DNA of 64,000 nt from Mycobacteriales bacterium. GTDB taxonomy: Bacteria; Actinomycetota; Actinomycetes; JAFAQI01. The notes beneath the pieces were generated by a model. It did not search any database, was not told the origin of the DNA, and saw nothing but the letters and a program-made list of their open reading frames with translations. The stretch covers positions 654 to 64,653 of the forward strand of contig DATJWM010000039.1 of assembly GCA_035501255.1 (NCBI GenBank), given 5' to 3'. The position numbers and the translations under genes were made by a program. Shown one piece after another: positions 1 through 64,000 of the stretch. Numbering within the stretch: position 1 is the stretch's first letter; every line of letters begins with the position of its first letter.

Positions 1-109
1 AGGAGCACTACCCGTCCGCCTGCAGCGAGTGCGAGCGCCAGTGCTCCCGCGACCGTGGTCTTGCCCGCGCCACCCTTCCCGGTGACGACGTGCAACTTGA
101 CCGCAGGGA
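1..109 (-). CDS. ArsA/GET3-family anion-transporting ATPase, N-terminal fragment (continues beyond window start)
   Basis: Reverse-strand translation from GTG at 109 gives VSEFPAVKLHVVTGKGGAGKTTVAGALALALAAGGRVVL with Walker A GKGGAGKTT. Position matches the Mtb Rv3679/Rv3680-type ATPase next to the DUF4177/RidA genes. Confidence 0.6.
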
Positions 110-205
110 ACTCGCTCACGACCTCGAGGGTAGGTGGGATCCCCCATCTCGCAGACCTGGAGCCGCGGCTCGCCCTGACGCGGGCTCGCGCCCTAGGGTT
201 GACCC

Positions 206-364
206 GTGCAGAAGTGGGAGTACGTCACTGTTCCGCTGCTTGTCCACGCGACCAAGCAGATCCTCGACCAGTGGGGGGCCGACGGCTGGGAGCTGGTCCA
301 GGTCGTGCCCGGGCCGGGTGGCGGTGAGCAACTCGTCGCCTACCTGAAGCGCCCGCTGCCGTGA
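206..364 (+). CDS. DUF4177-like small protein (52 aa), absent from the ORF track because it is short
   Basis: GTG start follows an in-frame stop at 200-202. Translation is VQKWEYVTVPLLVHATKQILDQWGADGWELVQVVPGPGGGEQLVAYLKRPLP. The stop overlaps the RidA GTG (GTGA coupling). Confidence 0.55.
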   Translation: MQKWEYVTVPLLVHATKQILDQWGADGWELVQVVPGPGGGEQLVAYLKRPLP

Positions 365-828
365 GCCGGGTTGAGGATCGGCTGCTCGAGCTCGGTCTGT
401 CGTTGCCGCCCGTGGCTATCCCGCTCGCGGCGTACGTTCCCGCGGTCCGCCACGGTGGCCTGGTCTGGACCTCGGGCCAGCTTCCGATCGTCGACGGTGT
501 GCTCGTTGCGACCGGGAAGGTGGGTGCCGAGGTCGATCCCGACGTGGCACCCGCGCTGGCGAAGATCTGCGCGCTCAACGCCCTCGCCGCGGTGCGGTCG
601 GCCGTCGGTGACCTCGACGAGGTGATCCGGGTCGTCAAGGTCGTGGGGTACGTCGCCAGTGCCCCGGAGTTCACCGGGCAGCCGGCAGTCGTCAACGGGG
701 CGAGCAACCTGCTCGGGGACGTGTTCAGCAGTGCGGGAACGCATGCCCGCAGTGCCGTCGGGGTCGCCGCCCTGCCGCTCGACGCTCCGGTCGAGGTGGA
801 GATCGTCGTCGCCGTCGCGGAGTCCTGA
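361..828 (+). CDS. RidA/YjgF family reactive-intermediate deaminase
   Basis: 155 aa with RidA-like sequence throughout. Its stop overlaps the next gene's ATG. Confidence 0.85.
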   Translation: MSRVEDRLLELGLSLPPVAIPLAAYVPAVRHGGLVWTSGQLPIVDGVLVATGKVGAEVDPDVAPALAKICALNALAAVRSAVGDLDEVIRVVKVVGYVASAPEFTGQPAVVNGASNLLGDVFSSAGTHARSAVGVAALPLDAPVEVEIVVAVAES

Positions 829-1697
829 TGGTCGACGCCGCCGGGATCGAGAAGCTTGTCGGCAATGTGGCCGAGACGATCCGGCGGCTGGAACGCGGGG
901 AGCAGCGCCCGACCGTGGCCCGCAATGCCTCGACAGTCATCCTTGCGCGTGACGGTGAGCACGGCCTCGAGATCTACCTGCTGCGGCGCGCGGCGTCGAT
1001 GTCCTTCGCCGCCGGCGCATTCGTCTACCCCGGCGGCTCGGTCGACGAACGCGATTGCGACCTCGCCGACGGGGCGTGGGTGGGACCACCCCCGGCTCAG
1101 TGGGCCAGGACCTTGAGCTCCAGCGAGGCGGTGGCTCGCGAGCTCGTGTGTGCGGCGGTGCGCGAGACGTTCGAGGAGTCAGGGGTCCTGCTGGTCGGCC
1201 CGGATGCCGAGCGGGTGGTCGAGGACCTCAGTGGTGCGGACTGGGAGGCGGATCGGCTCGCCCTGCTCGATCGGTCGGTGTCGATGGCGGAGTTGCTGAC
1301 GCGTCGCGGACTCGTGCTGCGAGCGGATCTGCTGTTTGCGTGGGCGCACTGGATCACGCCCGACGTCGAGACCCGGCGGTTCGACACGCGCTTCTTCTTG
1401 GCCGCGTTGCCGGACGGCCAGCGCACCCGGAACGTCGGGGGTGAGGCTGATCAGGTCGCGTGGGTGCGCCCTGGGGAGGCGGTCGCGGCGAGTGAACGCG
1501 GCGAGATGCTCCTGATGCCGCCCACCCTCACGACCTTGCGCGAGCTCGCCGGGTTCGCCAGCGTCGCAAACCTGCTTGCGGTCGCGCGCACTCGCGATGT
1601 CGTCACCGTCCATCCGAAGCTGATCATCGACGACAACGGCAAGGTGGCGTTCCTCACCCCGGATGACCCGCGCTACCCGGGGAGCCTGCCCGGATGA
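828..1697 (+). CDS. NUDIX hydrolase
   Basis: A NUDIX-box-like region (GGSVDERDCDLADGAWVGPPP...RELVCAAVRETFEESGV) is present. The gene is translationally coupled to RidA and to the MBL hydrolase. Confidence 0.7.
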   Translation: MVDAAGIEKLVGNVAETIRRLERGEQRPTVARNASTVILARDGEHGLEIYLLRRAASMSFAAGAFVYPGGSVDERDCDLADGAWVGPPPAQWARTLSSSEAVARELVCAAVRETFEESGVLLVGPDAERVVEDLSGADWEADRLALLDRSVSMAELLTRRGLVLRADLLFAWAHWITPDVETRRFDTRFFLAALPDGQRTRNVGGEADQVAWVRPGEAVAASERGEMLLMPPTLTTLRELAGFASVANLLAVARTRDVVTVHPKLIIDDNGKVAFLTPDDPRYPGSLPG

Positions 1698-2473
1698 GCA
1701 GGCTCGAGCCCGTGACGAGGACCGCGTCGAGACTCCTCGCCCCTAACCCCGGCCCAATGACTCTCGAGGGCACCAACACCTGGATCCTGAAGGATCCGGA
1801 AGGACCGAGCCGGGTCGTCGTCGACCCCGGACCGCTCGAGGACGGGCACGTCGAGGAGGTTGCTGCGCTCGGGCCGATCACGCTGATCGTGCTCACGCAC
1901 GGCCACTTCGACCATTGCGAGTCGGCACCGCTCCTGCACGAGCTCACCGGCGCTCCAGTGCTCGCGTGGGATCCCGCGTTGTGCATCGCCGCCGAACCGC
2001 TGTCGCAGACGACACAACGCAGTGCGCTCGGGGGGCTTGAGTGGCTCACGTATCTGACGCCGGGCCACAGCAGCGACTCGGTGTCGTTCCTGCTCGAGGC
2101 CGACCGGGCACTGCTCACCGGCGATACCGTGCTCGGGCGTGGCACTGCGGTGATCGCTCATCCGGATGGCGAGCTCGGCGCGTACCTCGACTCGCTGCAA
2201 CGGTTGCGAGACCTCGCCGCCACTGAGGTGGACATCGTCCTGCCGGGCCACGGGCCGGTGGTGGACCGTCCGATCGAGGTGCTCGATTACTACATCACCC
2301 ACCGGCACGAACGCCTTCAACAGGTGCGAGACGCGCTCGCCGCCGGCGCGAGCATCGATGACATCGACTCGGTCGTCGAGATCGTCTACGCCGATGTCGA
2401 CCGGTCGCTGTGGCCCTACGCCACGCTGTCGCTGCGCGCCCAGCTGGACTACCTGCGTGAGGCGGGATCGTGA
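1694..2473 (+). CDS. MBL-fold metallo-hydrolase (Rv3677c-like)
   Basis: It carries the HxHxDH motif (LTHGHFDHC). The ATGA overlap with the upstream gene and the GTGA overlap with the downstream gene indicate translational coupling. Confidence 0.85.
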   Translation: MSRLEPVTRTASRLLAPNPGPMTLEGTNTWILKDPEGPSRVVVDPGPLEDGHVEEVAALGPITLIVLTHGHFDHCESAPLLHELTGAPVLAWDPALCIAAEPLSQTTQRSALGGLEWLTYLTPGHSSDSVSFLLEADRALLTGDTVLGRGTAVIAHPDGELGAYLDSLQRLRDLAATEVDIVLPGHGPVVDRPIEVLDYYITHRHERLQQVRDALAAGASIDDIDSVVEIVYADVDRSLWPYATLSLRAQLDYLREAGS

Positions 2474-5400
2474 CGAGCGAGTCCGCGGCGGGTCCACGCA
2501 GCATGGCGATCCCCGAACCCGGTCCGATCGTCTGCCCCGTCTGCGGCACGCCCACGGTCGAGGGTGCGCGGTTCTGCTTCTCGTGCGGGGCGATGCTCGA
2601 CGCCGCTGCGATCGCCGCCGACATCAACACCGAGCGCCGGGTGGTGACGGTGTTGTTCGGCGACCTTTCCGACTTCACCGCCTGGGCGGAGGACGTCGAC
2701 CCGGAGCGGGTCGGGATCGTCACGGATCACGTCCTGGCGGTGCTTAGCGACGTCGTGAACGACTACGGCGGCACGGTCGACAAGCTCACCGGCGACGGGA
2801 TCATGGCCGTTTTCGGCGCGCCGACGGCGCACGAGAACGACCCCGAACGCGCGGTGCGCGCGGCGCACGAGATGCAAGCGGCGGTGCGTCGACTGACGAA
2901 GGAGGGCAGCCGGAGCGACCGGCTGATGGGCCTGCGGGTCGGGTTGAACACCGGGGAGGTGCTGGCGGGCATTCAGGCATCCCGGGCGTACACGGTCGTC
3001 GGCGACACGGTCAACACCGCTTCGCGGCTGTCGGACGCGGCCAGTGTCGGAGCCGTGTACGCCGGTCGAGCAACCGCGATGGCAACGATGTCGACCGCGA
3101 CCTGGCGCTCGCTGGAACCGTTGCGGTTGAAGGGAAAACGCGAACCCGTCCCTGCGTACGAGCTGGTGGGATTGCGCCCACCCGGTGCCGCGAGACTCGG
3201 CCTGGGCGAGGAGACCCCGTTCATCGGACGCGACACGGAGTTCGCTCAGCTCGCGGCCCGCCTGCTGGAGGTGGTCGAGCGGGACAAGCCAGCCTCTGTC
3301 GTCGTCACCGGCGAGGCCGGAGTGGGCAAGACCCGCCTGGTGCTCGAGCTCGCCCAGTTTGCCGGCGGCCTTCCCGACGTCCGGGTGTTGTGGGGCCGCT
3401 GCTCGCCGTACGGCGAGAGTCGGGAGCTGTCCGCGCTCGCCGAGTGGATGCGGACGGTGTTCGGAATCGTGGAAGAAGACGACACCGAGGCTGCGATTGC
3501 ACGGGTGCGGCGCACGCTGTCCCGGCTCGCGCCGCGAAGCACCGGGCGGCCGATCAACTCCTCCACGACCGACCGGCTGCTTGCGTTGCTGGGTCTGGTC
3601 GAGTGGTCGCAGGTGGGGCCTCGGGACAACGCGACTCCCGGTGCAGCGGAGTTGCTGGAGGATCCGACCGTTGAGGCGGTCGTCGCGGTCCTTGCCGCTG
3701 TGGCCGCCGAGGGTCCACTTGTGCTCGTGATCGACGATGCACACTGGGCCTCCGGTGATCTGCTGGGTGCAGTGACCCGCCTTGCCAATGAGGTGCTCGG
3801 CGCCGTGCTGTTCGTCACCGTCGGCCGGGCGGAGCTGCTCTCCGCGTCGTGGTGGGACCGGATGCCGGATGCTTCGGTGTTGCCCGTCACCCCGATGGAC
3901 GACGCAGCCAGCGGTCGATTGCTCGCCGCTTACCTCAGCGGGGCCGAGCTCGACCCAGCAACTCGCGAGCTGCTTCTCGACCGCGCGCAGGGCAACCCGT
4001 TCTTTCTGGCGGAGATGCTGCACCTGCTCGTTGATCGCGGCTTGCTGAACCGCGACGGCGAGGGCTGGCAGCTCACCGGTGACCTGCCGCGCGACGTGCT
4101 TCCCGCGGGAGTTCAGGCGGTGCTTACCGCCCGGATCGACGGCTTGTCGCCGGCGGCGCGCACCGTGCTGCGCGACGCCGCGATCATGGGGAATCGATTC
4201 ACCGCTGAGATGCTTCGGGCCCTGGCGACGACGCCGGACGACGGGACCGACCCCATTGCCGACGCGGTCGAGGAGCTGCTCGCTCGGGGGATCGTGCACG
4301 TCATTGGGGGAGGCACCGAGGCGCACCCGCACTACGCGTTCGCCCACGCTCTCATTCGCGACGTCGCCTACGCAGGGGTGCCCAAGGCCGAACGTGCGCG
4401 GCGGCACGCGCGGGTCGCGCGGTGGGCGATCGGAGGCCTGCACTGGTCGACGGGTGAGACGGATGCGTTCGTGGCCGCGCAGGCCGAACAGGCGATCTCG
4501 CTCGCCGAGGAGATGGACCTTCCGCCCCGGGACCGGGCCTGGTCGGCGCGAGTGGTCGGGTTCGGCGCGTTGAGCCGGCTGGGCGAGGCCGCGCTGGCCC
4601 GCGATGACAACACCCGCGCCGACACGTTGCTCACCCGCGCTCTCCGGATCGCCGGCGGTGAGGTGTCGGACGGTACCCAGGCGAAGGTGCTCGTCCGTCG
4701 GGCCGCGGCCCGGCTGTCGCTGCGTCGGATCGAGGAGGCCGAGGCGGACCTTGACAAGCCGCTCGCGTCGCGCGACCTCGGGACCCGGGCCTCGGCCCTC
4801 GTGGTTCGCGGGGAGATCATGCGGCGCTCGGGTGACGACACGAGGGCGGCCGAGCTGTTCGTGTCGGCGCTTGCCGCCGCGAGCGAGTCCGGCCAGGACC
4901 GAGTGACGGCGGAGGCGTTGCGCCAATTGGGGTTGTTGGCGTTCGTCGCCGGTGATCTGCGCACGGCCGACCTCCGGTTCGGTCAAGCCTTGGACCTGGC
5001 GGAGCGGATCGGCGACCGCCGCGGAGCCGGTTGGGCGCTTCAGCATCTCGCCTGGAGCGCCACCAGCCGCGGGGACTACGCCGAGGCCGAGCAGCGCCTC
5101 GCGGCCGCGTCGGACGTGTTCGCCGCGCTGGGCGACGACGGTGGGCTGTCGTGGTGCGCGGGGACGGAGGCGTTCGTCCGCCTGCTTCAGGGCCGACTGG
5201 AACAGGCCCGCGATCTCGCCCAGGGTCTGCTCCCGTTTGCGCGGAGTCTGAGCGATCGCTGGGGTGCCGCGGCGTGCCTGACGATCGATGCGCTCGCGGC
5301 CGGTGAGCTCGGACTCGTGACCACCGCACTCGAGGAGGCGGCCGCGGCGTATGAGGAGTTTCACGCGTTGTCGAACACCTGGGGGGAGAGCGTCGCCGCG

Positions 5401-6027
5401 CTCGCCGAGGGGATGGCCTTGCGGGGCGCCGGTCGAGCGCAGGAGGCGATCACCCGGCTCGAGTTCGCCGCTCAAGTAGCCAGTCGCGACGGTCACGTGC
5501 TCCAGGCGGCGGTCGCGCTCGGGTACATCGGGTACTGCCATCTTGACCTCGGCGACTCCGTCGGCGCGGAGGAGATCGCCACCCGGGCGTTGGCCTCGCT
5601 GGAAGGGATCGGCGTCCGGCCGGGTGCGCTTGTCGGGGTGCGGGTGTTGCTGGCCCAGGCGCTTCGTCAGCGCGGGGAGACCGATCGCGCCCTCACCCTC
5701 CTGCGGGAGGCGCAGGTCGTCGACGACGCGTCGCTGTCCTTTCCCCGCCGTCAGGCGCTCGCGCACCTGGCCGGCGTCCTGCTCGAGCGCGGTGACGTGG
5801 GCGAGGCGGTCGGTGTCATCCAGCAGGCGATGGCCGTCCCGGCCGAGGATCTGCGGTCGCGGATCGTGGCCTTGCGGGTTCTCGGTGCCGTGCTGTCGAG
5901 AAGCGGCGACCTGCCCGCAGCCCGCTACGCCCTGCGCCAGGCGGTGGCCCTGGCCGGTTCGACCGAGATGCAGGCGGAATTGCCCGCGTCGCGGCGAGCG
6001 CTCGACGCGCTTCCCGCTGCCTCGTAG
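2470..6027 (+). CDS. Multidomain zinc-ribbon / class III adenylate cyclase / STAND AAA ATPase / TPR protein (1185 aa)
   Basis: The N-terminus has a CPVCG...CFSCG zinc ribbon. The cyclase homology domain shows VVTVLFGDLSDFT and KLTGDGIMAVFG. A Walker A (VVVTGEAGVGKT) follows. The C-terminal half is long and Ala/Leu-rich TPR-like. No C-terminal LuxR HTH was seen. Confidence 0.85.
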   Translation: MTSESAAGPRSMAIPEPGPIVCPVCGTPTVEGARFCFSCGAMLDAAAIAADINTERRVVTVLFGDLSDFTAWAEDVDPERVGIVTDHVLAVLSDVVNDYGGTVDKLTGDGIMAVFGAPTAHENDPERAVRAAHEMQAAVRRLTKEGSRSDRLMGLRVGLNTGEVLAGIQASRAYTVVGDTVNTASRLSDAASVGAVYAGRATAMATMSTATWRSLEPLRLKGKREPVPAYELVGLRPPGAARLGLGEETPFIGRDTEFAQLAARLLEVVERDKPASVVVTGEAGVGKTRLVLELAQFAGGLPDVRVLWGRCSPYGESRELSALAEWMRTVFGIVEEDDTEAAIARVRRTLSRLAPRSTGRPINSSTTDRLLALLGLVEWSQVGPRDNATPGAAELLEDPTVEAVVAVLAAVAAEGPLVLVIDDAHWASGDLLGAVTRLANEVLGAVLFVTVGRAELLSASWWDRMPDASVLPVTPMDDAASGRLLAAYLSGAELDPATRELLLDRAQGNPFFLAEMLHLLVDRGLLNRDGEGWQLTGDLPRDVLPAGVQAVLTARIDGLSPAARTVLRDAAIMGNRFTAEMLRALATTPDDGTDPIADAVEELLARGIVHVIGGGTEAHPHYAFAHALIRDVAYAGVPKAERARRHARVARWAIGGLHWSTGETDAFVAAQAEQAISLAEEMDLPPRDRAWSARVVGFGALSRLGEAALARDDNTRADTLLTRALRIAGGEVSDGTQAKVLVRRAAARLSLRRIEEAEADLDKPLASRDLGTRASALVVRGEIMRRSGDDTRAAELFVSALAAASESGQDRVTAEALRQLGLLAFVAGDLRTADLRFGQALDLAERIGDRRGAGWALQHLAWSATSRGDYAEAEQRLAAASDVFAALGDDGGLSWCAGTEAFVRLLQGRLEQARDLAQGLLPFARSLSDRWGAAACLTIDALAAGELGLVTTALEEAAAAYEEFHALSNTWGESVAALAEGMALRGAGRAQEAITRLEFAAQVASRDGHVLQAAVALGYIGYCHLDLGDSVGAEEIATRALASLEGIGVRPGALVGVRVLLAQALRQRGETDRALTLLREAQVVDDASLSFPRRQALAHLAGVLLERGDVGEAVGVIQQAMAVPAEDLRSRIVALRVLGAVLSRSGDLPAARYALRQAVALAGSTEMQAELPASRRALDALPAAS

Positions 6028-6030
6028 CGG

Positions 6031-6705
6031 TTACCGCGCGCGGCGCGCGAGTCGCTCGGGTTCGAGGAGTACGACGCTGCGACCCTCGGTTCGCAGCCAG
6101 CCCCGGTGTGCGAACTCCGACAGCGCCTTGTTGACGGTCTCGCGGCTCGCGCCGACGAGTTGGGCGAGCTCCTCTTGGGTCAGGTCGTGGCGCACCCGGG
6201 TGCCGTCGCCCTCCGGCACGCCGAAGCGCTCCGCCAGGTCGAGGAGCGCCTTGGCCACCCGCCCGGGTACGTCGGTGAAGACGAGGTCGGCCATCGCCTC
6301 GTTCGTCCGCCGCAGCCGGAGGGCGAGGGCCTGGAGTAGGTGAACCGCGACTCCTGGGCGCTCGATGAGCAGCGGCCGGAGGTCGTCGTGGTCCAGCGAG
6401 GCCAGGACGGATTCCGTCACGGTCGTCACGGTCGCGGTCCGCGCTCCTGGGTCGAACAGCGAGAGCTCGCCGAACATCTCGGTCGCACCGAGAACCGCCA
6501 GCAAGTTTTCTCGACCGTCGGAGGCGGCCCGCGAAATCTTGACCTTGCCCTCGAGCACGACGAACAGGCGATCGCCGGTATCTCCTTCCCGGAACACCAC
6601 GTGCCCGCGCGCCAGGGTTCGCCGGGTCATGGCCGCTTCAAGGGAGGCCGCCGACTCCTCGTCCAGGGCAGCGAACAGCGGCGACTGAGCGAGCACACCC
6701 TCCAC
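6031..6705 (-). CDS. crp: cAMP receptor protein (Crp/Fnr family global regulator)
   Basis: Near-colinear identity to Mtb Crp Rv3676 (GDRLFVVLEGKVKI...RETVNKALSEFAHRGWLR...ERLARRAR). GTG start with a GGAGG Shine-Dalgarno. Confidence 0.95.
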   Translation of the reverse strand: MEGVLAQSPLFAALDEESAASLEAAMTRRTLARGHVVFREGDTGDRLFVVLEGKVKISRAASDGRENLLAVLGATEMFGELSLFDPGARTATVTTVTESVLASLDHDDLRPLLIERPGVAVHLLQALALRLRRTNEAMADLVFTDVPGRVAKALLDLAERFGVPEGDGTRVRHDLTQEELAQLVGASRETVNKALSEFAHRGWLRTEGRSVVLLEPERLARRAR

Positions 6706-6777
6706 GACGGCCTCCGACCCGAGATCGTGTCTGCGAGTCTGCCCTACCCGCCTGTCCGGGAACCGCTATGGGGCGGG

Positions 6778-7308
6778 TCAGCGTCGCACGGCGTTGGGCG
6801 GGTTCGACCGGTTCGGCAGTGCCGACAAGCACAGGTCCGGGTCCTCCCGGTAGCGCGCGATGAGCTCGGCGGTCGCGGTCGCGAGCCGGCGGTGCAACGC
6901 GGCCCGGTACGCCGACAGTTGGCTCTCGGCCTTGATCAGATCGTGGATCAACGCGGCGTTGAAGGTGTGGTCACCCTTGACCGGCTCATTCGCCCACAGC
7001 GAGGCGAGGTCGGGCAGTGGCGGCATGTCGTCGACCGGCAGGACGCTGAGCAGCGCCGATCGGCCGCTGCCCATCCGGCCCTCGGCGAAGACATCACGCA
7101 GGTCCTCGACACTCGCGCTCTGACCGCTGTCGGTGGCTCGGACGAGGTCGAGGCGTGCCTGAATGATCCGTCGCCAGTACGACACCCGGCCCTCTTCGCT
7201 GGTGAGGGTGGTGCGGTAGCTGCGCAGCCCATCGAGGGACAGATGGGCGAAGTCAGGGCTGCGCTCAGGCGGGACCGTCAGTCGGTCCGCCGTCGGCCGG
7301 TTGGGCAT
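6778..7308 (-). CDS. Helical hypothetical protein; candidate RsiG-like c-di-GMP-binding anti-sigma factor
   Basis: ATG at 7308 is preceded by GGAGA (alternative GTG at 7314). It contains an exact E(X)3S(X)2R(X)3Q(X)3D match (EGRVSYWRRIIQARLD). A degenerate second copy (ESQLSAYRAALHRRLA) lies about 96 aa downstream. Confidence 0.55.
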   Translation of the reverse strand: MPNRPTADRLTVPPERSPDFAHLSLDGLRSYRTTLTSEEGRVSYWRRIIQARLDLVRATDSGQSASVEDLRDVFAEGRMGSGRSALLSVLPVDDMPPLPDLASLWANEPVKGDHTFNAALIHDLIKAESQLSAYRAALHRRLATATAELIARYREDPDLCLSALPNRSNPPNAVRR

Positions 7309-7426
7309 GATCACTCTCCGCTGCTGTTACTCGCGGATCGGCCGCGATTCCGGGCTGCTTGAGGTGAACGGGCCGCCCGTCACCCCTATGGACTAGGCAT
7401 CAGACACCCGCCGTACGCTCGGTGAT

Positions 7427-8143
7427 GTGGCGCCACCCGAATCTCGTACGGCCCTGGTGCGTCGGGCGAGACGGATGGACCGCATCCTCACCGAGACCTA
7501 TCCGGACGCACATTGCGAGCTGGATTTCTCCTCACCGCTGCAGCTCCTGGTCGCCACCGTGCTCTCCGCGCAGTGCACGGACAAGAAGGTCAACGAGGTC
7601 ACACCGGCGCTTTTCCGTCGTTATCCCGACGCTGCCGCCCTCGCGGGCGCGGATCGCGTCGAGATGGAGAACATGATCCGTCCGACCGGGTTCTTTCGCG
7701 CAAAGACCACGAGCCTGATCAACCTCGGACAGGCGCTGACGGAACGGTTCGGCGGCGAGGTCCCCGGCACGCTCAACCAGCTCGTCACCCTCCCCGGAGT
7801 GGGCCGTAAGACCGCGAACGTTGTGCTTGGCAACGCGTTCGGTATCCCGGGTATCACCGTCGACACACATTTCGGTCGGCTCGCCCGCAGATTCGGCTGG
7901 ACGGCGCAAGATGACCCCGTCAAGGTCGAGCACGAGGTGGGATCGCTGTTCGACAAGCGGGTCTGGACCGGGCTGTCGCATCGGATGATCTGGCACGGGC
8001 GGCGCGTGTGTCACTCGCGGAAACCGGCCTGCGGCGCCTGCCCGCTCGCCAGGTTGTGCCCGTCGTACGGGCTTGGTCCGACCGATCCCGTGCTCGCGAC
8101 CAAGCTGTTGAAGCCGGCCTCGCAGATGGCCGCGACGCGATGA
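7427..8143 (+). CDS. nth: Endonuclease III
   Basis: HhH-GPD fold ([12 protein letters not shown]) and a C-terminal FeS cluster motif ([17 protein letters not shown]). Confidence 0.95.
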
Positions 8144-8754
8144 CCGCCCGCCGCTTGGTTGGGGTGGCCGGCGTCGCGGCGCTCGTGGTCAGCCTGGTGA
8201 CGGCCTGCTCGGGGCAGAGCAGCTCCGGCGGGGCGACGAAGGGCCCGAGCACGGCAGCATCGAAGGCCCAGATCCGCGCGGCGCACCTCGAATCTTGCCC
8301 GTCGTCCTCTTCCGAGGTGGTCTCCGGCGGTTTGCCGAACCTCACGCTGCCCTGCCTCGGCCAGGGCCCGGATGTCCATCTGGCCGGCCTCACCGGCAAA
8401 CCGACGGTGGTCAACGTCTGGGGATCGTGGTGCACCGAGTGCCAGAAGGAGGAGCCTTACCTCACCACCGCTTACGACGCGCTGCGCCACAAAGTGCGCT
8501 TCCTCGGGGTCGACTCGGTCGATGAGGCCGACAGCGCGATCAACTACGGCATGCGTGGAGTGAATCCTCCAATCCGCTTCCCGTCGGTGTTCGACCCGGA
8601 TCACAAGGTGCTCAACGGGCTGCACTTCGACGGGACGCCGTTGACCGTGTTCGTGGACGCGACCGGGCGGATCGTCGGGAAGAACTACGTTGCCTACCGG
8701 AGTACGGCCGCGGTTGAACGTGACGTCTCCAAATACCTGCACGTTTCGACGTGA
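8140..8754 (+). CDS. TlpA-like thioredoxin-fold lipoprotein (Rv3673c-like)
   Basis: ATG at 8140 overlaps the nth stop. The signal peptide plus lipobox reads [23 protein letters not shown]. The thioredoxin motif is WGSWCTEC. Confidence 0.8.
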
Positions 8755-9422
8755 ACACCACCGCGAACCACGACGCGAGTGCGCCACCCGAGTGGCTGCG
8801 TGGGCTGATCGAGGCGTTGCGGCATCCGGTGGAGGTGCCGTTCCGGACGCCCCCAGCCGACAGCCGGCCCGCGCGTCGCTCAGCCGTGCTCGCCCTGTTC
8901 GGTGAGGGTTTGCATGGCCCGGACGTGCTCCTGCAGCAGCGCGCCGCCGACATGCGCAGCCACCCCGGGCAGCCGGCGTTTCCAGGGGGAGCGATCGACC
9001 CCACCGATGACGGGGAGGTTGGTGCCGCGCTTCGGGAGGCGCAGGAGGAGACCGGACTCGACCCGGCCGGCGTCGACGTGCTGGGCGTCCTGCCGAACCT
9101 GTGGATCCCGGCGAGCGACAACGTCGTGACGCCGGTCGTGGCGTGGTGGCGGGAGCCGAGCGATGTTCGCCCGGTCGACCCGGCAGAGACGGCCGCGGTT
9201 GCCCGGGTGCCGGTTGCCGATCTGGTCGACCCGGCGAACCGGCTCGTGGTGACCCACCCGTTGGGCTACGAGTCGCCGGCGTTCGAGGTCGCGGACATGC
9301 TCGTGTGGGGATTTACGGCGGGGGTGCTGAGCTGGCTGATCTCCCTCGCCGGGTGGGAGCTGCCGTGGGACCGGACCCGCACGGCAGCGTTCCCGGCCGT
9401 GCCGGACCGCCCGACGAGCTGA
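8751..9422 (+). CDS. NUDIX hydrolase, CoA pyrophosphatase-like (Rv3672c-like)
   Basis: GTG at 8751 overlaps the upstream stop. The NUDIX box region is GGAIDPTDDGEVGAALREAQEETGL. Confidence 0.8.
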   Translation: MNTTANHDASAPPEWLRGLIEALRHPVEVPFRTPPADSRPARRSAVLALFGEGLHGPDVLLQQRAADMRSHPGQPAFPGGAIDPTDDGEVGAALREAQEETGLDPAGVDVLGVLPNLWIPASDNVVTPVVAWWREPSDVRPVDPAETAAVARVPVADLVDPANRLVVTHPLGYESPAFEVADMLVWGFTAGVLSWLISLAGWELPWDRTRTAAFPAVPDRPTS

Positions 9423-9429
9423 GCGGCGG

Positions 9430-10608
9430 ATGGATCTCCTCGACCTGATCTTGATCGCGGTGTGCGTCGGGTTCGCGCTGGGCGGGTATCACCAGGGCTT
9501 CCTGGTCGGGGTGTTCTCCTTCGCCGGGTTCCTCGGCGGTGGGATGCTCGCCGCGAAGTACGCGGACTCACTGCACTCCGTTCTGCCGTTCGGCACCGAC
9601 CCTGCGCCGTTCGGCTTGCTGTTCGTGCTGCTCGGTGCGGTGCTCGGCCAGTTGCTCGCCACCCTGCTCGCCACCTCGCTGCGGCGTGAGATGCGGTGGC
9701 GGTCGATGCGAATGGTCGACTCGGTCGCCGGTGCGACCGTGAGCGTCCTGTCCGTCCTCCTCGTCGCCTGGCTGATCGGCACCGCACTCGCTCACAGCTC
9801 CCCCACGGGGGTGTCCAAGGAGGTACGCCACTCGACGGTGTTGCGCGGGGTCGACACCGTCATGCCGTCCTCGGCCCGCACCTGGTTCGGGTCGTTCCGA
9901 CGGCTGCTCGACCAGGACGGACTGCCGGAGGTGTTCGGTGGCATCGGTCCTGATGACATCGAACCGGTGGCGCCGCCCGATCCCAGCCTGGTGCGGATCC
10001 ATGCCGTGCAGGTCGCCGGACGAGACGTGGTCAAGATCACCGGCTTCGCCCAGTCGTGCTCCCGTCGACTGGAGGGCAGCGGGTTCGTTTACGCCAACGA
10101 CAGGGTGATCACCAACGCCCACGTCGTCGCCGGCGTCAGCGATCCCACGGTTCAGACCAATGACGGGTTGACCGCGACCGCGCGGGTCGTTCTCTACGAC
10201 CCGCAGCGCGACATTGCGGTGTTGCGGGTCCCGGGCCTGAACCGGGCGGGTCTGACATTTGCCGGCCCGCTGGCTCGCGGGCATAGCGCGGTCGTTGCCG
10301 GCTATCCCGAGGACGGGCCCTTCTCGGCGAAGGCAGCGCGGGTGCGCGGGGTGCAGAACGCGAGCGGGCCGGACATCTACCAGAACCGCGAAGTGAGCCG
10401 GCAGATCTACTCCCTCTACGCACAGGTGCGCCCGGGCAACTCGGGAGGCCCGCTTCTGACACCGGCCGGTCAGGTGGCAGGCGTCGTGTTCGCGGCCGCC
10501 GTGGATGACCCGCACACCGGGTACGCCCTCACCTCCGCCGAGGTCGCACCGGACGCTGCCGCCGGCCGGCACGCGACCGCCGCGGTGTCCACGCAGGGGT
10601 GCGACTGA
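9430..10608 (+). CDS. marP: MarP-like membrane-anchored trypsin-family serine protease (Rv3671c-like)
   Basis: An N-terminal set of 4 TM helices is followed by a chymotrypsin-like domain (VITNAHVVAG ... GNSGGPLL). Confidence 0.85.
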   Translation: MDLLDLILIAVCVGFALGGYHQGFLVGVFSFAGFLGGGMLAAKYADSLHSVLPFGTDPAPFGLLFVLLGAVLGQLLATLLATSLRREMRWRSMRMVDSVAGATVSVLSVLLVAWLIGTALAHSSPTGVSKEVRHSTVLRGVDTVMPSSARTWFGSFRRLLDQDGLPEVFGGIGPDDIEPVAPPDPSLVRIHAVQVAGRDVVKITGFAQSCSRRLEGSGFVYANDRVITNAHVVAGVSDPTVQTNDGLTATARVVLYDPQRDIAVLRVPGLNRAGLTFAGPLARGHSAVVAGYPEDGPFSAKAARVRGVQNASGPDIYQNREVSRQIYSLYAQVRPGNSGGPLLTPAGQVAGVVFAAAVDDPHTGYALTSAEVAPDAAAGRHATAAVSTQGCD

Positions 10609-10635
10609 GACCCGGACGCGATGGGGTGGTTCCGC

Positions 10636-11100
10636 TCACCGAAGCAGTGGGGGTGGGTGCTCGCAGCGGGTGAGGTCGGTGAGGGTGGCCGCGATCCACT
10701 CGCGAATACCCGCGACGTCGACGTCGTACGGCGGATCCGGTTCGTAGGTGGCCAAGGTGTCCATGGCGCGGGTCAGGACCGCGACCGCCCCGGCAGGGTT
10801 GGCGCGACGGGCGTGGGTGACCCCCACCGCGAGCTGAGCGAGGCCGCGCCAGAGCCCCCGCGGCGAACCGCTGGTCGCCTTCCAGCACTCCTCGAAGACC
10901 TCGTGGGCGGCGAACGGACGGTCCTCGCGAAGGAGGGCCTGACCCCGAAGCAGGGCTGCGCGCGGGTCGAGCGCACCGGTGGGATCCCCGGCCGGGACGG
11001 TGCCGGTGTGGGCCGCCCCGGGCCGTCCCAGCTGGTCGCGTTCCCGAGCATTGCGCGGTCGTCCCTGAGCGTCGCGATCGCGTTGGGGCCGGTCGGTCAC
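10636..11100 (-). CDS. DUF309 domain protein
   Basis: GTG at 11100 forms a GTGA overlap with the stop of the upstream hydrolase. The conserved core is AAHEVFEECW...GLAQLAVGVTHARRANPAGA. Confidence 0.65.
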   Translation of the reverse strand: MTDRPQRDRDAQGRPRNARERDQLGRPGAAHTGTVPAGDPTGALDPRAALLRGQALLREDRPFAAHEVFEECWKATSGSPRGLWRGLAQLAVGVTHARRANPAGAVAVLTRAMDTLATYEPDPPYDVDVAGIREWIAATLTDLTRCEHPPPLLR

Positions 11101-12020
11101 CCGCTCTTGCACCACCGCAGGATTTCGCCGGTGATCAGATCCGGAGCCTCTTCCTGCGGGAAGTGGCCGACCCCCTTGAGGAGCCGCCACTCGTAGTCCG
11201 CCGAAACGTAGCGGCCGGAGCCCTGAGCGGTGTTCGGCACTACGCACGAGTCGAGCTCGCCGTGCAACGCCAGCGTCGGGACGGTGATCGGTTCCTGCAT
11301 CATCCGCCGGTAGGGGCGGCCGTCAGAGCGGCGCAACAGCGAGCGCATCGACCAGCGGTAGTACTCCAAGGCGCGGTTCGGGACGTGCAGGATCTGCATC
11401 GCGTCGCGGTAACGCCGCTCGGCGAGCGCATCCGGAAAGCCGGGACCACCCCAGCGGTGCAGCAGGTCCGCGACGTTCTCGGCGTCGTTCTCGACCAGCC
11501 AACGCTCGGGCGCCCAGGGCACCTGGAATCGGACGAGGTGCCCGCTGGCCCGCCGCTGATCGCCGTCGCCGCGGAGCGCGGGCAGCCAGCGCAATGGGTG
11601 CGGGCCGGACAGGACCACGAGGCGGGACACGATCGCGGGGTACGCCGCGGCCATCGACCAGCCGACCGTTGCCCCCCAGTCGTGGCCCACCACGACTGCC
11701 TGACCGACGCCGAGGGCACGGATCAGTCCGGCGATGTCGGCGGCGAGGGTGGGGGCGTCGTACCCACGCGGTGGCTTGTCGCTCGCGCCGTACCCGCGCA
11801 GGTCGGGAGCGACCACGTGAATGCCGGCGTCGGCGAGCCCGCTGAGCTGGTGCCGCCACGACCACCAGAACTCGGGAAAGCCGTGGAGGAGGACGACGAG
11901 CGGTCCCGCCCCGGCCTCGGCGACGTGCAGGCGGATCCCGTTCGCGTTGACATCTCGGTGCACCCACGGGCCGTCGTGCAGGACGGTCGACTCCTCGATC
12001 AGCGGTCGTTCGGAGGGCAC
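11097..12020 (-). CDS. Alpha/beta hydrolase, epoxide hydrolase-like (EphE/Rv3670-like)
   Basis: It shows the HGFPEFWWSWRHQ oxyanion region and the nucleophile elbow GHDWG. GTG start. Confidence 0.85.
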   Translation of the reverse strand: MPSERPLIEESTVLHDGPWVHRDVNANGIRLHVAEAGAGPLVVLLHGFPEFWWSWRHQLSGLADAGIHVVAPDLRGYGASDKPPRGYDAPTLAADIAGLIRALGVGQAVVVGHDWGATVGWSMAAAYPAIVSRLVVLSGPHPLRWLPALRGDGDQRRASGHLVRFQVPWAPERWLVENDAENVADLLHRWGGPGFPDALAERRYRDAMQILHVPNRALEYYRWSMRSLLRRSDGRPYRRMMQEPITVPTLALHGELDSCVVPNTAQGSGRYVSADYEWRLLKGVGHFPQEEAPDLITGEILRWCKSG

Positions 12021-12051
12021 GCGCTCACCATCGCACGCACGCGCCCAGCCG

Positions 12052-12480
12052 TCACGAGGCTCGACGTGGGTGCTTGACCCAGGCGACGGTCTCGGCGGCA
12101 GCGGCCTTCGCTCGCTCCGGTCCCTGCAGGTGCTTCAACCGGCCGACCCCGGTGGCGAGAAAGATCGCGGTGAGGACGACATACACCCCGGCCATGCAGA
12201 GAAAACCGGCCCACAGCGGGATGTCGAGACCATCGGAGAAACCGAAAGCCCCGGCGAAGGAGGCCAGGAGCACGGTGAAGAACCCGAAGAGGCCGGCCGC
12301 GCTCAGCAACCCGATCCCCGTCCCCGCCTTCGCGGCGGTTGCGCTGAGCTCTGCTTTGGCGAGCTCGATCTCCTTGTGGATGAGCACCGAGACGTCGCGG
12401 GTTGCGGTGGCGACGAGCTCGCCAAGGGTCTGCTCCGCGACCGGAGTGCCAGTGGTCTCCTCGATCCGGGTCGATGCCAC
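12052..12480 (-). CDS. DUF1469 / holin-X family small membrane protein (Rv3669-like)
   Basis: 142 aa with two TM helices. GTG start with an AAGGAG Shine-Dalgarno. No phage genes lie nearby. Confidence 0.7.
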   Translation of the reverse strand: MASTRIEETTGTPVAEQTLGELVATATRDVSVLIHKEIELAKAELSATAAKAGTGIGLLSAAGLFGFFTVLLASFAGAFGFSDGLDIPLWAGFLCMAGVYVVLTAIFLATGVGRLKHLQGPERAKAAAAETVAWVKHPRRAS

Positions 12481-12594
12481 GACGATCTCCTTCGCCTCGC
12501 CTCTGCTCGAACGGCAGAGTTCATCCAGATGTGCACGGTCCGGCCGTGCCTGCCAGTGTGGCGGTTGCCGCGGTACCGCGCTACCGCGGGCGGT

Positions 12595-13389
12595 CTACTG
12601 TCGGGCGTTGCGCGCAACCTTCCAGCCGGCCGCGGCCGCGACGACGGCCGCTCCAGCAAGGCCCACCGCCACCTGTTGGCGACCAGAGCCGGGGATCTTC
12701 GGGAACCGAGATCGAAGCGGCACCGGGTTGTCGAAGTCGAGAATCGGCCAGTTCCGCTCGCCTGCCTGCTTGCGCAACGCCTTGTCGGGGTTGACCGCAA
12801 ACGGGTGACCGACCGTCTCGAGCATCGGAACATCGGTCCCGGAGTCGCTGTAGGCGTAGCAGTCACCCAGGTCCCAGCCGTGTTCGGCGGCGAGTGCGCG
12901 CATTGCGGTCGCCTTGTGCGGACCGAAGGCATAGAACTCCACCTTGCCGGTGTACTTGCCCTCCTGCACCACCATTCGGGTGGCGACAACGTGGTCAGCC
13001 CCAAGAATCTCCCCGACGGGTTGGACGATCTCCTCGCCGCTGCTGGAGACCAGAACGATCGCGCGCCCGGCGGCGCGATGGTCGTCGATCAGCGCGGCGG
13101 CCTCGTCGTAGATCAGCGTGTCGATGAGGTCGCCCAGCGCGCCGCTCACGACCTCGCGGACGGTGTCGGCCTCCCAACCGGTGACCATGCTCACCAGGTC
13201 GGCTCGCATTCGATCCATCTTGGCCTCGTCGACCCGACCGAGGTGATAGACGAACTTTGCGTACGCCCCTTTGACGATGTCCCGGCGGCTGATCATGCCG
13301 GCGGCATAGAACGTCTTGCCCAGGGCGAGCGTGCTCGACGTGGCGATGATCGTCTTGTCGAGATCGAAGAAGGCCGCCGCTTCGGACAT
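12595..13389 (-). CDS. HAD-IB family hydrolase (phosphoserine phosphatase-like)
   Basis: HAD motif I FFDLDKTI begins just after the ATG at 13389. The ORF-track N-terminal extension is not supported. Confidence 0.85.
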   Translation of the reverse strand: MSEAAAFFDLDKTIIATSSTLALGKTFYAAGMISRRDIVKGAYAKFVYHLGRVDEAKMDRMRADLVSMVTGWEADTVREVVSGALGDLIDTLIYDEAAALIDDHRAAGRAIVLVSSSGEEIVQPVGEILGADHVVATRMVVQEGKYTGKVEFYAFGPHKATAMRALAAEHGWDLGDCYAYSDSGTDVPMLETVGHPFAVNPDKALRKQAGERNWPILDFDNPVPLRSRFPKIPGSGRQQVAVGLAGAAVVAAAAGWKVARNARQ

Positions 13390-13504
13390 ACCGTCGCAGG
13401 ATATCGACCCAGATTGGGCTGAACGGGTGAACTCTCGCCTAACTCCGCACGACGATGTTTTGCGGACAACCCAGGCGGGCACGACATGGGGTGTCGACGG
13501 CCGA

Positions 13505-13592
13505 TGACCCGTAGACGGGTTCGACTCACCCCCCCGGAGTCGAATCTTGTGGAGGCCCCCGCTTAACCCCCCCAAGCGGGGGCCTTCCTATG
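13505..13592 (+). ncRNA. 6C-family small RNA (two hairpins with C-rich loops)
   Basis: Hairpin 1 pairs GGUUCGACUC (13518-13527) with GAGUCGAAUC around the loop ACCCCCCCG. Hairpin 2 pairs GGAGGCCCCCGCUU with AAGCGGGGGCCUUCC around the loop AACCCCCCC. It sits between the HAD hydrolase and ssd, the same intergenic position as Mtb 6C/B11 (Rv3660c-Rv3661). Confidence 0.55.
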
Positions 13593-13732
13593 CCCGGGGC
13601 CGGTCGCGGGCATGACCGGTTGTACGCCCGTCGGCCGGACCGGCCCGTCCACAGCGCGAACAGACTGAGCAGCTTGTCCCCAGCTTCGTCGCGGGCGCAC
13701 CGAAGGCCGGTCGCGATGTCCACCCTTCGGTC

Positions 13733-14833
13733 ATGGCTGGTTCGAGACGAATCCTGTTCGTCTGCGGCCGGGTCGAGGCCCGGTCCGCGATGATCCGGCT
13801 GGCGGCCCTCGCCGGGGCGGAGCTCGACGTCACCACTGAGGTGGACGGCCTGCAGGCCGCCTGGCGGAGTGCCGCGGTCGTGGTCGTCGGCAGCGATCTG
13901 GCTGCGGCCGTTGCCGTCACCGAGCCGCCGCGCCGCGAGGGTGTCATCGTTGTGGCCGACGATGCCGAGTCGGCCGAGGTCTGGCAGCTCGCGGTCGCAC
14001 TCGGCGCAGCCGGGGTCTACCAACTGCCACGCGACCAACACGCTGTCCTCGACGTGGTTGGCGCCACGCTCGACGGGCCGATCGAGGCGGCGCCGATCAT
14101 CGCCGTGATCGGCGGGTGCGGTGGTGCGGGTGCCTCCACGCTCGCGGCGGCACTCGCGCTGACCAGTGCCCGAGCACGGCCGACGGTGCTGGTCGACGCC
14201 GACCGCTACGGCGGGGGAATCGACGTCCTGCTCGGCGCTGAGCAATGTGAAGGTGCGCGCTGGCCGGAGTTGTCCGGCGCGCGTGGCCACCTTGAGGCGC
14301 AGGCCTTTGCCAATGCGCTGCCACGAGTCGGGAGCCTCGCCGTGCTCTCCCAGGATCGTGGTCATCCGCAGCCCGAGATCGACCTGGAAACCGCCGACGC
14401 GGTCGCTGCTGCCGTTCGCCGCGCCTTCGCCGCCGTCGTCGTCGACCTGCCACGCCACGGTGACCCGGTCGCGTCGCTGTTCGTGGCGCGGGCTGAGGCG
14501 GTGCTTCTCGTCGTCCCGGCCACCGTCCGCGCAGCTGCGGCCGCCGCGGCAGTAGCGGCATCCGTCGTCGCGCAGGGTGGGGTGCCGTCGCTTGTGGTGC
14601 GCGACGCCGGTCCGCAGCGGCTCGGGGTCGAGGAGATCGCGAGCGTGCTGGGGCATCCGGTCGGCGCGATCCTGCGCAGCGAGTCATGGGTGATGACGGC
14701 CGCCGAGCGCGCAGAGTTGCCGGTTCGGCGGGGGCGAGGGTCGCTGGCGGACGCCTGCGGGTCCCTGCTCGCCTCCTATATCGGCGCCCGCGAGATGACG
14801 ACCGGTGAGCGGGAATGGGCGGAGGCGGGATGA
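13733..14833 (+). CDS. ssd: Septum-site-determining protein Ssd / TadZ(CpaE)-like ParA-family ATPase of the Tad locus
   Basis: It has a degenerate deviant Walker A (IGGCGGAGAST) and matches the Rv3660c position and architecture. Confidence 0.8.
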   Translation: MAGSRRILFVCGRVEARSAMIRLAALAGAELDVTTEVDGLQAAWRSAAVVVVGSDLAAAVAVTEPPRREGVIVVADDAESAEVWQLAVALGAAGVYQLPRDQHAVLDVVGATLDGPIEAAPIIAVIGGCGGAGASTLAAALALTSARARPTVLVDADRYGGGIDVLLGAEQCEGARWPELSGARGHLEAQAFANALPRVGSLAVLSQDRGHPQPEIDLETADAVAAAVRRAFAAVVVDLPRHGDPVASLFVARAEAVLLVVPATVRAAAAAAAVAASVVAQGGVPSLVVRDAGPQRLGVEEIASVLGHPVGAILRSESWVMTAAERAELPVRRGRGSLADACGSLLASYIGAREMTTGEREWAEAG

Positions 14834-15984
14834 CGATGGACGACCTCCTGCTCGACCGGGTACGCCGACGGTTGCTCGAGCGGCCGGGCGGGCTCACCGA
14901 GGCCTCGGTCGCGGCCGCGCTTCGCGAGGAAGCGCCGGTCGCCGGTGCGGGTCAGCTGCTCGACGTCGCCGGCGACCTGATGTCCGAGATTGCCGGTGCC
15001 GGCCCGCTCGAGCCGTTGCTCGCCCTGCCCGGAGTCACCGACGTGCTGGTGAACGGCGCCGGTCCGGTCTGGGTGGATCGTGGCCGCGGCCTTCAGGCCA
15101 CCCCGGTCGCGATCGAGGACGAAGCGGGGGCAAGACGGCTGGCCGTCCGCCTGGTTGCGGCCGGCGGGAGACGCCTGGATGATGCGTCTCCCTACGCCGA
15201 CGCCCGGCTCGCCGACGGGACTCGGGTGCATGCCGTCCTTCCCCCGCTCGCACCGGCAGGCACGTGCCTGTCGCTGCGGGTCCCCCCGCGGACCACCTTC
15301 ACCCTCGACGATTTGGTGGCGGCCGGGTCGGTGCCACGCGAGGGGGCCGATCTGCTGGCGGCGCTGATTGCGTCCCGAGTCGCTTTTCTCGTCACCGGCG
15401 GCACGGGTTCGGGCAAGACGACCGTGCTCTCGACGCTGCTGTCCCTCGTCGACCGCGATGAGCGGGTGCTCCTGGTTGAGGACGCGGCCGAGCTTCGGCC
15501 CGATCTGCCGCATGTTGTCCGGCTCGAGGCCCGGTCGGCGAACGCCGAGGGCGTGGGGGCGATCTCGCTCGACGTCCTGGTGCGTCAGGCGCTGCGGATG
15601 CGCCCGGACCGGCTGGTCGTCGGCGAGGTTCGCGGCGGTGAGGTGCTCGATCTGTTGGCCGCCCTCAACACCGGTCACGACGGCGGATCGGGCACCGTGC
15701 ACGCGAACCGTGCTCACCACCTCCCCGCGCGGATCGAGGCGCTCTGCGGTCAGGCCGGGTTCCCTCGGGAGGCCGCGCACAGCCTGCTGCTGGCCGCCGT
15801 CGACGCCGTCGTGCACCTGCACCGAGCGCGGGACGGGCGACGCGGGGTCGCCGGGATCGGCGTCCTCGCCGCGGGACCAGACGGTCTCGCCCGGGTGATC
15901 CCGGCCTACACCTTCGGTGCGGGTTCGGTGCGCCCGGAGCCGGGCGCCAGCCTGCTCGACGACCGACTTCGGCGCTCGCCGTGA
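14830..15984 (+). CDS. tadA: Tad pilus secretion ATPase TadA/CpaF (type II/IV secretion NTPase)
   Basis: Walker A (VTGGTGSGKTT) with Asp box and His box. ATG at 14830 overlaps the ssd stop; an alternative ATG lies at 14815. Confidence 0.85.
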   Translation: MTMDDLLLDRVRRRLLERPGGLTEASVAAALREEAPVAGAGQLLDVAGDLMSEIAGAGPLEPLLALPGVTDVLVNGAGPVWVDRGRGLQATPVAIEDEAGARRLAVRLVAAGGRRLDDASPYADARLADGTRVHAVLPPLAPAGTCLSLRVPPRTTFTLDDLVAAGSVPREGADLLAALIASRVAFLVTGGTGSGKTTVLSTLLSLVDRDERVLLVEDAAELRPDLPHVVRLEARSANAEGVGAISLDVLVRQALRMRPDRLVVGEVRGGEVLDLLAALNTGHDGGSGTVHANRAHHLPARIEALCGQAGFPREAAHSLLLAAVDAVVHLHRARDGRRGVAGIGVLAAGPDGLARVIPAYTFGAGSVRPEPGASLLDDRLRRSP

Positions 15985-16778
15985 CGGGATGGCTCGCTGC
16001 GGGGGCACTCGCCGCTGCGGTCTTGGTGGCAGGCGCTTCCCCTGCGCGGGCCAGGGTCGCGGCGGCGAGGCAGCGAGAGTTCGCGGGTCGTGGGGTCGTG
16101 ACGCTGGTGGTCGTGGGGATCGGAGGTGGTGCGGTCGCGGTCGCGGGCACCGCCGTGGTTCCGCTGGTCGTCGGAGGTCTGGTCGCGGTCGCGGTGGTCG
16201 AGCGAATCCGGCGGACCCGCCGCGCCGCGCGGGATCGCGACCTGCGCGCCGCGGCGGCCGTGGAGCTCACCTTTGCGCTCGCGGGTGAGCTTCGGGCCGG
16301 TCGGACGCCGAGCCAGGCGTTGGCCGCGGCCGCGCCCACCGCAGGGCCGTTGCGGGCCGCCGTCGAGGCAGCCGGCCTGGCCGCGAGCGTCGGCGCGAGT
16401 CCCGGGCAGGCCTTGCTGCGTGCTGCGCGCGAGCCCGGGGCGTCGCGGCTGCGCTATGTCGCGGCGGCCTGGACGGTCACCGAGACGGTGGGGGGTCGGA
16501 TCGCGGTCGTGCTCGAGCGACTGAGCGAGGCGATGGACGACGACGAGGAACTCCGCCGTGAGTTGACCTCGGCGATGGCCGGCCCGAACGCCACCATGGT
16601 GATGCTCGCCGCGCTCCCGGTGCTCGGCGTGGCCCTCGGACAAGCCGTCGGCGCCGATCCTGTGCGTCTATTGCTCCATCGCCCGATCGGGTGGATCCTG
16701 GCGGCCGTTGCTGCGGTGTTCGACGGCGTGGGGATCTGGGCGACCAGGGCCATCGCGAGAGCGGCGGTGCGCTCCTGA
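15981..16778 (+). CDS. tadB: TadB-like (T2SS F family) membrane protein
   Basis: GTG at 15981 overlaps the tadA stop. It is a polytopic Ala-rich membrane protein in the Rv3658c position. Confidence 0.7.
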   Translation: MTGWLAAGALAAAVLVAGASPARARVAAARQREFAGRGVVTLVVVGIGGGAVAVAGTAVVPLVVGGLVAVAVVERIRRTRRAARDRDLRAAAAVELTFALAGELRAGRTPSQALAAAAPTAGPLRAAVEAAGLAASVGASPGQALLRAAREPGASRLRYVAAAWTVTETVGGRIAVVLERLSEAMDDDEELRRELTSAMAGPNATMVMLAALPVLGVALGQAVGADPVRLLLHRPIGWILAAVAAVFDGVGIWATRAIARAAVRS

Positions 16779-17494
16779 CCGCGCTTGCGGTTGCTGCGGC
16801 CATCCTGGCCGGCTGGCTGGTCGTTCCGGGATCGGTCCGGCACGACCATCGCCTCTCCGGACTGCTGGGTGCGGGAGTCGTCGATTTGCCGACCGGCCCC
16901 GACGCTCTGGCAGACCGGTTCCCGCTCGCCCGCACCGCGGTCTGCGCAGGAGCGTTCGTCGGGTGCCTCGTCCTCGTCGGCGGCGGGCCGGGGGTTGTGC
17001 TCGCCGTGTTCGCGGCGGGCGGCTGCGCGGCCCTCAAGCCGGCTTCGCGGCCGGCACCCGTCGATCCCGACGAGGCGGCCGTCGTCATCGACCTGATCGC
17101 CGGGTGTTTGGACGCCGGGGTGGGGCTGTGCGATGCGCTCGGCGCCGCCGCTCATGCGGCCGAGCGTGGTCTGGGTGATCGCTGTCGGGTCGCTGCCGCC
17201 GCCCTGCGCAGCGGCGCTCCCGCCGCCGAGGTCTGGCACCCCTGGCTCGCCGATCCGTGTCTCGCGCCATTGGCCCGGGTTGCGATCCGGACGAGCGCGA
17301 GCGGGGCGGCGACCGCGGCCGAGTTGCGCCGAGCGTCCAGCCGGATCCGCTCCCTTCGGCGGGCACAGGCACAGGACCGGGTGCGCCGCGCCGCCGTCTG
17401 GTTGGTCGCTCCGCTCGGACTGTGCTTCCTGCCTGCCTTCGTCCTCGTGGCGGTCGTCCCGCTCGTTCTCGGCCTGCTCGCGACGCTCCGCTAA
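16691..17494 (+). CDS. tadC: TadC-like membrane protein (start uncertain)
   Basis: Membrane protein in the Rv3657c position. The first GTG (16691) would overlap tadB by 88 nt; the true start may lie nearer 16775. Confidence 0.55.
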   Translation: MDPGGRCCGVRRRGDLGDQGHRESGGALLTALAVAAAILAGWLVVPGSVRHDHRLSGLLGAGVVDLPTGPDALADRFPLARTAVCAGAFVGCLVLVGGGPGVVLAVFAAGGCAALKPASRPAPVDPDEAAVVIDLIAGCLDAGVGLCDALGAAAHAAERGLGDRCRVAAAALRSGAPAAEVWHPWLADPCLAPLARVAIRTSASGAATAAELRRASSRIRSLRRAQAQDRVRRAAVWLVAPLGLCFLPAFVLVAVVPLVLGLLATLR

Positions 17495-17650
17495 GCGGGG
17501 TGTCCACATCCGTCGGCCGAGTCGTAGGTGTCCCCAGGTCGGACCGGAACGCCCCGCGCCCAGGGTTGTCGTCGCACGCTCGTCGGGTCCCGATGCCTCG
17601 GGGACCGCTCCGGCCGGCCGCCGGACAGGACGAGAAGAGGGGAGACCGCG

Positions 17651-17842
17651 ATGCGTCGACTGTTGGCAGCCGTGCGTAGTGCTGTCCTTGGATCCGACGA
17701 AGGAATGTCGACCGCCGAGTACGCCGTTGGCACCGTGGCGGCGTGCTCGTTCGCCGCCATCCTGCTCAAGATCCTCACCAGTGGCTTTGGAAGCAACCTG
17801 CTCGAGAGCTTGCTCTCCCACGTTCTGCAGATCGTGCTGTGA
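17651..17842 (+). CDS. flp: Flp-family type IVb prepilin
   Basis: The 63 aa product is MRRLLAAVRSAVLGSDEG/MSTAEYAVGTVAACSFAAILL, with the Flp G/XXXXEY processing motif followed by a hydrophobic helix. An AGGGGAG Shine-Dalgarno precedes it. Confidence 0.7.
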   Translation: MRRLLAAVRSAVLGSDEGMSTAEYAVGTVAACSFAAILLKILTSGFGSNLLESLLSHVLQIVL

Positions 17843-18258
17843 CCGGGTGGTCCGGCCGGGCCGGCGACGACGCGGCCGGACCGCACCCGACCCGCGGCGG
17901 GGAACCCGCCCGACGGGATTCGGGGATGGTGACTGCCGAGTTCGCGGTCGCGCTCCCGGCATTCGTCCTCGTGGTGTTGGCGGCGTTGTCCGGGGTGGCG
18001 ATCGTGACCGCTGATCTGCGATGCGCGGACGCGGCGGGAGTGGCGGCTCGCATGGCGGCGCGCGGGGACTCCCCGGACCTCACCCGCGAGGTTGCGTCCC
18101 GGGCGGCTCCTCGCGGTGCGGCGCTCGAGGTCAATCGCTCCGGCGGATTCGTCACCGCGACCGTCGTGTCCCGACTGGCCTTTCCCGGTCTGTCTCATCT
18201 GATTCCGGCAGTGGTCGTCGCGCAGACCCAGGTCGCGGCCAGCGAGAGTTCATCGTGA
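17839..18258 (+). CDS. TadE-like pilus assembly protein
   Basis: The TadE N-terminal motif (RRDSGMVTAEFAVALPAFVLVVL) is present. GTG at 17839 overlaps the flp stop; an alternative ATG lies at 17926. Confidence 0.65.
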   Translation: MTGWSGRAGDDAAGPHPTRGGEPARRDSGMVTAEFAVALPAFVLVVLAALSGVAIVTADLRCADAAGVAARMAARGDSPDLTREVASRAAPRGAALEVNRSGGFVTATVVSRLAFPGLSHLIPAVVVAQTQVAASESSS

Positions 18259-18689
18259 CGCGGCGGTCCGGGCCGGACGCCGGCTTTGCCACGGTCTGGG
18301 TCATCGCTGCAATGGCGCTCGTGCTCGCGACGGCGGTGGCTGCGATCGGGTACGGCCTCCTCGCCCTCGCTCGGCACCGAGCCGGCAACGCCGCTGATTC
18401 GGCGGCCCTAGCCGCGGCGCTCGACGCCCCGGCCGGTCCGGTGGCCGCGTGTGCCGCTGCGGGCGAACTCGCCAGCCGTGACGGTGCCCGGCTCACCGGT
18501 TGCACGCTCGACGGGTCGGTCGCGGGCGTGGTCGTGTCGGTGTCGATCCGTGGGCCGTTCGCGCGGTTTGGCCCCGCTGTCGGCCGGGCTCGCGCCGGGC
18601 CGTCTGCGCGCGCGGAAGTCGGACTCGGGGTCAGTCCACCGTCGCGGTCCGAACCGTCGCCGGCTCCGTCGGCGGCCAGCACTCGGTGA
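18255..18689 (+). CDS. TadE/TadG-like pilus assembly protein (Rv3654c-like)
   Basis: GTG at 18255 forms a GTGA overlap with the upstream stop. An N-terminal TM helix (VWVIAAMALVLATAVAAIGYGLLAL) is present. The low-complexity C-terminus overlaps the 3' end of the convergent helicase gene. Confidence 0.5.
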   Translation: MTRRSGPDAGFATVWVIAAMALVLATAVAAIGYGLLALARHRAGNAADSAALAAALDAPAGPVAACAAAGELASRDGARLTGCTLDGSVAGVVVSVSIRGPFARFGPAVGRARAGPSARAEVGLGVSPPSRSEPSPAPSAASTR

Positions 18690-21015
18690 TCACCGCGGCC
18701 AGCAGGCGCAGCGCAGCATCCTTGTCCAGCGGTTCGTTGCCGTTTCCACACTTCGGCGACTGGATGCACGACGGGCAACCGGCGTCGCACTCGCACGCGG
18801 CGATCGCGTCGTGGGTGGCGGTCAGCCATCGCTGCGCCTGGTCGAACGCGCGTTCGGCAAATCCTGCGCCGCCCGCGTGGCCGTCGTAGACGAAGACCGT
18901 CGGAGCCGCGGTGTCCGGGTGCAGCGCGGTCGACACTCCGCCGACGTCCCAGCGATCGCAGGTCGCCACGAGGGGGAGGAGACCGATCGCGGCGTGCTCG
19001 GCGGCATGGGCCGCGCCGGGTAGCGCTGCGGCGTCGATCCCGGCGTGCGTGAGAAGGTCCTCGGTGACCGTCCACCATGCCGCGGTGGTGCGAAGGTGGC
19101 GTGCCGGGAGGTCCAGCGGTTCCTCGCCGAGTACCTCCCCGCTGCCGATCCGCCGGCGCAGGAACGACACCACCTGCTGGGTCACCTCGACGGTGCCAAG
19201 GCAGAGGGTGACCTCGCCGCGGCGCAGCGACTCTCGGGTCTCGACGATCGAGATCTCGGTCAGATCACGTGCCCAGGTCGTCCAGTCAGGTGTCTGGGCA
19301 TCGACGAGGGCGACCGACTCCTCGAGGTCGAGCCGCGCAACGACGTAGGACTCGCCCTGGTGGAGGTAGACCGCACCGTCGTGAACCGTCGAGTGCGATG
19401 CGCCCGAGTCGACGGTACCGAGCAGCCGTCCGGTGCTCCGTTCGCAGATCTGCACCGGCGGGCCGCCGGTGCCGCGCAGGTCGGCCAGGGCCGTCGCGCG
19501 CTCGCGGGCAGTCCAGAACCACCCGGTCGGCCGGCGACGAAGCAACCCGGCCGCGACCAGGTCGTCGAGCGCCGCCGGTGCCGCGGGACCGAATCCGGCG
19601 ACGTCGGCCTCGGTGAGCGGCAGCTCGGCCGCCGCAGCCGCGAGATGGGGCCGAACGACGTGCGGGTTGTCCGGGTCGAGCACGGCCGCCTCGACCGGAT
19701 GGCCGAACACCGAGTCGGGATGGTGCACGAGGTAGGTATCGAGCGGATCGTCGCGCGCAATCAGGATCGCCAGCGCGTTGCCGGCGCCCCTCCCGGCCCG
19801 GCCCGCCTGCTGCCACAGGGAGGCTCGGGTGCCCGGCCAGCCCGTGATCAGCACCGCATCGAGCCCGCTGACGTCGACCCCGAGCTCGAGCGCGTTCGTG
19901 CTGGCGACGCCGAGGAGCGCGCCCTCGTGCAGTGCGCGTTCAAGCTCCCGCCGGTCTTCCGGCAGGTAGCCGGCGCGATAGGCGGCGACCCGTCCGGCAA
20001 GCTCCGGCACGGACTCCTCCAGAGCACGCCTGGCACCGAGGGAGACGGCCTCGGCCCCCCGTCGGGATCGGACGAACGCCAGCGTCCGCACCCGGTCGAC
20101 CACCAGATCTGCGAGCAGGCCGGATGCCTCGGCGGTAGCGGGTCGCCGGACGGGTGCGCCGCGCTCGCCTGCCAGGTCGGTCAACGGCGGTTCCCACAGC
20201 GCGAACTCGATCGCTGCCCGCGGCGAGGAGTCCTCGCCAACCTCGACCATCTCGATGCCGACTAGTTGGCGGGCGGTCAGGCCGGGATCCGCGACCGTTG
20301 CCGAGGCCAGCACGAACACCGGGTTGGCGCCGTAGTGCCCGGCGATTCGCCGCAGCCGGCGCAGGATCTGGGCGATGTGCGCGCCGAACACGCCTCGGTA
20401 GCCGTGGCATTCGTCGATGACGACGAACCGTAGGCGCTTGATGAACGAGGCCCACCGGGGGTGACCCGGCAGGAATCCGACGTGGGTCATGTCGGGATTG
20501 GTGAGCACCACATCGGCGTGCCGTCGCGCCCAGTCTCGGTCTTCGAAGGAGGTGTCGCCGTCGTACGTCGCGACTCGCAGGTCGGCCAGCTCCAGCGCCC
20601 GCAACGCGCGCAGTTGGTCGGCGGCCAGCGCTTTGGTGGGCGCGAGGTACAACGTCGTGCCCTGGTCGGTCAGGGCGCTCGTGACCGCGGGCAGGAGGTA
20701 GGCCACAGACTTGCCGGAGGCCGTGCCGGTGGCCAGCACGACCGAGCGGCCGGACCAGGCGCAGTCCGCGGCGACCGCCTGGTGCTCCCACAGCTTGCTC
20801 ACCCCACGGCGGCGAAGCGCTGCTCGCAGGTCGGTGGGAACCCACTCCGGCCAGGGCGCGTGGGTGGCCGCCCGAGCCGGGATCCGTTCGACGTGGGTCA
20901 CCCGATCCCGATGGGAGGTGCTGCGCAGCAGCCGGTCCAGGGCGCTGGTCGGCGTGCCGGCGGTGTCCGGCAGGCCGGGCACCTGACCGGACGTGGCGGG
21001 TGCGGAAACGCTCAT
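18631..21015 (-). CDS. DEAD/DEAH-box helicase with C-terminal DUF1998 zinc-binding domain (Rv3649/SCO3550-like)
   Basis: Start reassigned to ATG 21015 (MSVSAPATSG...). Helicase motifs present: I GTASGKS, II DECH, VI QQAGRAGRG. C-terminal metal motif CECDAGCPSCIQSPKCGNGN. The ORF-track N-terminal extension would run antisense through bldG. Confidence 0.85.
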   Translation of the reverse strand: MSVSAPATSGQVPGLPDTAGTPTSALDRLLRSTSHRDRVTHVERIPARAATHAPWPEWVPTDLRAALRRRGVSKLWEHQAVAADCAWSGRSVVLATGTASGKSVAYLLPAVTSALTDQGTTLYLAPTKALAADQLRALRALELADLRVATYDGDTSFEDRDWARRHADVVLTNPDMTHVGFLPGHPRWASFIKRLRFVVIDECHGYRGVFGAHIAQILRRLRRIAGHYGANPVFVLASATVADPGLTARQLVGIEMVEVGEDSSPRAAIEFALWEPPLTDLAGERGAPVRRPATAEASGLLADLVVDRVRTLAFVRSRRGAEAVSLGARRALEESVPELAGRVAAYRAGYLPEDRRELERALHEGALLGVASTNALELGVDVSGLDAVLITGWPGTRASLWQQAGRAGRGAGNALAILIARDDPLDTYLVHHPDSVFGHPVEAAVLDPDNPHVVRPHLAAAAAELPLTEADVAGFGPAAPAALDDLVAAGLLRRRPTGWFWTARERATALADLRGTGGPPVQICERSTGRLLGTVDSGASHSTVHDGAVYLHQGESYVVARLDLEESVALVDAQTPDWTTWARDLTEISIVETRESLRRGEVTLCLGTVEVTQQVVSFLRRRIGSGEVLGEEPLDLPARHLRTTAAWWTVTEDLLTHAGIDAAALPGAAHAAEHAAIGLLPLVATCDRWDVGGVSTALHPDTAAPTVFVYDGHAGGAGFAERAFDQAQRWLTATHDAIAACECDAGCPSCIQSPKCGNGNEPLDKDAALRLLAAVITECWPPTEPATVRTATVD

Positions 21016-21177
21016 CAGGTTGGGGCCGATCGTCAAATCTGGGCGGCTCACTGTTGAAGAGTCTGCCAGCGGGGTAGGACTCGAGCCGGCAAGCAGAGCC
21101 GGAGCACTAACCCGCGGGGGGATGGTTGGATGGCGTGGCAACGGGGCGCGACCCGCAATCGGCCGTTGGAGGAACGT

Positions 21178-21519
21178 GTGGATCTGAGCTTGTCGACCAG
21201 GTCGGAAGGCGACCGGACCGTCGTTGCGGTCGGGGGCGAGATCGACGTGTACACGGCGCCGAAGCTTCGAGAACACCTCATTGACCTGGTCTCGGGCGGT
21301 GCGCATCACATCATCGTGGACATGGAGCGGGTTGATTTTCTGGACTCCACCGGGCTCGGCGTCCTCGTGGGCGCGTTGAAGCGGGTTCGCTCCGAGGACG
21401 GCTCGCTGGACCTGGTGTGCACCCAGGACCGGATCCTGAAGATCTTCCGCATCACCGGGCTGACCAAGGTGTTCCCGATCCACGCGTCGGTTGACGAGGC
21501 TCTTGCCGCGGCAGACTGA
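21178..21519 (+). CDS. bldG: Anti-sigma-factor antagonist (STAS domain), BldG orthologue
   Basis: GTG at 21178 with a GGAGGA Shine-Dalgarno. Near-identical over its full length to Streptomyces BldG ([21 protein letters not shown]...[17 protein letters not shown]). Confidence 0.9.
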
Positions 21520-21528
21520 CCCGGTTCC

Positions 21529-21990
21529 ATGGCCGTCATCGAGGTGAGCTTCTCGGCGTTGCCCGCGCACGTGCGGACGGCGCGGTTGGTCGCGCTCGCC
21601 GTCGCTCGCCGGGCCGGCGTCCCCGAGGACACGCTCGAGGAAGTGCGCCTTGCGGTCGGAGAGGCCTGCTCCCGGGCGGTCGGCCTGCACGTCGCGCACG
21701 CTCCGCAGGCGCCGGTGTCGATGCAGATCCTCGATGGGAACCACGCGTTCGCGGTCGAAGTGAGCGACGTCGGGCCGCTCGAAGACGATGATCCCGAGGT
21801 CATGCTGGCCGCGCTCGATCTCGACGCGGTCACCTCGGCGATCGGAACCGGGGACTACCTCGAAGGCGTCCCGCCCGGGTTCGGGCTCGCCGTCATCGGT
21901 GGCCTGGTCGAGGACGTCGAGATCCGCCGGGATGCCTCGCGAACGTGCGTGCGGATGACCTGGCCGGTGGACCAGAACCCGGTGGGTTGA
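21529..21990 (+). CDS. Anti-sigma regulatory factor (HATPase_c Ser/Thr kinase), ApgA/RsbW-like
   Basis: Immediately downstream of bldG, as in Streptomyces (SCO3548). 153 aa with an RsbW-like GHKL fold signature. Confidence 0.75.
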   Translation: MAVIEVSFSALPAHVRTARLVALAVARRAGVPEDTLEEVRLAVGEACSRAVGLHVAHAPQAPVSMQILDGNHAFAVEVSDVGPLEDDDPEVMLAALDLDAVTSAIGTGDYLEGVPPGFGLAVIGGLVEDVEIRRDASRTCVRMTWPVDQNPVG

Positions 21991-22115
21991 GCGGGCCCGG
22001 CCGAGATTGCGGCGTCGCCGTGCGAGGCCGGCCGGGCATTTACTAGACTCTGCGCGCTGTGCGCCGCCATCTCGGTGTGGCGCCTTTGTCGCTGACGCTG
22101 ACCCGAAGGACACCC

Positions 22116-24431
22116 ATGTCCCCGCTTGCCCTGCACTCCCAGCCTGTCCTCGCCCACTCCATGGCGGCAGGCGCCTCGCTGTCCAGCGGGGACCGAGGAA
22201 TCGTCGCCGTTGTGGCCGTGATCGCGGTTCTGGCCCTCGTAGCGTCCGCCTTGTTCGCGCGGGAGGTGCTCGCCTTCGATCAGGGCACGCCACGCATGCA
22301 GGAGATCTCGAAGGCCGTCCAGGAGGGGGCAAGCGCCTACCTGAGCCGCCAGTTCCGAACGTTGGCACCGTTCGCGGTGATCATCTTCGGTGTGTTGTTC
22401 ATCCTGCCGGCCGAAACCACCGGCTCGCGGATCGGCCGCTCGGTGTTCTTCCTTGTGGGTGCGTGCTTCTCGGCGTTCGTGGGGTTTGCCGGCATGACCC
22501 TCGCCACCCGCGCGAACGTGCGCACCGCGGCCGCCGCGCAGCAGTCGGGCGCGAAGGCGGCCACGCGGGTCGCGTTCCGTTCGGGCGGCACGGTCGGGAT
22601 GCTCACCGTCGGCCTCGGCTTGCTCGGCGCGAGCCTGGTGACGGTCATCTTCAACTCCAACGCTCCGCAGGTTCTCGAAGGATTCGGATTCGGCGCCGCG
22701 CTGCTCGCCATGTTCATGCGGGTCGGCGGCGGGATTTTCACCAAAGCCGCCGATGTCGGCGCCGACTTGGTCGGCAAGGTCGAGCAGGGCATCCCCGAGG
22801 ACGACCCCCGCAACGCGGCGACGATCGCCGACAACGTTGGCGACAACGTCGGTGACTGTGCGGGCATGGCCGCGGACCTCTTCGAGAGTTACGCCGTCAC
22901 CCTCGTTGCGTCGCTGCTGCTCGGTCAGATCGCGTTCGGGAGCAAGGGCCTGGTCTTCCCGCTGATCATTCCCGCGGTCGGAGTGTTCACCGCCGTCATC
23001 GGCGTTCTCGTCACGGCCCCCCGTGACGGCGACCGGTCCGGCCTCACCGCGATCAACCGCGGCTTCTTCATCTCGGCCGTGGTGTCCGCGTTGCTCGTTC
23101 TGCTTGTGTCCTTCATCTTCCTGCCGAGCTCCTACCACGACCTGTCGGACAAGGGTGCCTCGTTCGACGTCTCGTCGTTGTCCGGCAACCCGCGTGTCAC
23201 CGCGTTCCTCGCGGTACTCGTGGGACTCGTCCTGGCGAGTGCGATCCAGGTCCTCACCGGCTACTTCACCGAGACGAACCGCCGCCCGGTTCAGGACATC
23301 GGCAAGGCGTCGCTCACCGGTCCGGCCACGGTCATCCTCGGCGGGATCTCCGTGGGATTCGAATCCGCGGTCTACTCGGCGGTGCTGATCGGCGGTGCGG
23401 TCTACATCGCGTTCCTTCTCGGTCACGGCGTCGTCGTGCTGTCGCTGTTCGCGGTCGCGCTTGCCGGCACTGGACTGCTGACCACCGTCGGCGTCATCGT
23501 CGCGATGGATACGTTCGGGCCGATCTCGGACAACGCGCAGGGCATCGCGGAGATGTCCGGTGAGGTCGAGGGCGCGGGCGCCGAGGTGCTGACCGCGCTC
23601 GACGCAGTCGGCAACACGACCAAGGCGATCACCAAGGGGATCGCGATCGCGACCGCAGTCCTCGCCGCGACCGCGCTCTTCGGCTCGTTCGCCTCGGCCG
23701 TGAGCGGCGGCAGCGGCAACGTAGACATCTCACTCAACGTGTCCAAGCCCAACGTGCTGTTCGGCCTGATCATCGGGGCTTCGGTCGTGTTCATGTTCTC
23801 CGGCCTGGCGATCAACGCGGTCGCCCGGGCTGCCGGCCGGGTCGTCATCGAGGTGCGCAGCCAGTTCCGCAACAACCCCGGCCTGATGGACGGATCCGTG
23901 CGGCCCGACTACGCGCGGGTCGTCGACATCTGCACCGCGGACTCGTTGCGTGAGCTCGCGACGCCGGGGCTGCTCGCGGTGCTCGCCCCGATCGCCACCG
24001 GCTTCTGGCTCGGCTGGGAGCCGCTCGGTGCCTACCTTGCCGGCGCGATCGCCGCAGGGGTCCTCATGGCGATCTTCCTCGCAAACTCCGGCGGCGCGTG
24101 GGACAACGCCAAGAAGCTCGTCGAGGACGGCAACTACGGCGGGAAGGGCTCCGAGGCACACGCCGCGACGGTCATCGGTGACACCGTCGGCGATCCGTTC
24201 AAGGACACGGCCGGCCCGGCTCTCAACCCGCTGATCAAGGTGATGAACCTCGTGGCGTTGCTGATTGCGCCGACAGTGGTGAAGTACGGCGTCAACGGAC
24301 CGCACCAAAACACCGCGATCCGGGTGATCGTCGGCGTCATCTCCCTCGGCCTGATCGTCGGGGCTGTGATCGTCAGTAAGCGGCGCGAGGTCGACATGGC
24401 GGCCGCCCCCACGGAGTCGGTCAGCGCCTGA
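22116..24431 (+). CDS. hppA: Membrane-bound proton-translocating pyrophosphatase (H+-PPase)
   Basis: Full-length V-PPase homology (GGIFTKAADVGADLVGKVE, DNVGDNVGDCAGMAADLFESY). ATG at 22116 with an AAGGA Shine-Dalgarno is preferred over the track start. Confidence 0.9.
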   Translation: MSPLALHSQPVLAHSMAAGASLSSGDRGIVAVVAVIAVLALVASALFAREVLAFDQGTPRMQEISKAVQEGASAYLSRQFRTLAPFAVIIFGVLFILPAETTGSRIGRSVFFLVGACFSAFVGFAGMTLATRANVRTAAAAQQSGAKAATRVAFRSGGTVGMLTVGLGLLGASLVTVIFNSNAPQVLEGFGFGAALLAMFMRVGGGIFTKAADVGADLVGKVEQGIPEDDPRNAATIADNVGDNVGDCAGMAADLFESYAVTLVASLLLGQIAFGSKGLVFPLIIPAVGVFTAVIGVLVTAPRDGDRSGLTAINRGFFISAVVSALLVLLVSFIFLPSSYHDLSDKGASFDVSSLSGNPRVTAFLAVLVGLVLASAIQVLTGYFTETNRRPVQDIGKASLTGPATVILGGISVGFESAVYSAVLIGGAVYIAFLLGHGVVVLSLFAVALAGTGLLTTVGVIVAMDTFGPISDNAQGIAEMSGEVEGAGAEVLTALDAVGNTTKAITKGIAIATAVLAATALFGSFASAVSGGSGNVDISLNVSKPNVLFGLIIGASVVFMFSGLAINAVARAAGRVVIEVRSQFRNNPGLMDGSVRPDYARVVDICTADSLRELATPGLLAVLAPIATGFWLGWEPLGAYLAGAIAAGVLMAIFLANSGGAWDNAKKLVEDGNYGGKGSEAHAATVIGDTVGDPFKDTAGPALNPLIKVMNLVALLIAPTVVKYGVNGPHQNTAIRVIVGVISLGLIVGAVIVSKRREVDMAAAPTESVSA

Positions 24432-24497
24432 CCTCAGGGCGCTGTCCCGTCCCTCGTCGCCGGTCGGCGACTCGACCCACGCTTTACGCTCACTCGG

Positions 24498-25076
24498 ATG
24501 AGCCAGCTTTCGCTGTTCGGCGCGACCGCGCGGGAGCCTGCGCTCGCCGACCTCGAGGGCCTGCTCGCGGGCAACGGTCAGGTTGCGCGCCGCGGCGATC
24601 AAGCGCGGTTGTCGGTCGTGGTCGAGGACGGGTGGCGGGTCGAGGTGCTCGCGACCGAGATGGCGGAGTGTTTCGGGTTCGCGGCGGATATCGGACCGGC
24701 GGAGACGGGGACGACGATCGGCACTCCTTGGCTCGCGGACTTGCGTCCGATAGCCGACGCTTGGTCGCTCGGCGCGGTGAAGTGCCCGCCGCTGCGGTGG
24801 GTTCTGGACGGGCCGAGGCTGCGCTGGTGGTGCCTCGCCGGGGGCAGCCGGACGGCCGAGATGTATACCCTTGCGCTCGGTCCGAACGACGAGCACGCGT
24901 GGTCGGCGGTCGGATCAGCGCTTGCCTCGGCAGGCGTCCCGGGTGCTCTCGTCGGACCTCGCGCCGATGGGCCGGCGTACCGGATCGTCGGGCGGCGCAG
25001 GTTGGGTCGACTCCTCGAACTGGTCGGGGACCCACCTCCCGGGCTGCCGGATTCGGCCTGGCCGGCGCTTGTGTAG
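24498..25076 (+). CDS. Conserved hypothetical protein (Rv3647c-like, 192 aa)
   Basis: It matches the position and length of the conserved actinobacterial gene upstream of topA. Confidence 0.6.
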   Translation: MSQLSLFGATAREPALADLEGLLAGNGQVARRGDQARLSVVVEDGWRVEVLATEMAECFGFAADIGPAETGTTIGTPWLADLRPIADAWSLGAVKCPPLRWVLDGPRLRWWCLAGGSRTAEMYTLALGPNDEHAWSAVGSALASAGVPGALVGPRADGPAYRIVGRRRLGRLLELVGDPPPGLPDSAWPALV

Positions 25077-25106
25077 TTCAACGGATACGGACGAGGAAGG
25101 GATCGA

Positions 25107-27896
25107 GTGGCCAGCGACACCGAAGTGCTTGACGACGGCGTGCGTCGGCTCGTGATCGTCGAGTCGCCGGCGAAGGCGCGCACGATCGCCGGTTACCTCG
25201 GCCGCGATTACGTCGTCGAGTCCTCGATCGGCCACATCCGCGACCTGCCGGGCGGCGCGGGCGAGATGCCGGCCGCACAGAAGCACCTGTGGAAGACCTA
25301 CGGGATCGACGTGGAGCACGGTTTCGAACCGGTCTACGTCATCAACCCGGACAAAAAGCAGCAGGTGGCGAAGCTGAAGGCGGCGCTGAAGGACGCTGAC
25401 GAACTCTTGCTCGCGACCGATGAGGACCGGGAAGGCGAGGCGATCGCCTGGCATCTGTTGGAGGTGCTCAAGCCCAAGGTTCCGGTGCGCCGGATGGTGT
25501 TCCACGAGATCACCCCGGCCGCGATCCGCGAGGCGGTCGACAACCCCCGCGACATCGACCTCGCACTCGTCGACGCGCAGGAGACCCGCCGGATCGTGGA
25601 CCGGTTGTACGGCTACGGGGTCTCGCCGGTGCTGTGGAAGAAGGTCATGCCGCGGCTATCGGCCGGCCGGGTGCAGTCGGTTGCGACCCGGCTCCTGGTC
25701 GAGCGCGAGCGGGCCCGGATCCGGTTTCGCTCGGCGCAGTACTGGGACCTCTCCGCGACGTTCGACACCGGTCGCGAGCCGGCGAACCCGGGTGATCCGA
25801 CCAGCTTCGAGGCCGGCCTGGTCTCGATCGACGGTTCCCGGGTGGCGACCGGACGCGATTTCGACGAGTCCGGCGCGCTGGTCCGCGACGTCGTTCACCT
25901 GGGGGAGGACGACGCCGTCGGCCTCGCTGCGCGGCTGGCCAACTCGGAGTTCTCGGTCAAGGCGGTCGAGGAACGTCCGTACCGGCGTTCGCCGTACCCG
26001 CCGTTCATGACGAGCACGCTCCAGCAGGAGGGCAGCCGCAAGTTGCGGCTCACCGCCCGGCTGGTGATGTCCCTCGCCCAGCGGCTGTACGAGAACGGCT
26101 ACATCACCTACATGCGCACCGACTCGACCACCCTGTCCGAGACGGCATTGACCGCGGCTCGCTCGCAAGCGCGTGAACTCTACGGCGCGGAGTACGTTCC
26201 CGACTCACCCCGGCAGTACAACCGCAAGGTCAAAAACGCGCAGGAGGCGCATGAGGCGATCCGCCCGGCGGGAGATAGCTTCCGGACGCCGCAGTCGGTG
26301 CGGGCCGAGTTGTCCGCCGACGAGTTTCGCCTGTACGAGCTGATCTGGCAGCGCACCGTCGCCTCGCAGATGGCCGACGCGGTCGGTCGGTCGGTGACGG
26401 TGCGAGTGGGAGGCACCTCCTCGGCCGGCGAGGTGGTCGAGTTCAGCGCGAGCGGGAAGGTGATCACCTTCCCGGGATTCCTGCGCGCCTACGTCGAGGA
26501 GAGCGAGGAGGACACCGACCGTGACGACCGGGAGCGGCGTCTGCCGCATGTCGAAGAGTCGGCGAGCCTGACCGCGTCCGGGATCGAACCGCAGTCGCAC
26601 GCGACGTCACCACCGGCGCGCTACACCGAGGCGAGCCTCGTGCGCGCACTCGAGGAACTCGGCATCGGACGACCGTCGACCTACGCGTCGATCCTCAGCA
26701 CGATCCAAGACCGCGGCTATGTCTTCAAGCGCGGTACGGCGCTGGTTCCGTCATTCACCGCGTTCGCGGTCGTCGGGTTGATGGAGCAGCACTTCGGGCG
26801 CCTTGTCGACTACGGGTTCACGGCGTCGATGGAGGACGACCTCGATGCGATCGCGAACGGCTCCGAGCAGTCCGCGGACTGGCTCGGCCGGTTCTACTTC
26901 GGGGACGGCGGTACCGACGAGGACGATCCGCACGGTCTCAAACAGCTGGTCGACGAGCGGATCGGTGAGATCGACGCCCGCGAGGTCAACTCGCTGCCGA
27001 TCGGAACGGCCGAGGACGGCGAGCCGGTCGTCGCTCGGGTCGGCCGCTACGGCCCCTATGTCCAGAAGGGTGAATTGCGGGCGAGCATCCCCGACGACAT
27101 GCCACCCGATGAGCTGACCGTCGAGCGGGCGCTTGCGCTGGTGAACAAGACCAGCGATGAACGGCTTCTCGGCGAGCATCCGCAGACCGGCGAGCCAATC
27201 CTCGCTCGAACCGGACGCTACGGCCCGTACGTCACGACTCAGCCGCTCGACGAGGGCGAGCCGAAGACGGCCTCGCTGTTCAAGGACATGTCGATCGACG
27301 AGCTGACGCTCGACGACGCCGTACGTTTGCTCTCCCTCCCCCGTGACCTGGGCGTCGACCCGCAGACGGGCGAGCCCGTGACCGCGCAAAACGGTCGCTA
27401 CGGCCCGTATGTCAGGCGAGGGAGCGAGTCACGGTCGTTGGACAGCGAGCCGGCCCTGTTCACCGTGACCCTCGACGAGGCGCTCGCCCTGCTGGCCGAA
27501 CCCAAGGCTCGCGGTCGGCGCGCCGCGGCCCCCCCGCTGCGCGAGCTCGGGGCAGACCCCGGCAGCGGCAAGCCGATGGTGGTCCGCGAAGGCCGATTCG
27601 GGGTCTACGTGACCGACGGTGAGACCAACGCCTCGCTGCGCAAGGGCGACAGCGTCGAGAAGTTGACCGTCGATCGGGCAGCGGAGTTGTTGGCCGAACG
27701 GCGGGCCCGTGGGCCGGCGACCGCCACCAAGCGCGCGCCCGTGACCAAGCGCGCCGCCAGGAAGCCCGCCGCCAAGAAGTCGGTCGCCAAGAAGACCGCG
27801 GCGAAGAAATCCGCGGCGAAGAAGGCGTCACCGAAGGGCGCGGTGGCCGACCCGTCCGGCCCGGACGAATCGGGCGCGCGGCCCGCGGCGCCGTAA
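25107..27896 (+). CDS. topA: DNA topoisomerase I with Lys/Ala-rich C-terminal tail
   Basis: Toprim domain plus the topoisomerase IA core. The actinobacterial-type basic tail reads KRAPVTKRAARKPAAKKSVAKKTAAKKSAAKK. GTG start with a GAGGAAGG Shine-Dalgarno. Confidence 0.95.
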   Translation: MASDTEVLDDGVRRLVIVESPAKARTIAGYLGRDYVVESSIGHIRDLPGGAGEMPAAQKHLWKTYGIDVEHGFEPVYVINPDKKQQVAKLKAALKDADELLLATDEDREGEAIAWHLLEVLKPKVPVRRMVFHEITPAAIREAVDNPRDIDLALVDAQETRRIVDRLYGYGVSPVLWKKVMPRLSAGRVQSVATRLLVERERARIRFRSAQYWDLSATFDTGREPANPGDPTSFEAGLVSIDGSRVATGRDFDESGALVRDVVHLGEDDAVGLAARLANSEFSVKAVEERPYRRSPYPPFMTSTLQQEGSRKLRLTARLVMSLAQRLYENGYITYMRTDSTTLSETALTAARSQARELYGAEYVPDSPRQYNRKVKNAQEAHEAIRPAGDSFRTPQSVRAELSADEFRLYELIWQRTVASQMADAVGRSVTVRVGGTSSAGEVVEFSASGKVITFPGFLRAYVEESEEDTDRDDRERRLPHVEESASLTASGIEPQSHATSPPARYTEASLVRALEELGIGRPSTYASILSTIQDRGYVFKRGTALVPSFTAFAVVGLMEQHFGRLVDYGFTASMEDDLDAIANGSEQSADWLGRFYFGDGGTDEDDPHGLKQLVDERIGEIDAREVNSLPIGTAEDGEPVVARVGRYGPYVQKGELRASIPDDMPPDELTVERALALVNKTSDERLLGEHPQTGEPILARTGRYGPYVTTQPLDEGEPKTASLFKDMSIDELTLDDAVRLLSLPRDLGVDPQTGEPVTAQNGRYGPYVRRGSESRSLDSEPALFTVTLDEALALLAEPKARGRRAAAPPLRELGADPGSGKPMVVREGRFGVYVTDGETNASLRKGDSVEKLTVDRAAELLAERRARGPATATKRAPVTKRAARKPAAKKSVAKKTAAKKSAAKKASPKGAVADPSGPDESGARPAAP

Positions 27897-28070
27897 GCGG
27901 CGGTCATCACGAAGCGGTTGTCCTACAGCCTGTCGTAGGAAGTCGCCATCGAGGTCCGCATTCCGACGGCTGTGGTCGATACGATCGCAGCGCCGACTGG
28001 TCCATCGGCCTGCGACCGCTAGGAGTTCGAGATCCCTCAGACACCGCGCCTGTTTCGCGACGGGGCGCAC

Positions 28071-30146
28071 GTGCGCGAGCTCAGCGAGATCGCGACCTCG
28101 CCCCCGGAGCAGAGCGAGGTTCGGTCGGTCCTTGCGATCAAGCCGTTCCGCCGGCTGTGGATCTCCCTCTCGCTGTCCAGCTTGGGCGACTGGTTGGGCT
28201 TCCTCGCGACGACGGCGCTCGCCACTGAACTGACCACGTCCTACTCCCACAAGCTCTATGCCGTGGCCGGCGTCCTGTTCGTGCGGCTGCTTCCCGCGGT
28301 CGTCATCGGTCCGGTCGCCGGCGCGTTCGCCGACCGGTTCAACCGGCGGACGACGATGGTGTTCACCGACGTGCTGCGTTTCGGGCTGGTGTTGTCGATC
28401 CCGTTGTTCCCCCACCTGTGGTGGCTGCTGGTCGCGTCCTTCCTGGTCGAGTGCAACAGCCTGTTCTGGATCCCGGCCAAGGAGGCCTCGATCCCGAATC
28501 TGGTGCCGCGGCACCTGCTCGAGTCGGCCAACCAGCTCAACCTCGTGACGACGTACGGATTCGGCGCAGTTGCCGCGTTGGTGTTCTCGGCGCTGGCCTT
28601 CCTCAATCGCGCACTCGCGCACGACGTGTCTTTCTTCCGCACCAATCCGGTCAACCTCGCGCTCTACATCGACGCGCTGACCTTCCTGATCTCCGCGTTG
28701 ACGATCGTGAACCTCACCCAGATCGCCGGCCCGCGACCGAACGGCACGGCGGCGCTCGAGTCGGGGGACCAGGTCGGGTTGTTCACCTCGATCACCGAAG
28801 GCTTGCGCTTCGTCGGTGGCCAACGCTGGCTCAAGGGTTTGGTGATCGGCGTTTGTGGCGCGACCGGTGCGGGTGCCGCCGTGATCGGGCTGTCACAGCG
28901 TTTCGCCAGCGACCTCAACGGTGGCAATGCGGCGTACGGCACGTTGTTCGGCACCGTGTTCGTCGGGCTTGCGGCCGGGATGTTCCTCGGACCGCGCCTC
29001 GCGGGCGGGTTCTCTCGCCGGCGACTCGTTGGCCTCGGGATCATCGCCTGCGGGCTAACGCTCGCGATCGAGTCCGTCGTACCGAACCTCGCGCTTGCGA
29101 TCCTGACGACCGCGGTCATGGGGTTTTGGGCCGGCCTGGTCTGGGTCGTCGCGCTGACCCTCGTCGGCTCCGAGGTGTCCGACGAGCTGCGCGGACGGAC
29201 GTTCGCGTTCATCTACAACCTGATGCGAATCGTGTTGCTGACCATGGTGGTGGCCGCTCCGGCGGTGGCCGGCGCGATCGGTCCGCACGAGCTCACCGTG
29301 GCCGACTCGCAGGTTCGCCTCGACGGCATCACCTTGACGTTGTTCGGCTTCGGCGTACTCGCGATGGTGCTCGGTTCGATCTGCTACCGGCTGATGGACG
29401 ACCGTCCGGACGTGTCGTTGTGGGCTGACCTCACCGCGGCCGCGCGCCGCAACCGACCGCAGCTCGGTCGTGGGACGACGGCGGGGCTGTTCATCGCGTT
29501 CGAAGGCGGTGAGGGCGCAGGCAAGTCGACCCAGGTCCGACGTCTCGCGGGTGTGGTGCGAGCGCTCGGCCATGAGGTTGTGGTGACTTTCGAACCCGGC
29601 GCGACGGCGATCGGCGCGCGGTTGCGGGACGTCCTGCTCGACCGGGAGAACGCCCAGATCACTGCGCTTGCGGAGGCGCTGCTCTACGCCGCAGACCGGG
29701 CCCAGCACGTCGCGACCGTGATCCGCCCGGCGATCGAACGCGGAGCGGTAGTGATCACGGACCGCTACGTGGACTCCACCGTCGCCTATCAGTCCGGTGG
29801 GCGTGGCCTACCCGAGCGTGACATCCGCCGGATCTCCGCGCTTGCCACGGGTGGCCTTCGGCCCGATCTGACGATCCTGCTCGACGTTCCGCCCTCGCTG
29901 GGGCTGCAGCGACTTACCGGCCCGGGCGACCGGATCGAGACCGAAGAGATCGAGTTCCACCAGCGGGTACGGCGTAGCTTCCGCAGCCTCGCGAACCAGC
30001 GGCGCGGTCGCTACCTGGTCATCGATGCGACCGCGAGCGTGGACCATATCCACGAGGTGGTCGTCGCGCGGGCGTTGCAGCTGATCCTGTCCGCGGACCT
30101 CGCGGACGATGCGTCCGCACGTTCGCTCGCGAAGGCCACGTCATGA
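28071..30146 (+). CDS. tmk: Polytopic MFS-like membrane domain fused to thymidylate kinase (SCO3542-type fusion)
   Basis: About 470 aa with roughly 12 TM helices. These run without stop or restart codon into a canonical Tmk (GLFIAFEGGEGAGKST...DRYVDSTVAYQ). Confidence 0.85.
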   Translation: MRELSEIATSPPEQSEVRSVLAIKPFRRLWISLSLSSLGDWLGFLATTALATELTTSYSHKLYAVAGVLFVRLLPAVVIGPVAGAFADRFNRRTTMVFTDVLRFGLVLSIPLFPHLWWLLVASFLVECNSLFWIPAKEASIPNLVPRHLLESANQLNLVTTYGFGAVAALVFSALAFLNRALAHDVSFFRTNPVNLALYIDALTFLISALTIVNLTQIAGPRPNGTAALESGDQVGLFTSITEGLRFVGGQRWLKGLVIGVCGATGAGAAVIGLSQRFASDLNGGNAAYGTLFGTVFVGLAAGMFLGPRLAGGFSRRRLVGLGIIACGLTLAIESVVPNLALAILTTAVMGFWAGLVWVVALTLVGSEVSDELRGRTFAFIYNLMRIVLLTMVVAAPAVAGAIGPHELTVADSQVRLDGITLTLFGFGVLAMVLGSICYRLMDDRPDVSLWADLTAAARRNRPQLGRGTTAGLFIAFEGGEGAGKSTQVRRLAGVVRALGHEVVVTFEPGATAIGARLRDVLLDRENAQITALAEALLYAADRAQHVATVIRPAIERGAVVITDRYVDSTVAYQSGGRGLPERDIRRISALATGGLRPDLTILLDVPPSLGLQRLTGPGDRIETEEIEFHQRVRRSFRSLANQRRGRYLVIDATASVDHIHEVVVARALQLILSADLADDASARSLAKATS

Positions 30147-31303
30147 GCGTCTTTGATGGGTTGATCGGTCAGGACTGCGTCGTCGCGCAGCTTGACACAG
30201 CATCGCGCCTGGCGGGCGCCGCACTTCGTGGTGAGCCAGGCGCCGGTCTGGCGCATGCCTGGCTGTTCACCGGCCCGCCTGGCTCGGGACGGTCGGTCGC
30301 GGCCCGCGCTTTCGCGGCCGCGCTTCAGTGTCCCGATTCAGGGTGCGGGCAGTGTCACGAGTGTGAGACCGCAATGTCGGGCGCGCACGCCGACGTCGAG
30401 CTGGTCACCCCTTCGGGGCTGTCGTACAGCGTCGCCGACACGCGCGTTCTCCTCACGCGGGCGGCCCTCGCGCCGACCCGTGGGCGCTGGCAGGTGACGA
30501 TCGTCGAGGACGCCGACCGCTTCACCGAGCAAGCGCTCAACGCGTTGCTGAAGGCGCTGGAGGAGCCGCCGCCGCACGGCATCTGGTTGTTGTGCGCTCC
30601 GTCGGTCGAGGATCTGCTGCCGACCATTCGCTCGCGTTGCCGGTTGGTGACATTGCGCGTGCCCCCCGCCGCCGCGGTCGCGGGCCAGCTGATCGGCGAG
30701 GGGATCGAACCCGACGTCGCGCATTTCGCCGCGCGCGCGGCCCAGGGACACGTCGGCCGGGCCCGGCGACTAGCGACCGATCCCGAAGCCGCGCGGCGAC
30801 GACGCGAGGTGCTTGACCTGCCTACCCGGCTCGACACGATGAGCCAATGCTTCGCGGCGGCGGCACGCCTGGTCGACGCCGCCAAGGAAGAAGCCGCGGC
30901 GGTGAGCGCCTCGCTCGACAGCACCGAGCGCGCGGCCCTCCGCGAGGCGATGGGTGACACCGGGGAGCGCGCGCCGAAGCCGCGGGGAATGGCCGGCGCC
31001 ATGTCGGACCTGGAGAAGCGGCAGCGTTCCCGAGCGACCCGCACCCAGCGCGACGCACTCGACCGGGCGCTTGTCGACCTGGCCGCCTTCTATCGCGACG
31101 TACTGATCGTGTCGCTCGGCTCACCGATCGAGCTCGTCAACCTCGACCTGCGGGACACGCTGAGCGAACTCGCGGGCAGCGCGACCCCGGAAGCCACGTT
31201 GCGCCGGATCGAGGCCGTGCTCGCCGCGCGCGAGGCGATCGACGCCAACGTGGCGCCCCTGCTCGCGGTCGAGGCGATGGCCGTCGGTCTCCTCACCGCC
31301 TGA
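30143..31303 (+). CDS. holB: DNA polymerase III subunit delta prime
   Basis: AAA+ clamp-loader motifs (HAWLFTGPPGSGRS, the zinc module CPDSGCGQCHEC, SRC motif TIRSRCR). ATGA overlap with tmk. Confidence 0.9.
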   Translation: MSVFDGLIGQDCVVAQLDTASRLAGAALRGEPGAGLAHAWLFTGPPGSGRSVAARAFAAALQCPDSGCGQCHECETAMSGAHADVELVTPSGLSYSVADTRVLLTRAALAPTRGRWQVTIVEDADRFTEQALNALLKALEEPPPHGIWLLCAPSVEDLLPTIRSRCRLVTLRVPPAAAVAGQLIGEGIEPDVAHFAARAAQGHVGRARRLATDPEAARRRREVLDLPTRLDTMSQCFAAAARLVDAAKEEAAAVSASLDSTERAALREAMGDTGERAPKPRGMAGAMSDLEKRQRSRATRTQRDALDRALVDLAAFYRDVLIVSLGSPIELVNLDLRDTLSELAGSATPEATLRRIEAVLAAREAIDANVAPLLAVEAMAVGLLTA

Positions 31304-31312
31304 CCCATCAAA

Positions 31313-31428
31313 ACGGCGTGACGCTGTTTCGCTCTGGCCGATACGGCGTGACGCTGTTTCGCTCTGGCCTATACGGCGTGACGCTGTTTCGCTCTGGCCT
31401 ATACGGCGTGACGCCGTTTTCGCACCTA
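31313..31428 (+). repeat. Tandem array A of a 30-bp repeat (about 3.8 copies), unit ACGGCGTGACGCTGTTTCGCTCTGGCC(T/G)AT
   Basis: Three full copies and one partial copy sit immediately after the holB stop. Each unit carries the near-palindrome ACGGCGTGACGC(C/T)GT. The array is in phase, so TGA recurs in the downstream gene's frame. Confidence 0.9.
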
Positions 31429-31471
31429 CGCTGGAGCGATCAAACCCTCCGTTTTCGCTGTCCTGGCTGCA

Positions 31472-32956
31472 TTGGGTGTGGCCGTCGGCTGCTCGTTCGT
31501 CGGCAGCACCGCCCCGCAAAGCGGGTCGAGTGACCTGCCGTCACCGACGAGCATCGGCACAGCCAAGCCGGGGACGACCGTCGCCGACTATTACCACCAG
31601 CATCTGTCCTGGACCTCGTGTGACGGCGGCTTCCAATGCGCGACGCTGACCGTTCCCGTCGACTACCACAAGCCCGCCGGCGCGACCCTCGGGCTGGTGG
31701 TCATCAAGGCGCCCGCGTCGGGGACCAGTCGCGGGTCACTGGTCGTCAACCCGGGCGGTCCCGGCGGCTCCGGGGTCGAGTTCGTCGCTCAAGCCGCCCC
31801 GGCGTTCTCTCAGCTGACCGAGCACTTCGACCTGGTCTCCTTCGACCCGCGCGGCGTCGGTCGTTCCGCCCCGATCCGGTGCGTGACCTCCGCGCAACTG
31901 ACCCACGGGCTGAACCTGAACCCCGCACCGACGACGCCGGCCGGAATCGGCGCGCTGGTGCGCTCGGACCGGGCGTTCGCGCGCGGATGTGCCAACCGCA
32001 ACGGTCACTACCTCGCCCACGTCGCGACCATCGACGAGGCGCGCGACCTCGATGTCCTTCGGGCTGCGCTCGGAGAGGCAAAGCTCACCTACTACGGCGC
32101 CTCCTACGGGACCTACCTCGGTGCCAAGTACGCCCAACTGTTCCCGACCCGAATTCGCGCGATGGTGCTGGACGGTGCCGTCAACCCGGCCGAGTCCACC
32201 ACCCGGTCCAACCTCGTCCAGGCGGAGGGTTTCGAGACCGACCTGCACGACATGCTTGCCGCCTGCGTGAGCGCGGGATCGTGCCCGCTGGGCTCGACCG
32301 AGGCTGAGGCCTACCAAACGGTGCGCGACCTCGAGGCCTCGATCGCCGCTCAGCCGTTGGCGGTCGGGGATCGGATGCTCGGTCCCGGGTTGTTCTTCGA
32401 AGGCCTCGCGTCGGGGTTGTACTCGACCGCCGCCTGGAAGACGCTCTGGAGCGCGCTTGCCGCCGCGAAGGACGGGGACGGCGCGAGCATGCTGGCGCTG
32501 GCCGACGATCTCACTGAGCGCAACAGCGATGGCGAGTACTCGAACCTGATCGAAGCCAACACCGCGATCGGGTGCATCGACCGGCCGTCACCGCGCTCGA
32601 TCGCCCGGTACGCCGCGACCGCGCGGGCGTTTGCCCGGCAAGCACCCGACTTCGGCGCCGCGATCGAGTACGGCTCGATGTCCTGTGCGTTTTGGCCCGT
32701 ACCGGCCGTCGAGCGCCCACACCCGGTGCACGCGTCCGGTGCGCCGCCGATTGTGGTGATCGGCACGACCCGCGACCCCGCCACGCCGTACGTGTGGGCG
32801 CAGGCGCTTGCGCACCAACTTCGCTCCGGGGTGTTGTTGACCTACGACGGCGACGGGCACACCGCCTACCTCGACGGCAATGCGTGTGTGGAGGCGGCCG
32901 TGAAAGCCTACGTCGAAGACCTCACACCACCGCCCGTCGGTACGACCTGCCGCTAG
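31472..32956 (+). CDS. S33-family tripeptidyl aminopeptidase-like alpha/beta hydrolase, probable lipoprotein (start uncertain)
   Basis: Nucleophile elbow GASYG and a TAP-like C-terminus. Only a TTG at 31472 is available after the in-frame TGA at 31409. A lipoprotein-type signal (KPSVFAVLAALGVAVGCS) precedes the TTG in frame without a canonical start. Confidence 0.7.
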   Translation: MGVAVGCSFVGSTAPQSGSSDLPSPTSIGTAKPGTTVADYYHQHLSWTSCDGGFQCATLTVPVDYHKPAGATLGLVVIKAPASGTSRGSLVVNPGGPGGSGVEFVAQAAPAFSQLTEHFDLVSFDPRGVGRSAPIRCVTSAQLTHGLNLNPAPTTPAGIGALVRSDRAFARGCANRNGHYLAHVATIDEARDLDVLRAALGEAKLTYYGASYGTYLGAKYAQLFPTRIRAMVLDGAVNPAESTTRSNLVQAEGFETDLHDMLAACVSAGSCPLGSTEAEAYQTVRDLEASIAAQPLAVGDRMLGPGLFFEGLASGLYSTAAWKTLWSALAAAKDGDGASMLALADDLTERNSDGEYSNLIEANTAIGCIDRPSPRSIARYAATARAFARQAPDFGAAIEYGSMSCAFWPVPAVERPHPVHASGAPPIVVIGTTRDPATPYVWAQALAHQLRSGVLLTYDGDGHTAYLDGNACVEAAVKAYVEDLTPPPVGTTCR

Positions 32957-33012
32957 CCCGAGCGGCCGCGGTCGCGCGGCTACACTCTCTCGGGTCGCGC
33001 CGCGAGGCGCGC

Positions 33013-33085
33013 GCCGCCTTAGCTCAGTCGGTAGAGCGATTCACTCGTAATGAATAGGTCGTCGGTTCGATTCCGACAGGCGGCT
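33013..33085 (+). tRNA. tRNA-Thr (anticodon CGT)
   Basis: Cloverleaf: acceptor GCCGCCT/AGGCGGC, D arm GCTCAGTCGGTAGAGC, anticodon loop CTCGTAA, T arm GTCGGTTCGATTCCGAC, discriminator T. CCA is not encoded. Confidence 0.9.
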
Positions 33086-33153
33086 CCGGCAGGTGACCCC
33101 TGACCCTCGCGCGGCGGTACGCGGCGCCGAGCAGGCCGTCTAGCCTTGCGTTG

Positions 33154-34869
33154 ATGAGAGGTACGGCGCAGCTCGGGCCGCAGGCCAGGGAGGACGCCTG
33201 GAAGGCCCTCGACGGTGGCCACGTCGAGGTCCTCGTCATCGGCGGCGGCGTCGTCGGCTGCGGCGTCGCGCTGGACGCGGCGACGCGGGGCCTGCGCAGC
33301 GCGCTCGTCGAGGCGCGCGACCTGGCGAGCGGCACCTCCTCCCGGTCGTCGAAGCTCATCCACGGTGGGCTGCGCTACCTCGAGCAGATGGACTTCGCGC
33401 TCGTCCGGGAAGCGCTGCACGAGCGCGAACTGGTGCTGAGCCGCCTCGCTCCGCACCTGGTGAAACCGGTGTCGTTCCTCTACCCGTTGACCCACCATGG
33501 CTGGGAGCGGTTGTACGTCGGGGCCGGTCTGGCGCTCTACGACACCCTTGGTGGCGCCCGATCGGTGCCCCGGCACCGGCATCTGACCCGTCGTGGTGCC
33601 CGCGCCCTCGCCCCGGCCCTACGCCGCGATGCTCTGGTTGGCGGGATTCGCTACTACGACGCACAGTGTGACGACGCGAGGTACGCCCTGACCGTCGCCC
33701 GCACCGCCGCGGTGTACGGGGCGGTCGTGCGTCCCTCGACGGAGGTCATCGGATTCGTTCGGGAGGGTGGTCGGATCACCGGGGCTGTCCTGCGCGACAC
33801 CGAGACGGGGGCGACCTGCACGGTCACGACCGGAGTCGTGATCAACGCGACCGGGGTGTGGACGGACGACGTCCAGCGCCTCGCCGACTCGCGCGGTGAG
33901 TTCAAGGTCCGGGCGTCGAAGGGTATTCACATCGTCGTTCCGCGGGACCGGATCTCCTCGAGCACCGGGATCATCCTTCGCACCGAGGAATCGGTGCTGT
34001 TCGTCATTCCCTGGGGCGAGTACTGGATCATCGGAACGACCGACCACGACTGGCACTACGACAAGGCCCACCCGGCCGCGAGCAAGGTGGACATCGACTA
34101 CCTGCTGACTCGACTCAACGAGGTCCTGGCCGTCCCGCTCACCAGAGCGGACATCTCCGGGGTGTACGCCGGTCTCCGGCCGCTGTTGTCCGGCGAACAC
34201 GAGGAGACCTCGCAGCTGTCTCGCGAGCACGCGATCAGCCGGTCACCTCGCGGGATGGTCTCGGTGGCCGGCGGGAAGTACACCACCTACCGGGTGATGG
34301 CCAAGGACGCCGTTGACGCCGCAGTGGGCGATCTGGGTCGGCACACGCCGCCGTGCGTCACCGAGCAGATCGCGTTGATCGGCGCCGATGGGTACCACGC
34401 CCTCGCCAATCAGGCGGAGTCGCTCGCGACCGACCTGGGGCTTGCGCGCTGGCGAGTGGATCACCTTCTCGATCGCTTCGGTGCGTTGATCGACGACGTG
34501 CTCGCACCGGCCGTGGAGGATCCGAGCTGGCTCGAGCCGGTGCCCGGCGCCGGGACCTACCTCATGGCTGAGGTCCGCTATGCCGCGACGCATGAGGCTG
34601 CCCTGCACGTCGACGACGTGCTGACCCGCAGGACCCGGATCTCGATCGAGACCGATCACCGGGGGGTCGTGTCGGCCCCGGCTGTCGCGGCCGCCCTCGC
34701 GACCGTGCTCGGGTGGGACGAGGAGACCCGGGAGCGGGAGGTCGAGACCTACGTCGCTCGGGTGGGCGCCGAGCGGTTGAGCCAGGAACAGACCGACGAC
34801 GAGAACGCCGACGCCCACCGGCTGCTGGCCCCGGATACCCGGCGAACCGTCGTCGACGCGCGGGGCTGA
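33154..34869 (+). CDS. glpD: FAD-dependent glycerol-3-phosphate dehydrogenase
   Basis: FAD-binding site VLVIGGGVVGCGVALDAATRG and GlpD homology throughout. Confidence 0.9.
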   Translation: MRGTAQLGPQAREDAWKALDGGHVEVLVIGGGVVGCGVALDAATRGLRSALVEARDLASGTSSRSSKLIHGGLRYLEQMDFALVREALHERELVLSRLAPHLVKPVSFLYPLTHHGWERLYVGAGLALYDTLGGARSVPRHRHLTRRGARALAPALRRDALVGGIRYYDAQCDDARYALTVARTAAVYGAVVRPSTEVIGFVREGGRITGAVLRDTETGATCTVTTGVVINATGVWTDDVQRLADSRGEFKVRASKGIHIVVPRDRISSSTGIILRTEESVLFVIPWGEYWIIGTTDHDWHYDKAHPAASKVDIDYLLTRLNEVLAVPLTRADISGVYAGLRPLLSGEHEETSQLSREHAISRSPRGMVSVAGGKYTTYRVMAKDAVDAAVGDLGRHTPPCVTEQIALIGADGYHALANQAESLATDLGLARWRVDHLLDRFGALIDDVLAPAVEDPSWLEPVPGAGTYLMAEVRYAATHEAALHVDDVLTRRTRISIETDHRGVVSAPAVAAALATVLGWDEETREREVETYVARVGAERLSQEQTDDENADAHRLLAPDTRRTVVDARG

Positions 34870-34890
34870 GGCGGCCGACGGAGGGGCCGG

Positions 34891-35298
34891 TCAGCCGCCG
34901 GATCGTCCCCGCAACGTCTTGACGCCCCGGTAGACGCCGTACCCGATTCCGGTGGATGCGAGTGCGCCGACGGTGAGGAAGGCCACGGACAGGCCTGGCC
35001 GGGCCCCGCTGACCGCTCCGCGGGCGGGCACTGCGGCCCGCTCGCGCACCCCGCGCGGGCGGGCCCGCGCGAGCAACTCGTCGAGCAGACCGTCCGGCGG
35101 CTCGGGCGGCTGATCGCGCAGCGCGGTCAGGGCATCGGCGAGTTGCTGCTGGCGGTCGCGCTCGGCGGTGCACCCTGCGCAGTGCCGAAGATGAGCGCGC
35201 ACGACGTGCAGCGACCATCCGGTCAGCTCGCCGTCGACCAGGGCCGGCAGTTGGGAACGGGTCTCGCGGCAAAACCGCGGCAGGTCCTCCTCGCTCAT
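34891..35298 (-). CDS. Membrane-anchored zinc-binding (ZAS/zf-HC2) anti-sigma factor
   Basis: HLRHCAGC motif plus a C-terminal TM helix. Translationally coupled to the upstream ECF sigma factor gene. Confidence 0.7.
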   Translation of the reverse strand: MSEEDLPRFCRETRSQLPALVDGELTGWSLHVVRAHLRHCAGCTAERDRQQQLADALTALRDQPPEPPDGLLDELLARARPRGVRERAAVPARGAVSGARPGLSVAFLTVGALASTGIGYGVYRGVKTLRGRSGG

Positions 35299-35870
35299 GC
35301 GGGTTCGCCGATCGCGGTGTCTGCGTCGCCGAGCACCAACGTGCGAAGACGGGCATGTGCCCGATGCAACCGCACCTTGACCACGCTTTCGGACACTCCG
35401 AGCAGGTCGGCCACCTCCTTCGTGGACAGGCCCTCAAGGTCTCGTAACACGACCACCGCCCGGGCGTCTTCCGCCAGCGTGGCGAGCGCAGCCTCGGAAC
35501 GTGCGGCCAGGTCGGACGTCGCCGCGATCTCATCCGGAAGCGGGCCGCTCGAGGCCAGCTCGGACGCTTCCCCGGGAAGACCGAAGGCGGTGCGACCGGC
35601 GGCCATCCCGGTCTCCCGCGCTCGGGAGCGCTTGCGCAGGACCGTGAGGCACACGTTCACCGTGATCCGGTGCAACCAGGTGCCGAAGGCTGCCTCGCCA
35701 CGGAAGCCGATGACCGAGCGCATCACCCGCACGAACACCTCCTGGGTCGCGTCGGCGGCTTCGTCGGGGTCGGCGAGCATCCGGCGGCACAACGCGTAGA
35801 CGTCGGCGTAGGTCGCGCGGATCAGCGCGTCCAGCGCGTCGGGCTCACCGCGTTGGCACGCCCGCACCAA
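35295..35870 (-). CDS. ECF-type RNA polymerase sigma-70 factor
   Basis: Sigma70 region 2 (FRGEAAFGTWLHRITVNVCL) and region 4 (EGLSTKEVADLLGVSESVVKVRLHRA). TTG/GTG start. Confidence 0.85.
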   Translation of the reverse strand: MVRACQRGEPDALDALIRATYADVYALCRRMLADPDEAADATQEVFVRVMRSVIGFRGEAAFGTWLHRITVNVCLTVLRKRSRARETGMAAGRTAFGLPGEASELASSGPLPDEIAATSDLAARSEAALATLAEDARAVVVLRDLEGLSTKEVADLLGVSESVVKVRLHRAHARLRTLVLGDADTAIGEPA

Positions 35871-36035
35871 CGCCGGGTCGACGTCGATATCAGACCTCCC
35901 TCACGCCGGTTCGGTTACCGGGATCGCCCCTGGTGGATCGACCCGGGAAAAACTGGTCTGTAACCAAGGCTGCGCCGCGGAGTCAAAACAGGTGACGCGG
36001 CGCGCCGATGTGCCGCAGACAGGGAGAAAAGTCCG

Positions 36036-36347
36036 ATGTACGCATTCGTCGTGTTCGTGGGTCTTGCGCTCGCGCTCGCCGTCGTCGGTGAGGTGCTCGA
36101 CGAGGTGCTGCCCGTGAAGGCACCCAGGGCGCTGACCACCACGCTCGCGGTCGGGGTCGCGATCCTCGTCTCGTGGGCACTCGACTACTCGGTGTTCCAG
36201 GCGTTCGGCCAGACACTGCGCGCCCAGTGGATGAACCCGGTCGCGACCGGCGTCGTTCTGGTTGGTGCCGGCGAAGCGATCCGGGCGATCCTCAACAACC
36301 TGGGCCTGACCCTCTCGATCGGGACGAACCGGTCCAAGACGGCGTAG
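36036..36347 (+). CDS. Small hypothetical membrane protein (103 aa, 3 TM)
   Basis: ATG with a GGGAGA Shine-Dalgarno. Hydrophobic helices. Followed by a strong hairpin. Confidence 0.6.
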   Translation: MYAFVVFVGLALALAVVGEVLDEVLPVKAPRALTTTLAVGVAILVSWALDYSVFQAFGQTLRAQWMNPVATGVVLVGAGEAIRAILNNLGLTLSIGTNRSKTA

Positions 36348-36382
36348 CCGTTTGCGACGGCCACCGGCCGTCGTGCGCAACT

Positions 36383-36420
36383 CCGCCCGCCGTACTGCTT
36401 TCCCCGGGTACGGCGGGCGG
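36383..36420. terminator. GC-rich hairpin between convergent genes (candidate bidirectional terminator)
   Basis: CCGCCCGCCGTAC (13 bp) pairs perfectly with GTACGGCGGGCGG around a 12-nt loop. No U-tract, which is common in high-GC actinobacteria. Confidence 0.4.
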
Positions 36421-36456
36421 CCCGCGTCCGGCTCCTCGACCGCGATCTGTGGTTGG

Positions 36457-36939
36457 TCAGGGGGTGCGAAGCCGTTTGCGTGACGCGGTGATCTCGGCTT
36501 CGGCCTCCGCGCGCCCGACCCAGTGGGCGCCCTCGACACTCTTACCGGGTTCGAGGTCCTTGTAGACCTCGAAGAAGTGCTGGATCTCCAGCCGGTCGAA
36601 CTCCGGCAGGTGGTGGATGTCGCGCAGATGCTCCTGCCGAGGGTCGTTCGCCGGCACGCAAATGACCTTGTCGTCGCCACCTTTTTCATCGGTCATCCGG
36701 AACATGCCGATCGCGCGGCTGAGGATCAGGCAGCCGGGAAAGGTCGGCTCGGGGAGCAGCACGAGTGCGTCGAGCGGATCGCCGTCGGCTCCGAGGGTGT
36801 GTTCGACGAAGCCGTAGTCGGCGGGGTATTGGGTGGCCGTGAACAGGGTCCGGTCGAGGCGGATCCGACCGGTGGCGTGATCCACCTCGTATTTGTTGCG
36901 GGTGCCCTTCGGGATCTCGATCAAGACGTCGAACTCCAC
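36457..36939 (-). CDS. ppa: Inorganic pyrophosphatase
   Basis: GTG start at 36939 ([21 protein letters not shown]...) with a GGAGA Shine-Dalgarno. Collinear with Mtb Ppa. The 499-aa track ORF is an over-extension. Confidence 0.95.
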
Positions 36940-36959
36940 CGGGTCTCCAGTCCTCGGGG

Positions 36960-38396
36960 TTGTCGCGTTCTCTTCAGCAACACCACGTAGTGTCGCGCGA
37001 GGTGCGTACTTCTCGGGTGGCGGCGATCGCCGTCGCGTCCATTGTGTCGGTTGCGATCGTGGTCGCCTACGCCGTGCACCGCGGGGGCGGCGCGCCGAGC
37101 GCCACCCCGAGCCTGTCCCCGACGATTGCGCCGCTTCCGATGTCATCGCCGCGCCCGTCGGTGCTCGCGCCGCTCGCGTCGACCGCGGCGGTCCCGACCC
37201 CGGCGGCGATGCGGGCCAACCTGTCGGCCGCGGCGGCACGGGTCGCGGCCGGCGCAACTCTGGTCGGCGAGGTGATCGACGCCCGGACCGGTGCGCGGTT
37301 GTGGTCGCGCGCGCCGCGCCGGGCGCAGCCGCCGGCGTCGACGGCAAAGCTGCTGACCGCCGCGGCGGCGTTGCGCGACCTCGGCCCGGCCTATCGGTTG
37401 CCCACGCAGACCCGACTCGTGGGGCGCACGGTCTACCTGGTTGGCGGCGGTGATCCGACAATCGTCCGCGGTCCGTCCTCGGCCGTTGTCTCGACGTACC
37501 CGACGCCGGCGCGCTTATCGACCCTCGCCAAGGAAACCGCGGCGGCGCTCGGTCCCGGTCGGCGGGTTCGGCTTCGCCTGGACACGAGCGCGTGGGCCGG
37601 TCCGGCGCTCGCCCGCGGGTGGAAGGCGTCGTACCTGACCGAGGGAGACATCGCCCCGCCCAGCCCGCTCGAGGTCGACGAAGGCCGGCTCGACCCGGAC
37701 AGCGAGTACTCGCCGCGGACCGCGAACCCTGCCGCTCAGGCGGGTGAGGTGTTTGCCACCCTGCTCGCGCAGGACGGAGTACAGGTGATCGGCGCGACCC
37801 GGGCCGGCACCGCTCCTGCGGCGGCGCGAACCGTGGCCCAGGTGCACTCGCCGCCGGTCGCCGCGCTCGTCCAGCAGATGCTGACCGAGAGCGACGACGA
37901 CCTGGCCGAGGCGCTCGGTCGGGCGGTGGCGATCCAGGACCATCGGCCGGCGACATTCCATGGCGCCGCAGCCGCCGTCACTTCCTCGGTCGCGGCGCTC
38001 GGCGTGCCGATCGACGGTCTGGTGCTCCATGACGCCAGCGGTTTGTCCCACCGCGATCGGGTGGCACCACGGACCCTGACCGCGGTGCTGCGGCTGGCGA
38101 CCTCGCCCGCGCAGCCGCGGATGCGCCCGATCATCGAGGGACTCCCGGTGGCGGGGCTGACCGGAACGTTGGCGCTGCGCTACCTCGGTGGACCGTCCCG
38201 GCGTGCGGCCGGGGTCCTTCGGGCCAAGACCGGGACGTTGTCCGGGGTCAACGCGCTGGCCGGTCAGGTCGTCGACCGCAGCGGTCGGCTGCTGATCTTT
38301 GACTTCCAGGCATCTAATGTCAGCGTGCCGGGCGAAACCGTACCCGCGCTGGACACGCTCGCGTCCCGGCTGGAGCATTGCGGCTGCACCGGCTGA
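36960..38396 (+). CDS. dacB: D-alanyl-D-alanine carboxypeptidase/endopeptidase (PBP4/S13 family)
   Basis: SxxK motif (ASTAKL) and a KTG triad (KTGTLSG). An N-terminal TM helix follows R-rich residues. The start may instead be the GTG at 36990. Confidence 0.8.
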
Positions 38397-38400
38397 CCGC

Positions 38401-38520
38401 ACGGCGTACCGGCGTGACGCCGCTATCGGTATGGCGTACCGGCGTGACGCCGCTATCGGTACGGCGTACCGGCGTGACGCCGCTATCGGTATGGCGTACC
38501 GGCGTGACGCCGCTTCGGCG
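38401..38520 (+). repeat. Tandem array B of a 30-bp repeat (4 copies), unit A(C/T)GGCGTACCGGCGTGACGCCGCTATCGGT
   Basis: Four head-to-tail copies lie directly after the dacB stop. The core palindrome is CGGCGTGACGCCG. Translation across the array created the spurious AYRRDAAIG x4 N-terminal extension in the ORF track. Confidence 0.9.
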
Positions 38521-38532
38521 TACGTTCTATGG

Positions 38533-39618
38533 ATGCAGCTCGTCGATTGGCGGCTCGCGGCGGCGACCGGCAGCCGGCTGGTGCCGCCGGGACCGTCGAT
38601 CGGCCTGACCGAGGCCGTGGCGACGGTCGAGGATCTGCGCCGGACCGCCGTGATCGCCGACCGCTACGTCGCGGACATCACCGGCCTGGACGTCGCGTCC
38701 GACAGCGCGGTGACCGTGGTGGTCGACCGCCCGGCCTGGATCCGGGCCAACGTCGACAGCTTCGAGCAACTCGCCGGGCCGATCATCGCGAGCCTGGTCG
38801 ACGCGCGCGGCGTCGCTCCTTCGGTCGTGACCTCGCTCGGCTCCCGTGCGGCCGGGGTCGAGGTCGGTCTGTTGCTGAGCTACCTCGCGACCAAGGTGCT
38901 GGGGCAGTTCGAGCTCCTCGGGCCACCTCGTGGGCCGGGCGGCGCGCCCGGCGTCCCCGGACGCCTCACCCTGGTCGCCCCGAACATCGTCGCGGCCGAA
39001 CGCTCGCTGGAGGTCGACCCGGCCGACTTCCGGCTGTGGGTGTGCCTGCACGAGGTCACTCACCGCACTCAATTCGCGACCGCACCGTGGCTGCACGCTC
39101 ACGTGCAGGATCTGCTGCGCGAGTTCCTGCTCGCGTCCGACCTCGATCCGGCCGCCGTGCTGCGCCGCGTACGCGACGCGGCGAGCGGGCTGGCCGGCAG
39201 CCGCCGACCAGGGCCGAATCGGAGCATGATCGAAGTCCTCCAGACGCCCGCGCAGCGGGAGATCCTCGACCGGCTGACCGGGCTGATGAGCCTTCTCGAA
39301 GGCCACGCCGACGTCGTGATGGACCAGGTCGGCCCGTCGGTCGTCCCCTCGGTCGCGACGATCCGTTCCCGATTCGAGCGCAGACGGGCCGAATCAGGCC
39401 CGGTCGCGCGACTCATCCGGCGGGTGATCGGTCTCGAGATGAAGATGCGGCAGTACGCCGAAGGAGCGGCGTTCGTGCGCGCGGTCATCGCAGCGGTCGG
39501 CATGGACGGACTCAACACCGTCTGGTCGGCGCCCGATCGGCTTCCCACCGGTGCCGAGATCAAGGAACCGGCCAGATGGCTCGCCCGGACGGGTACGCCG
39601 CCCCTGGCTCCGGCCTGA
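38533..39618 (+). CDS. Zinc-dependent metalloprotease (HExxH), Rv3626c-like
   Basis: ATG at 38533 (MQLVDWRL...). The motif is HEVTHRTQF. The gene lies in the conserved position between dacB and tilS. Confidence 0.8.
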
Positions 39619-39623
39619 GCGCG

Positions 39624-40568
39624 ATGCGGATGGATCCGGCGGTTGCTGCTGTCCGGCGTGCGGTCCGCGCGGACCTGACCGACCTCCCGCCGGGAGCCCT
39701 CGTGCTCGCGGCCGTGAGCGGTGGCCCGGATTCGCTCGCGCTGGCTGCGGCGCTCGGCCAAGAGGCGGCGGCTCTCGGTCTGCGGGCGGGGGCGGTGACG
39801 GTGGATCACGGCCTCCAGGATGGCTCGGCCGACCGCGCGCGGGGGGTGGCGGCGACCTGTGCCGAGTTGGGTCTGGATCCGGTGGAGATCGTCGCGGTCG
39901 AGGTCGCTCGTGAGGGCGGCCCCGAAGGGGCGGCCCGCACCGCCAGGTACGCCGCGATCGATCGAGTCGTGGCTGCTCTCGGCGTCGGCGCCGTCCTGCT
40001 CGGTCACACCCTCGACGACCAGGCCGAGACGGTCCTGCTCGGCTTGGCCCGTGGGTCGGGGGCGCGATCGGTCTCGGGCATGCCGGCCCGCCGCGGCCGG
40101 CTTCGACGCCCGCTGCTCGAGCTACGCCGGGCCACGACCGACGCGGCGTGCCGAGCGTGGGAGCTCGCGCCGTGGGCCGATCCGCACAACGCCGATCCTC
40201 GGTTCGCCCGGGCCCGGGTGCGCACGCAGGTCATGCCGCTTCTCCTCGACGTGCTCGGACCGGGGGTACCGGAGGCGCTCGCGCGCACTGCGGCCATGGT
40301 GCGGGAGGACGCCGACGCGCTCGACGCCCTTGCCGCTTCAGTCACGGACCCTGCCGACGTCGCGGCGCTCGAAGGACTCGGGCCGGCGATCCGCACCCGG
40401 GTCCTGCATCGGGCCGCGATCGAGGGTGGCGTGCCGGCCGGTGCTTTGAGCGCAGCGCATGTCCGGGAGATCGACCGCCTGGTGACCGCCTGGCACGGTC
40501 AGGGACCGGTGAGCCTGCCCGGGGGGTTGGTCGCCGAACGCGCGTATGGCAGGCTCACGTTTCGATGA
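39624..40568 (+). CDS. tilS: tRNA(Ile)-lysidine synthetase
   Basis: PP-loop SGGPDS. The reading frame was re-derived; the track ORF 38529-40568 mixes frames. Confidence 0.85.
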
Positions 40569-41155
40569 CCGCCCCACTGCTGCCGATGGAGACCGCGGCC
40601 GATCCGCCGGCCAACCTGCATCCGGATATCGAGGCCGTTCTGGTGTCGCAGGCCCAGATCGCACGGAAGATCGCCGAGCTGGCCGTCCTGATCGACACCG
40701 ACTACGCCGGGCGGGAGGTCGTTCTCGTCGGGGTGCTCAAGGGCGCCGTGATGGTGATGGCCGATCTGGCCCGCGCGCTGAGCGTTCCGGTTTCGCTCGA
40801 GTTCATGGCCGTCTCCTCCTACGGGTCCGCGACCTCGTCCTCGGGTGTGGTGCGGATCCTCAAGGACCTCGACCGGGACATCGCCGGCTGCCACGTGCTC
40901 GTCGTTGAGGACATCATCGACTCGGGCCTGACGCTGTCGTGGTTGCTGCGCAATCTGCGTTCGAGAGGCCCGGCCTCGGTCGAGGTCGTGGCGATGCTGC
41001 GCAAACCGGAAGCCGCCCAGGTGCAGGTCCCGGTGCGCTACATGGGGTTCGACATCCCGAGCGTCTTCGTCGTCGGGTACGGCCTGGACTACGCGCAGCG
41101 CTACCGCGAGCTTCCCTATGTCGGCACCTTGCGGCCCGAGGTCTACTCCTCCTGA
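40565..41155 (+). CDS. hpt: Hypoxanthine-guanine phosphoribosyltransferase
   Basis: PRPP-binding motif [17 protein letters not shown] overlap with tilS. Confidence 0.9.
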
Positions 41156-41326
41156 GCGTTCGGCGGTTTGCCGCTCGCCACGGGTGGCTCGATCGCGTGG
41201 ATTAGGCGTTCCACAGGATCGGGCACGGGGGACGGCTAATCCGTAAGCGGTGTACCGTCGATACTTGCGGAGGACTCTTTTCCGACCTCTAAGCGCGATC
41301 CCGTCCAGCCACGTCGAGCAGGAGCT

Positions 41327-43585
41327 ATGAACCTTCGCCGGACCGTCCGCGGACCCATCTTGTGGGTGATCGTGGCCATTCTGGTCGTATTGGCGTTGCT
41401 CGAGGTCGCAAACACCGGCACCAGTTACAAGTCGGTGCCACTGCCGACGATTCAGCAGGCGATCACCAACGGCGAGGTCCAGTCAGCGGTGATCAAGGAT
41501 CAGTCGCAGGTGATCGAGGTCACCCTCAAAGACGGCAAACAGATCGACGGCTCGAACAAGCTCGAGTCCGCCTACACCGTCCACTACGACGTCGACCTGG
41601 TCAATCAGGTCACCAACGCCGGGGTCACCGACCTCACGATCGATCGCGAGCACACGAACCCGTTCGTGTCGCTCATCGTTCAGTTGCTGCCGTTCGTGCT
41701 CATCGTCGTGCTGATGCTGTTCATCCTGAACCAGATGCAAGGCGGCGGCGGGCGGGTCATGCAGTTCGGCAAGGCCAAGGCCAAGCTGGTCAGCAAGGAC
41801 ACCCCGAAGACCACCTTCGCCGATGTGGCCGGCGCGGACGAGGCGATCGAGGAGCTCCAGGAGATCAAGGAGTTCCTCGAGAACCCGGCGAAGTTCCAGG
41901 CGATCGGCGCCAAGATTCCCAAGGGCGTGCTGCTCTACGGCCCGCCCGGCACCGGAAAGACCCTGCTCGCACGCGCGGTTGCGGGCGAGGCCGGCGTGCC
42001 GTTCTACTCGATCTCCGGGTCGGACTTCGTCGAGATGTTCGTCGGCGTGGGTGCGAGCCGGGTGCGCGACCTGTTCGAGCAGGCGAAGACGAACGCGCCG
42101 GCGATCATCTTCGTTGACGAGATCGACGCGGTCGGCCGGCACCGGGGCGCCGGTCTGGGTGGCGGGCACGACGAGCGCGAGCAGACTCTCAACCAGATGC
42201 TGGTCGAGATGGACGGATTCGACGTCAACCGTGGCGTGATCCTGATCGCGGCGACGAACCGGCCCGACATCCTCGACCCCGCGCTGCTTCGGCCCGGCCG
42301 TTTCGACCGGCAGATCGTGGTCGACCGGCCGGACCTTGAGGGCCGCCGCGCGATCCTGGCGGTCCATTCCAAGGGCAAGCCGTTTTCCCCCGACGTCGAT
42401 CTCGACGTCGTCGCCCGGCGTACGCCGGGTTTCACCGGCGCGGATCTCGCGAACGTCATCAACGAGGCGGCCCTGCTGACCGCGCGCAGCAGTGGCAAGA
42501 TGATCACCAACGACACCCTCGAGGAGTCGATCGATCGGGTCATGGCCGGTCCGATGCGCAAGACCCGGGTGATGAGCGACAAGGAAAAGAAGGTCACCGC
42601 TTACCACGAGGGTGGCCACGCCCTCGTCGCCTGGGCGCTGCCGAACACCGCGCCGGTCCACAAGATCAGCATCATCGCGCGCGGCCGGTCGCTCGGTCAC
42701 ACCCTCGTCCTGCCCGAAGAGGACAAGTACAACCAGACCCGCTCCGAGATGATGGACATGCTCGCCTACGCCCTCGGTGGGCGCGCGGCTGAGGAGCTCG
42801 TCTTCCACGAGCCCACTACCGGCGCTTCCAACGACATCGAGAAGGCGACCGCGACCGCCCGGGCGATGGTCATGACCTACGGCATGAGCGAGAAGCTCGG
42901 CCCGCTGAAGTTCGGGAGGGGCGAGGGCGATGTCTTCCTCGGTCGCGATCTCGGCCACGAGCGCGACTTCTCCGAGGAGGTCGCCTCCCAGATCGACGAC
43001 GAAGTCCGGGGTTTGATCGAGCGCGCCCATGATGAGGCGTGGGAGATCCTCGTCGAGTACCGCGACGTGCTCGATGACATGGTGCTTGCGCTGCTCGACA
43101 AGGAGACGTTGAGCAAGGCGGACCTCACCGAGATCTTTGCCAAGGTCGACAAGCGGCCCTACCGCAGCATCGCCCCCGCACGCGAGATCCCCAACGATCG
43201 CCCTCCGGTGATGACTCCGGCGGAGCTCGCCGCTCTCGACCCGGCCGAGCTCGCGAAGCTGACGGCTGCCAACGACCACCGCAACGGCGTCAAGGCCAAC
43301 GGCGCCCGCACCAACGGGACCCGGGCGAACGGCACGAAGGCGAACGGCACGAAGGCGAACGGCACCCGGGCGAACGGCACGAAAGCGAACGGCACCCGGG
43401 CGAGCGGCTCTCGGTCGAACGGTTCCCGGTCCACCGGCGCAAAGTCCAACGGAACCCGCAGCTCCGCGGCGAACGGAGCTTCGGCTCGCACCCGAGCCGA
43501 TCGGGAGGCCAAGCCGCCCGCGCAGCCTCGCACGCGGACCAAGCGGACCGACGGCGGTCGCCAGGCGCCCGGGACGACGGGCTGA
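41327..43585 (+). CDS. ftsH: ATP-dependent zinc metalloprotease FtsH with a repetitive C-terminal tail
   Basis: Two TM helices, an AAA domain (GPPGTGKT), the HEGGH zinc site, and an ANGT(K/R) pentapeptide tandem tail. Confidence 0.95.
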
Positions 43586-43632
43586 CCGCAGACCGCTGCG
43601 TCCGCGGGCTTGCGGACCTCGGCCGATGCCGA

Positions 43633-44439
43633 GTGATCGGCGTCGTCAACGTCACACCGGACTCCTTCAGCGACGGCGGTCGCCACCTCGACCCGGGGGC
43701 CGCCGTTGCGCACGGGATCGCCCTGCACGCGGCCGGAGCTGATCTCGTCGACGTCGGCGGTGAGTCCACCCGTCCAGGGGCGACCAGGGTGGACGCGACC
43801 GAGGAGATCCGCAGGGTGCTGCCGGTGGTGCGCGACCTCGTGGCGGCCGGAGTCACGGTGAGCATCGACACGATGCGGCGAGAGACCGCGACGGCCGCGC
43901 TCGTGGCGGGCGCCTCGATCGTCAACGACGTATCCGGCGGGCTGGCCGATCCCGATCTCCCGCGGTTGGTTGCCGACCACGGGGTTCCCTATGTCCTGAT
44001 GCATTGGCGCGGGCACAGCGACGAGATGTACAAGCACGCTCAGTACGCCGACGTCGTCGGGGAGGTAGGTGCGGAGCTGACTCGCCGGGTGGAGGCGGTC
44101 GTCGCCGCCGGGGTCGAACTCGACCAGATCGTGCTCGATCCGGGCATCGGCTTTGCCAAAACCGCCGAGCACAACTGGACGCTGGTCGCCAACCTTGACC
44201 GCCTCGCCTACCTCGGGCGCCCACTGCTCGTCGGGGCCAGCCGCAAGTCGTTCCTGGGGGAGTTGCTCGCGGTCGACGACCTCCCCCGACCCCCGGAGGA
44301 GCGCGACGATGCGACGGTGGCGACCACGGTGCTGGCCGCTCTTGCCGGTGCGTGGGCCGTGCGGGTGCACTCCGTGCCGGCCAACGTGGATGCGGTCAAG
44401 GTAGCGGCGAGGGTGCTCGCCGCTCGCGATCGACCGTGA
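43633..44439 (+). CDS. folP: Dihydropteroate synthase
   Basis: Pterin-binding domain (VIGVVNVTPDSFSDGG). GTG start. Confidence 0.9.
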   Translation: MIGVVNVTPDSFSDGGRHLDPGAAVAHGIALHAAGADLVDVGGESTRPGATRVDATEEIRRVLPVVRDLVAAGVTVSIDTMRRETATAALVAGASIVNDVSGGLADPDLPRLVADHGVPYVLMHWRGHSDEMYKHAQYADVVGEVGAELTRRVEAVVAAGVELDQIVLDPGIGFAKTAEHNWTLVANLDRLAYLGRPLLVGASRKSFLGELLAVDDLPRPPEERDDATVATTVLAALAGAWAVRVHSVPANVDAVKVAARVLAARDRP

Positions 44440-44858
44440 CCGACGATGAGGCGGTGAGCGCCGCGAACACCGAGTTCTACGCCGCGATCGAAGCAGGCGA
44501 CGTGGCGCGCATCGCCGCTGTGTGGGACGACGCGGACGACATCTCCTGCGTGCACCCCGGGTGGCCGGCGGTGCGTGGGCGGTCGCGGGTGCTGCGGTCG
44601 TGGGCGGTGATCATGGCCAACACCGCCTACATTCAGTTCTTCGTCACCGACGCCCGCGCGACGGTGGAAGGCGACGTCGGAATCGTCACCTGCGAGCACA
44701 GCCTGCTCGCTCGCACGACCGATGAGGAGACCGGGCTCGGCGAGACCGCGCGTGTCGTCGCGACCAACGTGTTCCGGCAACGAGACGATGGCTGGCGGCT
44801 GTGGGCTCATCACGCCTCGCCTGTGGCGACGGCGGCGGAGGACGGGGAGCAAGCGTGA
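44436..44858 (+). CDS. NTF2/SnoaL-fold protein (DUF4440-like)
   Basis: GTG at 44436 forms a GTGA overlap with folP. It is translationally coupled within the fol operon. Confidence 0.6.
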   Translation: MTDDEAVSAANTEFYAAIEAGDVARIAAVWDDADDISCVHPGWPAVRGRSRVLRSWAVIMANTAYIQFFVTDARATVEGDVGIVTCEHSLLARTTDEETGLGETARVVATNVFRQRDDGWRLWAHHASPVATAAEDGEQA

Positions 44859-45217
44859 GCGACACAATTGCGGTGCGGGGCCTTCGAGTCCGGGGCTTTC
44901 ACGGCGTTCTCGCCGAGGAACGCGCCGTTGGCCAGCTCTTCGTCGTCGACGTGGAGCTGACCGTCGACACGCGTCCGGCGGCCGCGGAGGACGACTTGGC
45001 GCTGACGGTCGACTACTCCTCGCTCGCTCATTTGCTGGCCGAAGTGATCGGGGGTGAGCCGGTCGCGCTGATCGAGACATTGGCGCAGCGGCTGGCCGAC
45101 GTCTGTCTCGCCGATCCGATGGTGGCTGCGGTCGATGTGACCGTCCACAAGCCCGACGCGCCGGTCGGGTTGCCGGTCAGTGACATCGTCGTCGCCATCC
45201 ACCGTGAGCGCGCGTAG
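44855..45217 (+). CDS. folB: Dihydroneopterin aldolase
   Basis: GTG at 44855 overlaps the upstream stop. The FolB core is IAVRGLRVRGFHGVLAEER. Confidence 0.85.
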   Translation: MSDTIAVRGLRVRGFHGVLAEERAVGQLFVVDVELTVDTRPAAAEDDLALTVDYSSLAHLLAEVIGGEPVALIETLAQRLADVCLADPMVAAVDVTVHKPDAPVGLPVSDIVVAIHRERA

Positions 45218-45224
45218 GTCGGCC

Positions 45225-45710
45225 ATGACCGCAGTGGTCTCACTCGGCGGGAATCTCGGCGATCGCGCGGCGTACCTTCGGCGCGCGATCGAGGTCATCG
45301 CGATGCAGGTGCCGGTGCGTGCCGTCTCCTCGCTCTATGAGTCCGCGCCGATCGGAGTGACGGATTCCCCGGCGTACCTGAATGCGGTCGTCGTGGTCGA
45401 TTCTGGCGATGCCGAACGGGTATTCCAGGCGGCCGGGGCGGCCGAGCGGAGTCAGGGTCGACTGCGGTCCCGGCGCTGGGGGCCGCGCACACTCGACGCA
45501 GACGTCATCGCGGTCGACCAGCAGGTGTCCGCCAGTCCACGGCTCACGCTCCCGCATCCGCGTGCCCACGAGCGAGCGTTCGTCCTGATGCCGTGGCTCG
45601 AGGTGGACGCCACCGCGTCGATCACCGGCTACGGGCCGGTCCGACGGTTGCTGGAGGAATTGCCCGATCAGCACGTCGTGCGGGTTGCCCCGGCGCCCCC
45701 GCTGCCGTGA
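45225..45710 (+). CDS. folK: 2-amino-4-hydroxy-6-hydroxymethyldihydropteridine pyrophosphokinase
   Basis: HPPK motifs are present (VVSLGGNLGDR, RWGPRTLDADVI). Confidence 0.85.
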   Translation: MTAVVSLGGNLGDRAAYLRRAIEVIAMQVPVRAVSSLYESAPIGVTDSPAYLNAVVVVDSGDAERVFQAAGAAERSQGRLRSRRWGPRTLDADVIAVDQQVSASPRLTLPHPRAHERAFVLMPWLEVDATASITGYGPVRRLLEELPDQHVVRVAPAPPLP

Positions 45711-46195
45711 CGCGCCCGACCCGGTACACCGTGCTGGTCGCGGTCGCGATCGTTGCCGGTGGATCGATGTATGCCCTGACCCGGTTCGCCTACGATTCCA
45801 TGCCCGGCCCCACCCTGCTTCAGCTGCTGTCGATCGCCATCCTGGCGATTGCGGAGTTCTACGTCGCGCTCCTGACCCGCGCTCGGCTCGCGGGACGCCA
45901 CGGCACCCGTCCTGTCGATCCGTTGGCGGTCACCCGATTCGTCGCGCTCGCGAAGGCGTCTGCGATCGTCGGCGCGCTTGCCGCCGGTGGGTACGCCGGC
46001 TTCCTCACCTGGGTCGCGAGGTTGGACTCGCCAAGTGCCTCCGACGACTCCCGGCTGGCCGCGTTCGGGGTGGGGTTCGGGTTGCTGCTGACCGCGGCCG
46101 CGCTGTTCTTGGAGCACGTGTGTCGGGTGCCCCCGAGGGATGACGACGACCCGCCTCCGCCGGCCGACGACGTCTGGGACCATCACGAGCATTGA
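45707..46195 (+). CDS. DUF3180 membrane protein (Rv3605c-like)
   Basis: GTGA overlap with folK. Four TM helices. Conserved fol-operon tail gene. Confidence 0.65.
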   Translation: MTRPTRYTVLVAVAIVAGGSMYALTRFAYDSMPGPTLLQLLSIAILAIAEFYVALLTRARLAGRHGTRPVDPLAVTRFVALAKASAIVGALAAGGYAGFLTWVARLDSPSASDDSRLAAFGVGFGLLLTAAALFLEHVCRVPPRDDDDPPPPADDVWDHHEH

Positions 46196-46220
46196 CCTCA
46201 CGCCGGTAGGCTGCGCTGCC

Positions 46221-46526
46221 ATGACGACCGACGAGCCTTCCGCCGCGCCGACGTTTGCTGAGCTCGATGCGCTGTCCGACCGCGACCTACGCGAGCGGGC
46301 GTTCGCCGTTGCGGAGCACCATCACGACCTGGGGTTCTTCTGGGATCTCGTGAAGCACCTGCGCGGCGCCGAGGACTTCGGATCCGACGACGGATCGGCC
46401 GGCGGTCTGGGGGAGTCGCTCACCGGTGCGGCCGAGGTCGTTGCCGGGCTGCTCGGACGAGGAGAGGACACGCTCGACCCGATGGTCCGGGCGCGGTTCA
46501 TCTCCTACCTTCAGGAGCACGGCTGA
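46221..46526 (+). CDS. Hypothetical acidic protein (101 aa)
   Basis: ATG at 46221. No recognisable domain. Confidence 0.4.
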   Translation: MTTDEPSAAPTFAELDALSDRDLRERAFAVAEHHHDLGFFWDLVKHLRGAEDFGSDDGSAGGLGESLTGAAEVVAGLLGRGEDTLDPMVRARFISYLQEHG

Positions 46527-46565
46527 GCCGAAAGGCGCCGACCGTCGACCGGTGCGCGACCTGGC

Positions 46566-48155
46566 TCAGGCCAGCGGGGTCGCGGTGACCACTCGGGACG
46601 GTGATCCCAGCTTGGTCTTGTTCTTCGCCGCGACCCGGACGTGGTAGCGCGTGTCGGGTGTGAGCCCCCGGATCCGAACGAAGTCGCGGTGTGCGCCCAC
46701 TGGCCGGGTTTTGAACGAGCAGCCCTTCGCGGCGAACGAGCAGGTCGTGTATTCGATGCGATAGCCGGTGATCCGCTGGCCCCCGTCCTTGGCCGGTTCC
46801 GTCCAGTGGACCGAGATCGAGTGCCGACCCGAACTCGCCGACACATGGCGCGGCGCACTCGGTGGGGCAACGAGCGTGGCGGAGATTCCCTTCGCGGCGC
46901 CTCCGAAGGCGTTGACCGCGGCGACGAGGAACCGGTAGGTGTGGCCCGGCTTCAGCTTCTTGGTGTCGAAGCTCGTCTTGGTCGTCTCGCCGAACCCGCT
47001 GAAGTCGATCCCTTCAAGGATGCCGCCGTCGAAGGACTCACGGGAGACGGCTCCGTAGATCACCTCGTAGGCGATGACACCGCCGCCGGTCTGGGCGGGC
47101 GGATCCCAGGTGAGGTGCGCGACGTCCTTGTGCACGATCACCGCGAGGTTCGTCGGCGCACTCGGGGCCGCCCCGAAGATCGCGGCGGCGTTGGGCGCGC
47201 CGCTTGCGCTTCCCACTCCGGTGACCGTCCGAACCGGAGCGGCGTCGGCCTTGGCGTCCGCGGCGAACACCTGGATGCTCTGATTGCCCGCGTTGGTGAC
47301 GACCGGCTCGCCGAGCGCGTCGATCGCGATGCCGCTCGGCGCGTTCAGTCCGGTATCCGCACCCATGATCGTGTGACCCGGGAGCAATCCACCGCCGAGG
47401 CCGGGGAGAGCGAACTCGTCGGAGATGCTGTTGGTGGCGCCGTCGGTCACCCAGAAGCCGCCTTCCCCGTCCATGTGCAAGGCGGTGGGCGCGGTGATCG
47501 GGTGCTTGGACGTCCCGGTCGCGTCGACGTCGGCCGCGACGTTGCCGAACTTGCCCCGCATGTAGGCGGTGATCGTGGCCGAGCCGCTGGACGGGGTGTT
47601 CGCGACGACAATCTCGCCGAGGTCGAGATCCACTGCCAGCGCGACCGGGTGGTCGAGGTCGGTCTTGCTCCCGCTGATCGTGAGGGCCGGGAGCACGTTG
47701 CCATCCGAGCCGAGGTTGAACGCCTCCACCAGGTTGGCGGGAGGATCGACCACCCAGACGTACCCGCCCGAAATCGTGATCCCCTGAGGCTCGTCCATCG
47801 AGGTCGAGCTTCCGCTGATCGTCGCGGCCGGGGCCGCGTCACCGTCGGCATCGGCGGCGTACTTGGTGATCGAGTCGTTCCCCGCGTTCGATACGTATAC
47901 CGTCCCGCTGCTCCCCAACGCGACCCCCGTCGGATCGTCGAGCCCGGTGTCCGGCCCCGAGATCGTGGCGATCGGGGTCGCTGTCCCGGATGCGCCGGGC
48001 GCGTATTCCGACAGCGCGTTCGCCGCCGAGTCAACGGTCCAGATCACGCCGTAGTCCGGGGATGACGCCGCAGCCGCCGAGTCGGCGACGACCGTCAGCG
48101 GGGCGACGACGAGCGCAGCCGAGGCAAGGAGCGGGATGAGGATCGACGATCGCAT
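46566..48155 (-). CDS. Secreted NHL-repeat beta-propeller protein with two C-terminal fibronectin type III domains
   Basis: ATG at 48155 with a signal peptide (MRSSILIPLLASAALVVAPLTVVA). Repeated NHL-like units (GVALGSSGTVYVSNAGNDSI...) precede two Fn3-like modules. Confidence 0.7.
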   Translation of the reverse strand: MRSSILIPLLASAALVVAPLTVVADSAAAASSPDYGVIWTVDSAANALSEYAPGASGTATPIATISGPDTGLDDPTGVALGSSGTVYVSNAGNDSITKYAADADGDAAPAATISGSSTSMDEPQGITISGGYVWVVDPPANLVEAFNLGSDGNVLPALTISGSKTDLDHPVALAVDLDLGEIVVANTPSSGSATITAYMRGKFGNVAADVDATGTSKHPITAPTALHMDGEGGFWVTDGATNSISDEFALPGLGGGLLPGHTIMGADTGLNAPSGIAIDALGEPVVTNAGNQSIQVFAADAKADAAPVRTVTGVGSASGAPNAAAIFGAAPSAPTNLAVIVHKDVAHLTWDPPAQTGGGVIAYEVIYGAVSRESFDGGILEGIDFSGFGETTKTSFDTKKLKPGHTYRFLVAAVNAFGGAAKGISATLVAPPSAPRHVSASSGRHSISVHWTEPAKDGGQRITGYRIEYTTCSFAAKGCSFKTRPVGAHRDFVRIRGLTPDTRYHVRVAAKNKTKLGSPSRVVTATPLA

Positions 48156-48229
48156 GCGCGGACGGTAGCGGATCTTCACCCCATTGTGTGGGCGAAACCG
48201 CCATTGCTGGTGGGCGACCGTGACGGCGG

Positions 48230-49359
48230 CTACTTGTCGATGTCGCCCACAACAAAAAACAACGTCGTGAGGATCGGTACGAGATCGCCGACCGACGCAC
48301 CGGTGAGCAGGTGCGGGAGCACCTGAACGTTGGCGAACGACGCGGTTCGAACCTTCAGCCGCCACGGTGTCTTCTGCCCGCGGGACACGAGGTAGTACCC
48401 GTTGATCCCGAGCGGGTTCTCGGTCCAGGCGTAGGTCTCGCCCTCCGGCGCCTTGACCACCTTCGGCAGCCGGACGTTGATCGGCCCCGACGTGGTGGTG
48501 GCGAGCGTCTCCCGGCAGTACTCGGCGATGTCCAGCGAGACTTCGACCTGGTCGACAAGACACTCCAGCCGAGCCACGCAGTCACCGGCAACGCGGGTCA
48601 CGACCCGCAGTACGCCGGCCGGGAGCAGGTCGTAGGCCAGGGTGGGGTCGTCGCGACGCAGGTCCATGTCGATCCCGCTGGCTCGCGCAATCGGCCCGGA
48701 TACCCCATATCCGTCGCAGATCGTCCGGTCGAGTGATCCGATGCCCCGGTAGGGCTCCGAGGATTCGAGCAGGCGGAGGAATGCAGGCACGGTCAGCCTA
48801 CGGATCCGGTCGATGGTGAGCGCCGCGCGATCGAGCCAGCCCGTGGGCAGGTCCTGCTTGAGGCCGCCGACCTGGTTGAACATGAAGTGCATCCGACCCC
48901 CGGAAACCTCTTCCATGAGCGCCTGGATCATCTCGCGGGCACCGAACACGGTCGCTGTCGTGTCGCGGTCTGCCCCCGGGGCGGAGGCGAGAAACAACAG
49001 GTGGCTGAGCACCCGGTTGAGCTCAGCAAGCATCGTGCGGGCCCACACCGCCCGGACGGGGACGTCGATGCCCAACATTCGCTCGACCGCGATCGCCACC
49101 CCGAGCTCGTTGCTGAATGCCGCCAGCCAGTCGTGCCGATTGGCAAGGACCAGGATCTGGCGGTAGTCGCGCGCTTCGAACAGCTTCTCCGCGCCGCGAT
49201 GCATGTAGCCGACGATCGGGACGGCGTGGACGATCTGCTCGCCTTCGAGGGTGAGTGCGAGCCGAAGCGCGCCGTGTGCGGCGGGATGTTGCGGCGCGAT
49301 CTGGAGGATCACGTCGGGCTGTCCGACATCCGCGGTCGAGACGGTCAGCTCTCGCGCCA
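48230..49359 (-). CDS. Stand-alone NuoD / complex I 49-kDa (NDUFS2) family protein
   Basis: GTG at 49359 with a GGGAGG Shine-Dalgarno. NuoD signature [11 protein letters not shown]...[15 protein letters not shown]...[10 protein letters not shown]. No other nuo genes within the window. Confidence 0.8.
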
Positions 49360-49386
49360 CGCGGGCGATCCTCCCAGAACCAGGGT

Positions 49387-50160
49387 CTACCCGCGTCTGG
49401 GCATCCAACGGAAGTAGCGGACCGCGATGACGATCGAAACGACCCCCCAGATCAGCAAGGCGCCCAGCTGACGCCATGCCCAGCCGCTCGATCCGAACTG
49501 CAGCGGGTCGAACACCTTGTACAGCGCTTCGATGAAGGGTCGTAACGGCAGGTACTTCGAGATGGTCAGCATCGTCCCGCTGATGGGGAAGTAGGTGCCG
49601 GAGATGAACACCATGACGAAAAACGGCAGGTTCAGGATCGCCGGCGCCGAGTCGACGTTGGGGATGAACGACGACACGGCAATTCCGAGCGCACAGAAAA
49701 CCAGCGATGCCAGCGCGATGGTTACCACCATCGGCAGGATGTGCGCGGCCGGCAGGTGAACCCCGTAGACAACGATCGCGAACACGACGCAGACGATCGA
49801 CAGCAGCGAGGACACGATCACGGCGCTGCCGATCGAGCCGCCGATCAGCGCCCAGGACGGCAGCGGCGTCCCCCGCATCCGCTTGAGCACGCCGTCCTCG
49901 CGTTGCCGCACCAGTTTGAGCGCGATGCTCATGAAGCAGGCGCTCATGACGCCGTACGCGAGGATGCTGGGCGTGTAGTACTGCTTGAGCAACACTCCCG
50001 CGCCCAGTGTCTTGTCGTGACCGCTCCCCGCAGCGCCGACGAGGATGATGAACAACACGATCGGGAACAGGAAGGTGAAGCTGGCGGCCAGCGGGTTGCG
50101 CCAGTAGCTCTTCTGCTCGTACCCGACCTGAGTCCGGACCAGGGCGAGGTCGGCGCTCAT
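49387..50160 (-). CDS. ABC-2 type transporter permease
   Basis: Six TM helices and ABC-2 family features. Overlaps the ATPase gene stop. Confidence 0.8.
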
Positions 50161-51095
50161 CGGTGGTCCTCACGGGCGCCCGCATCGCCGACGGTGGCGA
50201 GGTGCGGGCCGCCGACGAGGCTGAGATAGATGTCCTCGAGACTCGGTCGGCTCGCGTTGAGGCTTTCCAGCGGGATGTTGTTGTCGAGCGACCAGCCGGT
50301 CAGGGCGTGCAGGACGGCGACGTCGTCCTCGGTGGTCAATTCACAGAAGCCGTGCTGGTCGAGCGCGACGGCGACCGGCAGGCCGCCAGGGTCCACGCCG
50401 TCGGGCAACTTGAACCGGATGTGCGCCGCCGCCCGATCCCGACCGCCGAGGGAGTCGGGAGAGCCCTCGGCGACGACCTTCCCGCTGCCGATCACCACGA
50501 TTCGATCGGCGAGTGCCTGTGCCTCGTCCATGTAGTGGGTGGTGAGCATGATCGTCGTCCCGAGGGCCCGCAGTCCCGCCACCATCTCCCACGCGCCGCG
50601 CCGAGCCGACGGATCGAACCCGGTCGTCGGCTCGTCGAGGAACAGCAACGCGGGGTTGCCGATGATGCCGTAGGCGACGTCGAGGCGCCGTTGCTGACCG
50701 CCGGAGAGCTTGCTCACCCGTGCACCAGCTTTCTCCTCCAGCCCGACCAGACCGATCACTTCGTCGACGTTGCGCGGGTTCGGGTAGTAGTCCGCGGTGC
50801 GGTTGAGCGTCTCGCGAACGGTGAGGTACGGGTCGGCCGCGGTGCCTTGGAGCACGATCCCGATCCCTTCACGCCAGGCCCGATCGCCATGCTGCGGGTC
50901 GCGCCCGAGGACGCTCACCTGACCGCTGTCGCGGTGCAGATACCCCTCGAGCACCTCGAGGGTCGTCGTCTTGCCCGCGCCGTTGGGTCCGAGAAGAGCC
51001 ACGCAGGCGCCCTCCTCGACGGTGAACGTCACGCCCGCTACGGCGCGGACGCTGCCGTAGCTCTTGTGCAGATCGTCGACGACGATTGCGGCCAT
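50157..51095 (-). CDS. ABC transporter ATP-binding protein
   Basis: ATG at 51095. Walker [10 protein letters not shown], signature LSGGQQRR, Walker B LLFLDEPT. Confidence 0.9.
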
Positions 51096-51135
51096 GTCGG
51101 TGGTGCCTCTCTGATGCGACAACTGCCTGTCGACG

Positions 51136-52194
51136 CTACGGGTTCCTCGACGCCGCCCCAATCGGGGGTAGGACCTCTCGTCCGGACAGCAGCCAGGTGA
51201 AGCCGCCGAGTCCGGACGGGTCGGCAAGGGTGGCCACGTCGCCGGCAGCCTTCAGTCCGGAGATGAACTCGACCGGATCACCGGCGTAGGTGGTCGTCGG
51301 TTCCGCGACGCCGAGTGCGGCCAGCGCGTCGTGCTGCGTGATCAGGAGGTCACCCTCGGTGGCGAGCGAGTCGAACAGGACGTGCGCGGTCAGGTCACAC
51401 GAGCCGTCCGGGACGGGTCGGACCTCGCGCCCGCACCGATAGCCGGTCAACGTCCCCGCCCGGTGCAGCTCAGGGTGGGCGGCGTAGTCGATCGCGACCG
51501 CCACCCCACGGTCGAGGCAGGCGCACAGGGTGCGCCAGAGGGCATCCCGCGTCCGCCCGATCTCGATCCGGTCGCCCGGCTCGTGCACGGGCCACCAGCG
51601 TTGCTGCCAGGCGAGCGCGTCCCCTGCGAGGCGAGGGCCGAGTGTCTCCTCGCCGGTGAGATGAACGTCGATCCGGTGCGGACCGTGGGTGGTGTTGATC
51701 GCGACGTCGATCGGCACGACGTCGAGCAGCTCGTTCGCCAGCAGCAAGCCGGTGAACCCCTTGGGTGGTTCGGAGCGCCAATCAACGCGGTCGCACAACC
51801 CTTCCGGGCGGGGCGCGACATCGACCCCCACCAGCTGCCAATGCTGGGGCGTCATTGCCGCGAGCTCGTGCAGGAGTTCGCCGCCCCCGGCGCCGACGTC
51901 GACGACGCTGAACCGCCCCGGCCCGACCGCCTCCTCGACTCGCCGGGCCAGCGCCGCGATCACCGTTGCCCATCGGGCGTTGTCGTGTGCTGACGTCCGG
52001 AAGTGGCGCGCGGGGGTCCCGCTCGTGCGGTAGAAGCCACGCTCGCCGTACAACGCTCGGTCGATCGCCGTGCTCCAAGGCACGGGCGGCGCAGTCAAGC
52101 GCTGCGCGAGGGATGCTGCCGGCGCCTGCACCCCCGACACGTTACGGCGTACCCTGTTCGCGTCCGGTACCCCGCCGTGAGGACTGGAACCCAT
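51136..52194 (-). CDS. MidA/NDUFAF7-family (DUF185, COG1565) SAM-dependent methyltransferase
   Basis: ATG at 52194 with a GGAGGGAG Shine-Dalgarno. Family-like motifs: FYRTSG, VVDVGAGGGELL, VDVAPRPEGL, and LLANELLDVVPIDV (the ANE(L/F)xDAxP motif). Confidence 0.65.
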   Translation of the reverse strand: MGSSPHGGVPDANRVRRNVSGVQAPAASLAQRLTAPPVPWSTAIDRALYGERGFYRTSGTPARHFRTSAHDNARWATVIAALARRVEEAVGPGRFSVVDVGAGGGELLHELAAMTPQHWQLVGVDVAPRPEGLCDRVDWRSEPPKGFTGLLLANELLDVVPIDVAINTTHGPHRIDVHLTGEETLGPRLAGDALAWQQRWWPVHEPGDRIEIGRTRDALWRTLCACLDRGVAVAIDYAAHPELHRAGTLTGYRCGREVRPVPDGSCDLTAHVLFDSLATEGDLLITQHDALAALGVAEPTTTYAGDPVEFISGLKAAGDVATLADPSGLGGFTWLLSGREVLPPIGAASRNP

Positions 52195-53095
52195 GACCTC
52201 GCTCCCTCCGGCGCAGCGTCCTGCCCGGCTCGCGGTCGGCGCCATCGGTGCCGGCCGGGTAGGGGCCGTGCTGCTCGCCGCGCTCGCCCGCGCCGGGCAC
52301 CGAGCAGTGGCCGTGTCCGCGGTCTCGCAGCCGAGCCTGCGACGGGCGGAACTGCTGATCCCGCAAGCCGAGGTCCTTGCCGCGGACGAGGTCGCGGCAC
52401 GCAGCGAGCTGTTGCTGCTTGCCGTCCCCGACGACGAGCTGGCTGATCTGGTGCGCGGTCTCGCAGGCTCCGGCGTCGTGCGTCGAGGCACGCTCGTCGT
52501 CCACACCAGCGGCGCGCACGGAATCGGGGTGCTCGCCCCCCTGACCGACACCGGTGCGCTTCCCCTTGCCCTGCACCCGGCGATGACGTTCACCGGCACG
52601 GAGGTTGATCTCCAACGGCTCGGCGGGGCGTGTTTCGGAGTCACGACGGTTGGCGACCTTCGCCCGGTGGCGGAGGCGATCGTGATCGAGATGGGCGCCG
52701 AACCGGTGTGGATCGAGGAAACCGCGCGGGCGGTCTACCACGCCGGGCTCGCGTTCGGGGCAAACAACCTCGTGACTCTCGTCGCGCAGGCCGGCGATCT
52801 GCTTCGCGCTGCCGGCGTCGAGCGCCCGCAGAGCATGCTCGGTCCGTTGCTCGGCGCTGCGCTCGACAACGCGTTGCGCCACGGCGATCGGGCGCTGACC
52901 GGTCCGGTCGCGCGCGGAGACGCGTCGACCGTTCTCGCCCATCTGGAGGCGATCTCGGCGAGCGCGCCGGAGGCCATCCGCGCCTACGTCGAGATGTCCC
53001 GCCTGACCGCGCTGCGTGCGCTTGCCGCCGGGATCCTCAGCGCCGAACGGGCGGAGGCACTGCTCGACGTGCTAGCGGCCCGGGAACGCGAGTGA
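52193..53095 (+). CDS. Rossmann-fold DUF2520 protein (Rv3603c-like)
   Basis: NAD(P)-binding GAIGAGRVG. Conserved position upstream of panC. Confidence 0.8.
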
Positions 53096-53952
53096 CCGCA
53101 CCTCGCGTCGCGCGCACGGTCGAGGAGCTTGCTCTCGCCAGAGCCGAGCTATCGGGCCGAGTGGCGGTCGTGATGACCATGGGCGCGCTGCACGAGGGTC
53201 ACCTGAACCTCATGCGGGAGGGCAGGGAACGTTCCGACTCGCTGCTGGTCACCATCTTCGTCAACCCGTTGCAGTTCGGGCCGAACGAGGACTTCGATCG
53301 CTACCCGCGCTCACTGGCCGTCGACCTGGACACGTGCGCCCGGGCGGGGGTCGACCTGGTCTTCGCGCCGTCGGTCGAGGCCATGTACCCGCCGGGCGAG
53401 CCGATTCCCTGGGTCAGCGCGGGCCATCTGGGGACCGTGCTTGAGGGTGAGTCGCGCCCGGGGCACTTCGACGGCGTGGTGACGGTCGTGGTGAAGCTCC
53501 TGCGTCTGACCCGGCCGGACCTCGCGCTGTTCGGGCAGAAGGACGCGCAGCAGCTCGCCCTGATCCGCCGCGCGGTTGCCGATCATGACCTTGCGGTGGA
53601 AATCATCGGGGTGCCAACGGTGCGCGAGCCGGACGGCCTGGCGATGTCCAGCCGTAACCGCTATCTCGACCCTCCCGGCCGGCAGGTCGCTCGCGTGCTG
53701 TCCCGCGCGCTGATGGTGGGAGCGCACGCGTCTCCGGGCGGAGCCGACGCGGTGCTCATGGCCGCGCGTTCGGTGCTGGCCGACACTCCGGAGGTGGCGG
53801 TGGACTATCTGGTGCTCGTCGACGACGCGACGTGGGAGGCACCTGACAGCACTACCACCGATGCGCGACTATTGGTCGCCGGTCGGATCGGTGCGACCAG
53901 GCTGATCGACAATGTCGCTGTTGCCCTCGGCACCCGAGACTCAGTGGGCTGA
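53092..53952 (+). CDS. panC: Pantoate--beta-alanine ligase
   Basis: GTG at 53092 forms a GTGA overlap with the upstream gene. Motifs MGALHEGHL and FVNPLQFG. Confidence 0.9.
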
Positions 53953-53961
53953 AGGAGAGAC

Positions 53962-54729
53962 GTGCTCCTCACGATCGATGTCGGCAACACCAACACGGTC
54001 ATCGGCTACTTCGACGGCGATCGCCTTGCCGAGTCGTGGCGGATCAAGACGGACACCCGCGCGACCGCGGACGAGCTGGCACTGCTGTTTCGGGGCCTGC
54101 TCGTCGACAGCCCACCGCCGGACGGCATCGCTGCCTGTTCGACCGTTCCCTCGGTGCTGCACGAATTGCGCGGCGTCTTTGCCCGCCACTACCCGACCGT
54201 CCCCGCCGTGATCGTCGAGCCGGGCGTCAAGACCGGTGTTCCGTTGCTCTACGACAACCCCAGGGAGGTCGGCGCCGACCGAATCGTCAACACCCTCGCG
54301 GCGTTCTCCCTCTACGGGGGACCGGCCATCGTCGTCGACTTCGGTACGTCGACCAACTTCGACGTCGTGAGCGACAAGGGTGAGTTCCTCGGAGGTGCGC
54401 TCGCGCCGGGGATCGAGATCTCGATCGACGCACTCGCCGCGCGCGGCGCGCGGCTGTTCAAAGTCGAGCTTGCCCGGCCTCGGACCGTGATCGCGAAGAG
54501 CACCGTCGAGGCGTTGCAGTCCGGGATGGTCTACGGGTTCGCCGGTCAGATTGACGGCCTCGTACGCCGGATCAGCGAGGAGATCGACGCGGATCCGGTC
54601 GTGATCGCGACCGGGGGCCTCGCGCCGCTCGTGATCGACGAGTGCGAGACCGTGACCGAATACGAGCCCGACCTGACTTTGATCGGGCTGCGCCTGGTCT
54701 TCGAGCGCAACGTCACCGAACTCCCATAG
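53962..54729 (+). CDS. coaX: Type III pantothenate kinase
   Basis: MLLTIDVGNTNT start with an AGGAGAGA Shine-Dalgarno. CoaX fold. Confidence 0.9.
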   Translation: MLLTIDVGNTNTVIGYFDGDRLAESWRIKTDTRATADELALLFRGLLVDSPPPDGIAACSTVPSVLHELRGVFARHYPTVPAVIVEPGVKTGVPLLYDNPREVGADRIVNTLAAFSLYGGPAIVVDFGTSTNFDVVSDKGEFLGGALAPGIEISIDALAARGARLFKVELARPRTVIAKSTVEALQSGMVYGFAGQIDGLVRRISEEIDADPVVIATGGLAPLVIDECETVTEYEPDLTLIGLRLVFERNVTELP

Positions 54730-54817
54730 CGGCGTCACGCCGGTACGGGTATGGCAGAGCGGCGTCACGCCGCTACGGGTATGGCAGAGCGGCGTCACGC
54801 CGGTATCGGGGTCGATA
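54728..54817 (+). repeat. Tandem array C of the 30-bp repeat (about 2.6 copies), reverse-complement orientation relative to array B
   Basis: The unit AGCGGCGTCACGCCGGTACGGGTATGGCAG begins inside the coaX TAG stop codon. Its reverse complement shares CGTACCGGCGTGACGCCGCT (20/20) with array B. Confidence 0.85.
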
Positions 54818-54829
54818 ACCTTGCCCGCT

Positions 54830-56347
54830 GTGAGCGACGTGACCGATCAGCCCAACGAGGTCCCGGACTCCGCCGGTTCTGCGGAGTCCGAGCAGATGCG
54901 CGTCCGCCGAGAGAAGCTTGCCCGGATCGAGGCCGACGGCGGCACCGGATATCCGGTGGGTGTGCCGCGCACGGCGACGGCGGCACAGGTGAGGCAGCGA
55001 TTCCCCGATCTGGAGGCGGATGCCTCGACCGGTCAACGGGTGTCGGTCGTGGGCCGCGTGATGCTCAAGCGCGATGGCGGCAAGCTGTGTTTCGCGACTC
55101 TGCGCGACGGGTCCGGTGAGCTCCAGGTCATGCTCTCCCTCGACCGGCTGGGCGAGGACCGGCTCGGAGCGTGGAAGCGCGACGTCGACCTCGGCGACCA
55201 CGTCAGCGTCGACGGCGAGGTGATCACCAGCAAGCGGGGCGAGCTATCGGTGCTCGCGGACGGATGGACGATGGCCGGCAAGGCCTTGCGGCCGTTGCCG
55301 GAGAAGTGGCACGGCCTTGCTGATGAGGAGACCCGGGTGCGTCGCCGGTATCTCGACCTGATCGTCAACCAGGACGCCCGCGAACTCGTGCGCGTGCGGG
55401 CCGTCGTCCTTGCGTCACTGCGTCGGACGCTGGACGCTCGCGGCTTCATCGAGGTTGAGACACCGGTTCTCCAGGTCTTGCACGGCGGCGCCGCGGCCCG
55501 CCCGTTCGCGACCCATCTCAACGCCTTCGATCTCGACATGTATCTGCGGATCGCCCTCGAACTTCCGCTCAAACGCCTGGTCGTCGGTGGCATCGAGCGG
55601 GTGTATGAGATCGGTCGCAACTTCCGCAACGAAGGCGTGGACACCTCGCACAGCCCCGAGTTCACGATGCTGGAGGCCTACGAGGCTTTCGGTGACTACG
55701 ATTCGATGGCCGAGCTGACCCGGGCGCTGGTTCTCGACGCGGCCCGCGCGCTGGGCGGCTCCGTCGTCCCGCGGGCCGGCGGTGGTGAGCTCGAGCTCGA
55801 CGTGCCTTGGCGCACGGTCACCGTGTACGGCGCCGTCAGCGAGGCGGCGGGCGAGACGATCACACCCGATACGCCGGGAGACGACCTCGTTCGGATTGCG
55901 CGCGCGCACGACGTCACGCTTCGACCCGAGTGGGATCACGCCGAGATCGTCCTCGAGCTCTACGAACAGCTCGTCGAGCACACCTTGATCGAGCCGACCT
56001 TCGTGCGCGACTACCCGGCCGATGCCCGCCCGCTCGCCCGCCCGCATCGTGAGGATCCACGCCTGGCCGAGGCCTGGGATCTGGTCATCAACGGGATCGA
56101 GCTCGCCCCGGCGTACTCCGAGCTCGTCGATCCGCTCGAGCAGCGTCGGCGGCTGACCGAGCAGTCGGCCCGCGCGGCGGGCGGCGACGCCGAGGCGATG
56201 CAGCTCGACGAGGACTTCCTGCGAGCGCTCGAGCACGGCGCACCGCCGATGGGGGGAATGGGCCTGGGCGTCGACCGCCTGATCATGCTGCTGACCGGCG
56301 TCAACATTCGTGAGGCAATCACCTTTCCATTGTTGCGGCCGCTCTAG
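54830..56347 (+). CDS. lysS: Lysine--tRNA ligase (class II)
   Basis: Collinear with Mtb LysS, including motifs 2 and 3. The start is GTG 54830 or TTG 54821. Confidence 0.9.
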   Translation: MSDVTDQPNEVPDSAGSAESEQMRVRREKLARIEADGGTGYPVGVPRTATAAQVRQRFPDLEADASTGQRVSVVGRVMLKRDGGKLCFATLRDGSGELQVMLSLDRLGEDRLGAWKRDVDLGDHVSVDGEVITSKRGELSVLADGWTMAGKALRPLPEKWHGLADEETRVRRRYLDLIVNQDARELVRVRAVVLASLRRTLDARGFIEVETPVLQVLHGGAAARPFATHLNAFDLDMYLRIALELPLKRLVVGGIERVYEIGRNFRNEGVDTSHSPEFTMLEAYEAFGDYDSMAELTRALVLDAARALGGSVVPRAGGGELELDVPWRTVTVYGAVSEAAGETITPDTPGDDLVRIARAHDVTLRPEWDHAEIVLELYEQLVEHTLIEPTFVRDYPADARPLARPHREDPRLAEAWDLVINGIELAPAYSELVDPLEQRRRLTEQSARAAGGDAEAMQLDEDFLRALEHGAPPMGGMGLGVDRLIMLLTGVNIREAITFPLLRPL

Positions 56348-56461
56348 CCCGGACCAATGCCCGGTTGATAGTTACCGGAAATCCTGTCGTGCCGCGTCGT
56401 TGTTGACGGTGGGATATGGTCGGATCGATCGGCAGTTTTCGTATTGGCGGGAGAATTCACC

Positions 56462-56794
56462 ATGGCCCAACGAGTCCAAATTCTTTTGGTCTGTGACCTG
56501 CACGACGACGACACCGCAGGCACCGAGACGGTGTCTTTCACCGTCGATGGATCCTCCTACGAGATTGACGTGTGCGATTCACACGCCAGCGAAATGCGCG
56601 AGGCATTCGCGCCGTACGTTGCCGCGGCCCGACGCAGCAGCCGCGGGTCGGCGGGTCGTCGTCGCCGTCGGGGCCGGGCGGCCGGCGCGGACCCCGGCGA
56701 GGTGCGCGCGTGGGCGCGGGCGAACAACGTCAAGGTCAGCGAGCGTGGCCGAATCAGCGCCGAAGTGCTCGACCAGTACGCCGCCGCGCACTGA
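56462..56794 (+). CDS. lsr2: Nucleoid-associated protein Lsr2
   Basis: ATG at 56462 with a GGGAGAA Shine-Dalgarno. N-terminal dimerisation domain, Arg-rich linker (GRRRRRGRAAG), and C-terminal DNA-binding RGR region similar to Mtb Lsr2. It lies between lysS and clpC1 as in mycobacteria. Confidence 0.9.
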   Translation: MAQRVQILLVCDLHDDDTAGTETVSFTVDGSSYEIDVCDSHASEMREAFAPYVAAARRSSRGSAGRRRRRGRAAGADPGEVRAWARANNVKVSERGRISAEVLDQYAAAH

Positions 56795-56907
56795 GCCCAA
56801 CCTCCACCGAACCGGCCACCGTTGCCTCGGAGGTCGAATCCGAGAAGTTTCCGCCGTGGGCTGAACCGGAATGCTCGACCGGTCGATGAGGTTGTCAACC
56901 CGATAGT

Positions 56908-56918
56908 CGCGTTTCGCG
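56908..56918 (+). promoter_or_regulatory. Candidate ClgR-type operator (CGC-N5-GCG) upstream of clpC1
   Basis: CGCGTTTCGCG lies about 105 bp upstream of the clpC1 ATG. Only the core half-sites match the published ClgR consensus. Confidence 0.25.
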
Positions 56919-57021
56919 TCGGATCAGTGCGTGCGACACACATCCGACACGAGCCGGGGCTAGCATGCGGGGAGTGGGGCCAAGCGGGTCCCCCGCCCTG
57001 CTTCGGTCGAGGAGCGAGTGA

Positions 57022-59553
57022 ATGTTCGAGAGGTTTACGGACCGCGCGAGGCGGGTTGTCGTCCTGGCACAGGAAGAGGCCAGGATGCTCAACCACAACT
57101 ACATTGGCACCGAGCACATCCTGCTCGGGCTGATTCACGAGGGTGAGGGCGTCGCCGCCAAGGCTCTCGAGTCGTTGGGCATCTCGCTCGAAGGGGTGCG
57201 CCAGCAGGTCGAGGAGATCATCGGACAGGGCCAGCAGGCGCCCAGCGGACACATTCCGTTTACGCCGCGAGCGAAGAAGGTGCTCGAGCTCAGCCTGCGC
57301 GAGGCACTGCAACTCGGCCACAACTACATCGGCACCGAGCACATCCTGCTCGGCCTGATCCGCGAGGGCGAGGGCGTCGCCGCGCAGGTGCTCGTCAAGC
57401 TCGGCGCTGACCTCAACCGGGTGCGCCAGCAGGTCATCCAGCTGTTGTCGGGCTACCAGGGCAAGGAGCCGGCGGCGGCCGGCGCCGTCGGCGAAGGAGC
57501 CCCCAGCACCAGCCTGGTGCTCGACCAGTTCGGGCGTAATCTCACCCAGGCCGCGCGGGAGGGCAAGCTCGACCCGGTCATCGGGCGAGAAAAGGAAATC
57601 GAGCGGGTCATGCAGGTCCTTTCCCGCCGGACCAAGAACAACCCGGTCCTTATCGGCGAGCCCGGCGTCGGCAAGACTGCGGTCGTCGAAGGTCTCGCCC
57701 AGGCCATCGTGAAAGGCGAGGTTCCGGAAAACCTCAAAGACAAGCAGCTGTACACCCTCGACCTCGGCGCGCTGGTTGCGGGCAGCCGTTATCGCGGCGA
57801 TTTCGAGGAGCGGTTGAAGAAGGTCCTCAAGGAGATTCGCACCCGAGGCGACATCATCTTGTTCATCGACGAGATCCACACGCTGGTCGGCGCGGGTGCT
57901 GCCGAGGGTGCCATTGACGCGGCAAGCATCCTCAAGCCGATGCTTGCGCGCGGTGAGCTTCAGACGATCGGCGCGACCACCGTAGATGAGTACCGCAAGC
58001 ACCTCGAGAAGGACGCCGCCCTCGAGCGCCGCTTCCAGCCGATCCAGGTTGGCGAGCCCTCGCTCGCGCACACGATCGAGATCCTCAAGGGGCTGCGCGA
58101 TCGGTACGAGGCGCACCACCGGGTCTCGATCACCGACACAGCGCTCGTTGCGGCCGCGACTCTCGCCGATCGCTACATCTCCGACCGGTTCCTGCCGGAC
58201 AAGGCGATCGACCTGATCGACGAGGCCGGCTCGCGGATGCGGATCCGCCGGATGACCGCACCCCCGGACCTGCGCGAGTTCGACGAGCGCATTGCCGCGG
58301 TCCGCCGCGAGAAGGAAAGCGCGATCGACGCGCAGGACTTCGAGAAGGCGGCGTCGCTGCGCGACAAAGAAAAGACGCTTCTCGCCCAGAAGGCCGACCG
58401 CGAGCGCGAGTGGAAGGCCGGCGACATGGATGTCGTCGCCGAGGTGACCGACGAGGAGATCGCGGAGGTCCTCGCGACCTGGACCGGGATTCCGGTCTTC
58501 AAGTTGACCGAGGAGGAGACCTCCCGGCTGCTGCGGATGGAAGAGGAACTGCACCGCCGGGTGATCGGCCAGGAGCAGGCGGTGAAGGCGGTCTCGCAGG
58601 CCATCCGTCGCACCCGGGCAGGGCTGAAGGACCCGAAGCGCCCAGGTGGCTCGTTCATCTTCGCCGGTCCGTCCGGCGTCGGGAAGACCGAGCTCTCCAA
58701 GACGCTCGCGGAGTTCTTGTTCGGCGATGAGGACGCGCTGATCCAGCTCGACATGAGCGAGTTCATGGAAAAGCACAGCGTGTCGCGGCTCGTCGGCTCA
58801 CCTCCGGGCTACGTCGGCTACGAAGAGGGTGGCCAGCTGACCGAGCGGGTCCGCCGCAAGCCGTTCTCGGTCGTGCTGTTCGACGAAGTCGAAAAGGCGC
58901 ACCCGGACGTGTTCAACACCTTGCTTCAGGTTCTCGAAGACGGGCGACTGACCGACAGTCAGGGTCGAACGGTCGACTTCAAGAACACCGTGATCATCAT
59001 GACGACGAACCTCGGCACCCGCGACATCGCCAAGGGGCTCAACCTCGGGTTCCACGGTGGGGATCACGAGGCGAACAACTACGAGCGGATGAAGCAGAAG
59101 GTCAACGAAGAGCTCAAGACGCACTTCCGGCCGGAATTCCTCAACCGGGTCGACGACACGATCGTGTTCCACCAGCTCGGCGAGGACGACATCGTCACGA
59201 TTGTCGACCTGATGATCGGCCGGGTCGACGCGGCGATGAAGAACCGCGACATGGCGATCGAGCTGACGTCGGACGCCAAGCGGTTGCTGGCTCGCAAGGG
59301 CTACGACCCGGTGCTCGGTGCGCGGCCACTGCGCCGTACGATCCAGCGCGAGATCGAGGACGTGCTGTCCGAGAAGATCCTCTACGGCGAGCTGACCGCC
59401 GGGCAGATCGTGGTCGTCGACACCGAGTCCGACGATGACGGTGAGCGGTTTACCTTCCGGGGTGAGGTCAAGCCGGTCGCACCGGACCTGCCGCCGGTCG
59501 AGACGGTGGCGCCGGGCGGTGGCTCGGACGCTGGGGAGCCGACGGAGTCCTGA
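57022..59553 (+). CDS. clpC1: ATP-dependent Clp protease ATP-binding subunit ClpC1
   Basis: Duplicated Clp-N repeats ([12 protein letters not shown] occurs twice), two AAA modules, and the UVR-like linker motif. Confidence 0.95.
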
Positions 59554-59564
59554 GCGCGGGGGGC

Positions 59565-60224
59565 CTAGCGGGTCGCGAGAAGGGGCGCGACCCGGTCGCT
59601 GAACACGGCGTCAAGCCCGATTCGCGCGCATCGATCGAGCGATAGCCGGCGTTGTGCGTCGTAACCGAAGGCGAGCATGCCGAGTGCGTGCGTTTCCGCG
59701 ACCAGCGCGCGGCTCCACCACAGCCACCGCGCGTTGAGCGCCTCCACGCCCGCCGCGCGCGCCTGCGCCACGACGGCTTGCCGCCGAGGTGAGCGCAGCA
59801 CGTTCCCCCGGATGGTCACCGCGCGATGGGCGCCGCCAAGTTCCAGCGGCGTCGGCGCCGAGGACGCGGGCTCGACCAGCCACAGCCGATTGCTCGCCTC
59901 GAATCGCCGCGCCACGTTGACGATCGCGGTCGCGACCGCGGTGTCCTTCACATCGATCGCCAGGTCGAAATCGGTTCCGCACCGCTCGTAGAGGTCGTCC
60001 AGCGTCGGCATGTACGCCGGAAGCCGATCCCGGGGGAGCCCCGCGATCGGCTCGCGAGTGCCGGGCAGCACGCCGTCGTGGTCGAGGATCACCGCCCCGT
60101 CGAGGCTTCGCCAGGCGTCGGTCTCCAGACCGGTAGCGCCCATCGCGAGGGCCGCGGCGAACGTGTCGAGGGTGTTGGCCTGACCGTGCGCGCCGCCTCG
60201 GTGGGCGAATCGGTATCGGATCAC
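59565..60224 (-). CDS. Glycerophosphodiester phosphodiesterase family protein
   Basis: GDPD catalytic N-terminus (FAHRGG). GTG start overlaps the mutY stop. Confidence 0.8.
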   Translation of the reverse strand: MIRYRFAHRGGAHGQANTLDTFAAALAMGATGLETDAWRSLDGAVILDHDGVLPGTREPIAGLPRDRLPAYMPTLDDLYERCGTDFDLAIDVKDTAVATAIVNVARRFEASNRLWLVEPASSAPTPLELGGAHRAVTIRGNVLRSPRRQAVVAQARAAGVEALNARWLWWSRALVAETHALGMLAFGYDAQRRLSLDRCARIGLDAVFSDRVAPLLATR

Positions 60225-61090
60225 GCGGGCAGCCGGTAACGCCCGTCGGCGAGCACCTGTACGAGGCCGTCAGCGACGAGCGTCGTGAGGGCTCGGTCGC
60301 GCTGGACGTCGTCGTCCCAGGCCGTGTCCAGCACCTGCGGATCGATCGCGGCGTCGGCATCGCGAACCAGGGCGAGCAACAAACCGCGCACGTGTCGATC
60401 GGTTCCGACGTAGGTCTGGGTGCGGCGCGAGGGCGGTCCGGGCGGCCGTCCGGCGTGCTCCCACGCGCACGACCCGCGCACCGGACATGCCTCGCAGCGC
60501 GGGTTTCGCGCGGTGCAGACGATCGCGCCGAGTTCCATCACTGCGACGCTGTGCCGAGCGGGCGTTACCTTCGGCAGCTGGGCGATGGCCTCGTCGTACT
60601 CGGCCCGAGTGGGCGAGGATCCCTGGGCGTCGGCCACCCCGCGCAGGTAGCGCGCATGAACCCGGCGCACGTTCGTGTCCAACACCGCGGTTGGGGCTCC
60701 GAAAGCGAAGGCCGCCACCGCAGCCGCCGTGTAGCCTCCCACCCCCGGAAGCGCCAGCAGGTCGTCGTAGTCGCACGGGACCGCGCCCCCGTGCTGCGCC
60801 ACGATCACCGACGCACTCTCGTGCAGGCGCAGTGCCCGGCGCGGGTACCCGAGGCGACCCCACATCCGGACCGCCTCCCCGGCCGGTTCAGCCGCGAGCG
60901 CGGCGGGGTCGGGCCAGCGTTGCATCCAGGCTTGCCAGCTCGCAATCACCCGGGCCACGGGCGTCTGCGCAAGCATGACCTCGCTCACCAGAACGCCCCA
61001 GGGGCTGACGTCGGGCTCGCGCCACGGAAGGTCGCGGGCGTTCGCGTCGTACCACTCGGTGACGCGTGCGGAGAAGGACTCGTCGGTCAT
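60221..61090 (-). CDS. mutY: A/G-specific adenine DNA glycosylase
   Basis: HhH-GPD fold (LPGVGGYTA) plus the 4Fe-4S cluster loop (CTARNPRCEACPVRGSC). Confidence 0.9.
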   Translation of the reverse strand: MTDESFSARVTEWYDANARDLPWREPDVSPWGVLVSEVMLAQTPVARVIASWQAWMQRWPDPAALAAEPAGEAVRMWGRLGYPRRALRLHESASVIVAQHGGAVPCDYDDLLALPGVGGYTAAAVAAFAFGAPTAVLDTNVRRVHARYLRGVADAQGSSPTRAEYDEAIAQLPKVTPARHSVAVMELGAIVCTARNPRCEACPVRGSCAWEHAGRPPGPPSRRTQTYVGTDRHVRGLLLALVRDADAAIDPQVLDTAWDDDVQRDRALTTLVADGLVQVLADGRYRLPA

Positions 61091-61154
61091 GACGCAGGCA
61101 GAGTCTCACGCGGCTCCCTCCTGGTGCCCACTCCGCCCCCTACGATCGATCGTG

Positions 61155-61748
61155 ATGAGCACCTTGCTGCACCCGGTTGGCCCGCGGGGGCCGGGCGTGT
61201 ACTGGCTTCGTCGCGGCGTGCTTCTTGCCGCGATCCTTGCGGTCATCCTGGTGCTCGCGACCCAATGTGGCGGTGGCGGCGGAGGGAAGCCAACGGCGGA
61301 CAAGACGCCGAGCCCGAGCTCCTCGCCCAGCTCGAGCCCCACCACCCCTGCTGCGGTCGTCGCCTGCGACCCGGACACCCTGACGTTGACCCTGTCCACC
61401 GATCTGTCGCAGTACACCGTCGGGCAGAGCCCGCAGCTGATCGGCGTGGTGCGCAACACCGGCGATGCCACCTGCACGTTTGCGAGCTCTCCGGCCAACG
61501 AGATCTGGACCATCACGTCCGGCTCGGACAAGATCTGGACGACGAAGGGCTGCACGGACTCCACGGTCACCAAGACGGTCAAGATCAAGCCTGGGTCCAC
61601 CAAAAAGATCACCACGGTGTGGGACGGTCATCGACTGGACACCGGCTGCACCGAGGGTGCCGTCGCGCAGCCCGGTGAGTACGTTCTGCGCGCGAAGTTG
61701 AACGGGATTGCCGGCAAGGCGGCGATCTTCCACATCGCCTCGACCTGA
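61155..61748 (+). CDS. DUF4232 secreted/membrane-anchored protein (Rv3587c-like)
   Basis: TM anchor, a Gly- and Ser/Pro-rich linker, then a DUF4232-like Cys-containing beta-domain. Confidence 0.7.
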   Translation: MSTLLHPVGPRGPGVYWLRRGVLLAAILAVILVLATQCGGGGGGKPTADKTPSPSSSPSSSPTTPAAVVACDPDTLTLTLSTDLSQYTVGQSPQLIGVVRNTGDATCTFASSPANEIWTITSGSDKIWTTKGCTDSTVTKTVKIKPGSTKKITTVWDGHRLDTGCTEGAVAQPGEYVLRAKLNGIAGKAAIFHIAST

Positions 61749-61870
61749 CCTCTCGGCCGGAACGGACCCCCGCGAACCGGGCCAATTCCGAATCGGATCG
61801 GGCCAAACGGCCGCATTCCTGGCGCGTTCGCATCCTTAAGCAAACGGGTGAACGCGACGACATGTCCTAG

Positions 61871-63043
61871 GTGAGCGCCCAGCCGGAGAGTGCGTCTCCG
61901 GTCACCGTCGTCGTTGTTGACGACTCGGCAACGCAGCGACGGTTCATCCGGGGCGCCGTTGCCGCCGATCCCATGCTCGAAGTCGTCGGCGAGGCTCGGA
62001 CCGGCCGGGACGCGATCGCCCTCGTCGAACGGCACCGGCCGACCGTCGTGCTCATGGACCTTCACCTGCCCGTGATGAACGGCATCCAGGCGATCGAGCG
62101 GATCATGGCGCTGCGGCCCACCCCGATCGTGGTCTACTCCTCGTTTGTCGACGGTGAGGATCGCGCGAACGCGGAATCGGCCTACGCTGCCGGCGCCGTC
62201 GATGTCATGGCGAAGCCGGGAACGAACGACAGCGGACGACTCGAGGAGTACGCCGAGGCGTTACGGCAGCGGCTGCGGGTCGCGGGCCGCGTCCGGGTGA
62301 TCACCCACCCGCGCGGGCGCCTCGGCGGCTCGAGTTCATCCCTGACGACGATGCGCCTCGGCATGGTCGCTCAGATGCCCGCGACTACCGGCTCGACCGT
62401 GACCTGCGAACCCAGCGCCGAGCTAATCGCGAGCCTGGAGGCGCGCGAGGTGAAGCTGCTCGCCATCGGCGCGTCGACCGGCGGGCCGCAAGCGCTCGCC
62501 GCCGTCCTCGCCGGGCTTCCTGAACGCACGACCATCCCCATCCTCGTGGTCCAGCACATGGCGGACGGCTTCATGGAGGGCCTCGCGGAGTGGCTGAATG
62601 ACGTGTGCCCACTTCCGGTTGCGCTGGCCGTCGACGGCCGCAGGCTGGTGCCGGGCACCGTCGCGCTCGCCCCGAGCGGCCAGAACCTCATCGTTCACGA
62701 CCGCTACCGGGTCACGATGCGCGAACCCGACCCGGGCCAATACCACGTGCCCGGGATCGACACGACGTTCACCTCCGTGGCCGACGCCTACCGTTCCACC
62801 TCGGTCGGCGTGCTGCTCACCGGAATGGGTCGCGATGGTGCGGCCGGCCTCAAACGGATCCGCGACGAAGGCGGACTGACGATCGGCCAGGACGAGTCGA
62901 CGAGCACGGTCTACGGCATGCCCGCTGCGGCCATGTCCGCCGACGCCGTTGACATCCAGCTGCCCTTGCCGGAGATCTGTACGGCGATCCACCACCTGCT
63001 CGCCACCTCGCCGCCGGTGGACCCGAGCGGAGCCGCACCATGA
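61871..63043 (+). CDS. cheB: Chemotaxis response regulator protein-glutamate methylesterase
   Basis: N-terminal REC domain (VVDDS...DLHLPVMNG) plus a CheB methylesterase domain (GASTGGPQA). GTG start. Confidence 0.9.
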   Translation: MSAQPESASPVTVVVVDDSATQRRFIRGAVAADPMLEVVGEARTGRDAIALVERHRPTVVLMDLHLPVMNGIQAIERIMALRPTPIVVYSSFVDGEDRANAESAYAAGAVDVMAKPGTNDSGRLEEYAEALRQRLRVAGRVRVITHPRGRLGGSSSSLTTMRLGMVAQMPATTGSTVTCEPSAELIASLEAREVKLLAIGASTGGPQALAAVLAGLPERTTIPILVVQHMADGFMEGLAEWLNDVCPLPVALAVDGRRLVPGTVALAPSGQNLIVHDRYRVTMREPDPGQYHVPGIDTTFTSVADAYRSTSVGVLLTGMGRDGAAGLKRIRDEGGLTIGQDESTSTVYGMPAAAMSADAVDIQLPLPEICTAIHHLLATSPPVDPSGAAP

Positions 63044-64000
63044 AGCGGATCGCGCTCACGGACCACGAGTTCGCGACGGTCGCGAGCCTGCTGCACGACG
63101 CCGCCGGACTGACCTTCGACGACTCCCGCCGGGACTCGCTGGGCTACTCGATCGGTGAGCGGATGGCCGCGCACAAGATCCCGGACGTCAAGTCCTACCT
63201 CGAGATGCTCCTGGGGTCGGGCGGTGACTCGGAGCGCCAGGCGCTCCTCGACGAGGTCACGATCCCGGAGACCCACTTCTTCCGGAACCCGCCTCAGGTG
63301 CGGGCGCTTCGCAAGCACGTACTGCCCGAGCTCCTCCGCCAAGCCTCCCAGTCCAAGCGGCTTCGGATCTGGAGTGCAGGGTGCTCGACCGGCGAGGAGG
63401 CGTACACCGTCGCGATCCTGGTCCGCGAACTGCTGCCACAGAGTGTCGATTGGGATGTGAAGATCGTCGCGACCGACGTCTCGACCCGCGCGCTCACCGC
63501 CGCGGGCAACGCGCACTACGGCGAGCGGGCGTTCGTCATGACCGAGCCGCTCGATCTTGCCCGCTGGTTTGTGCTCGACACGACCACCGGATCGTGGGTG
63601 GTGCGGGACGAGGTGCGCAGCCTGGTCGAGTTCCAGCATCACAACCTGGTGACCGATCCGCCGCCGTTCGACGACGAGCAGGTGGACCTGATCCTGTGCC
63701 GCAACGTCACGATCTACTTCGACCGGGAGACCACCCGCCGGCTCATGATGCGCCTGCACAGTCGGCTCCGCGACGGTGGATACCTCTTCCTCGGTCACGC
63801 CGAGACGTTGTGGCAGATCAGCGACGACTTCTCGCTGGTTTCCCTCGGCGACGCGTTTGTGTACCGGCGGCTCGACCAGCGAACGGAGCCCGACAGCGAG
63901 CCGGCGTACCGACGGGTGTTGCCGGACCGGCGTACCGAGGACGAGCCTCGCCCGACCCGAGCGGATCGGCGGCGTGGCTACAACGACCGGCGCGGACGGG
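63040..64000 (+). CDS. cheR: Chemotaxis protein methyltransferase CheR (3' end beyond window)
   Basis: ATGA overlap with cheB. CheR N-terminal helical domain plus SAM-binding motifs (IWSAGCSTGEE, ILCRNVTIYF). There is no stop before position 64000. Confidence 0.85.
   Translation, partial: MKRIALTDHEFATVASLLHDAAGLTFDDSRRDSLGYSIGERMAAHKIPDVKSYLEMLLGSGGDSERQALLDEVTIPETHFFRNPPQVRALRKHVLPELLRQASQSKRLRIWSAGCSTGEEAYTVAILVRELLPQSVDWDVKIVATDVSTRALTAAGNAHYGERAFVMTEPLDLARWFVLDTTTGSWVVRDEVRSLVEFQHHNLVTDPPPFDDEQVDLILCRNVTIYFDRETTRRLMMRLHSRLRDGGYLFLGHAETLWQISDDFSLVSLGDAFVYRRLDQRTEPDSEPAYRRVLPDRRTEDEPRPTRADRRRGYNDRRGR

Follow-up and report, generated by a model that had tools for sequence, protein, structure and literature searches.

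The rsiG-like gene that lies between nth and crp in the 64-kb window (the whole stretch of DNA that was analysed) probably encodes a monomeric, twin-helix anti-sigma factor of the RsiG family, one that would be armed by c-di-GMP against a WhiG2-type sigma factor and made from an autoregulatory promoter. We put the probability of this reading at about 0.75. RsiG is an actinobacterial protein that keeps the sigma factor WhiG inactive with the help of c-di-GMP. To our knowledge it provides the only case of c-di-GMP control of a sigma factor, and what RsiG controls outside Streptomyces and Rubrobacter is, as far as we know, largely prediction. The locus puts a clear relative of RsiG in abundant uncultured actinobacteria of soil and freshwater. 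The features of the locus are collected in Table 1.

Table 1. Features of the rsiG-like locus and of the window around it
Feature	Position	Strand	Details
rsiG-like CDS, predicted twin-helix RsiG-family anti-sigma factor	6778..7308	-	176 aa; ORF list, Pfam, PDB matches, AlphaFold2
Signature motif 1 for c-di-GMP, helix 1	7147..7194	-	E39 S43 R46 Q50 D54, EGRVSYWRRIIQARLD; exact published signature
Signature motif 2 for c-di-GMP, helix 2	6880..6927	-	E128 S132 R135 H139 A143, ESQLSAYRAALHRRLA; base-reading Asp replaced by Ala
Ribosome-binding site	7312..7319	-	GGAGAGTG; 5 nt upstream of ATG 7308
Putative sigma-28/WhiG-type promoter	7335..7363	-	-35 CTCAAGCA (7363..7356); 13 nt; -10 GCCGATCC (7342..7335)
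crp, cAMP receptor protein gene	6031..6705	-	Pfam cNMP_binding and HTH_Crp_2; 72 nt downstream of the rsiG-like gene
nth, endonuclease III gene	7427..8143	+	Pfam HhH-GPD and HHH; divergent
TadA gene	14815..15984		Tad locus
CheB/CheR genes	61871..64000		Chemotaxis

Homology to RsiG

The start codon was assigned to ATG 7308, which is preceded by a GGAGAG ribosome-binding site, and in an alignment of 22 upstream regions CGGAGAGTG at this site was invariant. All close orthologues of the protein begin with MPNRP, so that an alternative start at GTG 7314 is unlikely.

An earlier note on this DNA had proposed a relationship to RsiG, and comparison with profiles bears this out over the full length of the protein. 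The protein matched Pfam PF22802 (RsiG) in two stretches, with E=4.1e-17 and a score of 62.1 bits against a cut-off of 27 bits. With the single sequence as query, phmmer aligned its whole length with 6pfj_T (E=1e-5), the S. venezuelae RsiG chain, deposited as AmfC, and the Rubrobacter single-motif RsiGs matched its helix 1. The profile of alignment A1, comprising 49 diverse relatives down to 34% identity, matched 6pfj_T over its positions 11-167 with E=5.6e-18. Three Rubrobacter RsiG sequences followed with E of about 5e-10 to 8e-10; together with 6pfj_T these four were the only distinct PDB sequences matched, and every one is an RsiG. Identity to the characterised RsiGs is only 25-29%, and no NCBIfam model matched the protein. 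As far as sequence comparison can tell, it is a true RsiG homologue, newly added to a known family.

Family distribution and gene order

Homologues with the same Pfam domain numbered more than 2,000 at 90% clustering and 400 representatives at 50% clustering, nearly all of them metagenomic. A genome scan gave 49 related loci, from MAGs assigned to Frankiales, Frankiaceae and 'Mycobacteriales', from Motilibacteraceae and Nanopelagicales, and from one isolate, Acidothermaceae bacterium B102. All 49 loci shared one arrangement: the rsiG-like gene is flanked on one side by the divergent nth and followed on the other by crp, which has the orientation of the rsiG-like gene. Genes for a nudix protein and marP lay beyond nth.

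S. venezuelae RsiG scored all members of the clade about equally, at most 51 bits, and because of these near-equal scores the clade could be a paralogous branch. Two RsiG copies have been reported in Acidothermus cellulolyticus (PMC8325347). Geodermatophilus, Pseudonocardiaceae and Acidothermus Acel_1994 were sought in the clade, and the clusters of ten representatives gave metagenomic or MAG sources only; likewise, the homologues obtained with P0152 as query all came from uncultured Mycobacteriales and Frankiales MAGs. The nth-crp-linked proteins, judged by these comparisons, are a distinct branch of the RsiG family.

The c-di-GMP signature motifs

The exact signature claimed by the earlier note is present: EGRVSYWRRIIQARLD, residues 39-54, was the sole match to E(X)3S(X)2R(X)3Q(X)3D in all six frames of the window. 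Its five residues were invariant across the 49 family members in A1, and its Gln and Asp were kept in 120/120 close homologues. A short motif could occur by chance in an unrelated helical protein, and the shortness of the motif is all that speaks for such an accident; against it stand the single match in six frames, the significant full-length homology to RsiG and the invariance of the motif residues in hundreds of relatives, and we regard the chance reading as practically dismissed.

In every column the second copy aligned with EQQISRRRHHLQRTAD, which is the alpha5 motif of S. venezuelae RsiG. The starts of the two copies are 89 residues apart, where the note had given about 96; the interval is 98 in S. 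venezuelae RsiG. In A1 its E, S and R were invariant and H139 was at least 90% conserved. An intact second E(X)3S(X)2R(X)3[Q/H](X)3D motif was not found; four of the five motif residues, together with the second helix, are present. The note had called this copy partly degenerate, with E, S and R kept and with changes of Gln to His and Asp to Ala. The residues are as described; counting the His as degeneracy does not hold, as His is a documented functional variant at the Gln position, the Conexibacter woesei RsiG binding c-di-GMP with a Kd of about 25 uM (PMC8325347). The change of Asp to Ala is thus the only departure of motif 2 from the published motif.

The roles of the motif residues are known from S. 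venezuelae RsiG, in which the Glu makes ribose contacts, the Ser positions the Glu and the Arg, the Arg reads the central guanines, the Gln stacks on the flipped terminal guanines, and the Asp recognises the terminal guanines by their Watson-Crick faces (PMC7005675). Asp79 and Asp177 are the base-specifying residues, and the quadruple mutant R71A/D79A/R169A/D177A lost c-di-GMP binding (PMC7005675). The invariant columns of A1 were R29, E39, S43, Y44, W45, R46, R47, Q50, D54, E128, S132, R135, L149 and R152. As these are essentially ligand-site residues, constraint within the protein is greatest at the ligand site. The counterpart of the invariant Y44 is RsiG Tyr69, which in S. venezuelae stacks on WhiG Tyr58; R83, which hardly varies, is aligned with loop Arg115 of S. 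venezuelae RsiG, which stacks on c-di-GMP (PMC7005675).

The last position of motif 2 was Ala in 98 of the 120 close homologues, Ser in 16, Gly in 5, Gln in 1 and Asp in none, as compared to Asp in 65/100 two-motif representatives of the wider family. Asp is thus the majority state in the family, and it was lost in the Frankiales-like branch that contains the window's gene. With no Asp in helix 2 to read one terminal guanine, the dinucleotide would probably be held asymmetrically. We infer that c-di-GMP binding is retained, in an asymmetric or weaker form. The D-to-A/S/G variation that nature provides at one base-reading residue could be used to learn what part of the twin motif is required for sensing the ligand.

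The same substitutions speak for another explanation, namely that the protein is a diverged RsiG paralogue whose response to ligand was changed by loss of the guanine-reading Asp. Such a protein might bind WhiG without c-di-GMP, might take up no more than a single c-di-GMP or have low affinity for it, or might admit another dinucleotide where the site is relaxed. The Asp is absent from every one of the 120 close homologues in a family that is 65% Asp, the position drifts among Ala, Ser and Gly as if unconstrained, and the clade is, as noted, roughly equidistant from S. venezuelae RsiG. In addition, the published survey found the alpha5 motif strictly conserved and His variants in alpha1 only, and the present clade, with its His in motif 2, has the opposite pattern (PMC8325347, PMC7005675). 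However, the family-wide conservation of E, S, R and H in motif 2 and of the whole of motif 1 would be difficult to account for if the pocket had fallen out of use, and the Rubrobacter complex already tolerates a c-di-GMP dimer that is anchored asymmetrically (PMC8325347). We consider the diverged paralogue unlikely, and favor an RsiG-family anti-sigma factor that still responds to c-di-GMP.

Predicted fold

AlphaFold2 with A1 as input alignment gave a model with pLDDT 86.6 and pTM 0.76, in which two long helices, residues 25-61 and 114-155, carry one motif each and are joined by a less confident loop (62-113). In a Foldseek search of the PDB the top three matches were the RsiG chains 6pfv_T, 6pfv_E and 6pfj_T, from the S. 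venezuelae RsiG-WhiG-c-di-GMP complex (6pfv/6pfj), with probabilities of 0.96-1.00 and TM scores of 0.42-0.55. Coiled coils usually give weak Foldseek E-values, and so it was here (9e-3). The two-helix, RsiG-like arrangement that the note had supposed is therefore what the model contains, and its hint of a single-motif RsiG variant is not upheld: as modelled, the protein is of the twin-helix monomer architecture and not of the short single-motif type.

A WhiG-type promoter upstream of the rsiG-like gene

The putative promoter precedes the start codon by about 55 nt, and the distance between its octamers corresponds to the usual TCAA-N16-GCCGA spacing. Across 22 orthologous regions the T, A and A of the -35 box were invariant and its C, G and C at least 90% conserved, the G-C-G-A of the -10 box was invariant, and the spacer was variable in sequence and constant in length. 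When the window was scanned with a position weight matrix built from the orthologous upstream sites, one site scored at least 22, and it was this promoter; 0 were expected from shuffles. In 1.68 Mb of related loci, 28/33 sites scoring at least 17 were at the position of the rsiG-like promoter. A relaxed pattern, T[CTA]AA-N15-17-N[ACT]CGA[TC], occurred at the expected place in 43/49 loci, with 0.015 expected per site, and in 22/28 loci outside the matrix set. The Nanopelagicales version, TAAA-N16-nCCGATAG, is near-canonical. A scan of positions 5900-7600 for the sigma-70 consensus found nothing.

The promoter fits the published WhiG2 consensus, T(A/C)AA-N16-GCCGATAA (PMC12871210), and N16 spacing is typical of WhiG targets (PMC7005675). 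The -35 consensus of WhiG1 has been reported as CTCA (PMC12871210), which the -35 box fits as well, so that the sigma factor using the promoter could be the flagellar-type WhiG1 rather than WhiG2, the partner of RsiG. The WhiG regulon of S. venezuelae consists of whiH, whiI and vnz15005 only (PMC7005675). A conserved WhiG-type promoter on an anti-sigma gene would imply negative feedback of the FlgM kind, unlike the situation in Streptomyces, and WhiG would probably both use this promoter and be limited through it. The literature searched contained no description of rsiG as a WhiG target. The promoter is conserved in lineages as far apart as Nanopelagicales and the Frankiales-like group, and would make the switch self-limiting. 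The lineage-specific consensus CTCAAGCA-N13-GCCGATGC (TCAA-N16-GCCGA) is usable to predict WhiG regulons in these genomes.

The window does contain the Tad pilus locus and the chemotaxis genes that the note had reported and had proposed as plausible regulon targets, the former with two T2SSF proteins and one TadE-like protein in addition to TadA. Apart from the rsiG-like promoter, the matrix scan of the window detected no strong WhiG-type site, the Tad locus included; upstream of cheB there was a weak candidate only, at 61836-61863.

The probable partner sigma factor

A WhiG probe, which recovered the WhiG chain 6pfj_A at 5e-170 as a control, was run by tblastn against the 64-kb window and against the 49 related loci with 10 kb around them. 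No WhiG-like gene was detected in either, which indicates that the sigma gene is not linked to the rsiG-like gene. With the same probe, 80 whiG loci were obtained from a metagenome scan, but those of the lineage could not be told from the rest by tetranucleotide similarity. A search with one of them, L085, whose assignment to the lineage rests on source names and on the DASSEX match described below, returned near-identical proteins named WhiG by NCBI in Frankiales, Frankiaceae and Mycobacteriales MAGs, and WhiG-named proteins were common in Frankiaceae and Mycobacteriales MAGs.

A single related MAG (DASSEX01) carries both genes. Its rsiG-like locus, on DASSEX010000030.1, has the same synteny and the same promoter as that of the window and a protein 69% identical to the window's, and a WhiG orthologue, P0345, is encoded on DASSEX010000027.1 in the neighbourhood dprA-xerC-whiG-M23 peptidase-rpsB-tsf-pyrH-frr. 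P0345 is 69% identical to S. venezuelae WhiG, and the two are identical at K57, G61 and R62, which contact c-di-GMP, and at T235, L236, Y239, E240 and L242, which contact RsiG (contact residues from PMC12871210 and PMC7005675). These WhiG contact residues are the features that define the RsiG-regulated WhiG2 clade (PMC12871210). The occurrence of whiG and an rsiG-like orthologue in one related MAG argues that the partner sigma factor exists in the lineage, and we infer its presence in the source genome itself. The retention of the three c-di-GMP-contact residues also weighs against the paralogue with altered ligand response.

The favored anti-sigma mechanism would run as follows. The two long helices of the rsiG-like protein (about 25-61 and 114-155 in the model) would pack as an antiparallel coiled coil with one signature on each. 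At high c-di-GMP, a c-di-GMP dimer between the helices would allow the protein to clamp a sigma-28 factor of the WhiG2 type, whose gene would lie beside rpsB-tsf in another part of the genome, and the clamped sigma factor would be kept off RNA polymerase. When c-di-GMP falls the sigma factor would be released, and free sigma factor would sponsor, through the WhiG/sigma-28-type promoter, the synthesis of more of its own inhibitor, a negative feedback of the FliA-FlgM kind. Both c-di-GMP binding and WhiG binding are predictions here.

The crp neighbourhood

The adjacency to crp claimed by the note is real, the neighbour having the two domains given in Table 1, and on the other side nth and the rsiG-like promoter share a 118-nt intergenic region. 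Rfam gave no family match in or around the locus. The literature searched did not describe linkage of rsiG to crp. No terminator-like site was found between the rsiG-like gene and crp. A conserved -10-like box, GGCAGACT, lies in the spacer between the two genes, often 7 nt before the crp start, and in some relatives a glyoxalase gene is inserted there; crp therefore probably has its own promoter. An rsiG-crp operon was accordingly downgraded, despite the lack of a terminator.

The neighbourhood raised the question of whether the RsiG-like coiled coil has been reused with a cAMP module, consisting of Crp and an adenylate cyclase-STAND protein, in place of a sigma factor. The rsiG-like gene is directly upstream of crp in every related locus, no terminator-like site separates the two, and a gene for an adenylate cyclase-AAA_16-TPR protein adjoins crp in most related loci. 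But nth-crp-nudix-marP is a block of conserved order, so that adjacency alone weighs little, and the -10-like box and the intervening glyoxalase genes point to separate expression of crp. Moreover, the rsiG-like promoter is of the sigma-28 type, and the most conserved positions of the protein are the WhiG-contacting Tyr and the c-di-GMP residues. Reuse of the coiled coil with the cAMP module is thus very improbable, and functional coupling of an RsiG-like anti-sigma factor to that module is only a possibility.

A broader and doubtful proposal is that the nth-crp-linked proteins form a large RsiG subfamily different in kind, with WhiG feedback, altered c-di-GMP sensing and, possibly, coupling of c-di-GMP/WhiG to cAMP/Crp. 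Such a subfamily would be abundant in uncultured Frankiales-like lineages, Acidothermaceae, Motilibacteraceae and Nanopelagicales, and stoichiometry, affinity or base specificity may be altered in the Frankiales-like branch, which has lost one of its two guanine-reading aspartates. The coupling might be what is reflected in the fixed place of the gene before crp and near an adenylate cyclase.

Comparison with known anti-sigma factors

The RsiG of Streptomyces venezuelae/coelicolor (AmfC, vnz_19430 / SCO4184) is a twin-motif monomeric anti-sigma factor of WhiG (PDB 6pfj, 6pfv). The rsiG-like protein resembles the S. venezuelae protein in its full-length alignment, in its two long motif-bearing helices, in the loop Arg (R83/Arg115), and in the Tyr after the motif Ser (Y44/Tyr69); it has 176 aa, and the crystallised chain of S. 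venezuelae RsiG has 176 residues. The likeness extends to the partner, in that the WhiG of the related MAG has the Streptomyces rpsB-tsf neighbourhood besides its 69% identity. The differences from S. venezuelae RsiG are the low identity (25-29%) and, in motif 2, His for Gln and Ala for Asp177. Further, the gene lies between nth and crp rather than at the amfC position and has a WhiG-type promoter, whereas the three-gene WhiG regulon of S. venezuelae does not include rsiG. It belongs, moreover, to a Frankiales-like actinobacterium that is uncultured and carries genes for a Tad pilus and chemotaxis, and not to a sporulating streptomycete.

The RsiG of Rubrobacter radiotolerans, the single-motif homodimer of PDB 7lq2-7lq4, and the RsiGs of the same type in Thermoleophilia share with the rsiG-like protein a homologous helix 1 with its motif and hosts that are not streptomycetes; in those hosts WhiG is predicted to control pili, not sporulation. 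Anchoring of c-di-GMP is asymmetric in Rubrobacter RsiG and, by prediction, asymmetric here. The Rubrobacter and Thermoleophilia proteins are about 85-118 aa, without a second helix, and must dimerise. Because both helices are in one chain here, the monomeric twin-helix mode is expected, unlike that of Rubrobacter RsiG.

With FlgM the rsiG-like protein shares a predicted regulatory arrangement, in which the anti-sigma gene is read from a promoter of the sigma factor it inhibits, giving negative feedback. The two have neither sequence nor fold relationship, and a Pfam search of the rsiG-like protein gave no FlgM match even at E up to 1. FlgM is disposed of by secretion through the flagellar apparatus and not in response to a fall in c-di-GMP.

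By taxonomy the closest tested case, compared here by description, is the non-Streptomyces RsiG of Geodermatophilus obscurus (Gobs_4624), from a genome with chemotaxis and motility functions, which in two-hybrid experiments bound WhiG2 and not WhiG1 (PMC12871210).

Candidate WhiG-type promoters in the window

WhiG is the sigma factor held by RsiG with c-di-GMP in S. venezuelae, and a site resembling its promoters was found upstream of cheB (see table). The site is TTAAGCAAACGGGTGAACGCGACGACAT; its -35 box is the same as that of some rsiG-upstream sites, the CGA core is kept in the -10 box, and the cheB GTG lies 8 nt beyond the site's end. The site scored low with the strict matrix, the one built from orthologous rsiG-upstream sites. 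On sequence grounds, it may be a WhiG-type promoter of a leaderless che operon. A second WhiG-type promoter candidate, likewise weak, is TCAA-N17-GCCGATGT, located 25 nt upstream of the start of a 103-aa ORF. This ORF and an ECF sigma gene point away from each other; the ORF encodes a protein with a hydrophobic N-terminus and had no match in a Pfam search.

Features of the window, with coordinates
Coordinates	Strand	Feature	Basis or remark
2470-6027	+	1185-aa protein: zinc ribbon, adenylate cyclase catalytic domain, AAA_16 STAND NTPase, TPR repeats	domain search
6706-6777		rsiG-crp spacer with (TAGG)GCAGACT, -10-like box upstream of crp	conserved in rsiG-crp spacers of related loci
7377-7400		conserved block TAGGCCGTAGGGGTGAYG, nth/rsiG-like intergenic region	alignment, 22 orthologous regions
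21130-21990	+	STAS-domain protein, then HATPase_c_2 anti-sigma kinase
28071-30146	+	691-aa ORF
35295-35870		ECF sigma gene
35983-36011	+	TCAA-N17-GCCGATGT	weak WhiG-type promoter candidate
36036-36347		103-aa ORF
61836-61863	+	TTAAGCAAACGGGTGAACGCGACGACAT, sigma-28-like site	low strict-matrix score
61871		cheB GTG

Surroundings of the rsiG-like gene and crp

The block TAGGCCGTAGGGGTGAYG precedes the -35 box of the rsiG-like gene by about 17 nt, and the GTGA within it is invariant in the alignment. This block could be the divergent nth promoter or the binding site of a regulator. On the other side of the rsiG-like gene, the -10-like box is only about 7 nt ahead of the crp GTG start in several relatives, which suggests that the crp mRNA is leaderless. 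In some close relatives (L137, L138 and L139), the rsiG-like gene and crp are separated by an inserted gene for a glyoxalase-family protein of 146 aa. The adenylate cyclase-AAA_16-TPR gene is convergent with crp and sits beside it in most related loci; its product and Crp make up a local cAMP module.

Homologues of the rsiG-like protein and whiG loci in relatives

Most homologues of the rsiG-like protein are annotated as "hypothetical protein", and the family lacks an NCBIfam model. For some (P0035, P0410 and P0515), JGI gives the name "anti-sigma-K factor RsiG", apparently through a confusion of names. At whiG loci L132, L133 and L135, which belong to Frankiaceae/Frankiales MAGs, an ORF of 384-402 aa lies directly 3' of whiG; these ORFs had no Pfam match, and no such ORF follows whiG at loci L130 and L131. 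Two lake metagenome contigs (L095 and L096), of much lower G+C content (57%), encode WhiG homologues that share 69% identity with the S. venezuelae protein. This would fit an origin in freshwater actinobacteria, for instance Nanopelagicales, a group in which the rsiG-like gene is present with a canonical TAAA-N16-CCGATAG promoter.

Other genes in the window

The STAS and HATPase_c_2 genes form an RsbV/RsbW-like pair, directly downstream of which is an H+-pyrophosphatase gene. The 691-aa ORF encodes an MFS transporter (MFS_3/MFS_1) fused to a C-terminal thymidylate kinase domain.

Follow-up and report, generated by a model that had tools for sequence, protein, structure and literature searches.

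Three tandem arrays of short repeats, here called A, B and C, lie in the 64-kb stretch of DNA that was analysed (the window; GC content 69.6%). According to Tandem Repeats Finder they are its only strong non-coding arrays of period 30 (Table 1). Each occupies a gap between co-directional genes of the + strand: array A between holB and a gene for a TAP-like hydrolase, array B between dacB and a gene of the Zincin_2 family, and array C between coaX and lysS. Among named homologues, those closest to the DacB and CoaX proteins are MAG proteins labelled Frankiaceae, Frankiales or Mycobacteriales bacterium, and an exact-sequence look-up of HolB returned no match.

Table 1. Positions of the three arrays and of genes in the window, with the evidence for each.
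Feature	Position	Strand	Evidence and location
topA	25107-27896	+	Pfam
MFS-thymidylate kinase fusion	28071-30146	+	Pfam
holB (DNA polymerase III delta')	30143-31303	+	Pfam PF13177, E=2e-38; upstream of array A
array A	31313-31419	+	Tandem Repeats Finder period 30, 3.6 copies, 97% matches, score 200, consensus ACGGCGTGACGCTGTTTCGCTCTGGCCTAT
TAP-like alpha/beta hydrolase lipoprotein	31439-32956	+	Pfam PF08386 and PF00561; downstream of array A
DacB-like S13 D-Ala-D-Ala carboxypeptidase	36960-38396	+	Pfam PF02113, E=1.8e-77; upstream of array B
array B	38403-38518	+	Tandem Repeats Finder period 30, 3.9 copies, 96% matches
Zincin_2-family protein	38533-39618	+	Synteny with gene calls in relatives L163 and L164 (PF10103); downstream of array B
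coaX (type III pantothenate kinase)	53962-54729	+	Pfam PF03309; upstream of array C
array C	54728-54810	+	Tandem Repeats Finder period 30, 2.7 copies, 94% matches
lysS (lysyl-tRNA synthetase)	54832-56347	+	Pfam PF00152 and PF01336; downstream of array C
TilS		+	Pfam

Array A contains four cores at a spacing of exactly 30 nt, starting at 31314, 31344, 31374 and 31404, and its units consist of a core followed by TTTCGCTCTGGCCkATA (type 1, described below). The initial annotation had placed about 3.8 copies directly after the holB stop; Tandem Repeats Finder gives 3.6 copies (four cores), and the first core starts 10 nt past the holB TGA (31301-31303). The palindromic core ascribed to the array holds in full for its last unit and in altered form for the other three. 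The last core (31404-31416, CGGCGTGACGCCG) is the sole perfect palindrome of array A, with TTTTCGC directly 3' of it. The cores at 31314-31326, 31344-31356 and 31374-31386 are all CGGCGTGACGCTG; these three of the four read ...GACGCTG, a G.U-compatible variant of the palindrome that amounts to a C-to-T change.

The hydrolase gene likely starts with ATC at 31439, the first canonical start codon being TTG at 31472. Reading from 31439 gives a signal peptide, IKPSVFAVLAALGVAVGC, and the hydrolase of relative L163 likewise has ATC, 7 nt 3' of GAGGAG. The TGA codons that had been reported in frame upstream of this gene are present at 31319, 31349, 31379 and 31409 and do share the frame of the ORF downstream of the array. 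They carry little meaning, since any period divisible by 3 keeps them in register, and the one at 31409 is merely the bounding stop of the downstream ORF. A single ORF, 31318-31533, runs through array A, and it does not overlap the stop of holB or the start of the hydrolase gene.

The units of array B are of type 2 (GTAC-core-CTATCGGTAyGGC), with four perfect cores at 38410, 38440, 38470 and 38500, the first of them 13 nt after the dacB stop. The zincin ATG lies 20 nt past the last core, and the N-terminus of its product, MQLVDW, aligns with VQLVDW in the relatives. Array C has type-2-like units with the loop TCA and three perfect cores at 54730, 54760 and 54790, the first adjoining the coaX stop, TAG (54727-54729). 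The C-terminus of CoaX is 4 residues longer than in relative L168, and lysS starts with GTG at 54832 or ATG at 54896, GTGAGCGAC being conserved in L168.

That A, B and C belong to one family, each unit of which carries a hairpin-forming palindrome, was borne out by a shared core and by unit identities of 62-72%. The 13-nt palindrome common to the three is CGGCGT[G/C]ACGCCG, and the units are 62-64% identical between A and B and 65-72% between B and C. With at most one mismatch, the core GGCGTGACGCC occurs 23 times in the window vs 9.65 +/- 3.2 times in shuffles, none of 100 shuffles reaching 23, and all exact matches in the window fall within the three arrays. At gathering thresholds the window holds only tRNA-Thr and 6C RNA among Rfam families; none was found at the arrays at those thresholds, and with E up to 10 the arrays gave only microRNA and sRNA noise far below threshold.

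Syntenic relatives have the same gene order as the window and are free of arrays in all three gaps corresponding to A, B and C. Those compared were L163-L165, with DacB identity of 61-63%, and L166-L168, with CoaX identity of 90-91%. The dacB-zincin gap is only 22 nt long in L165 and keeps GGCGTACGTT directly upstream of the zincin start; in the window, array B sits just 5' of this sequence. The coaX-lysS gap measures 27 nt in L168, and array C is missing from L166, L167 and L168. The 22-nt gap of L165 and the 27-nt gap of L168 are ancestral-like. Since the gaps of syntenic relatives lack them, the arrays were inserted.

The direct repeat GGCGTAC bounds array B (38403-38409 and 38517-38523). 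The same motif ends every type-2 unit and is ancestral upstream of the zincin gene, and these flanks would fit a microhomology-guided insertion. No consistent target-site duplication was seen at array A or C, and no rule was derivable. Relative L164 has a degenerate type-1-like array of period 30 in a different gap, between convergent genes, in which the palindrome has been lost. The family is therefore older than the window's species, and it decays; the loss of the palindrome in L164 suggests weak constraint.

The initial annotation had considered that the motif might be unique to the three loci, and this no longer holds after a wider search. Metagenomes were scanned for three perfect cores CGGCGTSACGCCG, with 23-43 bp allowed between core starts, and 53 loci were obtained. 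About 44 of them come from the JGI samples Ga0335083, Ga0335085 and Ga0335076, and all of these have period 30, save for a first repeat of 31 in L111 and of 29 in L153. Removal of nine duplicate loci left 36 non-redundant arrays of 3-6 cores each. Together with the window, the family comprises at least 39 arrays (about 140 cores), besides solo copies and one doublet, on contigs of one species population. These counts are lower bounds, because the scan missed locus L170 and because many contigs break inside arrays.

The scanned metagenome loci have only the repeat in common with the window. Contig Ga0335085_10096583, which was located through the CoaX cluster representative, is 99.69% identical to positions 52645-56476 of the window, array C included, and was likewise not returned by the scan. 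At least one JGI sample thus holds the species population of the window, and the simplest view of the extra arrays is that they are further loci of the genome to which the window belongs. Nine matches from other samples have the same 13-nt core with periods of 25-41, unrelated linkers and unrelated contigs; they could represent separate, analogous families or result simply from the scan's selection for that core. Genome contigs were also searched with a degenerate two-core pattern, CGGCGTSACGCYG (gap 5-35), and the matches listed were chance coding dimers ('GVTL' repeats), with no family members among them. The scan of viral contigs gave one match, a chance coding one, and a literature search with the core sequence returned unrelated primers and guides only.

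The unit is built on a 13-nt perfect palindrome, CGGCG-TGA/TCA-CGCCG, with a 5-bp GC stem and a 3-nt loop; a linker of 17 nt fills it to 30 bp, and the units are arranged head-to-tail in all arrays. Tags beside the core extend the stem and differ between two sister types, being GTAC...CTAC in type 2 and (G)GTA/TAA...TTT in type 1. Type 1 includes 22-23 arrays, window array A among them, and has a unit of core plus TTTCGCTCTGGCCGGTA, the core lying within (T)AA-core-TT. Type 2 includes 16 arrays, B and C among them, and has a unit of core plus CTACGGGTACGGCGTAC; here the core lies within GTAC-core-CTAC, which on the opposite strand reads GTAG-core-GTAC. Intermediates (e.g. CTTCGC...GCGTAC) connect the two types. 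Among the type-2 arrays, GTAC is found 5' of the core in 12 of 16, and the 3' tag is CTAC in 6 of 16, which corresponds to GTAG on the opposite strand, and CTAT in 3 more. Type-1 tags are GGTA, TGTA or GTAA, and never GTAG.

Units are near-identical within an array and linkers differ between arrays, which indicates local amplification. Between loci the linkers diverge to about 50% identity, and the period holds at 30 over about 40 arrays. Arrays start and finish with a core, which is rarely an imperfect one: only three imperfect cores, with at most 3 mismatches, were found in 30-nt register beside perfect cores. Solo copies, such as the 23-nt perfect palindrome CGAAGCGGCGTCACGCCGCTTCG, and a two-core doublet also occur, and both kinds adjoin stop codons. 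In L111, L119 and L153 the first unit duplicates the flank. In L132 (CAATAA...TTATTG) and L153 (CTGACCAA...TTGGTCAG) the outer flanks extend the palindrome over the whole array, and those of L153 hold both stops of a convergent gene pair. The centre of the loop flips between G and C inside eight arrays, as it does between the window and L161; since TGA and TCA are reverse complements, the change may be a loop inversion or a simple transversion. A CRISPR array was rejected as an identity for these repeats, as their linkers are identical or nearly so within each array and are not unique spacers. There was no evident resemblance to parS, the SOS box, CRP or other known actinobacterial operator sites.

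Copy number was compared between contigs that are 99.5-100% identical. Array A has four cores in the window vs three in the same-species contig L161, which differs also by the loop flip and by a G-to-A change, and array C has three in the window vs four in L001. Differences of one unit were seen at two of nine duplicated metagenome loci (L120 vs L157 and L123 vs L126). The arrays expand and contract between strains, and VNTR-type variation, which the initial annotation had suggested looking for, is seen at A, at C and at these two loci. All of the sequences come from short-read assemblies, in which the differences are probably real, because arrays of at most four cores are shorter than the k-mer and the read length. 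Slipped-strand mispairing between identical cores could account for such shifts.

Genes around the arrays were called with a GC3 frame test and a codon model trained on the genes of the window. The placement of every copy between co-directional genes, as first described, is correct for the three window arrays; over the family as a whole, convergent gaps are the commonest. The 36 classifiable arrays divide into 16 in convergent, 14 in co-directional and at most 6 in divergent gaps, with some of the divergent calls conflicting between methods. In convergent gaps both stops are typically 0-24 nt from the terminal cores. For co-directional genes, the stop of the upstream gene falls -8 to +18 nt from the first core in 13 of 14 cases, and the downstream start is usually farther off, at a median of about 55 nt. 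The elements have been inserted in very short gaps just past stop codons, and they often replace the stop with one of their own. A flanking gene takes its stop from the element in about 14 of 39 arrays, either as a TAA or TAG abutting the core, as at coaX in the window, or as the TGA of the loop; the latter (distance -8) is the case in L142, L120, L139 and L140.

Co-directional arrays mostly point one way relative to transcription. Linker orientation is forward in 11 and reverse in 2 of the 13 that could be scored, and in the majority orientation the sense strand presents the hairpin and then TTTCGC or CTAC. With a two-sided binomial p of about 0.02, the bias is suggestive only.

The main rival to a functional reading is that of a selfish or neutral minisatellite, which would spread by slippage and recombination, have no host function and survive only where it is harmless, past stop codons. 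In its favour, the arrays are lineage-specific and absent from the orthologous gaps of relatives, their units are homogenised within arrays, their copy number is unstable, their linkers vary between loci, and the array in L164 has decayed. This rival sits less easily with a period that stays at 30 over about 40 arrays though the linkers are about 50% identical, with the 11 to 2 orientation bias in co-directional gaps, and with a very tight placement at the upstream stop rather than anywhere in the gap. Fixed period, orientation bias and tight placement could, for their part, reflect the mechanism of insertion instead of function. On these grounds an origin without any host function is considered somewhat unlikely.

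As RNA, the core alone folds into its 5-bp stem with -6.1 kcal/mol. The variant core of array A reaches -3.9 kcal/mol through the G.U pair in sense RNA only, the pairing being lost on the antisense strand or as DNA. With their tags the hairpins are 21-23 nt long, and values of -12.2 kcal/mol were obtained for the tagged type-2 hairpin and -17.3 kcal/mol for the solo 23-mer. Owing to the perfect palindrome of the core, a pair of adjacent cores folds in a REPIN-like manner into one long nested hairpin of -29 to -31 kcal/mol. The whole arrays A, B and C give -56 to -73 kcal/mol on the sense strand. Array A, at -68.9 kcal/mol, stands well below its shuffles (z = -5.75). The sense strands of B and C fold no better than GC-matched shuffles (z = -1.2 and -1.3), since any sequence this rich in GC folds well.

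A role at the level of DNA would be possible if a dimeric protein, such as gyrase or a nucleoid protein acting where genes converge, bound the 13-bp palindrome every 30 bp, or about 3 helical turns, in the manner of E. coli BIME-2. In favour of this are the perfect dyad of the core, the strictly constant period and the enrichment of arrays at convergent gene ends, where positive supercoils accumulate; a precedent exists in the binding of gyrase and IHF by REP/BIME elements (cited in PMC8266576). The orientation bias and the G.U variant of array A point instead to a strand-specific level, that of RNA or single-stranded DNA. There is also no candidate binding protein linked to the arrays, and 30 bp is no exact multiple of 10.5. 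Phased protein-binding sites are accordingly regarded as quite improbable.

Canonical intrinsic terminators were tried and rejected: the terminator scan flags no array, and there is no U-tract (criterion at least 5 T in 8), type 1 having only TTT. The closest actinobacterial counterpart is TRIT (Tuberculosis Rho-independent terminator motif), a bidirectional palindrome of conserved sequence that is placed at about -8 relative to stop codons; it is present in 147 copies in M. tuberculosis and is restricted to Mycobacterium as reported (PMC3152330). When the two are compared by description, both are conserved palindromes narrowly placed at stops in both orientations; TRIT is a single hairpin, whereas the present elements form tandem arrays. 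The arrays might then be non-canonical, factor-assisted terminators of the TRIT type, with a bidirectional palindrome at the stop. Their palindromes overlap or abut stops, the distance of -8 included, and are found in both orientations at convergent genes, which is the positional signature described in Mycobacterium (PMC3152330). This proposal is nonetheless improbable, as the arrays lack the U-tract that mycobacterial RNA polymerase needs for intrinsic termination (PMC3993855), and as those in co-directional gaps lie inside probable operons. TRITs themselves coincide with few mapped termini in M. tuberculosis, overlapping only 2-4% of them by Term-seq (10.1101/2022.06.01.494293).

The family resembles MIRU and other VNTR elements as an intergenic tandem repeat of an actinobacterium with a copy number that is polymorphic between strains, and MIRU-like as well as REP-like behaviour had been predicted for it. 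MIRU units are 40-100 bp long, occur inside operons and carry coupling ORFs. The present unit, in contrast, is 30 bp long and organised about a hairpin; it is often found in convergent gaps, and a coupling ORF is missing, so that the MIRU-like part of the prediction fails on unit size and on the coupling ORF. In a coupling element, a small ORF would overlap the upstream stop and the downstream start. The period is divisible by 3, array A is open in two of its three sense frames, and the arrays are intergenic, tandem and polymorphic, all of which is compatible with this, but the ORF at 31318-31533 reaches neither flanking codon. Moreover, convergent gaps hold 16 of 36 arrays, and no coupling is possible there; a MIRU-like coupling element is thus effectively refuted.

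The REP-like part of the prediction has fared better, for the placement at stop codons, the bias to convergent and unidirectional gaps and the supply of stops all match REP surveys (PMC3733652). The elements used for comparison were E. coli PU, Pseudomonas REP, Stenotrophomonas SMAG, Marinomonas REP-Mb and Thauera GTAG-1. The survey places REPs of convergent gaps at less than 20 bp from the 3' ends of both genes. Unidirectional ones are found near the 3' end of the upstream gene, and their distance to the following gene varies. TAG stops are often contributed by the GTAG termini, clusters can be repeated in tandem along with stretches of flanking DNA, and stems may have as few as 5 bp, as in Thauera GTAG-1, which was found through a tandem-repeat database (PMC3733652). 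All five features hold for the 30-bp family. Bona fide REPs include perfect 10-nt palindromes with an interruption of 3-4 nt and GTAG before them (PMC8266576), and type 2 has this same architecture on one strand. Like REP/BIME elements, the repeats are dispersed and extragenic, and each forms a short, GC-rich stem that is closed by a loop of 3 nt and accompanied by a short tag. Their palindromes fall within the 20-50 nt by which REPs are defined, at the short end of the range as in Thauera GTAG-1.

There are also clear differences. In most families of the GTAG superfamily, more than 90% of REP members have GTAG, unpaired at one end, whereas here it is poorly kept, in about 6 of 16 type-2 arrays and in no type-1 array. 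The present elements are found only head-to-tail with a fixed 30-bp period, an arrangement that contrasts with most REP families, in which head-to-tail dimers are absent or rare. Pairs in inverted orientation, by which REPINs and BIMEs are recognised, were not seen, all arrays being head-to-tail. Unlike that of REPs, the core is a perfect palindrome with tags on both sides. Finally, the host is an uncultured actinobacterium of the Mycobacteriales/Frankiales type, whereas the hosts listed in the REP surveys consulted are Proteobacteria, Cyanobacteria, Chloroflexi, PVC, Chlorobi, Bacteroidetes, Spirochaetes and Thermotogae, with Actinobacteria not among these. The family thus belongs to an established kind of element, of which it is a new variant by virtue of its host lineage, its strictly head-to-tail layout at 30 bp and its perfect palindrome with two tags.

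A further parallel is found in the NIME arrays of Neisseria, in which the short palindromic repeat dRS3 also alternates with linkers in intergenic arrays. NIME linkers are 50-150 bp long and variable, unlike the 17-nt linker and fixed period of the present family. The dRS3 element has been classed as a CGTC-type REP (PMC3733652).

Array A is best explained as one locus of a dispersed, lineage-specific REP-like family with a role at the RNA level, and for this statement as a whole the probability is put at roughly 0.55. Its descriptive part, that of a dispersed family of REP-like hairpin repeats which have been inserted at the ends of genes, can be held with high confidence. An RNA-level function of the arrays, for which the argument is one of analogy, is more tentative and is given slightly less than an even chance. 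On this view, mRNAs of the upstream gene would carry the arrays at their 3' end, where the stacked GC hairpins could form one long nested stem. If the precedent of E. coli REP/BIME applies, these hairpins may shield the upstream message from 3'-5' exonucleases and may partly block read-through into the next gene. As the arrays start no more than 15 nt from the stop, they may also hinder terminating ribosomes, and E. coli REPs reportedly interfere with ribosomes at this step. Several findings stand against the REP-like, RNA-level explanation: the arrays have no U-tract and are not flagged as terminators, the sense strands of B and C fold no better than shuffles, up to 6 arrays lie in possible divergent (promoter) gaps, the GTAG tag, on which RAYT action depends, is poorly kept, no RAYT-like ORF was detected in a weak test, and the array in L164 has lost its palindrome.

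Spread of a REP-like family between loci would need a copy-and-insert step, the precedent for which is the RAYT/TnpA-REP transposase of the HUH type. No IS200- or RAYT-like ORF was detected by phmmer (E > 2) in about 480 kb of window and loci, with approximate IS200 TnpA and E. coli RayT queries, which makes this a weak test. L148 has two arrays with an ORF between them, and on visual inspection this ORF does not look HUH-like. A bolder possibility, and an improbable one, is a native REP/REPIN system of the Actinomycetota with its own mobilising enzyme. Its double-tagged core would make head-to-tail arrays equivalent to nested REPINs, and its period of 30 bp (10 codons, about 3 helical turns) would have been selected, for example for phased protein binding or for in-frame tolerance in the last codons of genes; stops would be actively targeted and replaced.

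REP elements are a classic component of proteobacterial genomes whose mechanism is still unsettled, and a REP-like family in an uncultured lineage of Mycobacteriales type widens their known host range. With a 13-nt core and a 30-bp unit, it offers a simple system for asking how hairpins spread, and whether hairpins 0-15 nt past stops tune mRNA stability, read-through or translation termination in high-GC bacteria that do not have canonical terminators. The arrays break short-read contigs, many of which end within them, and they are usable as VNTR markers for the tracking of strains in metagenomes.

The 13-nt palindrome CGGCGTSACGCCG that forms the core of the repeats also founds, in identical form, tandem arrays in unrelated metagenome contigs (see the table). 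These arrays may be analogous hairpin-array families, or they may be a by-product of selection, as the core was itself the search criterion. The metagenome pattern scan was not exhaustive, since it missed contig Ga0335085_10096583, which carries array C with three perfect cores at a period of 30. In one contig from the scan, L148, a 320-aa ORF is bracketed by two type-2 arrays in identical orientation. Its sequence resembles proteins of the AbiEi/DUF559 type, which are common in actinobacteria, and looks unlike an HUH transposase.

In relatives, the gaps where the window carries arrays B and C are occupied by different, unrelated long hairpins, of which gatcatggcaaacagtgcg...cgcactctttgccatgatc and TGTCGCATTGCCCC...GGGGGCAATGCGACA are examples. 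Palindromic elements appear to have landed repeatedly in these short intervals behind stop codons. One of these relatives, L166, also has a tandem repeat with a period of 77 bp between convergent genes; its unit is similar in size to MIRU, and its sequence shows no relationship with that of the 30-bp family.

Downstream of array A, the TAP-like hydrolase lipoprotein has no ATG, GTG or TTG upstream of its signal peptide (window 31433-31495). The reading IKPSVFAVLAALGVAVGC begins with ATC at 31439, and the syntenic relative L163 (4073-4140) likewise has ATC, which there lies 7 nt 3′ of GAGGAG and is followed by RRLFGLATVVLLAVLTGC. From these two sequences, ATC looks like a conserved non-canonical start codon of this protein. 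In the window an MFS transporter (PF05977/PF07690) and thymidylate kinase (PF02223) are joined in one ORF, a fusion of 690 aa in L163, where it is kept. Two 15-nt tandem repeats of the window are coding, one of them in an ORF (41327-43585) that occupies the syntenic position of FtsH. A 6C RNA is present, as expected in an actinobacterium.

Repeats, hairpins and other features of the window, relatives and metagenome contigs
Feature	Location	Details
Other arrays with identical core	L114, L121, L124, L127, L129, L131, L146, L155, L158	GC 52-73%; periods 25-41; linkers different
ORF between arrays	L148 1498-2794	ORF 1737-2699
Hairpin in relative	L163 11520-11580	
Hairpin in relative	L166 10790-10835	also in L167
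77-bp tandem repeat	L166 1957-2138	2.4 copies; TRF score 364
MFS-thymidylate kinase fusion	window 28071-30146	L163 761-2833
Coding 15-nt tandem repeat	window 43294-43422	Asn-Gly-Thr-Arg/Lys-Ala pentapeptide, close to 3′ end of ORF
Coding 15-nt tandem repeat	window 27747-27824	KPAAK, TopA C-terminal tail
6C RNA	window 13515-13591	Rfam RF01066, 66 bits

Follow-up and report, generated by a model that had tools for sequence, protein, structure and literature searches.

A MidA/NDUFAF7-type methyltransferase gene and an orphan NuoD paralogue as conserved neighbours in Actinobacteria

Organization of the locus

The sequence analysed here, called the window, is a stretch of 64,000 nt from a Mycobacteriales bacterium (assembly GCA_035501255.1, contig DATJWM010000039.1, positions 654–64,653 of the forward strand). 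Five genes follow one another on its minus strand (Table 1), and the families that a sequence-only reading had given them were all recovered by Pfam searches. Its coordinates also held for the ATPase, the permease and the NHL/Fn3 gene, but the end it assigned to the NuoD gene, 49359, is out of frame and 49360 is correct, and the methyltransferase start is uncertain. The intergenic gaps, described earlier as 74 nt or less, measure 40, −4, 26 and 74 nt in the order methyltransferase (MT), ATPase, permease, NuoD2 and NHL/Fn3 protein, the permease start overlapping the ATPase stop by 4 nt. No terminator-like site was found between the five genes, and promoter and terminator scans of the locus gave no signal exceeding shuffled expectation; we infer that four of the genes, perhaps five, can be co-transcribed in this genome. 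NuoD2 starts with a GTG codon preceded by GGGAGGA. For the MT, the candidate starts are ATG 52194, which has a good Shine–Dalgarno sequence yet overlaps the opposite-strand DUF2520 start at 52193, GTG 52140, from which public gene call P0121 reads a 334-aa protein, and TTG 52095; MT relatives are 302–345 aa long.

Table 1. Genes of the minus-strand cluster and of its immediate flanks
Feature	Position	Strand	Basis and remarks
MidA/NDUFAF7-family (PF02636, COG1565) SAM-dependent methyltransferase (MT)	51136–52194	−	Pfam; start uncertain
ABC transporter ATPase, DrrA/NodI-like	50157–51095	−	PF00005
ABC-2 type permease	49387–50160	−	PF01061, PF12698
NuoD2, orphan NuoD/NDUFS2 paralogue, 376 aa	48230–49360	−	PF00346
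Secreted NHL-repeat/two-Fn3 protein	46566–48155	−	Pfam NHL and fn3; last gene on the strand
Rossmann-like/DUF2520, first gene of the pan operon, divergent from MT	52193–53095	+	PF10727 151 bits, PF10728 112 bits
DUF3180, end of the fol operon, convergent with the cluster	45593–46195	+	PF11377 116 bits
Small conserved ORF ending the fol operon, convergent with the cluster	46140–46526	+	Kept in relatives; Pfam search without match

The flanking DUF3180 and DUF2520 genes were found where they had been expected. FolP, SnoaL, FolB and FolK are encoded upstream of DUF3180, and DUF2520 is followed by PanC, CoaX and Lsr2 as well as by LysS and ClpC, the last two assigned solely by tblastn synteny with relatives. 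A Pfam search of 45 window ORFs, including the five cluster genes, detected no nuo or hydrogenase subunit besides NuoD2 (about eight further ORFs, e.g. topA and a sigma factor, were judged by eye), and tblastn with NuoA/B/C/H/I/J/K/L queries from locus L174, described below, gave no match in the window. The NuoD gene is thus a genuine orphan within these 64 kb, as originally proposed.

The methyltransferase and its family

Assignment of the MT to the MidA/NDUFAF7 family, proposed from the sequence alone, is borne out by profile searches. The protein scores 61.6 bits against PF02636 (cut-off 23.3), over positions 75–235 of the 249 in the profile, matches PDB entry 4F3N by phmmer (E = 3e-8) and matches no NCBIfam model. 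A profile built from 13 actinobacterial MT sequences retrieves 4F3N (COG1565) at 5.8e-24, 1ZKD (DUF185) at 4.3e-19 and the Dictyostelium MidA structures 5ZTZ/5ZU0/5ZZW at 9.7e-11, and through these solved family members the MT is homologous to a demonstrated arginine methyltransferase. The glycine-rich motif of class I SAM-binding enzymes reads VVDVGAGGGEL; in the MT alignment (A2), D66, G68, G70 and G72 (L087 numbering) are invariant, and the further motifs ANELLDVVP, IDYA and DLTAHV are conserved.

NuoD2, a distinct family of NuoD paralogues

The membership of the orphan gene product in the NuoD/NDUFS2 fold family was likewise verified, with 162.9 bits against PF00346 (cut-off 24) and Thermus thermophilus Nqo4 as best PDB match (196 bits). 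The protein misses every NCBIfam NuoD equivalog cut-off: NF008974 (296 of 522), TIGR01962 (291 of 459) and NF004739 (284 of 360). A large subunit of [NiFe]-hydrogenase was considered and rejected, as the hydrogenase models reach only 15–22 bits and PQHPAAHG and GDIDK stand where the Cys motifs would be.

Residues were placed by alignment to T. thermophilus Nqo4. Arg55, in the HRGAEK loop, occupies the position of NDUFS2 Arg85, the residue that adjoins Fe-S cluster N2 (PMC8042128) and is methylated by NDUFAF7, a mark present in Paracoccus Nqo4 and absent in E. coli (PMC3750175, PMC9006661, PMC8042128). Concerning the quinone ligands His38 and Tyr87 (T. thermophilus numbering), the window protein retains the former as His29, while Trp78 (in NRHDW) takes the place of the quinone-binding Tyr of canonical NuoD. 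Across 84 sequences H29, R55 and W78 are invariant, so that the counterpart of NDUFS2 Arg85 is a fixed feature of the paralogue; in the set of RHDW representatives, the HRGxEK arginine is present in all but one.

The NuoD2 or ‘RHDW’ family is defined here by HR(G/S)xEKLF together with (N/D/S)RHDW in a short form of the protein, separate from the DRxDY NuoDs, and the window protein carries both motifs. The shortness, relative to Nqo4, corresponds to about 24 missing residues (313–337); this gap was dropped as a diagnostic trait, being common to many short canonical NuoDs. The RHDW clade is monophyletic in 100/100 neighbour-joining bootstraps with 68 representatives and, judged from its sequences, NuoD2 is a distinct monophyletic paralogue family of NuoD. 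Its most frequent sister, at a weak 31/100 bootstraps, is the NuoD (P0293) of L174, a 34% GC contig with a heliorhodopsin-linked 11-subunit nuo operon; this NuoD has NRIDW. Locus L174 is also the exception in gene context: neither in the window nor in any other of the 174 loci is the gene encoded in a nuo operon near nuoB/C and nuoH, and no NuoA/B/C/H/I/J/K/L was detected within 10 kb of it.

Conservation of the MidA–NuoD2 pairing

The association of the two genes across many Actinobacteria is supported by gene order. In 70/83 loci an MT homologue was located no more than 10 kb from NuoD2, and if only loci with 8 kb or more of upstream sequence are counted the figure is 70/74; the genes are in tandem with a gap of at most 300 nt in 19 loci and convergent within the same distance in six. 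In the reverse direction, 80 metagenome loci were picked by MT profile, and all 23 of those whose downstream flank reaches 5 kb or more encode an RHDW NuoD2. Synteny was mapped by tblastn, GC3-based ORF filtering being unfit for loci of 49–60% GC. The shared travel of MidA and NuoD2 suggests that the methylase–substrate pair known from mitochondria also works in Actinobacteria, and a literature search for NDUFAF7 together with Streptomyces or Actinobacteria returned no paper.

These figures have to be read with caution, as every sampled locus sits in one conserved pan–fol block and co-location is for this reason confounded with inherited gene order. The two genes could have been fixed early in a stable clpC–lsr2–lysS–pan/fol–ftsH block, with MidA acting elsewhere, for instance on the canonical NuoD of a nuoA–N operon or, because the MT is head-to-head with DUF2520, on a pantothenate-related partner. 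Several observations fit such an origin. The MT adjoins DUF2520 in 55/90 loci (with a gap of at most 400 nt) versus NuoD2 in 37/90; two loci, L107 and L146, have the MT directed towards the pan operon, co-directional with DUF2520–panC; and in Cutibacterium, Luteococcus, L089/L090, L091, L092/L093 and L175 no MT lies within 10 kb of NuoD2, which still has the Arg. Against inherited gene order as the sole cause, the MidA and NuoD families are a proven enzyme–substrate pair elsewhere (PMC9006661), and none of the 23 checkable MT loci is without NuoD2. Moreover, the pair is kept where DUF2520/panC is missing or kilobases away: in Microlunatus-type loci nadB/nadC replace panC/DUF2520 and the MT–NuoD2 tandem is retained, while in Streptomyces and Kitasatospora inversions of either NuoD2 or the fol block have left DUF2520 2–7 kb away from the MT, which still adjoins NuoD2. 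In L087, from the divergent clade 4, MT (2522–3430) and NuoD2 (3421–4539) even overlap by 10 nt, an arrangement that may denote translational coupling and is counted for the pairing. Taken together, synteny as the sole cause is rather unlikely.

Lineage-specific genes within the block

The exporter genes have a much narrower distribution. The ATPase scores 102.5 bits with ABC_tran (PF00005) and 222 bits with TIGR01188 drrA (cut-off 312), and the permease 73.4 bits with ABC2_membrane (PF01061) and 70.2 bits with PF12698; together they have the composition of a DrrAB-type exporter, an ABC_tran ATPase with an ABC2_membrane permease, although neither protein reaches the cut-off of its subfamily model (drrA, drrB). 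Among the 83 NuoD2 loci, orthologues of the ATPase (63–79% identity) occur only in L001, L002, L026 and L043, which are close relatives, and the permease has the same distribution. The secreted protein (NHL 56 bits, fn3 88 bits), whose N-terminus MRSSILIPLLASAALVV is signal-peptide-like, has homologues in L001 and L002 only and is probably a lineage-specific neighbour outside the MidA–NuoD2 module.

The sequence-only reading had joined methylase, exporter and NuoD2 into a single unit with a non-respiratory, export-related role. What speaks for it in the window is that the genes share a strand, are spaced by 40, −4 and 26 nt and have no terminator-like site between them. The comparative data already disfavour it, since the ABC pair is confined to 4/83 NuoD2 loci and elsewhere the space between MT and NuoD2 is filled by unrelated genes, either a bPH_2 pair or genes for a P450 and an aminotransferase. 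Furthermore, three of the four ABC loci also contain a HisKA_3/GerE two-component system in opposite orientation, such a system being what usually accompanies ABC-2 exporters. An export unit is accordingly very improbable, and judging from gene distribution the ABC pair is a lineage-specific insertion between MT and NuoD2. The related idea that the whole block was inserted between DUF3180 and DUF2520 fails, given that MidA and NuoD2 are long resident at that position in Streptomyces, Streptosporangiales, Propionibacteriales, Micrococcales and Frankiales-like MAGs; what is lineage-specific is the ABC pair and, rarer still, the NHL/Fn3 gene.

Proposed function of the pair

The reading preferred here, to which a probability of about 0.55 is given as a whole, combines a MidA–NuoD2 module, methylation of Arg55 and membership of NuoD2 in a second complex I. 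The core would be an old actinobacterial module of two genes, a MidA/NDUFAF7-type MT followed by NuoD2, between which this lineage would have acquired the ABC-2 exporter pair on the same strand. On the strength of gene order, family membership and residue conservation, MidA most likely methylates Arg55 of NuoD2: the enzyme would use SAM to modify this arginine in the HRGAEK loop before or during docking of NuoD2 onto a NuoB-type Fe-S partner. By analogy with Streptomyces, where the nuo2 operon comprises nuoA2, B2 and H2–N2 and nuoD2 is encoded apart (PMC8388888, PMC3765725), NuoD2 probably serves a second complex I devoid of N-module (Nuo2), encoded elsewhere in the genome, and would be its missing D subunit. 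Since a Trp stands in for the quinone-ligand Tyr, Nuo2 would be expected to handle its acceptor in another way than canonical complex I.

The same substitution invites a different view of NuoD2, as a stand-alone, non-catalytic NuoD derivative (regulator, assembly chaperone or decoy for NuoB-type partners) that is no stoichiometric subunit of a membrane complex, whether or not MidA modifies it. The equivalent of Tyr87 is always Trp throughout the family and that of His38 is gone from whole clades (e.g. PxHPxRAG in Propionibacteriaceae), which would be odd for a working quinone site; the scores below all equivalog cut-offs and the orphan status outside L174 point the same way. Against this, HRGxEKLF and the C-terminal GDxD(K/R), elements that face cluster N2 in complex I (PMC8042128), are strongly conserved in NuoD2, the Streptomyces nuo2 operon is without a D gene, and the nearest outgroup sequence comes from an 11-subunit operon, whose D subunit already has the Trp. 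A non-catalytic derivative is for these reasons unlikely. A more elaborate version, in which NuoD2 reduces no quinone and its docking to a NuoB-type partner is gated by MidA-dependent arginine methylation, so that it acts as a switch or decoy tuning or assembling respiratory complexes, possibly in the absence of a second nuo operon, is distinctly improbable.

The non-respiratory role suggested at the outset is likewise not indicated, as Streptomyces, with the same paralogue, has a second nuo operon without nuoD. That the NuoD gene is simply a split-off of a nuo operon located elsewhere, put forward earlier as an objection to a MidA partnership, essentially holds in Streptomyces, but the conserved MidA pairing coexists with it. 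From the sequence-only reading, the MidA family, the orphan NuoD, the conserved pairing and the arginine are supported, and the insertion, the exporter tie and the non-respiratory role are not.

Significance

Symmetric dimethylation of the NDUFS2 arginine by NDUFAF7 is essential to human complex I assembly, although what it does there is difficult to work out, and the bacterial history of the NDUFAF7/MidA modification has been described as proteobacterial. The neighbouring MidA and NuoD2 genes of Actinobacteria provide a genetically tractable system of enzyme and presumed substrate, for example in Streptomyces, and offer a testable function for the uncharacterised nuoD2 and for the N-module-less Nuo2 complex, with the Tyr-to-Trp signature predicting an unusual acceptor chemistry. 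As to annotation, a separate paralogue family accounts for thousands of proteins that currently bear the name ‘NADH-quinone oxidoreductase subunit D’.

Comparison with known systems

The closest functional parallel is the NDUFAF7–NDUFS2 couple of mitochondria and alpha-proteobacteria, with which the actinobacterial pair has in common a PF02636 enzyme, a PF00346 partner and the HRGxEK arginine. It differs in that the partner is an orphan NuoD2 instead of a D subunit encoded in a 14-subunit operon, in that the host is actinobacterial whereas the literature gives MidA a proteobacterial origin, and in that the genes are chromosomal neighbours, often in one operon. Compared with canonical NuoD/Nqo4/NDUFS2, NuoD2 shares the fold family, PQHPxxHG, HRGxEK and the C-terminal GDxDK/R, but has RHDW instead of DRxDY and remains under the equivalog thresholds.

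Streptomyces nuoD2 is an RHDW paralogue with 61–64% identity, in the same pan–fol position and with an adjoining MidA gene; the papers that report it (PMC8388888, PMC3765725) merely list the gene, with neither its MidA neighbour nor the Tyr-to-Trp signature. Finally, in the heliorhodopsin-linked operon for an 11-subunit complex I in Ca. Actinomarina, an NDUFAF7 gene is reported to come next (preprint 10.1101/2021.02.01.429150), which speaks for the pairing from an independent context. Operons of this type resemble the present case in specifying an actinobacterial complex I without N-module, with an associated PF02636 gene and, in the NuoD of L174, a Trp at the Tyr position, but they contain nuoD, whereas here nuoD2 is detached and lies with the methylase in the pan–fol block.

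The gene cluster and its surroundings

Between 46566 and 52194 the minus strand of the window (GC ~70%) carries five consecutive genes in head-to-tail order, separated, in order from the MidA-type methyltransferase gene, by 40, −4, 26 and 74 nt. A scan of this cluster revealed no terminator-like sites between its genes. Pfam confirmed all the families assigned in the sequence-only reading, whose boundaries needed one correction: the NuoD end was given as 49359, which misses a base and breaks the reading frame (correct, 49360). The MidA start is ambiguous, either an ATG at 52194, which has a good Shine–Dalgarno sequence and abuts the divergent DUF2520 start (52193), or a GTG at 52140, used by the public gene call. 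The earlier observation that the window holds no further nuo or hydrogenase gene was borne out, as none was found by Pfam among 45 window ORFs and tblastn of the window with eight real Nuo subunits from contig L174 (see below) gave no match.

One flank is the fol operon (FolP, SnoaL, FolB, FolK, DUF3180 and one small ORF) and the other the pan operon, in which DUF2520, PanC, CoaX and Lsr2 were confirmed by Pfam, and LysS and ClpC were assigned solely by tblastn synteny with relatives. The nearest relatives of the window are uncultured Frankiaceae and Mycobacteriales metagenome-assembled genomes (MAGs). The small ORF after DUF3180 keeps its place in many of the relatives. More distant window genes include an ion-pumping energy enzyme unrelated to the cluster (a pyrophosphatase).

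Features of the window and of comparison loci (L numbers)
Feature	Position	Strand	Evidence or remark
MidA-type methyltransferase	51136-52194	-	PF02636, 61.6 bits (cut-off 23.3)
ABC ATPase	50157-51095	-	ABC_tran, 102.5 bits
ABC-2 permease	49387-50160	-	ABC2_membrane, 73.4 bits
NuoD homologue	48230-49360	-	PF00346, 162.9 bits
NHL / 2x Fn3 protein	46566-48155	-	NHL 56 bits, fn3 88 bits
Small ORF	46140-46526	+	128 aa, no Pfam match; convergent with cluster
Membrane H+-translocating pyrophosphatase	22059-24431	+	PF03030, 820 bits
Tad/Flp-pilus-like genes	13733-17494	+	T2SSE ATPase, two T2SSF proteins
Two putative CheB-like/CheR-like ORFs	61871-63999	+	window end; translations judged by eye
Class-V aminotransferase	L016:8411-9859; L011:8558-9892		PF00266, cysteine-desulfurase-like
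DUF7134-HisKA_3 kinase and GerE-type regulator	L046:7324-8535; L040:12258-13463; L001:6235-8069
ABC transporter, heliorhodopsin, nuo operon	L174:3795-12224

Family membership of the two proteins

The single window methyltransferase sequence matches the COG1565 structure 4F3N with E = 3e-8, and a profile built from 13 actinobacterial homologues finds 4F3N (6e-24), the DUF185 structure 1ZKD (4e-19) and Dictyostelium MidA (1e-10), annotated as ‘protein arginine methyltransferase NDUFAF7 homolog’. The SAM motif VVDVGAGGGEL is conserved, as are other motifs of the family, and on these matches the protein is assigned to the MidA family.

The NuoD homologue scores under all three NCBIfam NuoD equivalog cut-offs. 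Its residues were mapped through an alignment to Thermus thermophilus Nqo4: position 38 of Nqo4 remains His (His29 here), Arg55 (in YMHRGAEK) occupies the position of bovine NDUFS2 Arg85, and Trp78 (in NRHDW) stands in place of Tyr87, the quinone head-group ligand. None of the three varies across 84 relatives. When 1.84 billion cluster representatives were searched exhaustively, about 70 of the best 150 matches proved to be of the same type, namely short proteins (about 375 aa) with HR(G/S)xEKLF and (N/D/S)RHDW, where canonical NuoDs have DRxDY. This RHDW-type clade is monophyletic in 100/100 neighbour-joining bootstraps and comprises at least three clades; the His38 equivalent is also absent from the Propionibacteriaceae one. 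By these sequence criteria the window protein is placed in a distinct paralogue family, here called NuoD2.

Co-location of MidA and NuoD2

A NuoD2-based sample of 83 loci (80 genome loci and three others) covered Streptomyces, Kitasatospora, Nonomuraea, Streptosporangium, Microbispora, Kribbella, Intrasporangium, Oryzobacter and many MAGs. A MidA homologue (39–54% identity) lies within 10 kb of NuoD2 in 70 of them; the figure is 70 of 74 when only loci with an upstream flank of 8 kb or more are counted. With gaps of at most 300 nt, the two genes are in tandem in 19 loci and convergent in six; in L087, a divergent clade-4 locus, they share 10 nt, implying translational coupling. Conversely, a MidA profile scan of metagenomes gave 80 loci, 23 of which extend at least 5 kb downstream; each of these 23 has an RHDW NuoD2, and lake lineages of 54–55% GC are among them. 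The pairing is conserved across Actinobacteria. One 90%-identity protein cluster (P0264, P0511, P0516, P0520) mixes NuoD2 (361 aa) and MidA (286–288 aa) proteins; the likely bridge between them is fused or overlapping MidA–NuoD2 gene calls within this lineage.

NuoD2 stands with no MidA close by in Cutibacterium, Luteococcus, L089/L090, L091, L092/L093 and L175. The asymmetry, with MidA always accompanied by NuoD2 in checkable loci and NuoD2 sometimes alone, is consistent with MidA being an accessory enzyme that acts on NuoD2 as substrate. In L084, L086, L089–L093 and L175 (Cutibacterium and Luteococcus included), where no MidA was found within 10 kb, NuoD2 is flanked by lsr2 or DUF2520 on one side and by the fol genes on the other, and retains the Arg of HRGxEK.

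Inherited gene order could account for much of this co-location, since every locus shares one conserved block, clpC-lsr2-lysS-coaX-panC-DUF2520, then MidA and NuoD2, then small ORF-DUF3180-folK-folB-folP-ftsH. Among 90 loci with MidA, NuoD2 and DUF2520 all in view, MidA lies within 400 nt of NuoD2 in 37, of DUF2520 in 55 and of both in 19, and in two marine loci it is oriented into the pan operon. However, three observations speak against inherited order as the sole cause. Microlunatus-type loci, which have nadB/nadC and lack DUF2520/panC, still hold MidA and NuoD2 in tandem, and in Streptomyces and Kitasatospora MidA adjoins NuoD2 yet lies 2–7 kb from DUF2520 as a result of inversions affecting NuoD2 or the fol block. 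Moreover, the MidA and NuoD families are a proven enzyme–substrate pair: NDUFAF7 dimethylates NDUFS2 Arg85, a modification that Paracoccus Nqo4 carries and E. coli NuoCD lacks (PMC3750175, PMC9006661, PMC8042128).

Lineage-specific neighbours

Among the 83 NuoD2 loci, orthologues of the ABC pair were found only in L001, L002, L026 and L043, three of which have a HisKA_3/GerE two-component system on the opposite strand between MidA and the ABC genes; the NHL/Fn3 gene was found in L001 and L002 only. Elsewhere the MidA–NuoD2 gap holds unrelated genes, a P450 and a class-V aminotransferase in Streptosporangiales and a bPH_2 pair in Kribbella and Actinoallomurus. This distribution marks the exporter as a local addition to an older module and no partner of NuoD2, contrary to the possible tie suggested in the sequence-only reading.

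The Streptosporangiales aminotransferase, on the same strand as NuoD2 and directly upstream of it, hints at a possible Fe–S link. In Streptomyces, a DUF7134-HisKA_3 kinase of the type seen in the ABC-pair relatives lies upstream of MidA. This kinase and a GerE-type response regulator recur beside MidA/NuoD2 in Streptomyces and in relatives of the window, which itself lacks the pair.

Relation to known complex I systems

While the gene arrangement first noticed was confirmed, its interpretation as a NuoD paralogue with a partner methylase and a non-respiratory role is supported in part only. We favour, with a probability of about 0.55, a reading in which the MidA-type enzyme would methylate Arg55 of NuoD2, and NuoD2 would be the detached D subunit of a second complex I (Nuo2) without N-module and with an altered acceptor site.

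The nearest non-RHDW relative of NuoD2 is P0293, the NuoD of L174 (34% GC), and also its most frequent sister, in 31/100 bootstraps, a weak support; it has NRIDW, with Trp already at the quinone-Tyr position. On L174, genes for an ABC transporter of the iron type and for heliorhodopsin accompany a nuo operon of the 11-subunit type, of which nuoA, B, C, D, H, I, J, K and L are in view. This matches the arrangement that a preprint describes for Ca. Actinomarina, where an 11-subunit complex I operon is followed by an NDUFAF7 gene (10.1101/2021.02.01.429150); the contig stops in nuoL, so that the NDUFAF7 position is beyond view. In the literature open to searching, the MidA–NuoD2 pairing is mentioned only in one passing remark in that preprint. 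The Streptomyces RHDW members correspond to nuoD2 of the literature, an additional copy located outside the nuo2 operon, which consists of nuoA2, B2 and H2-N2 and has no N-module (PMC8388888, PMC3765725).
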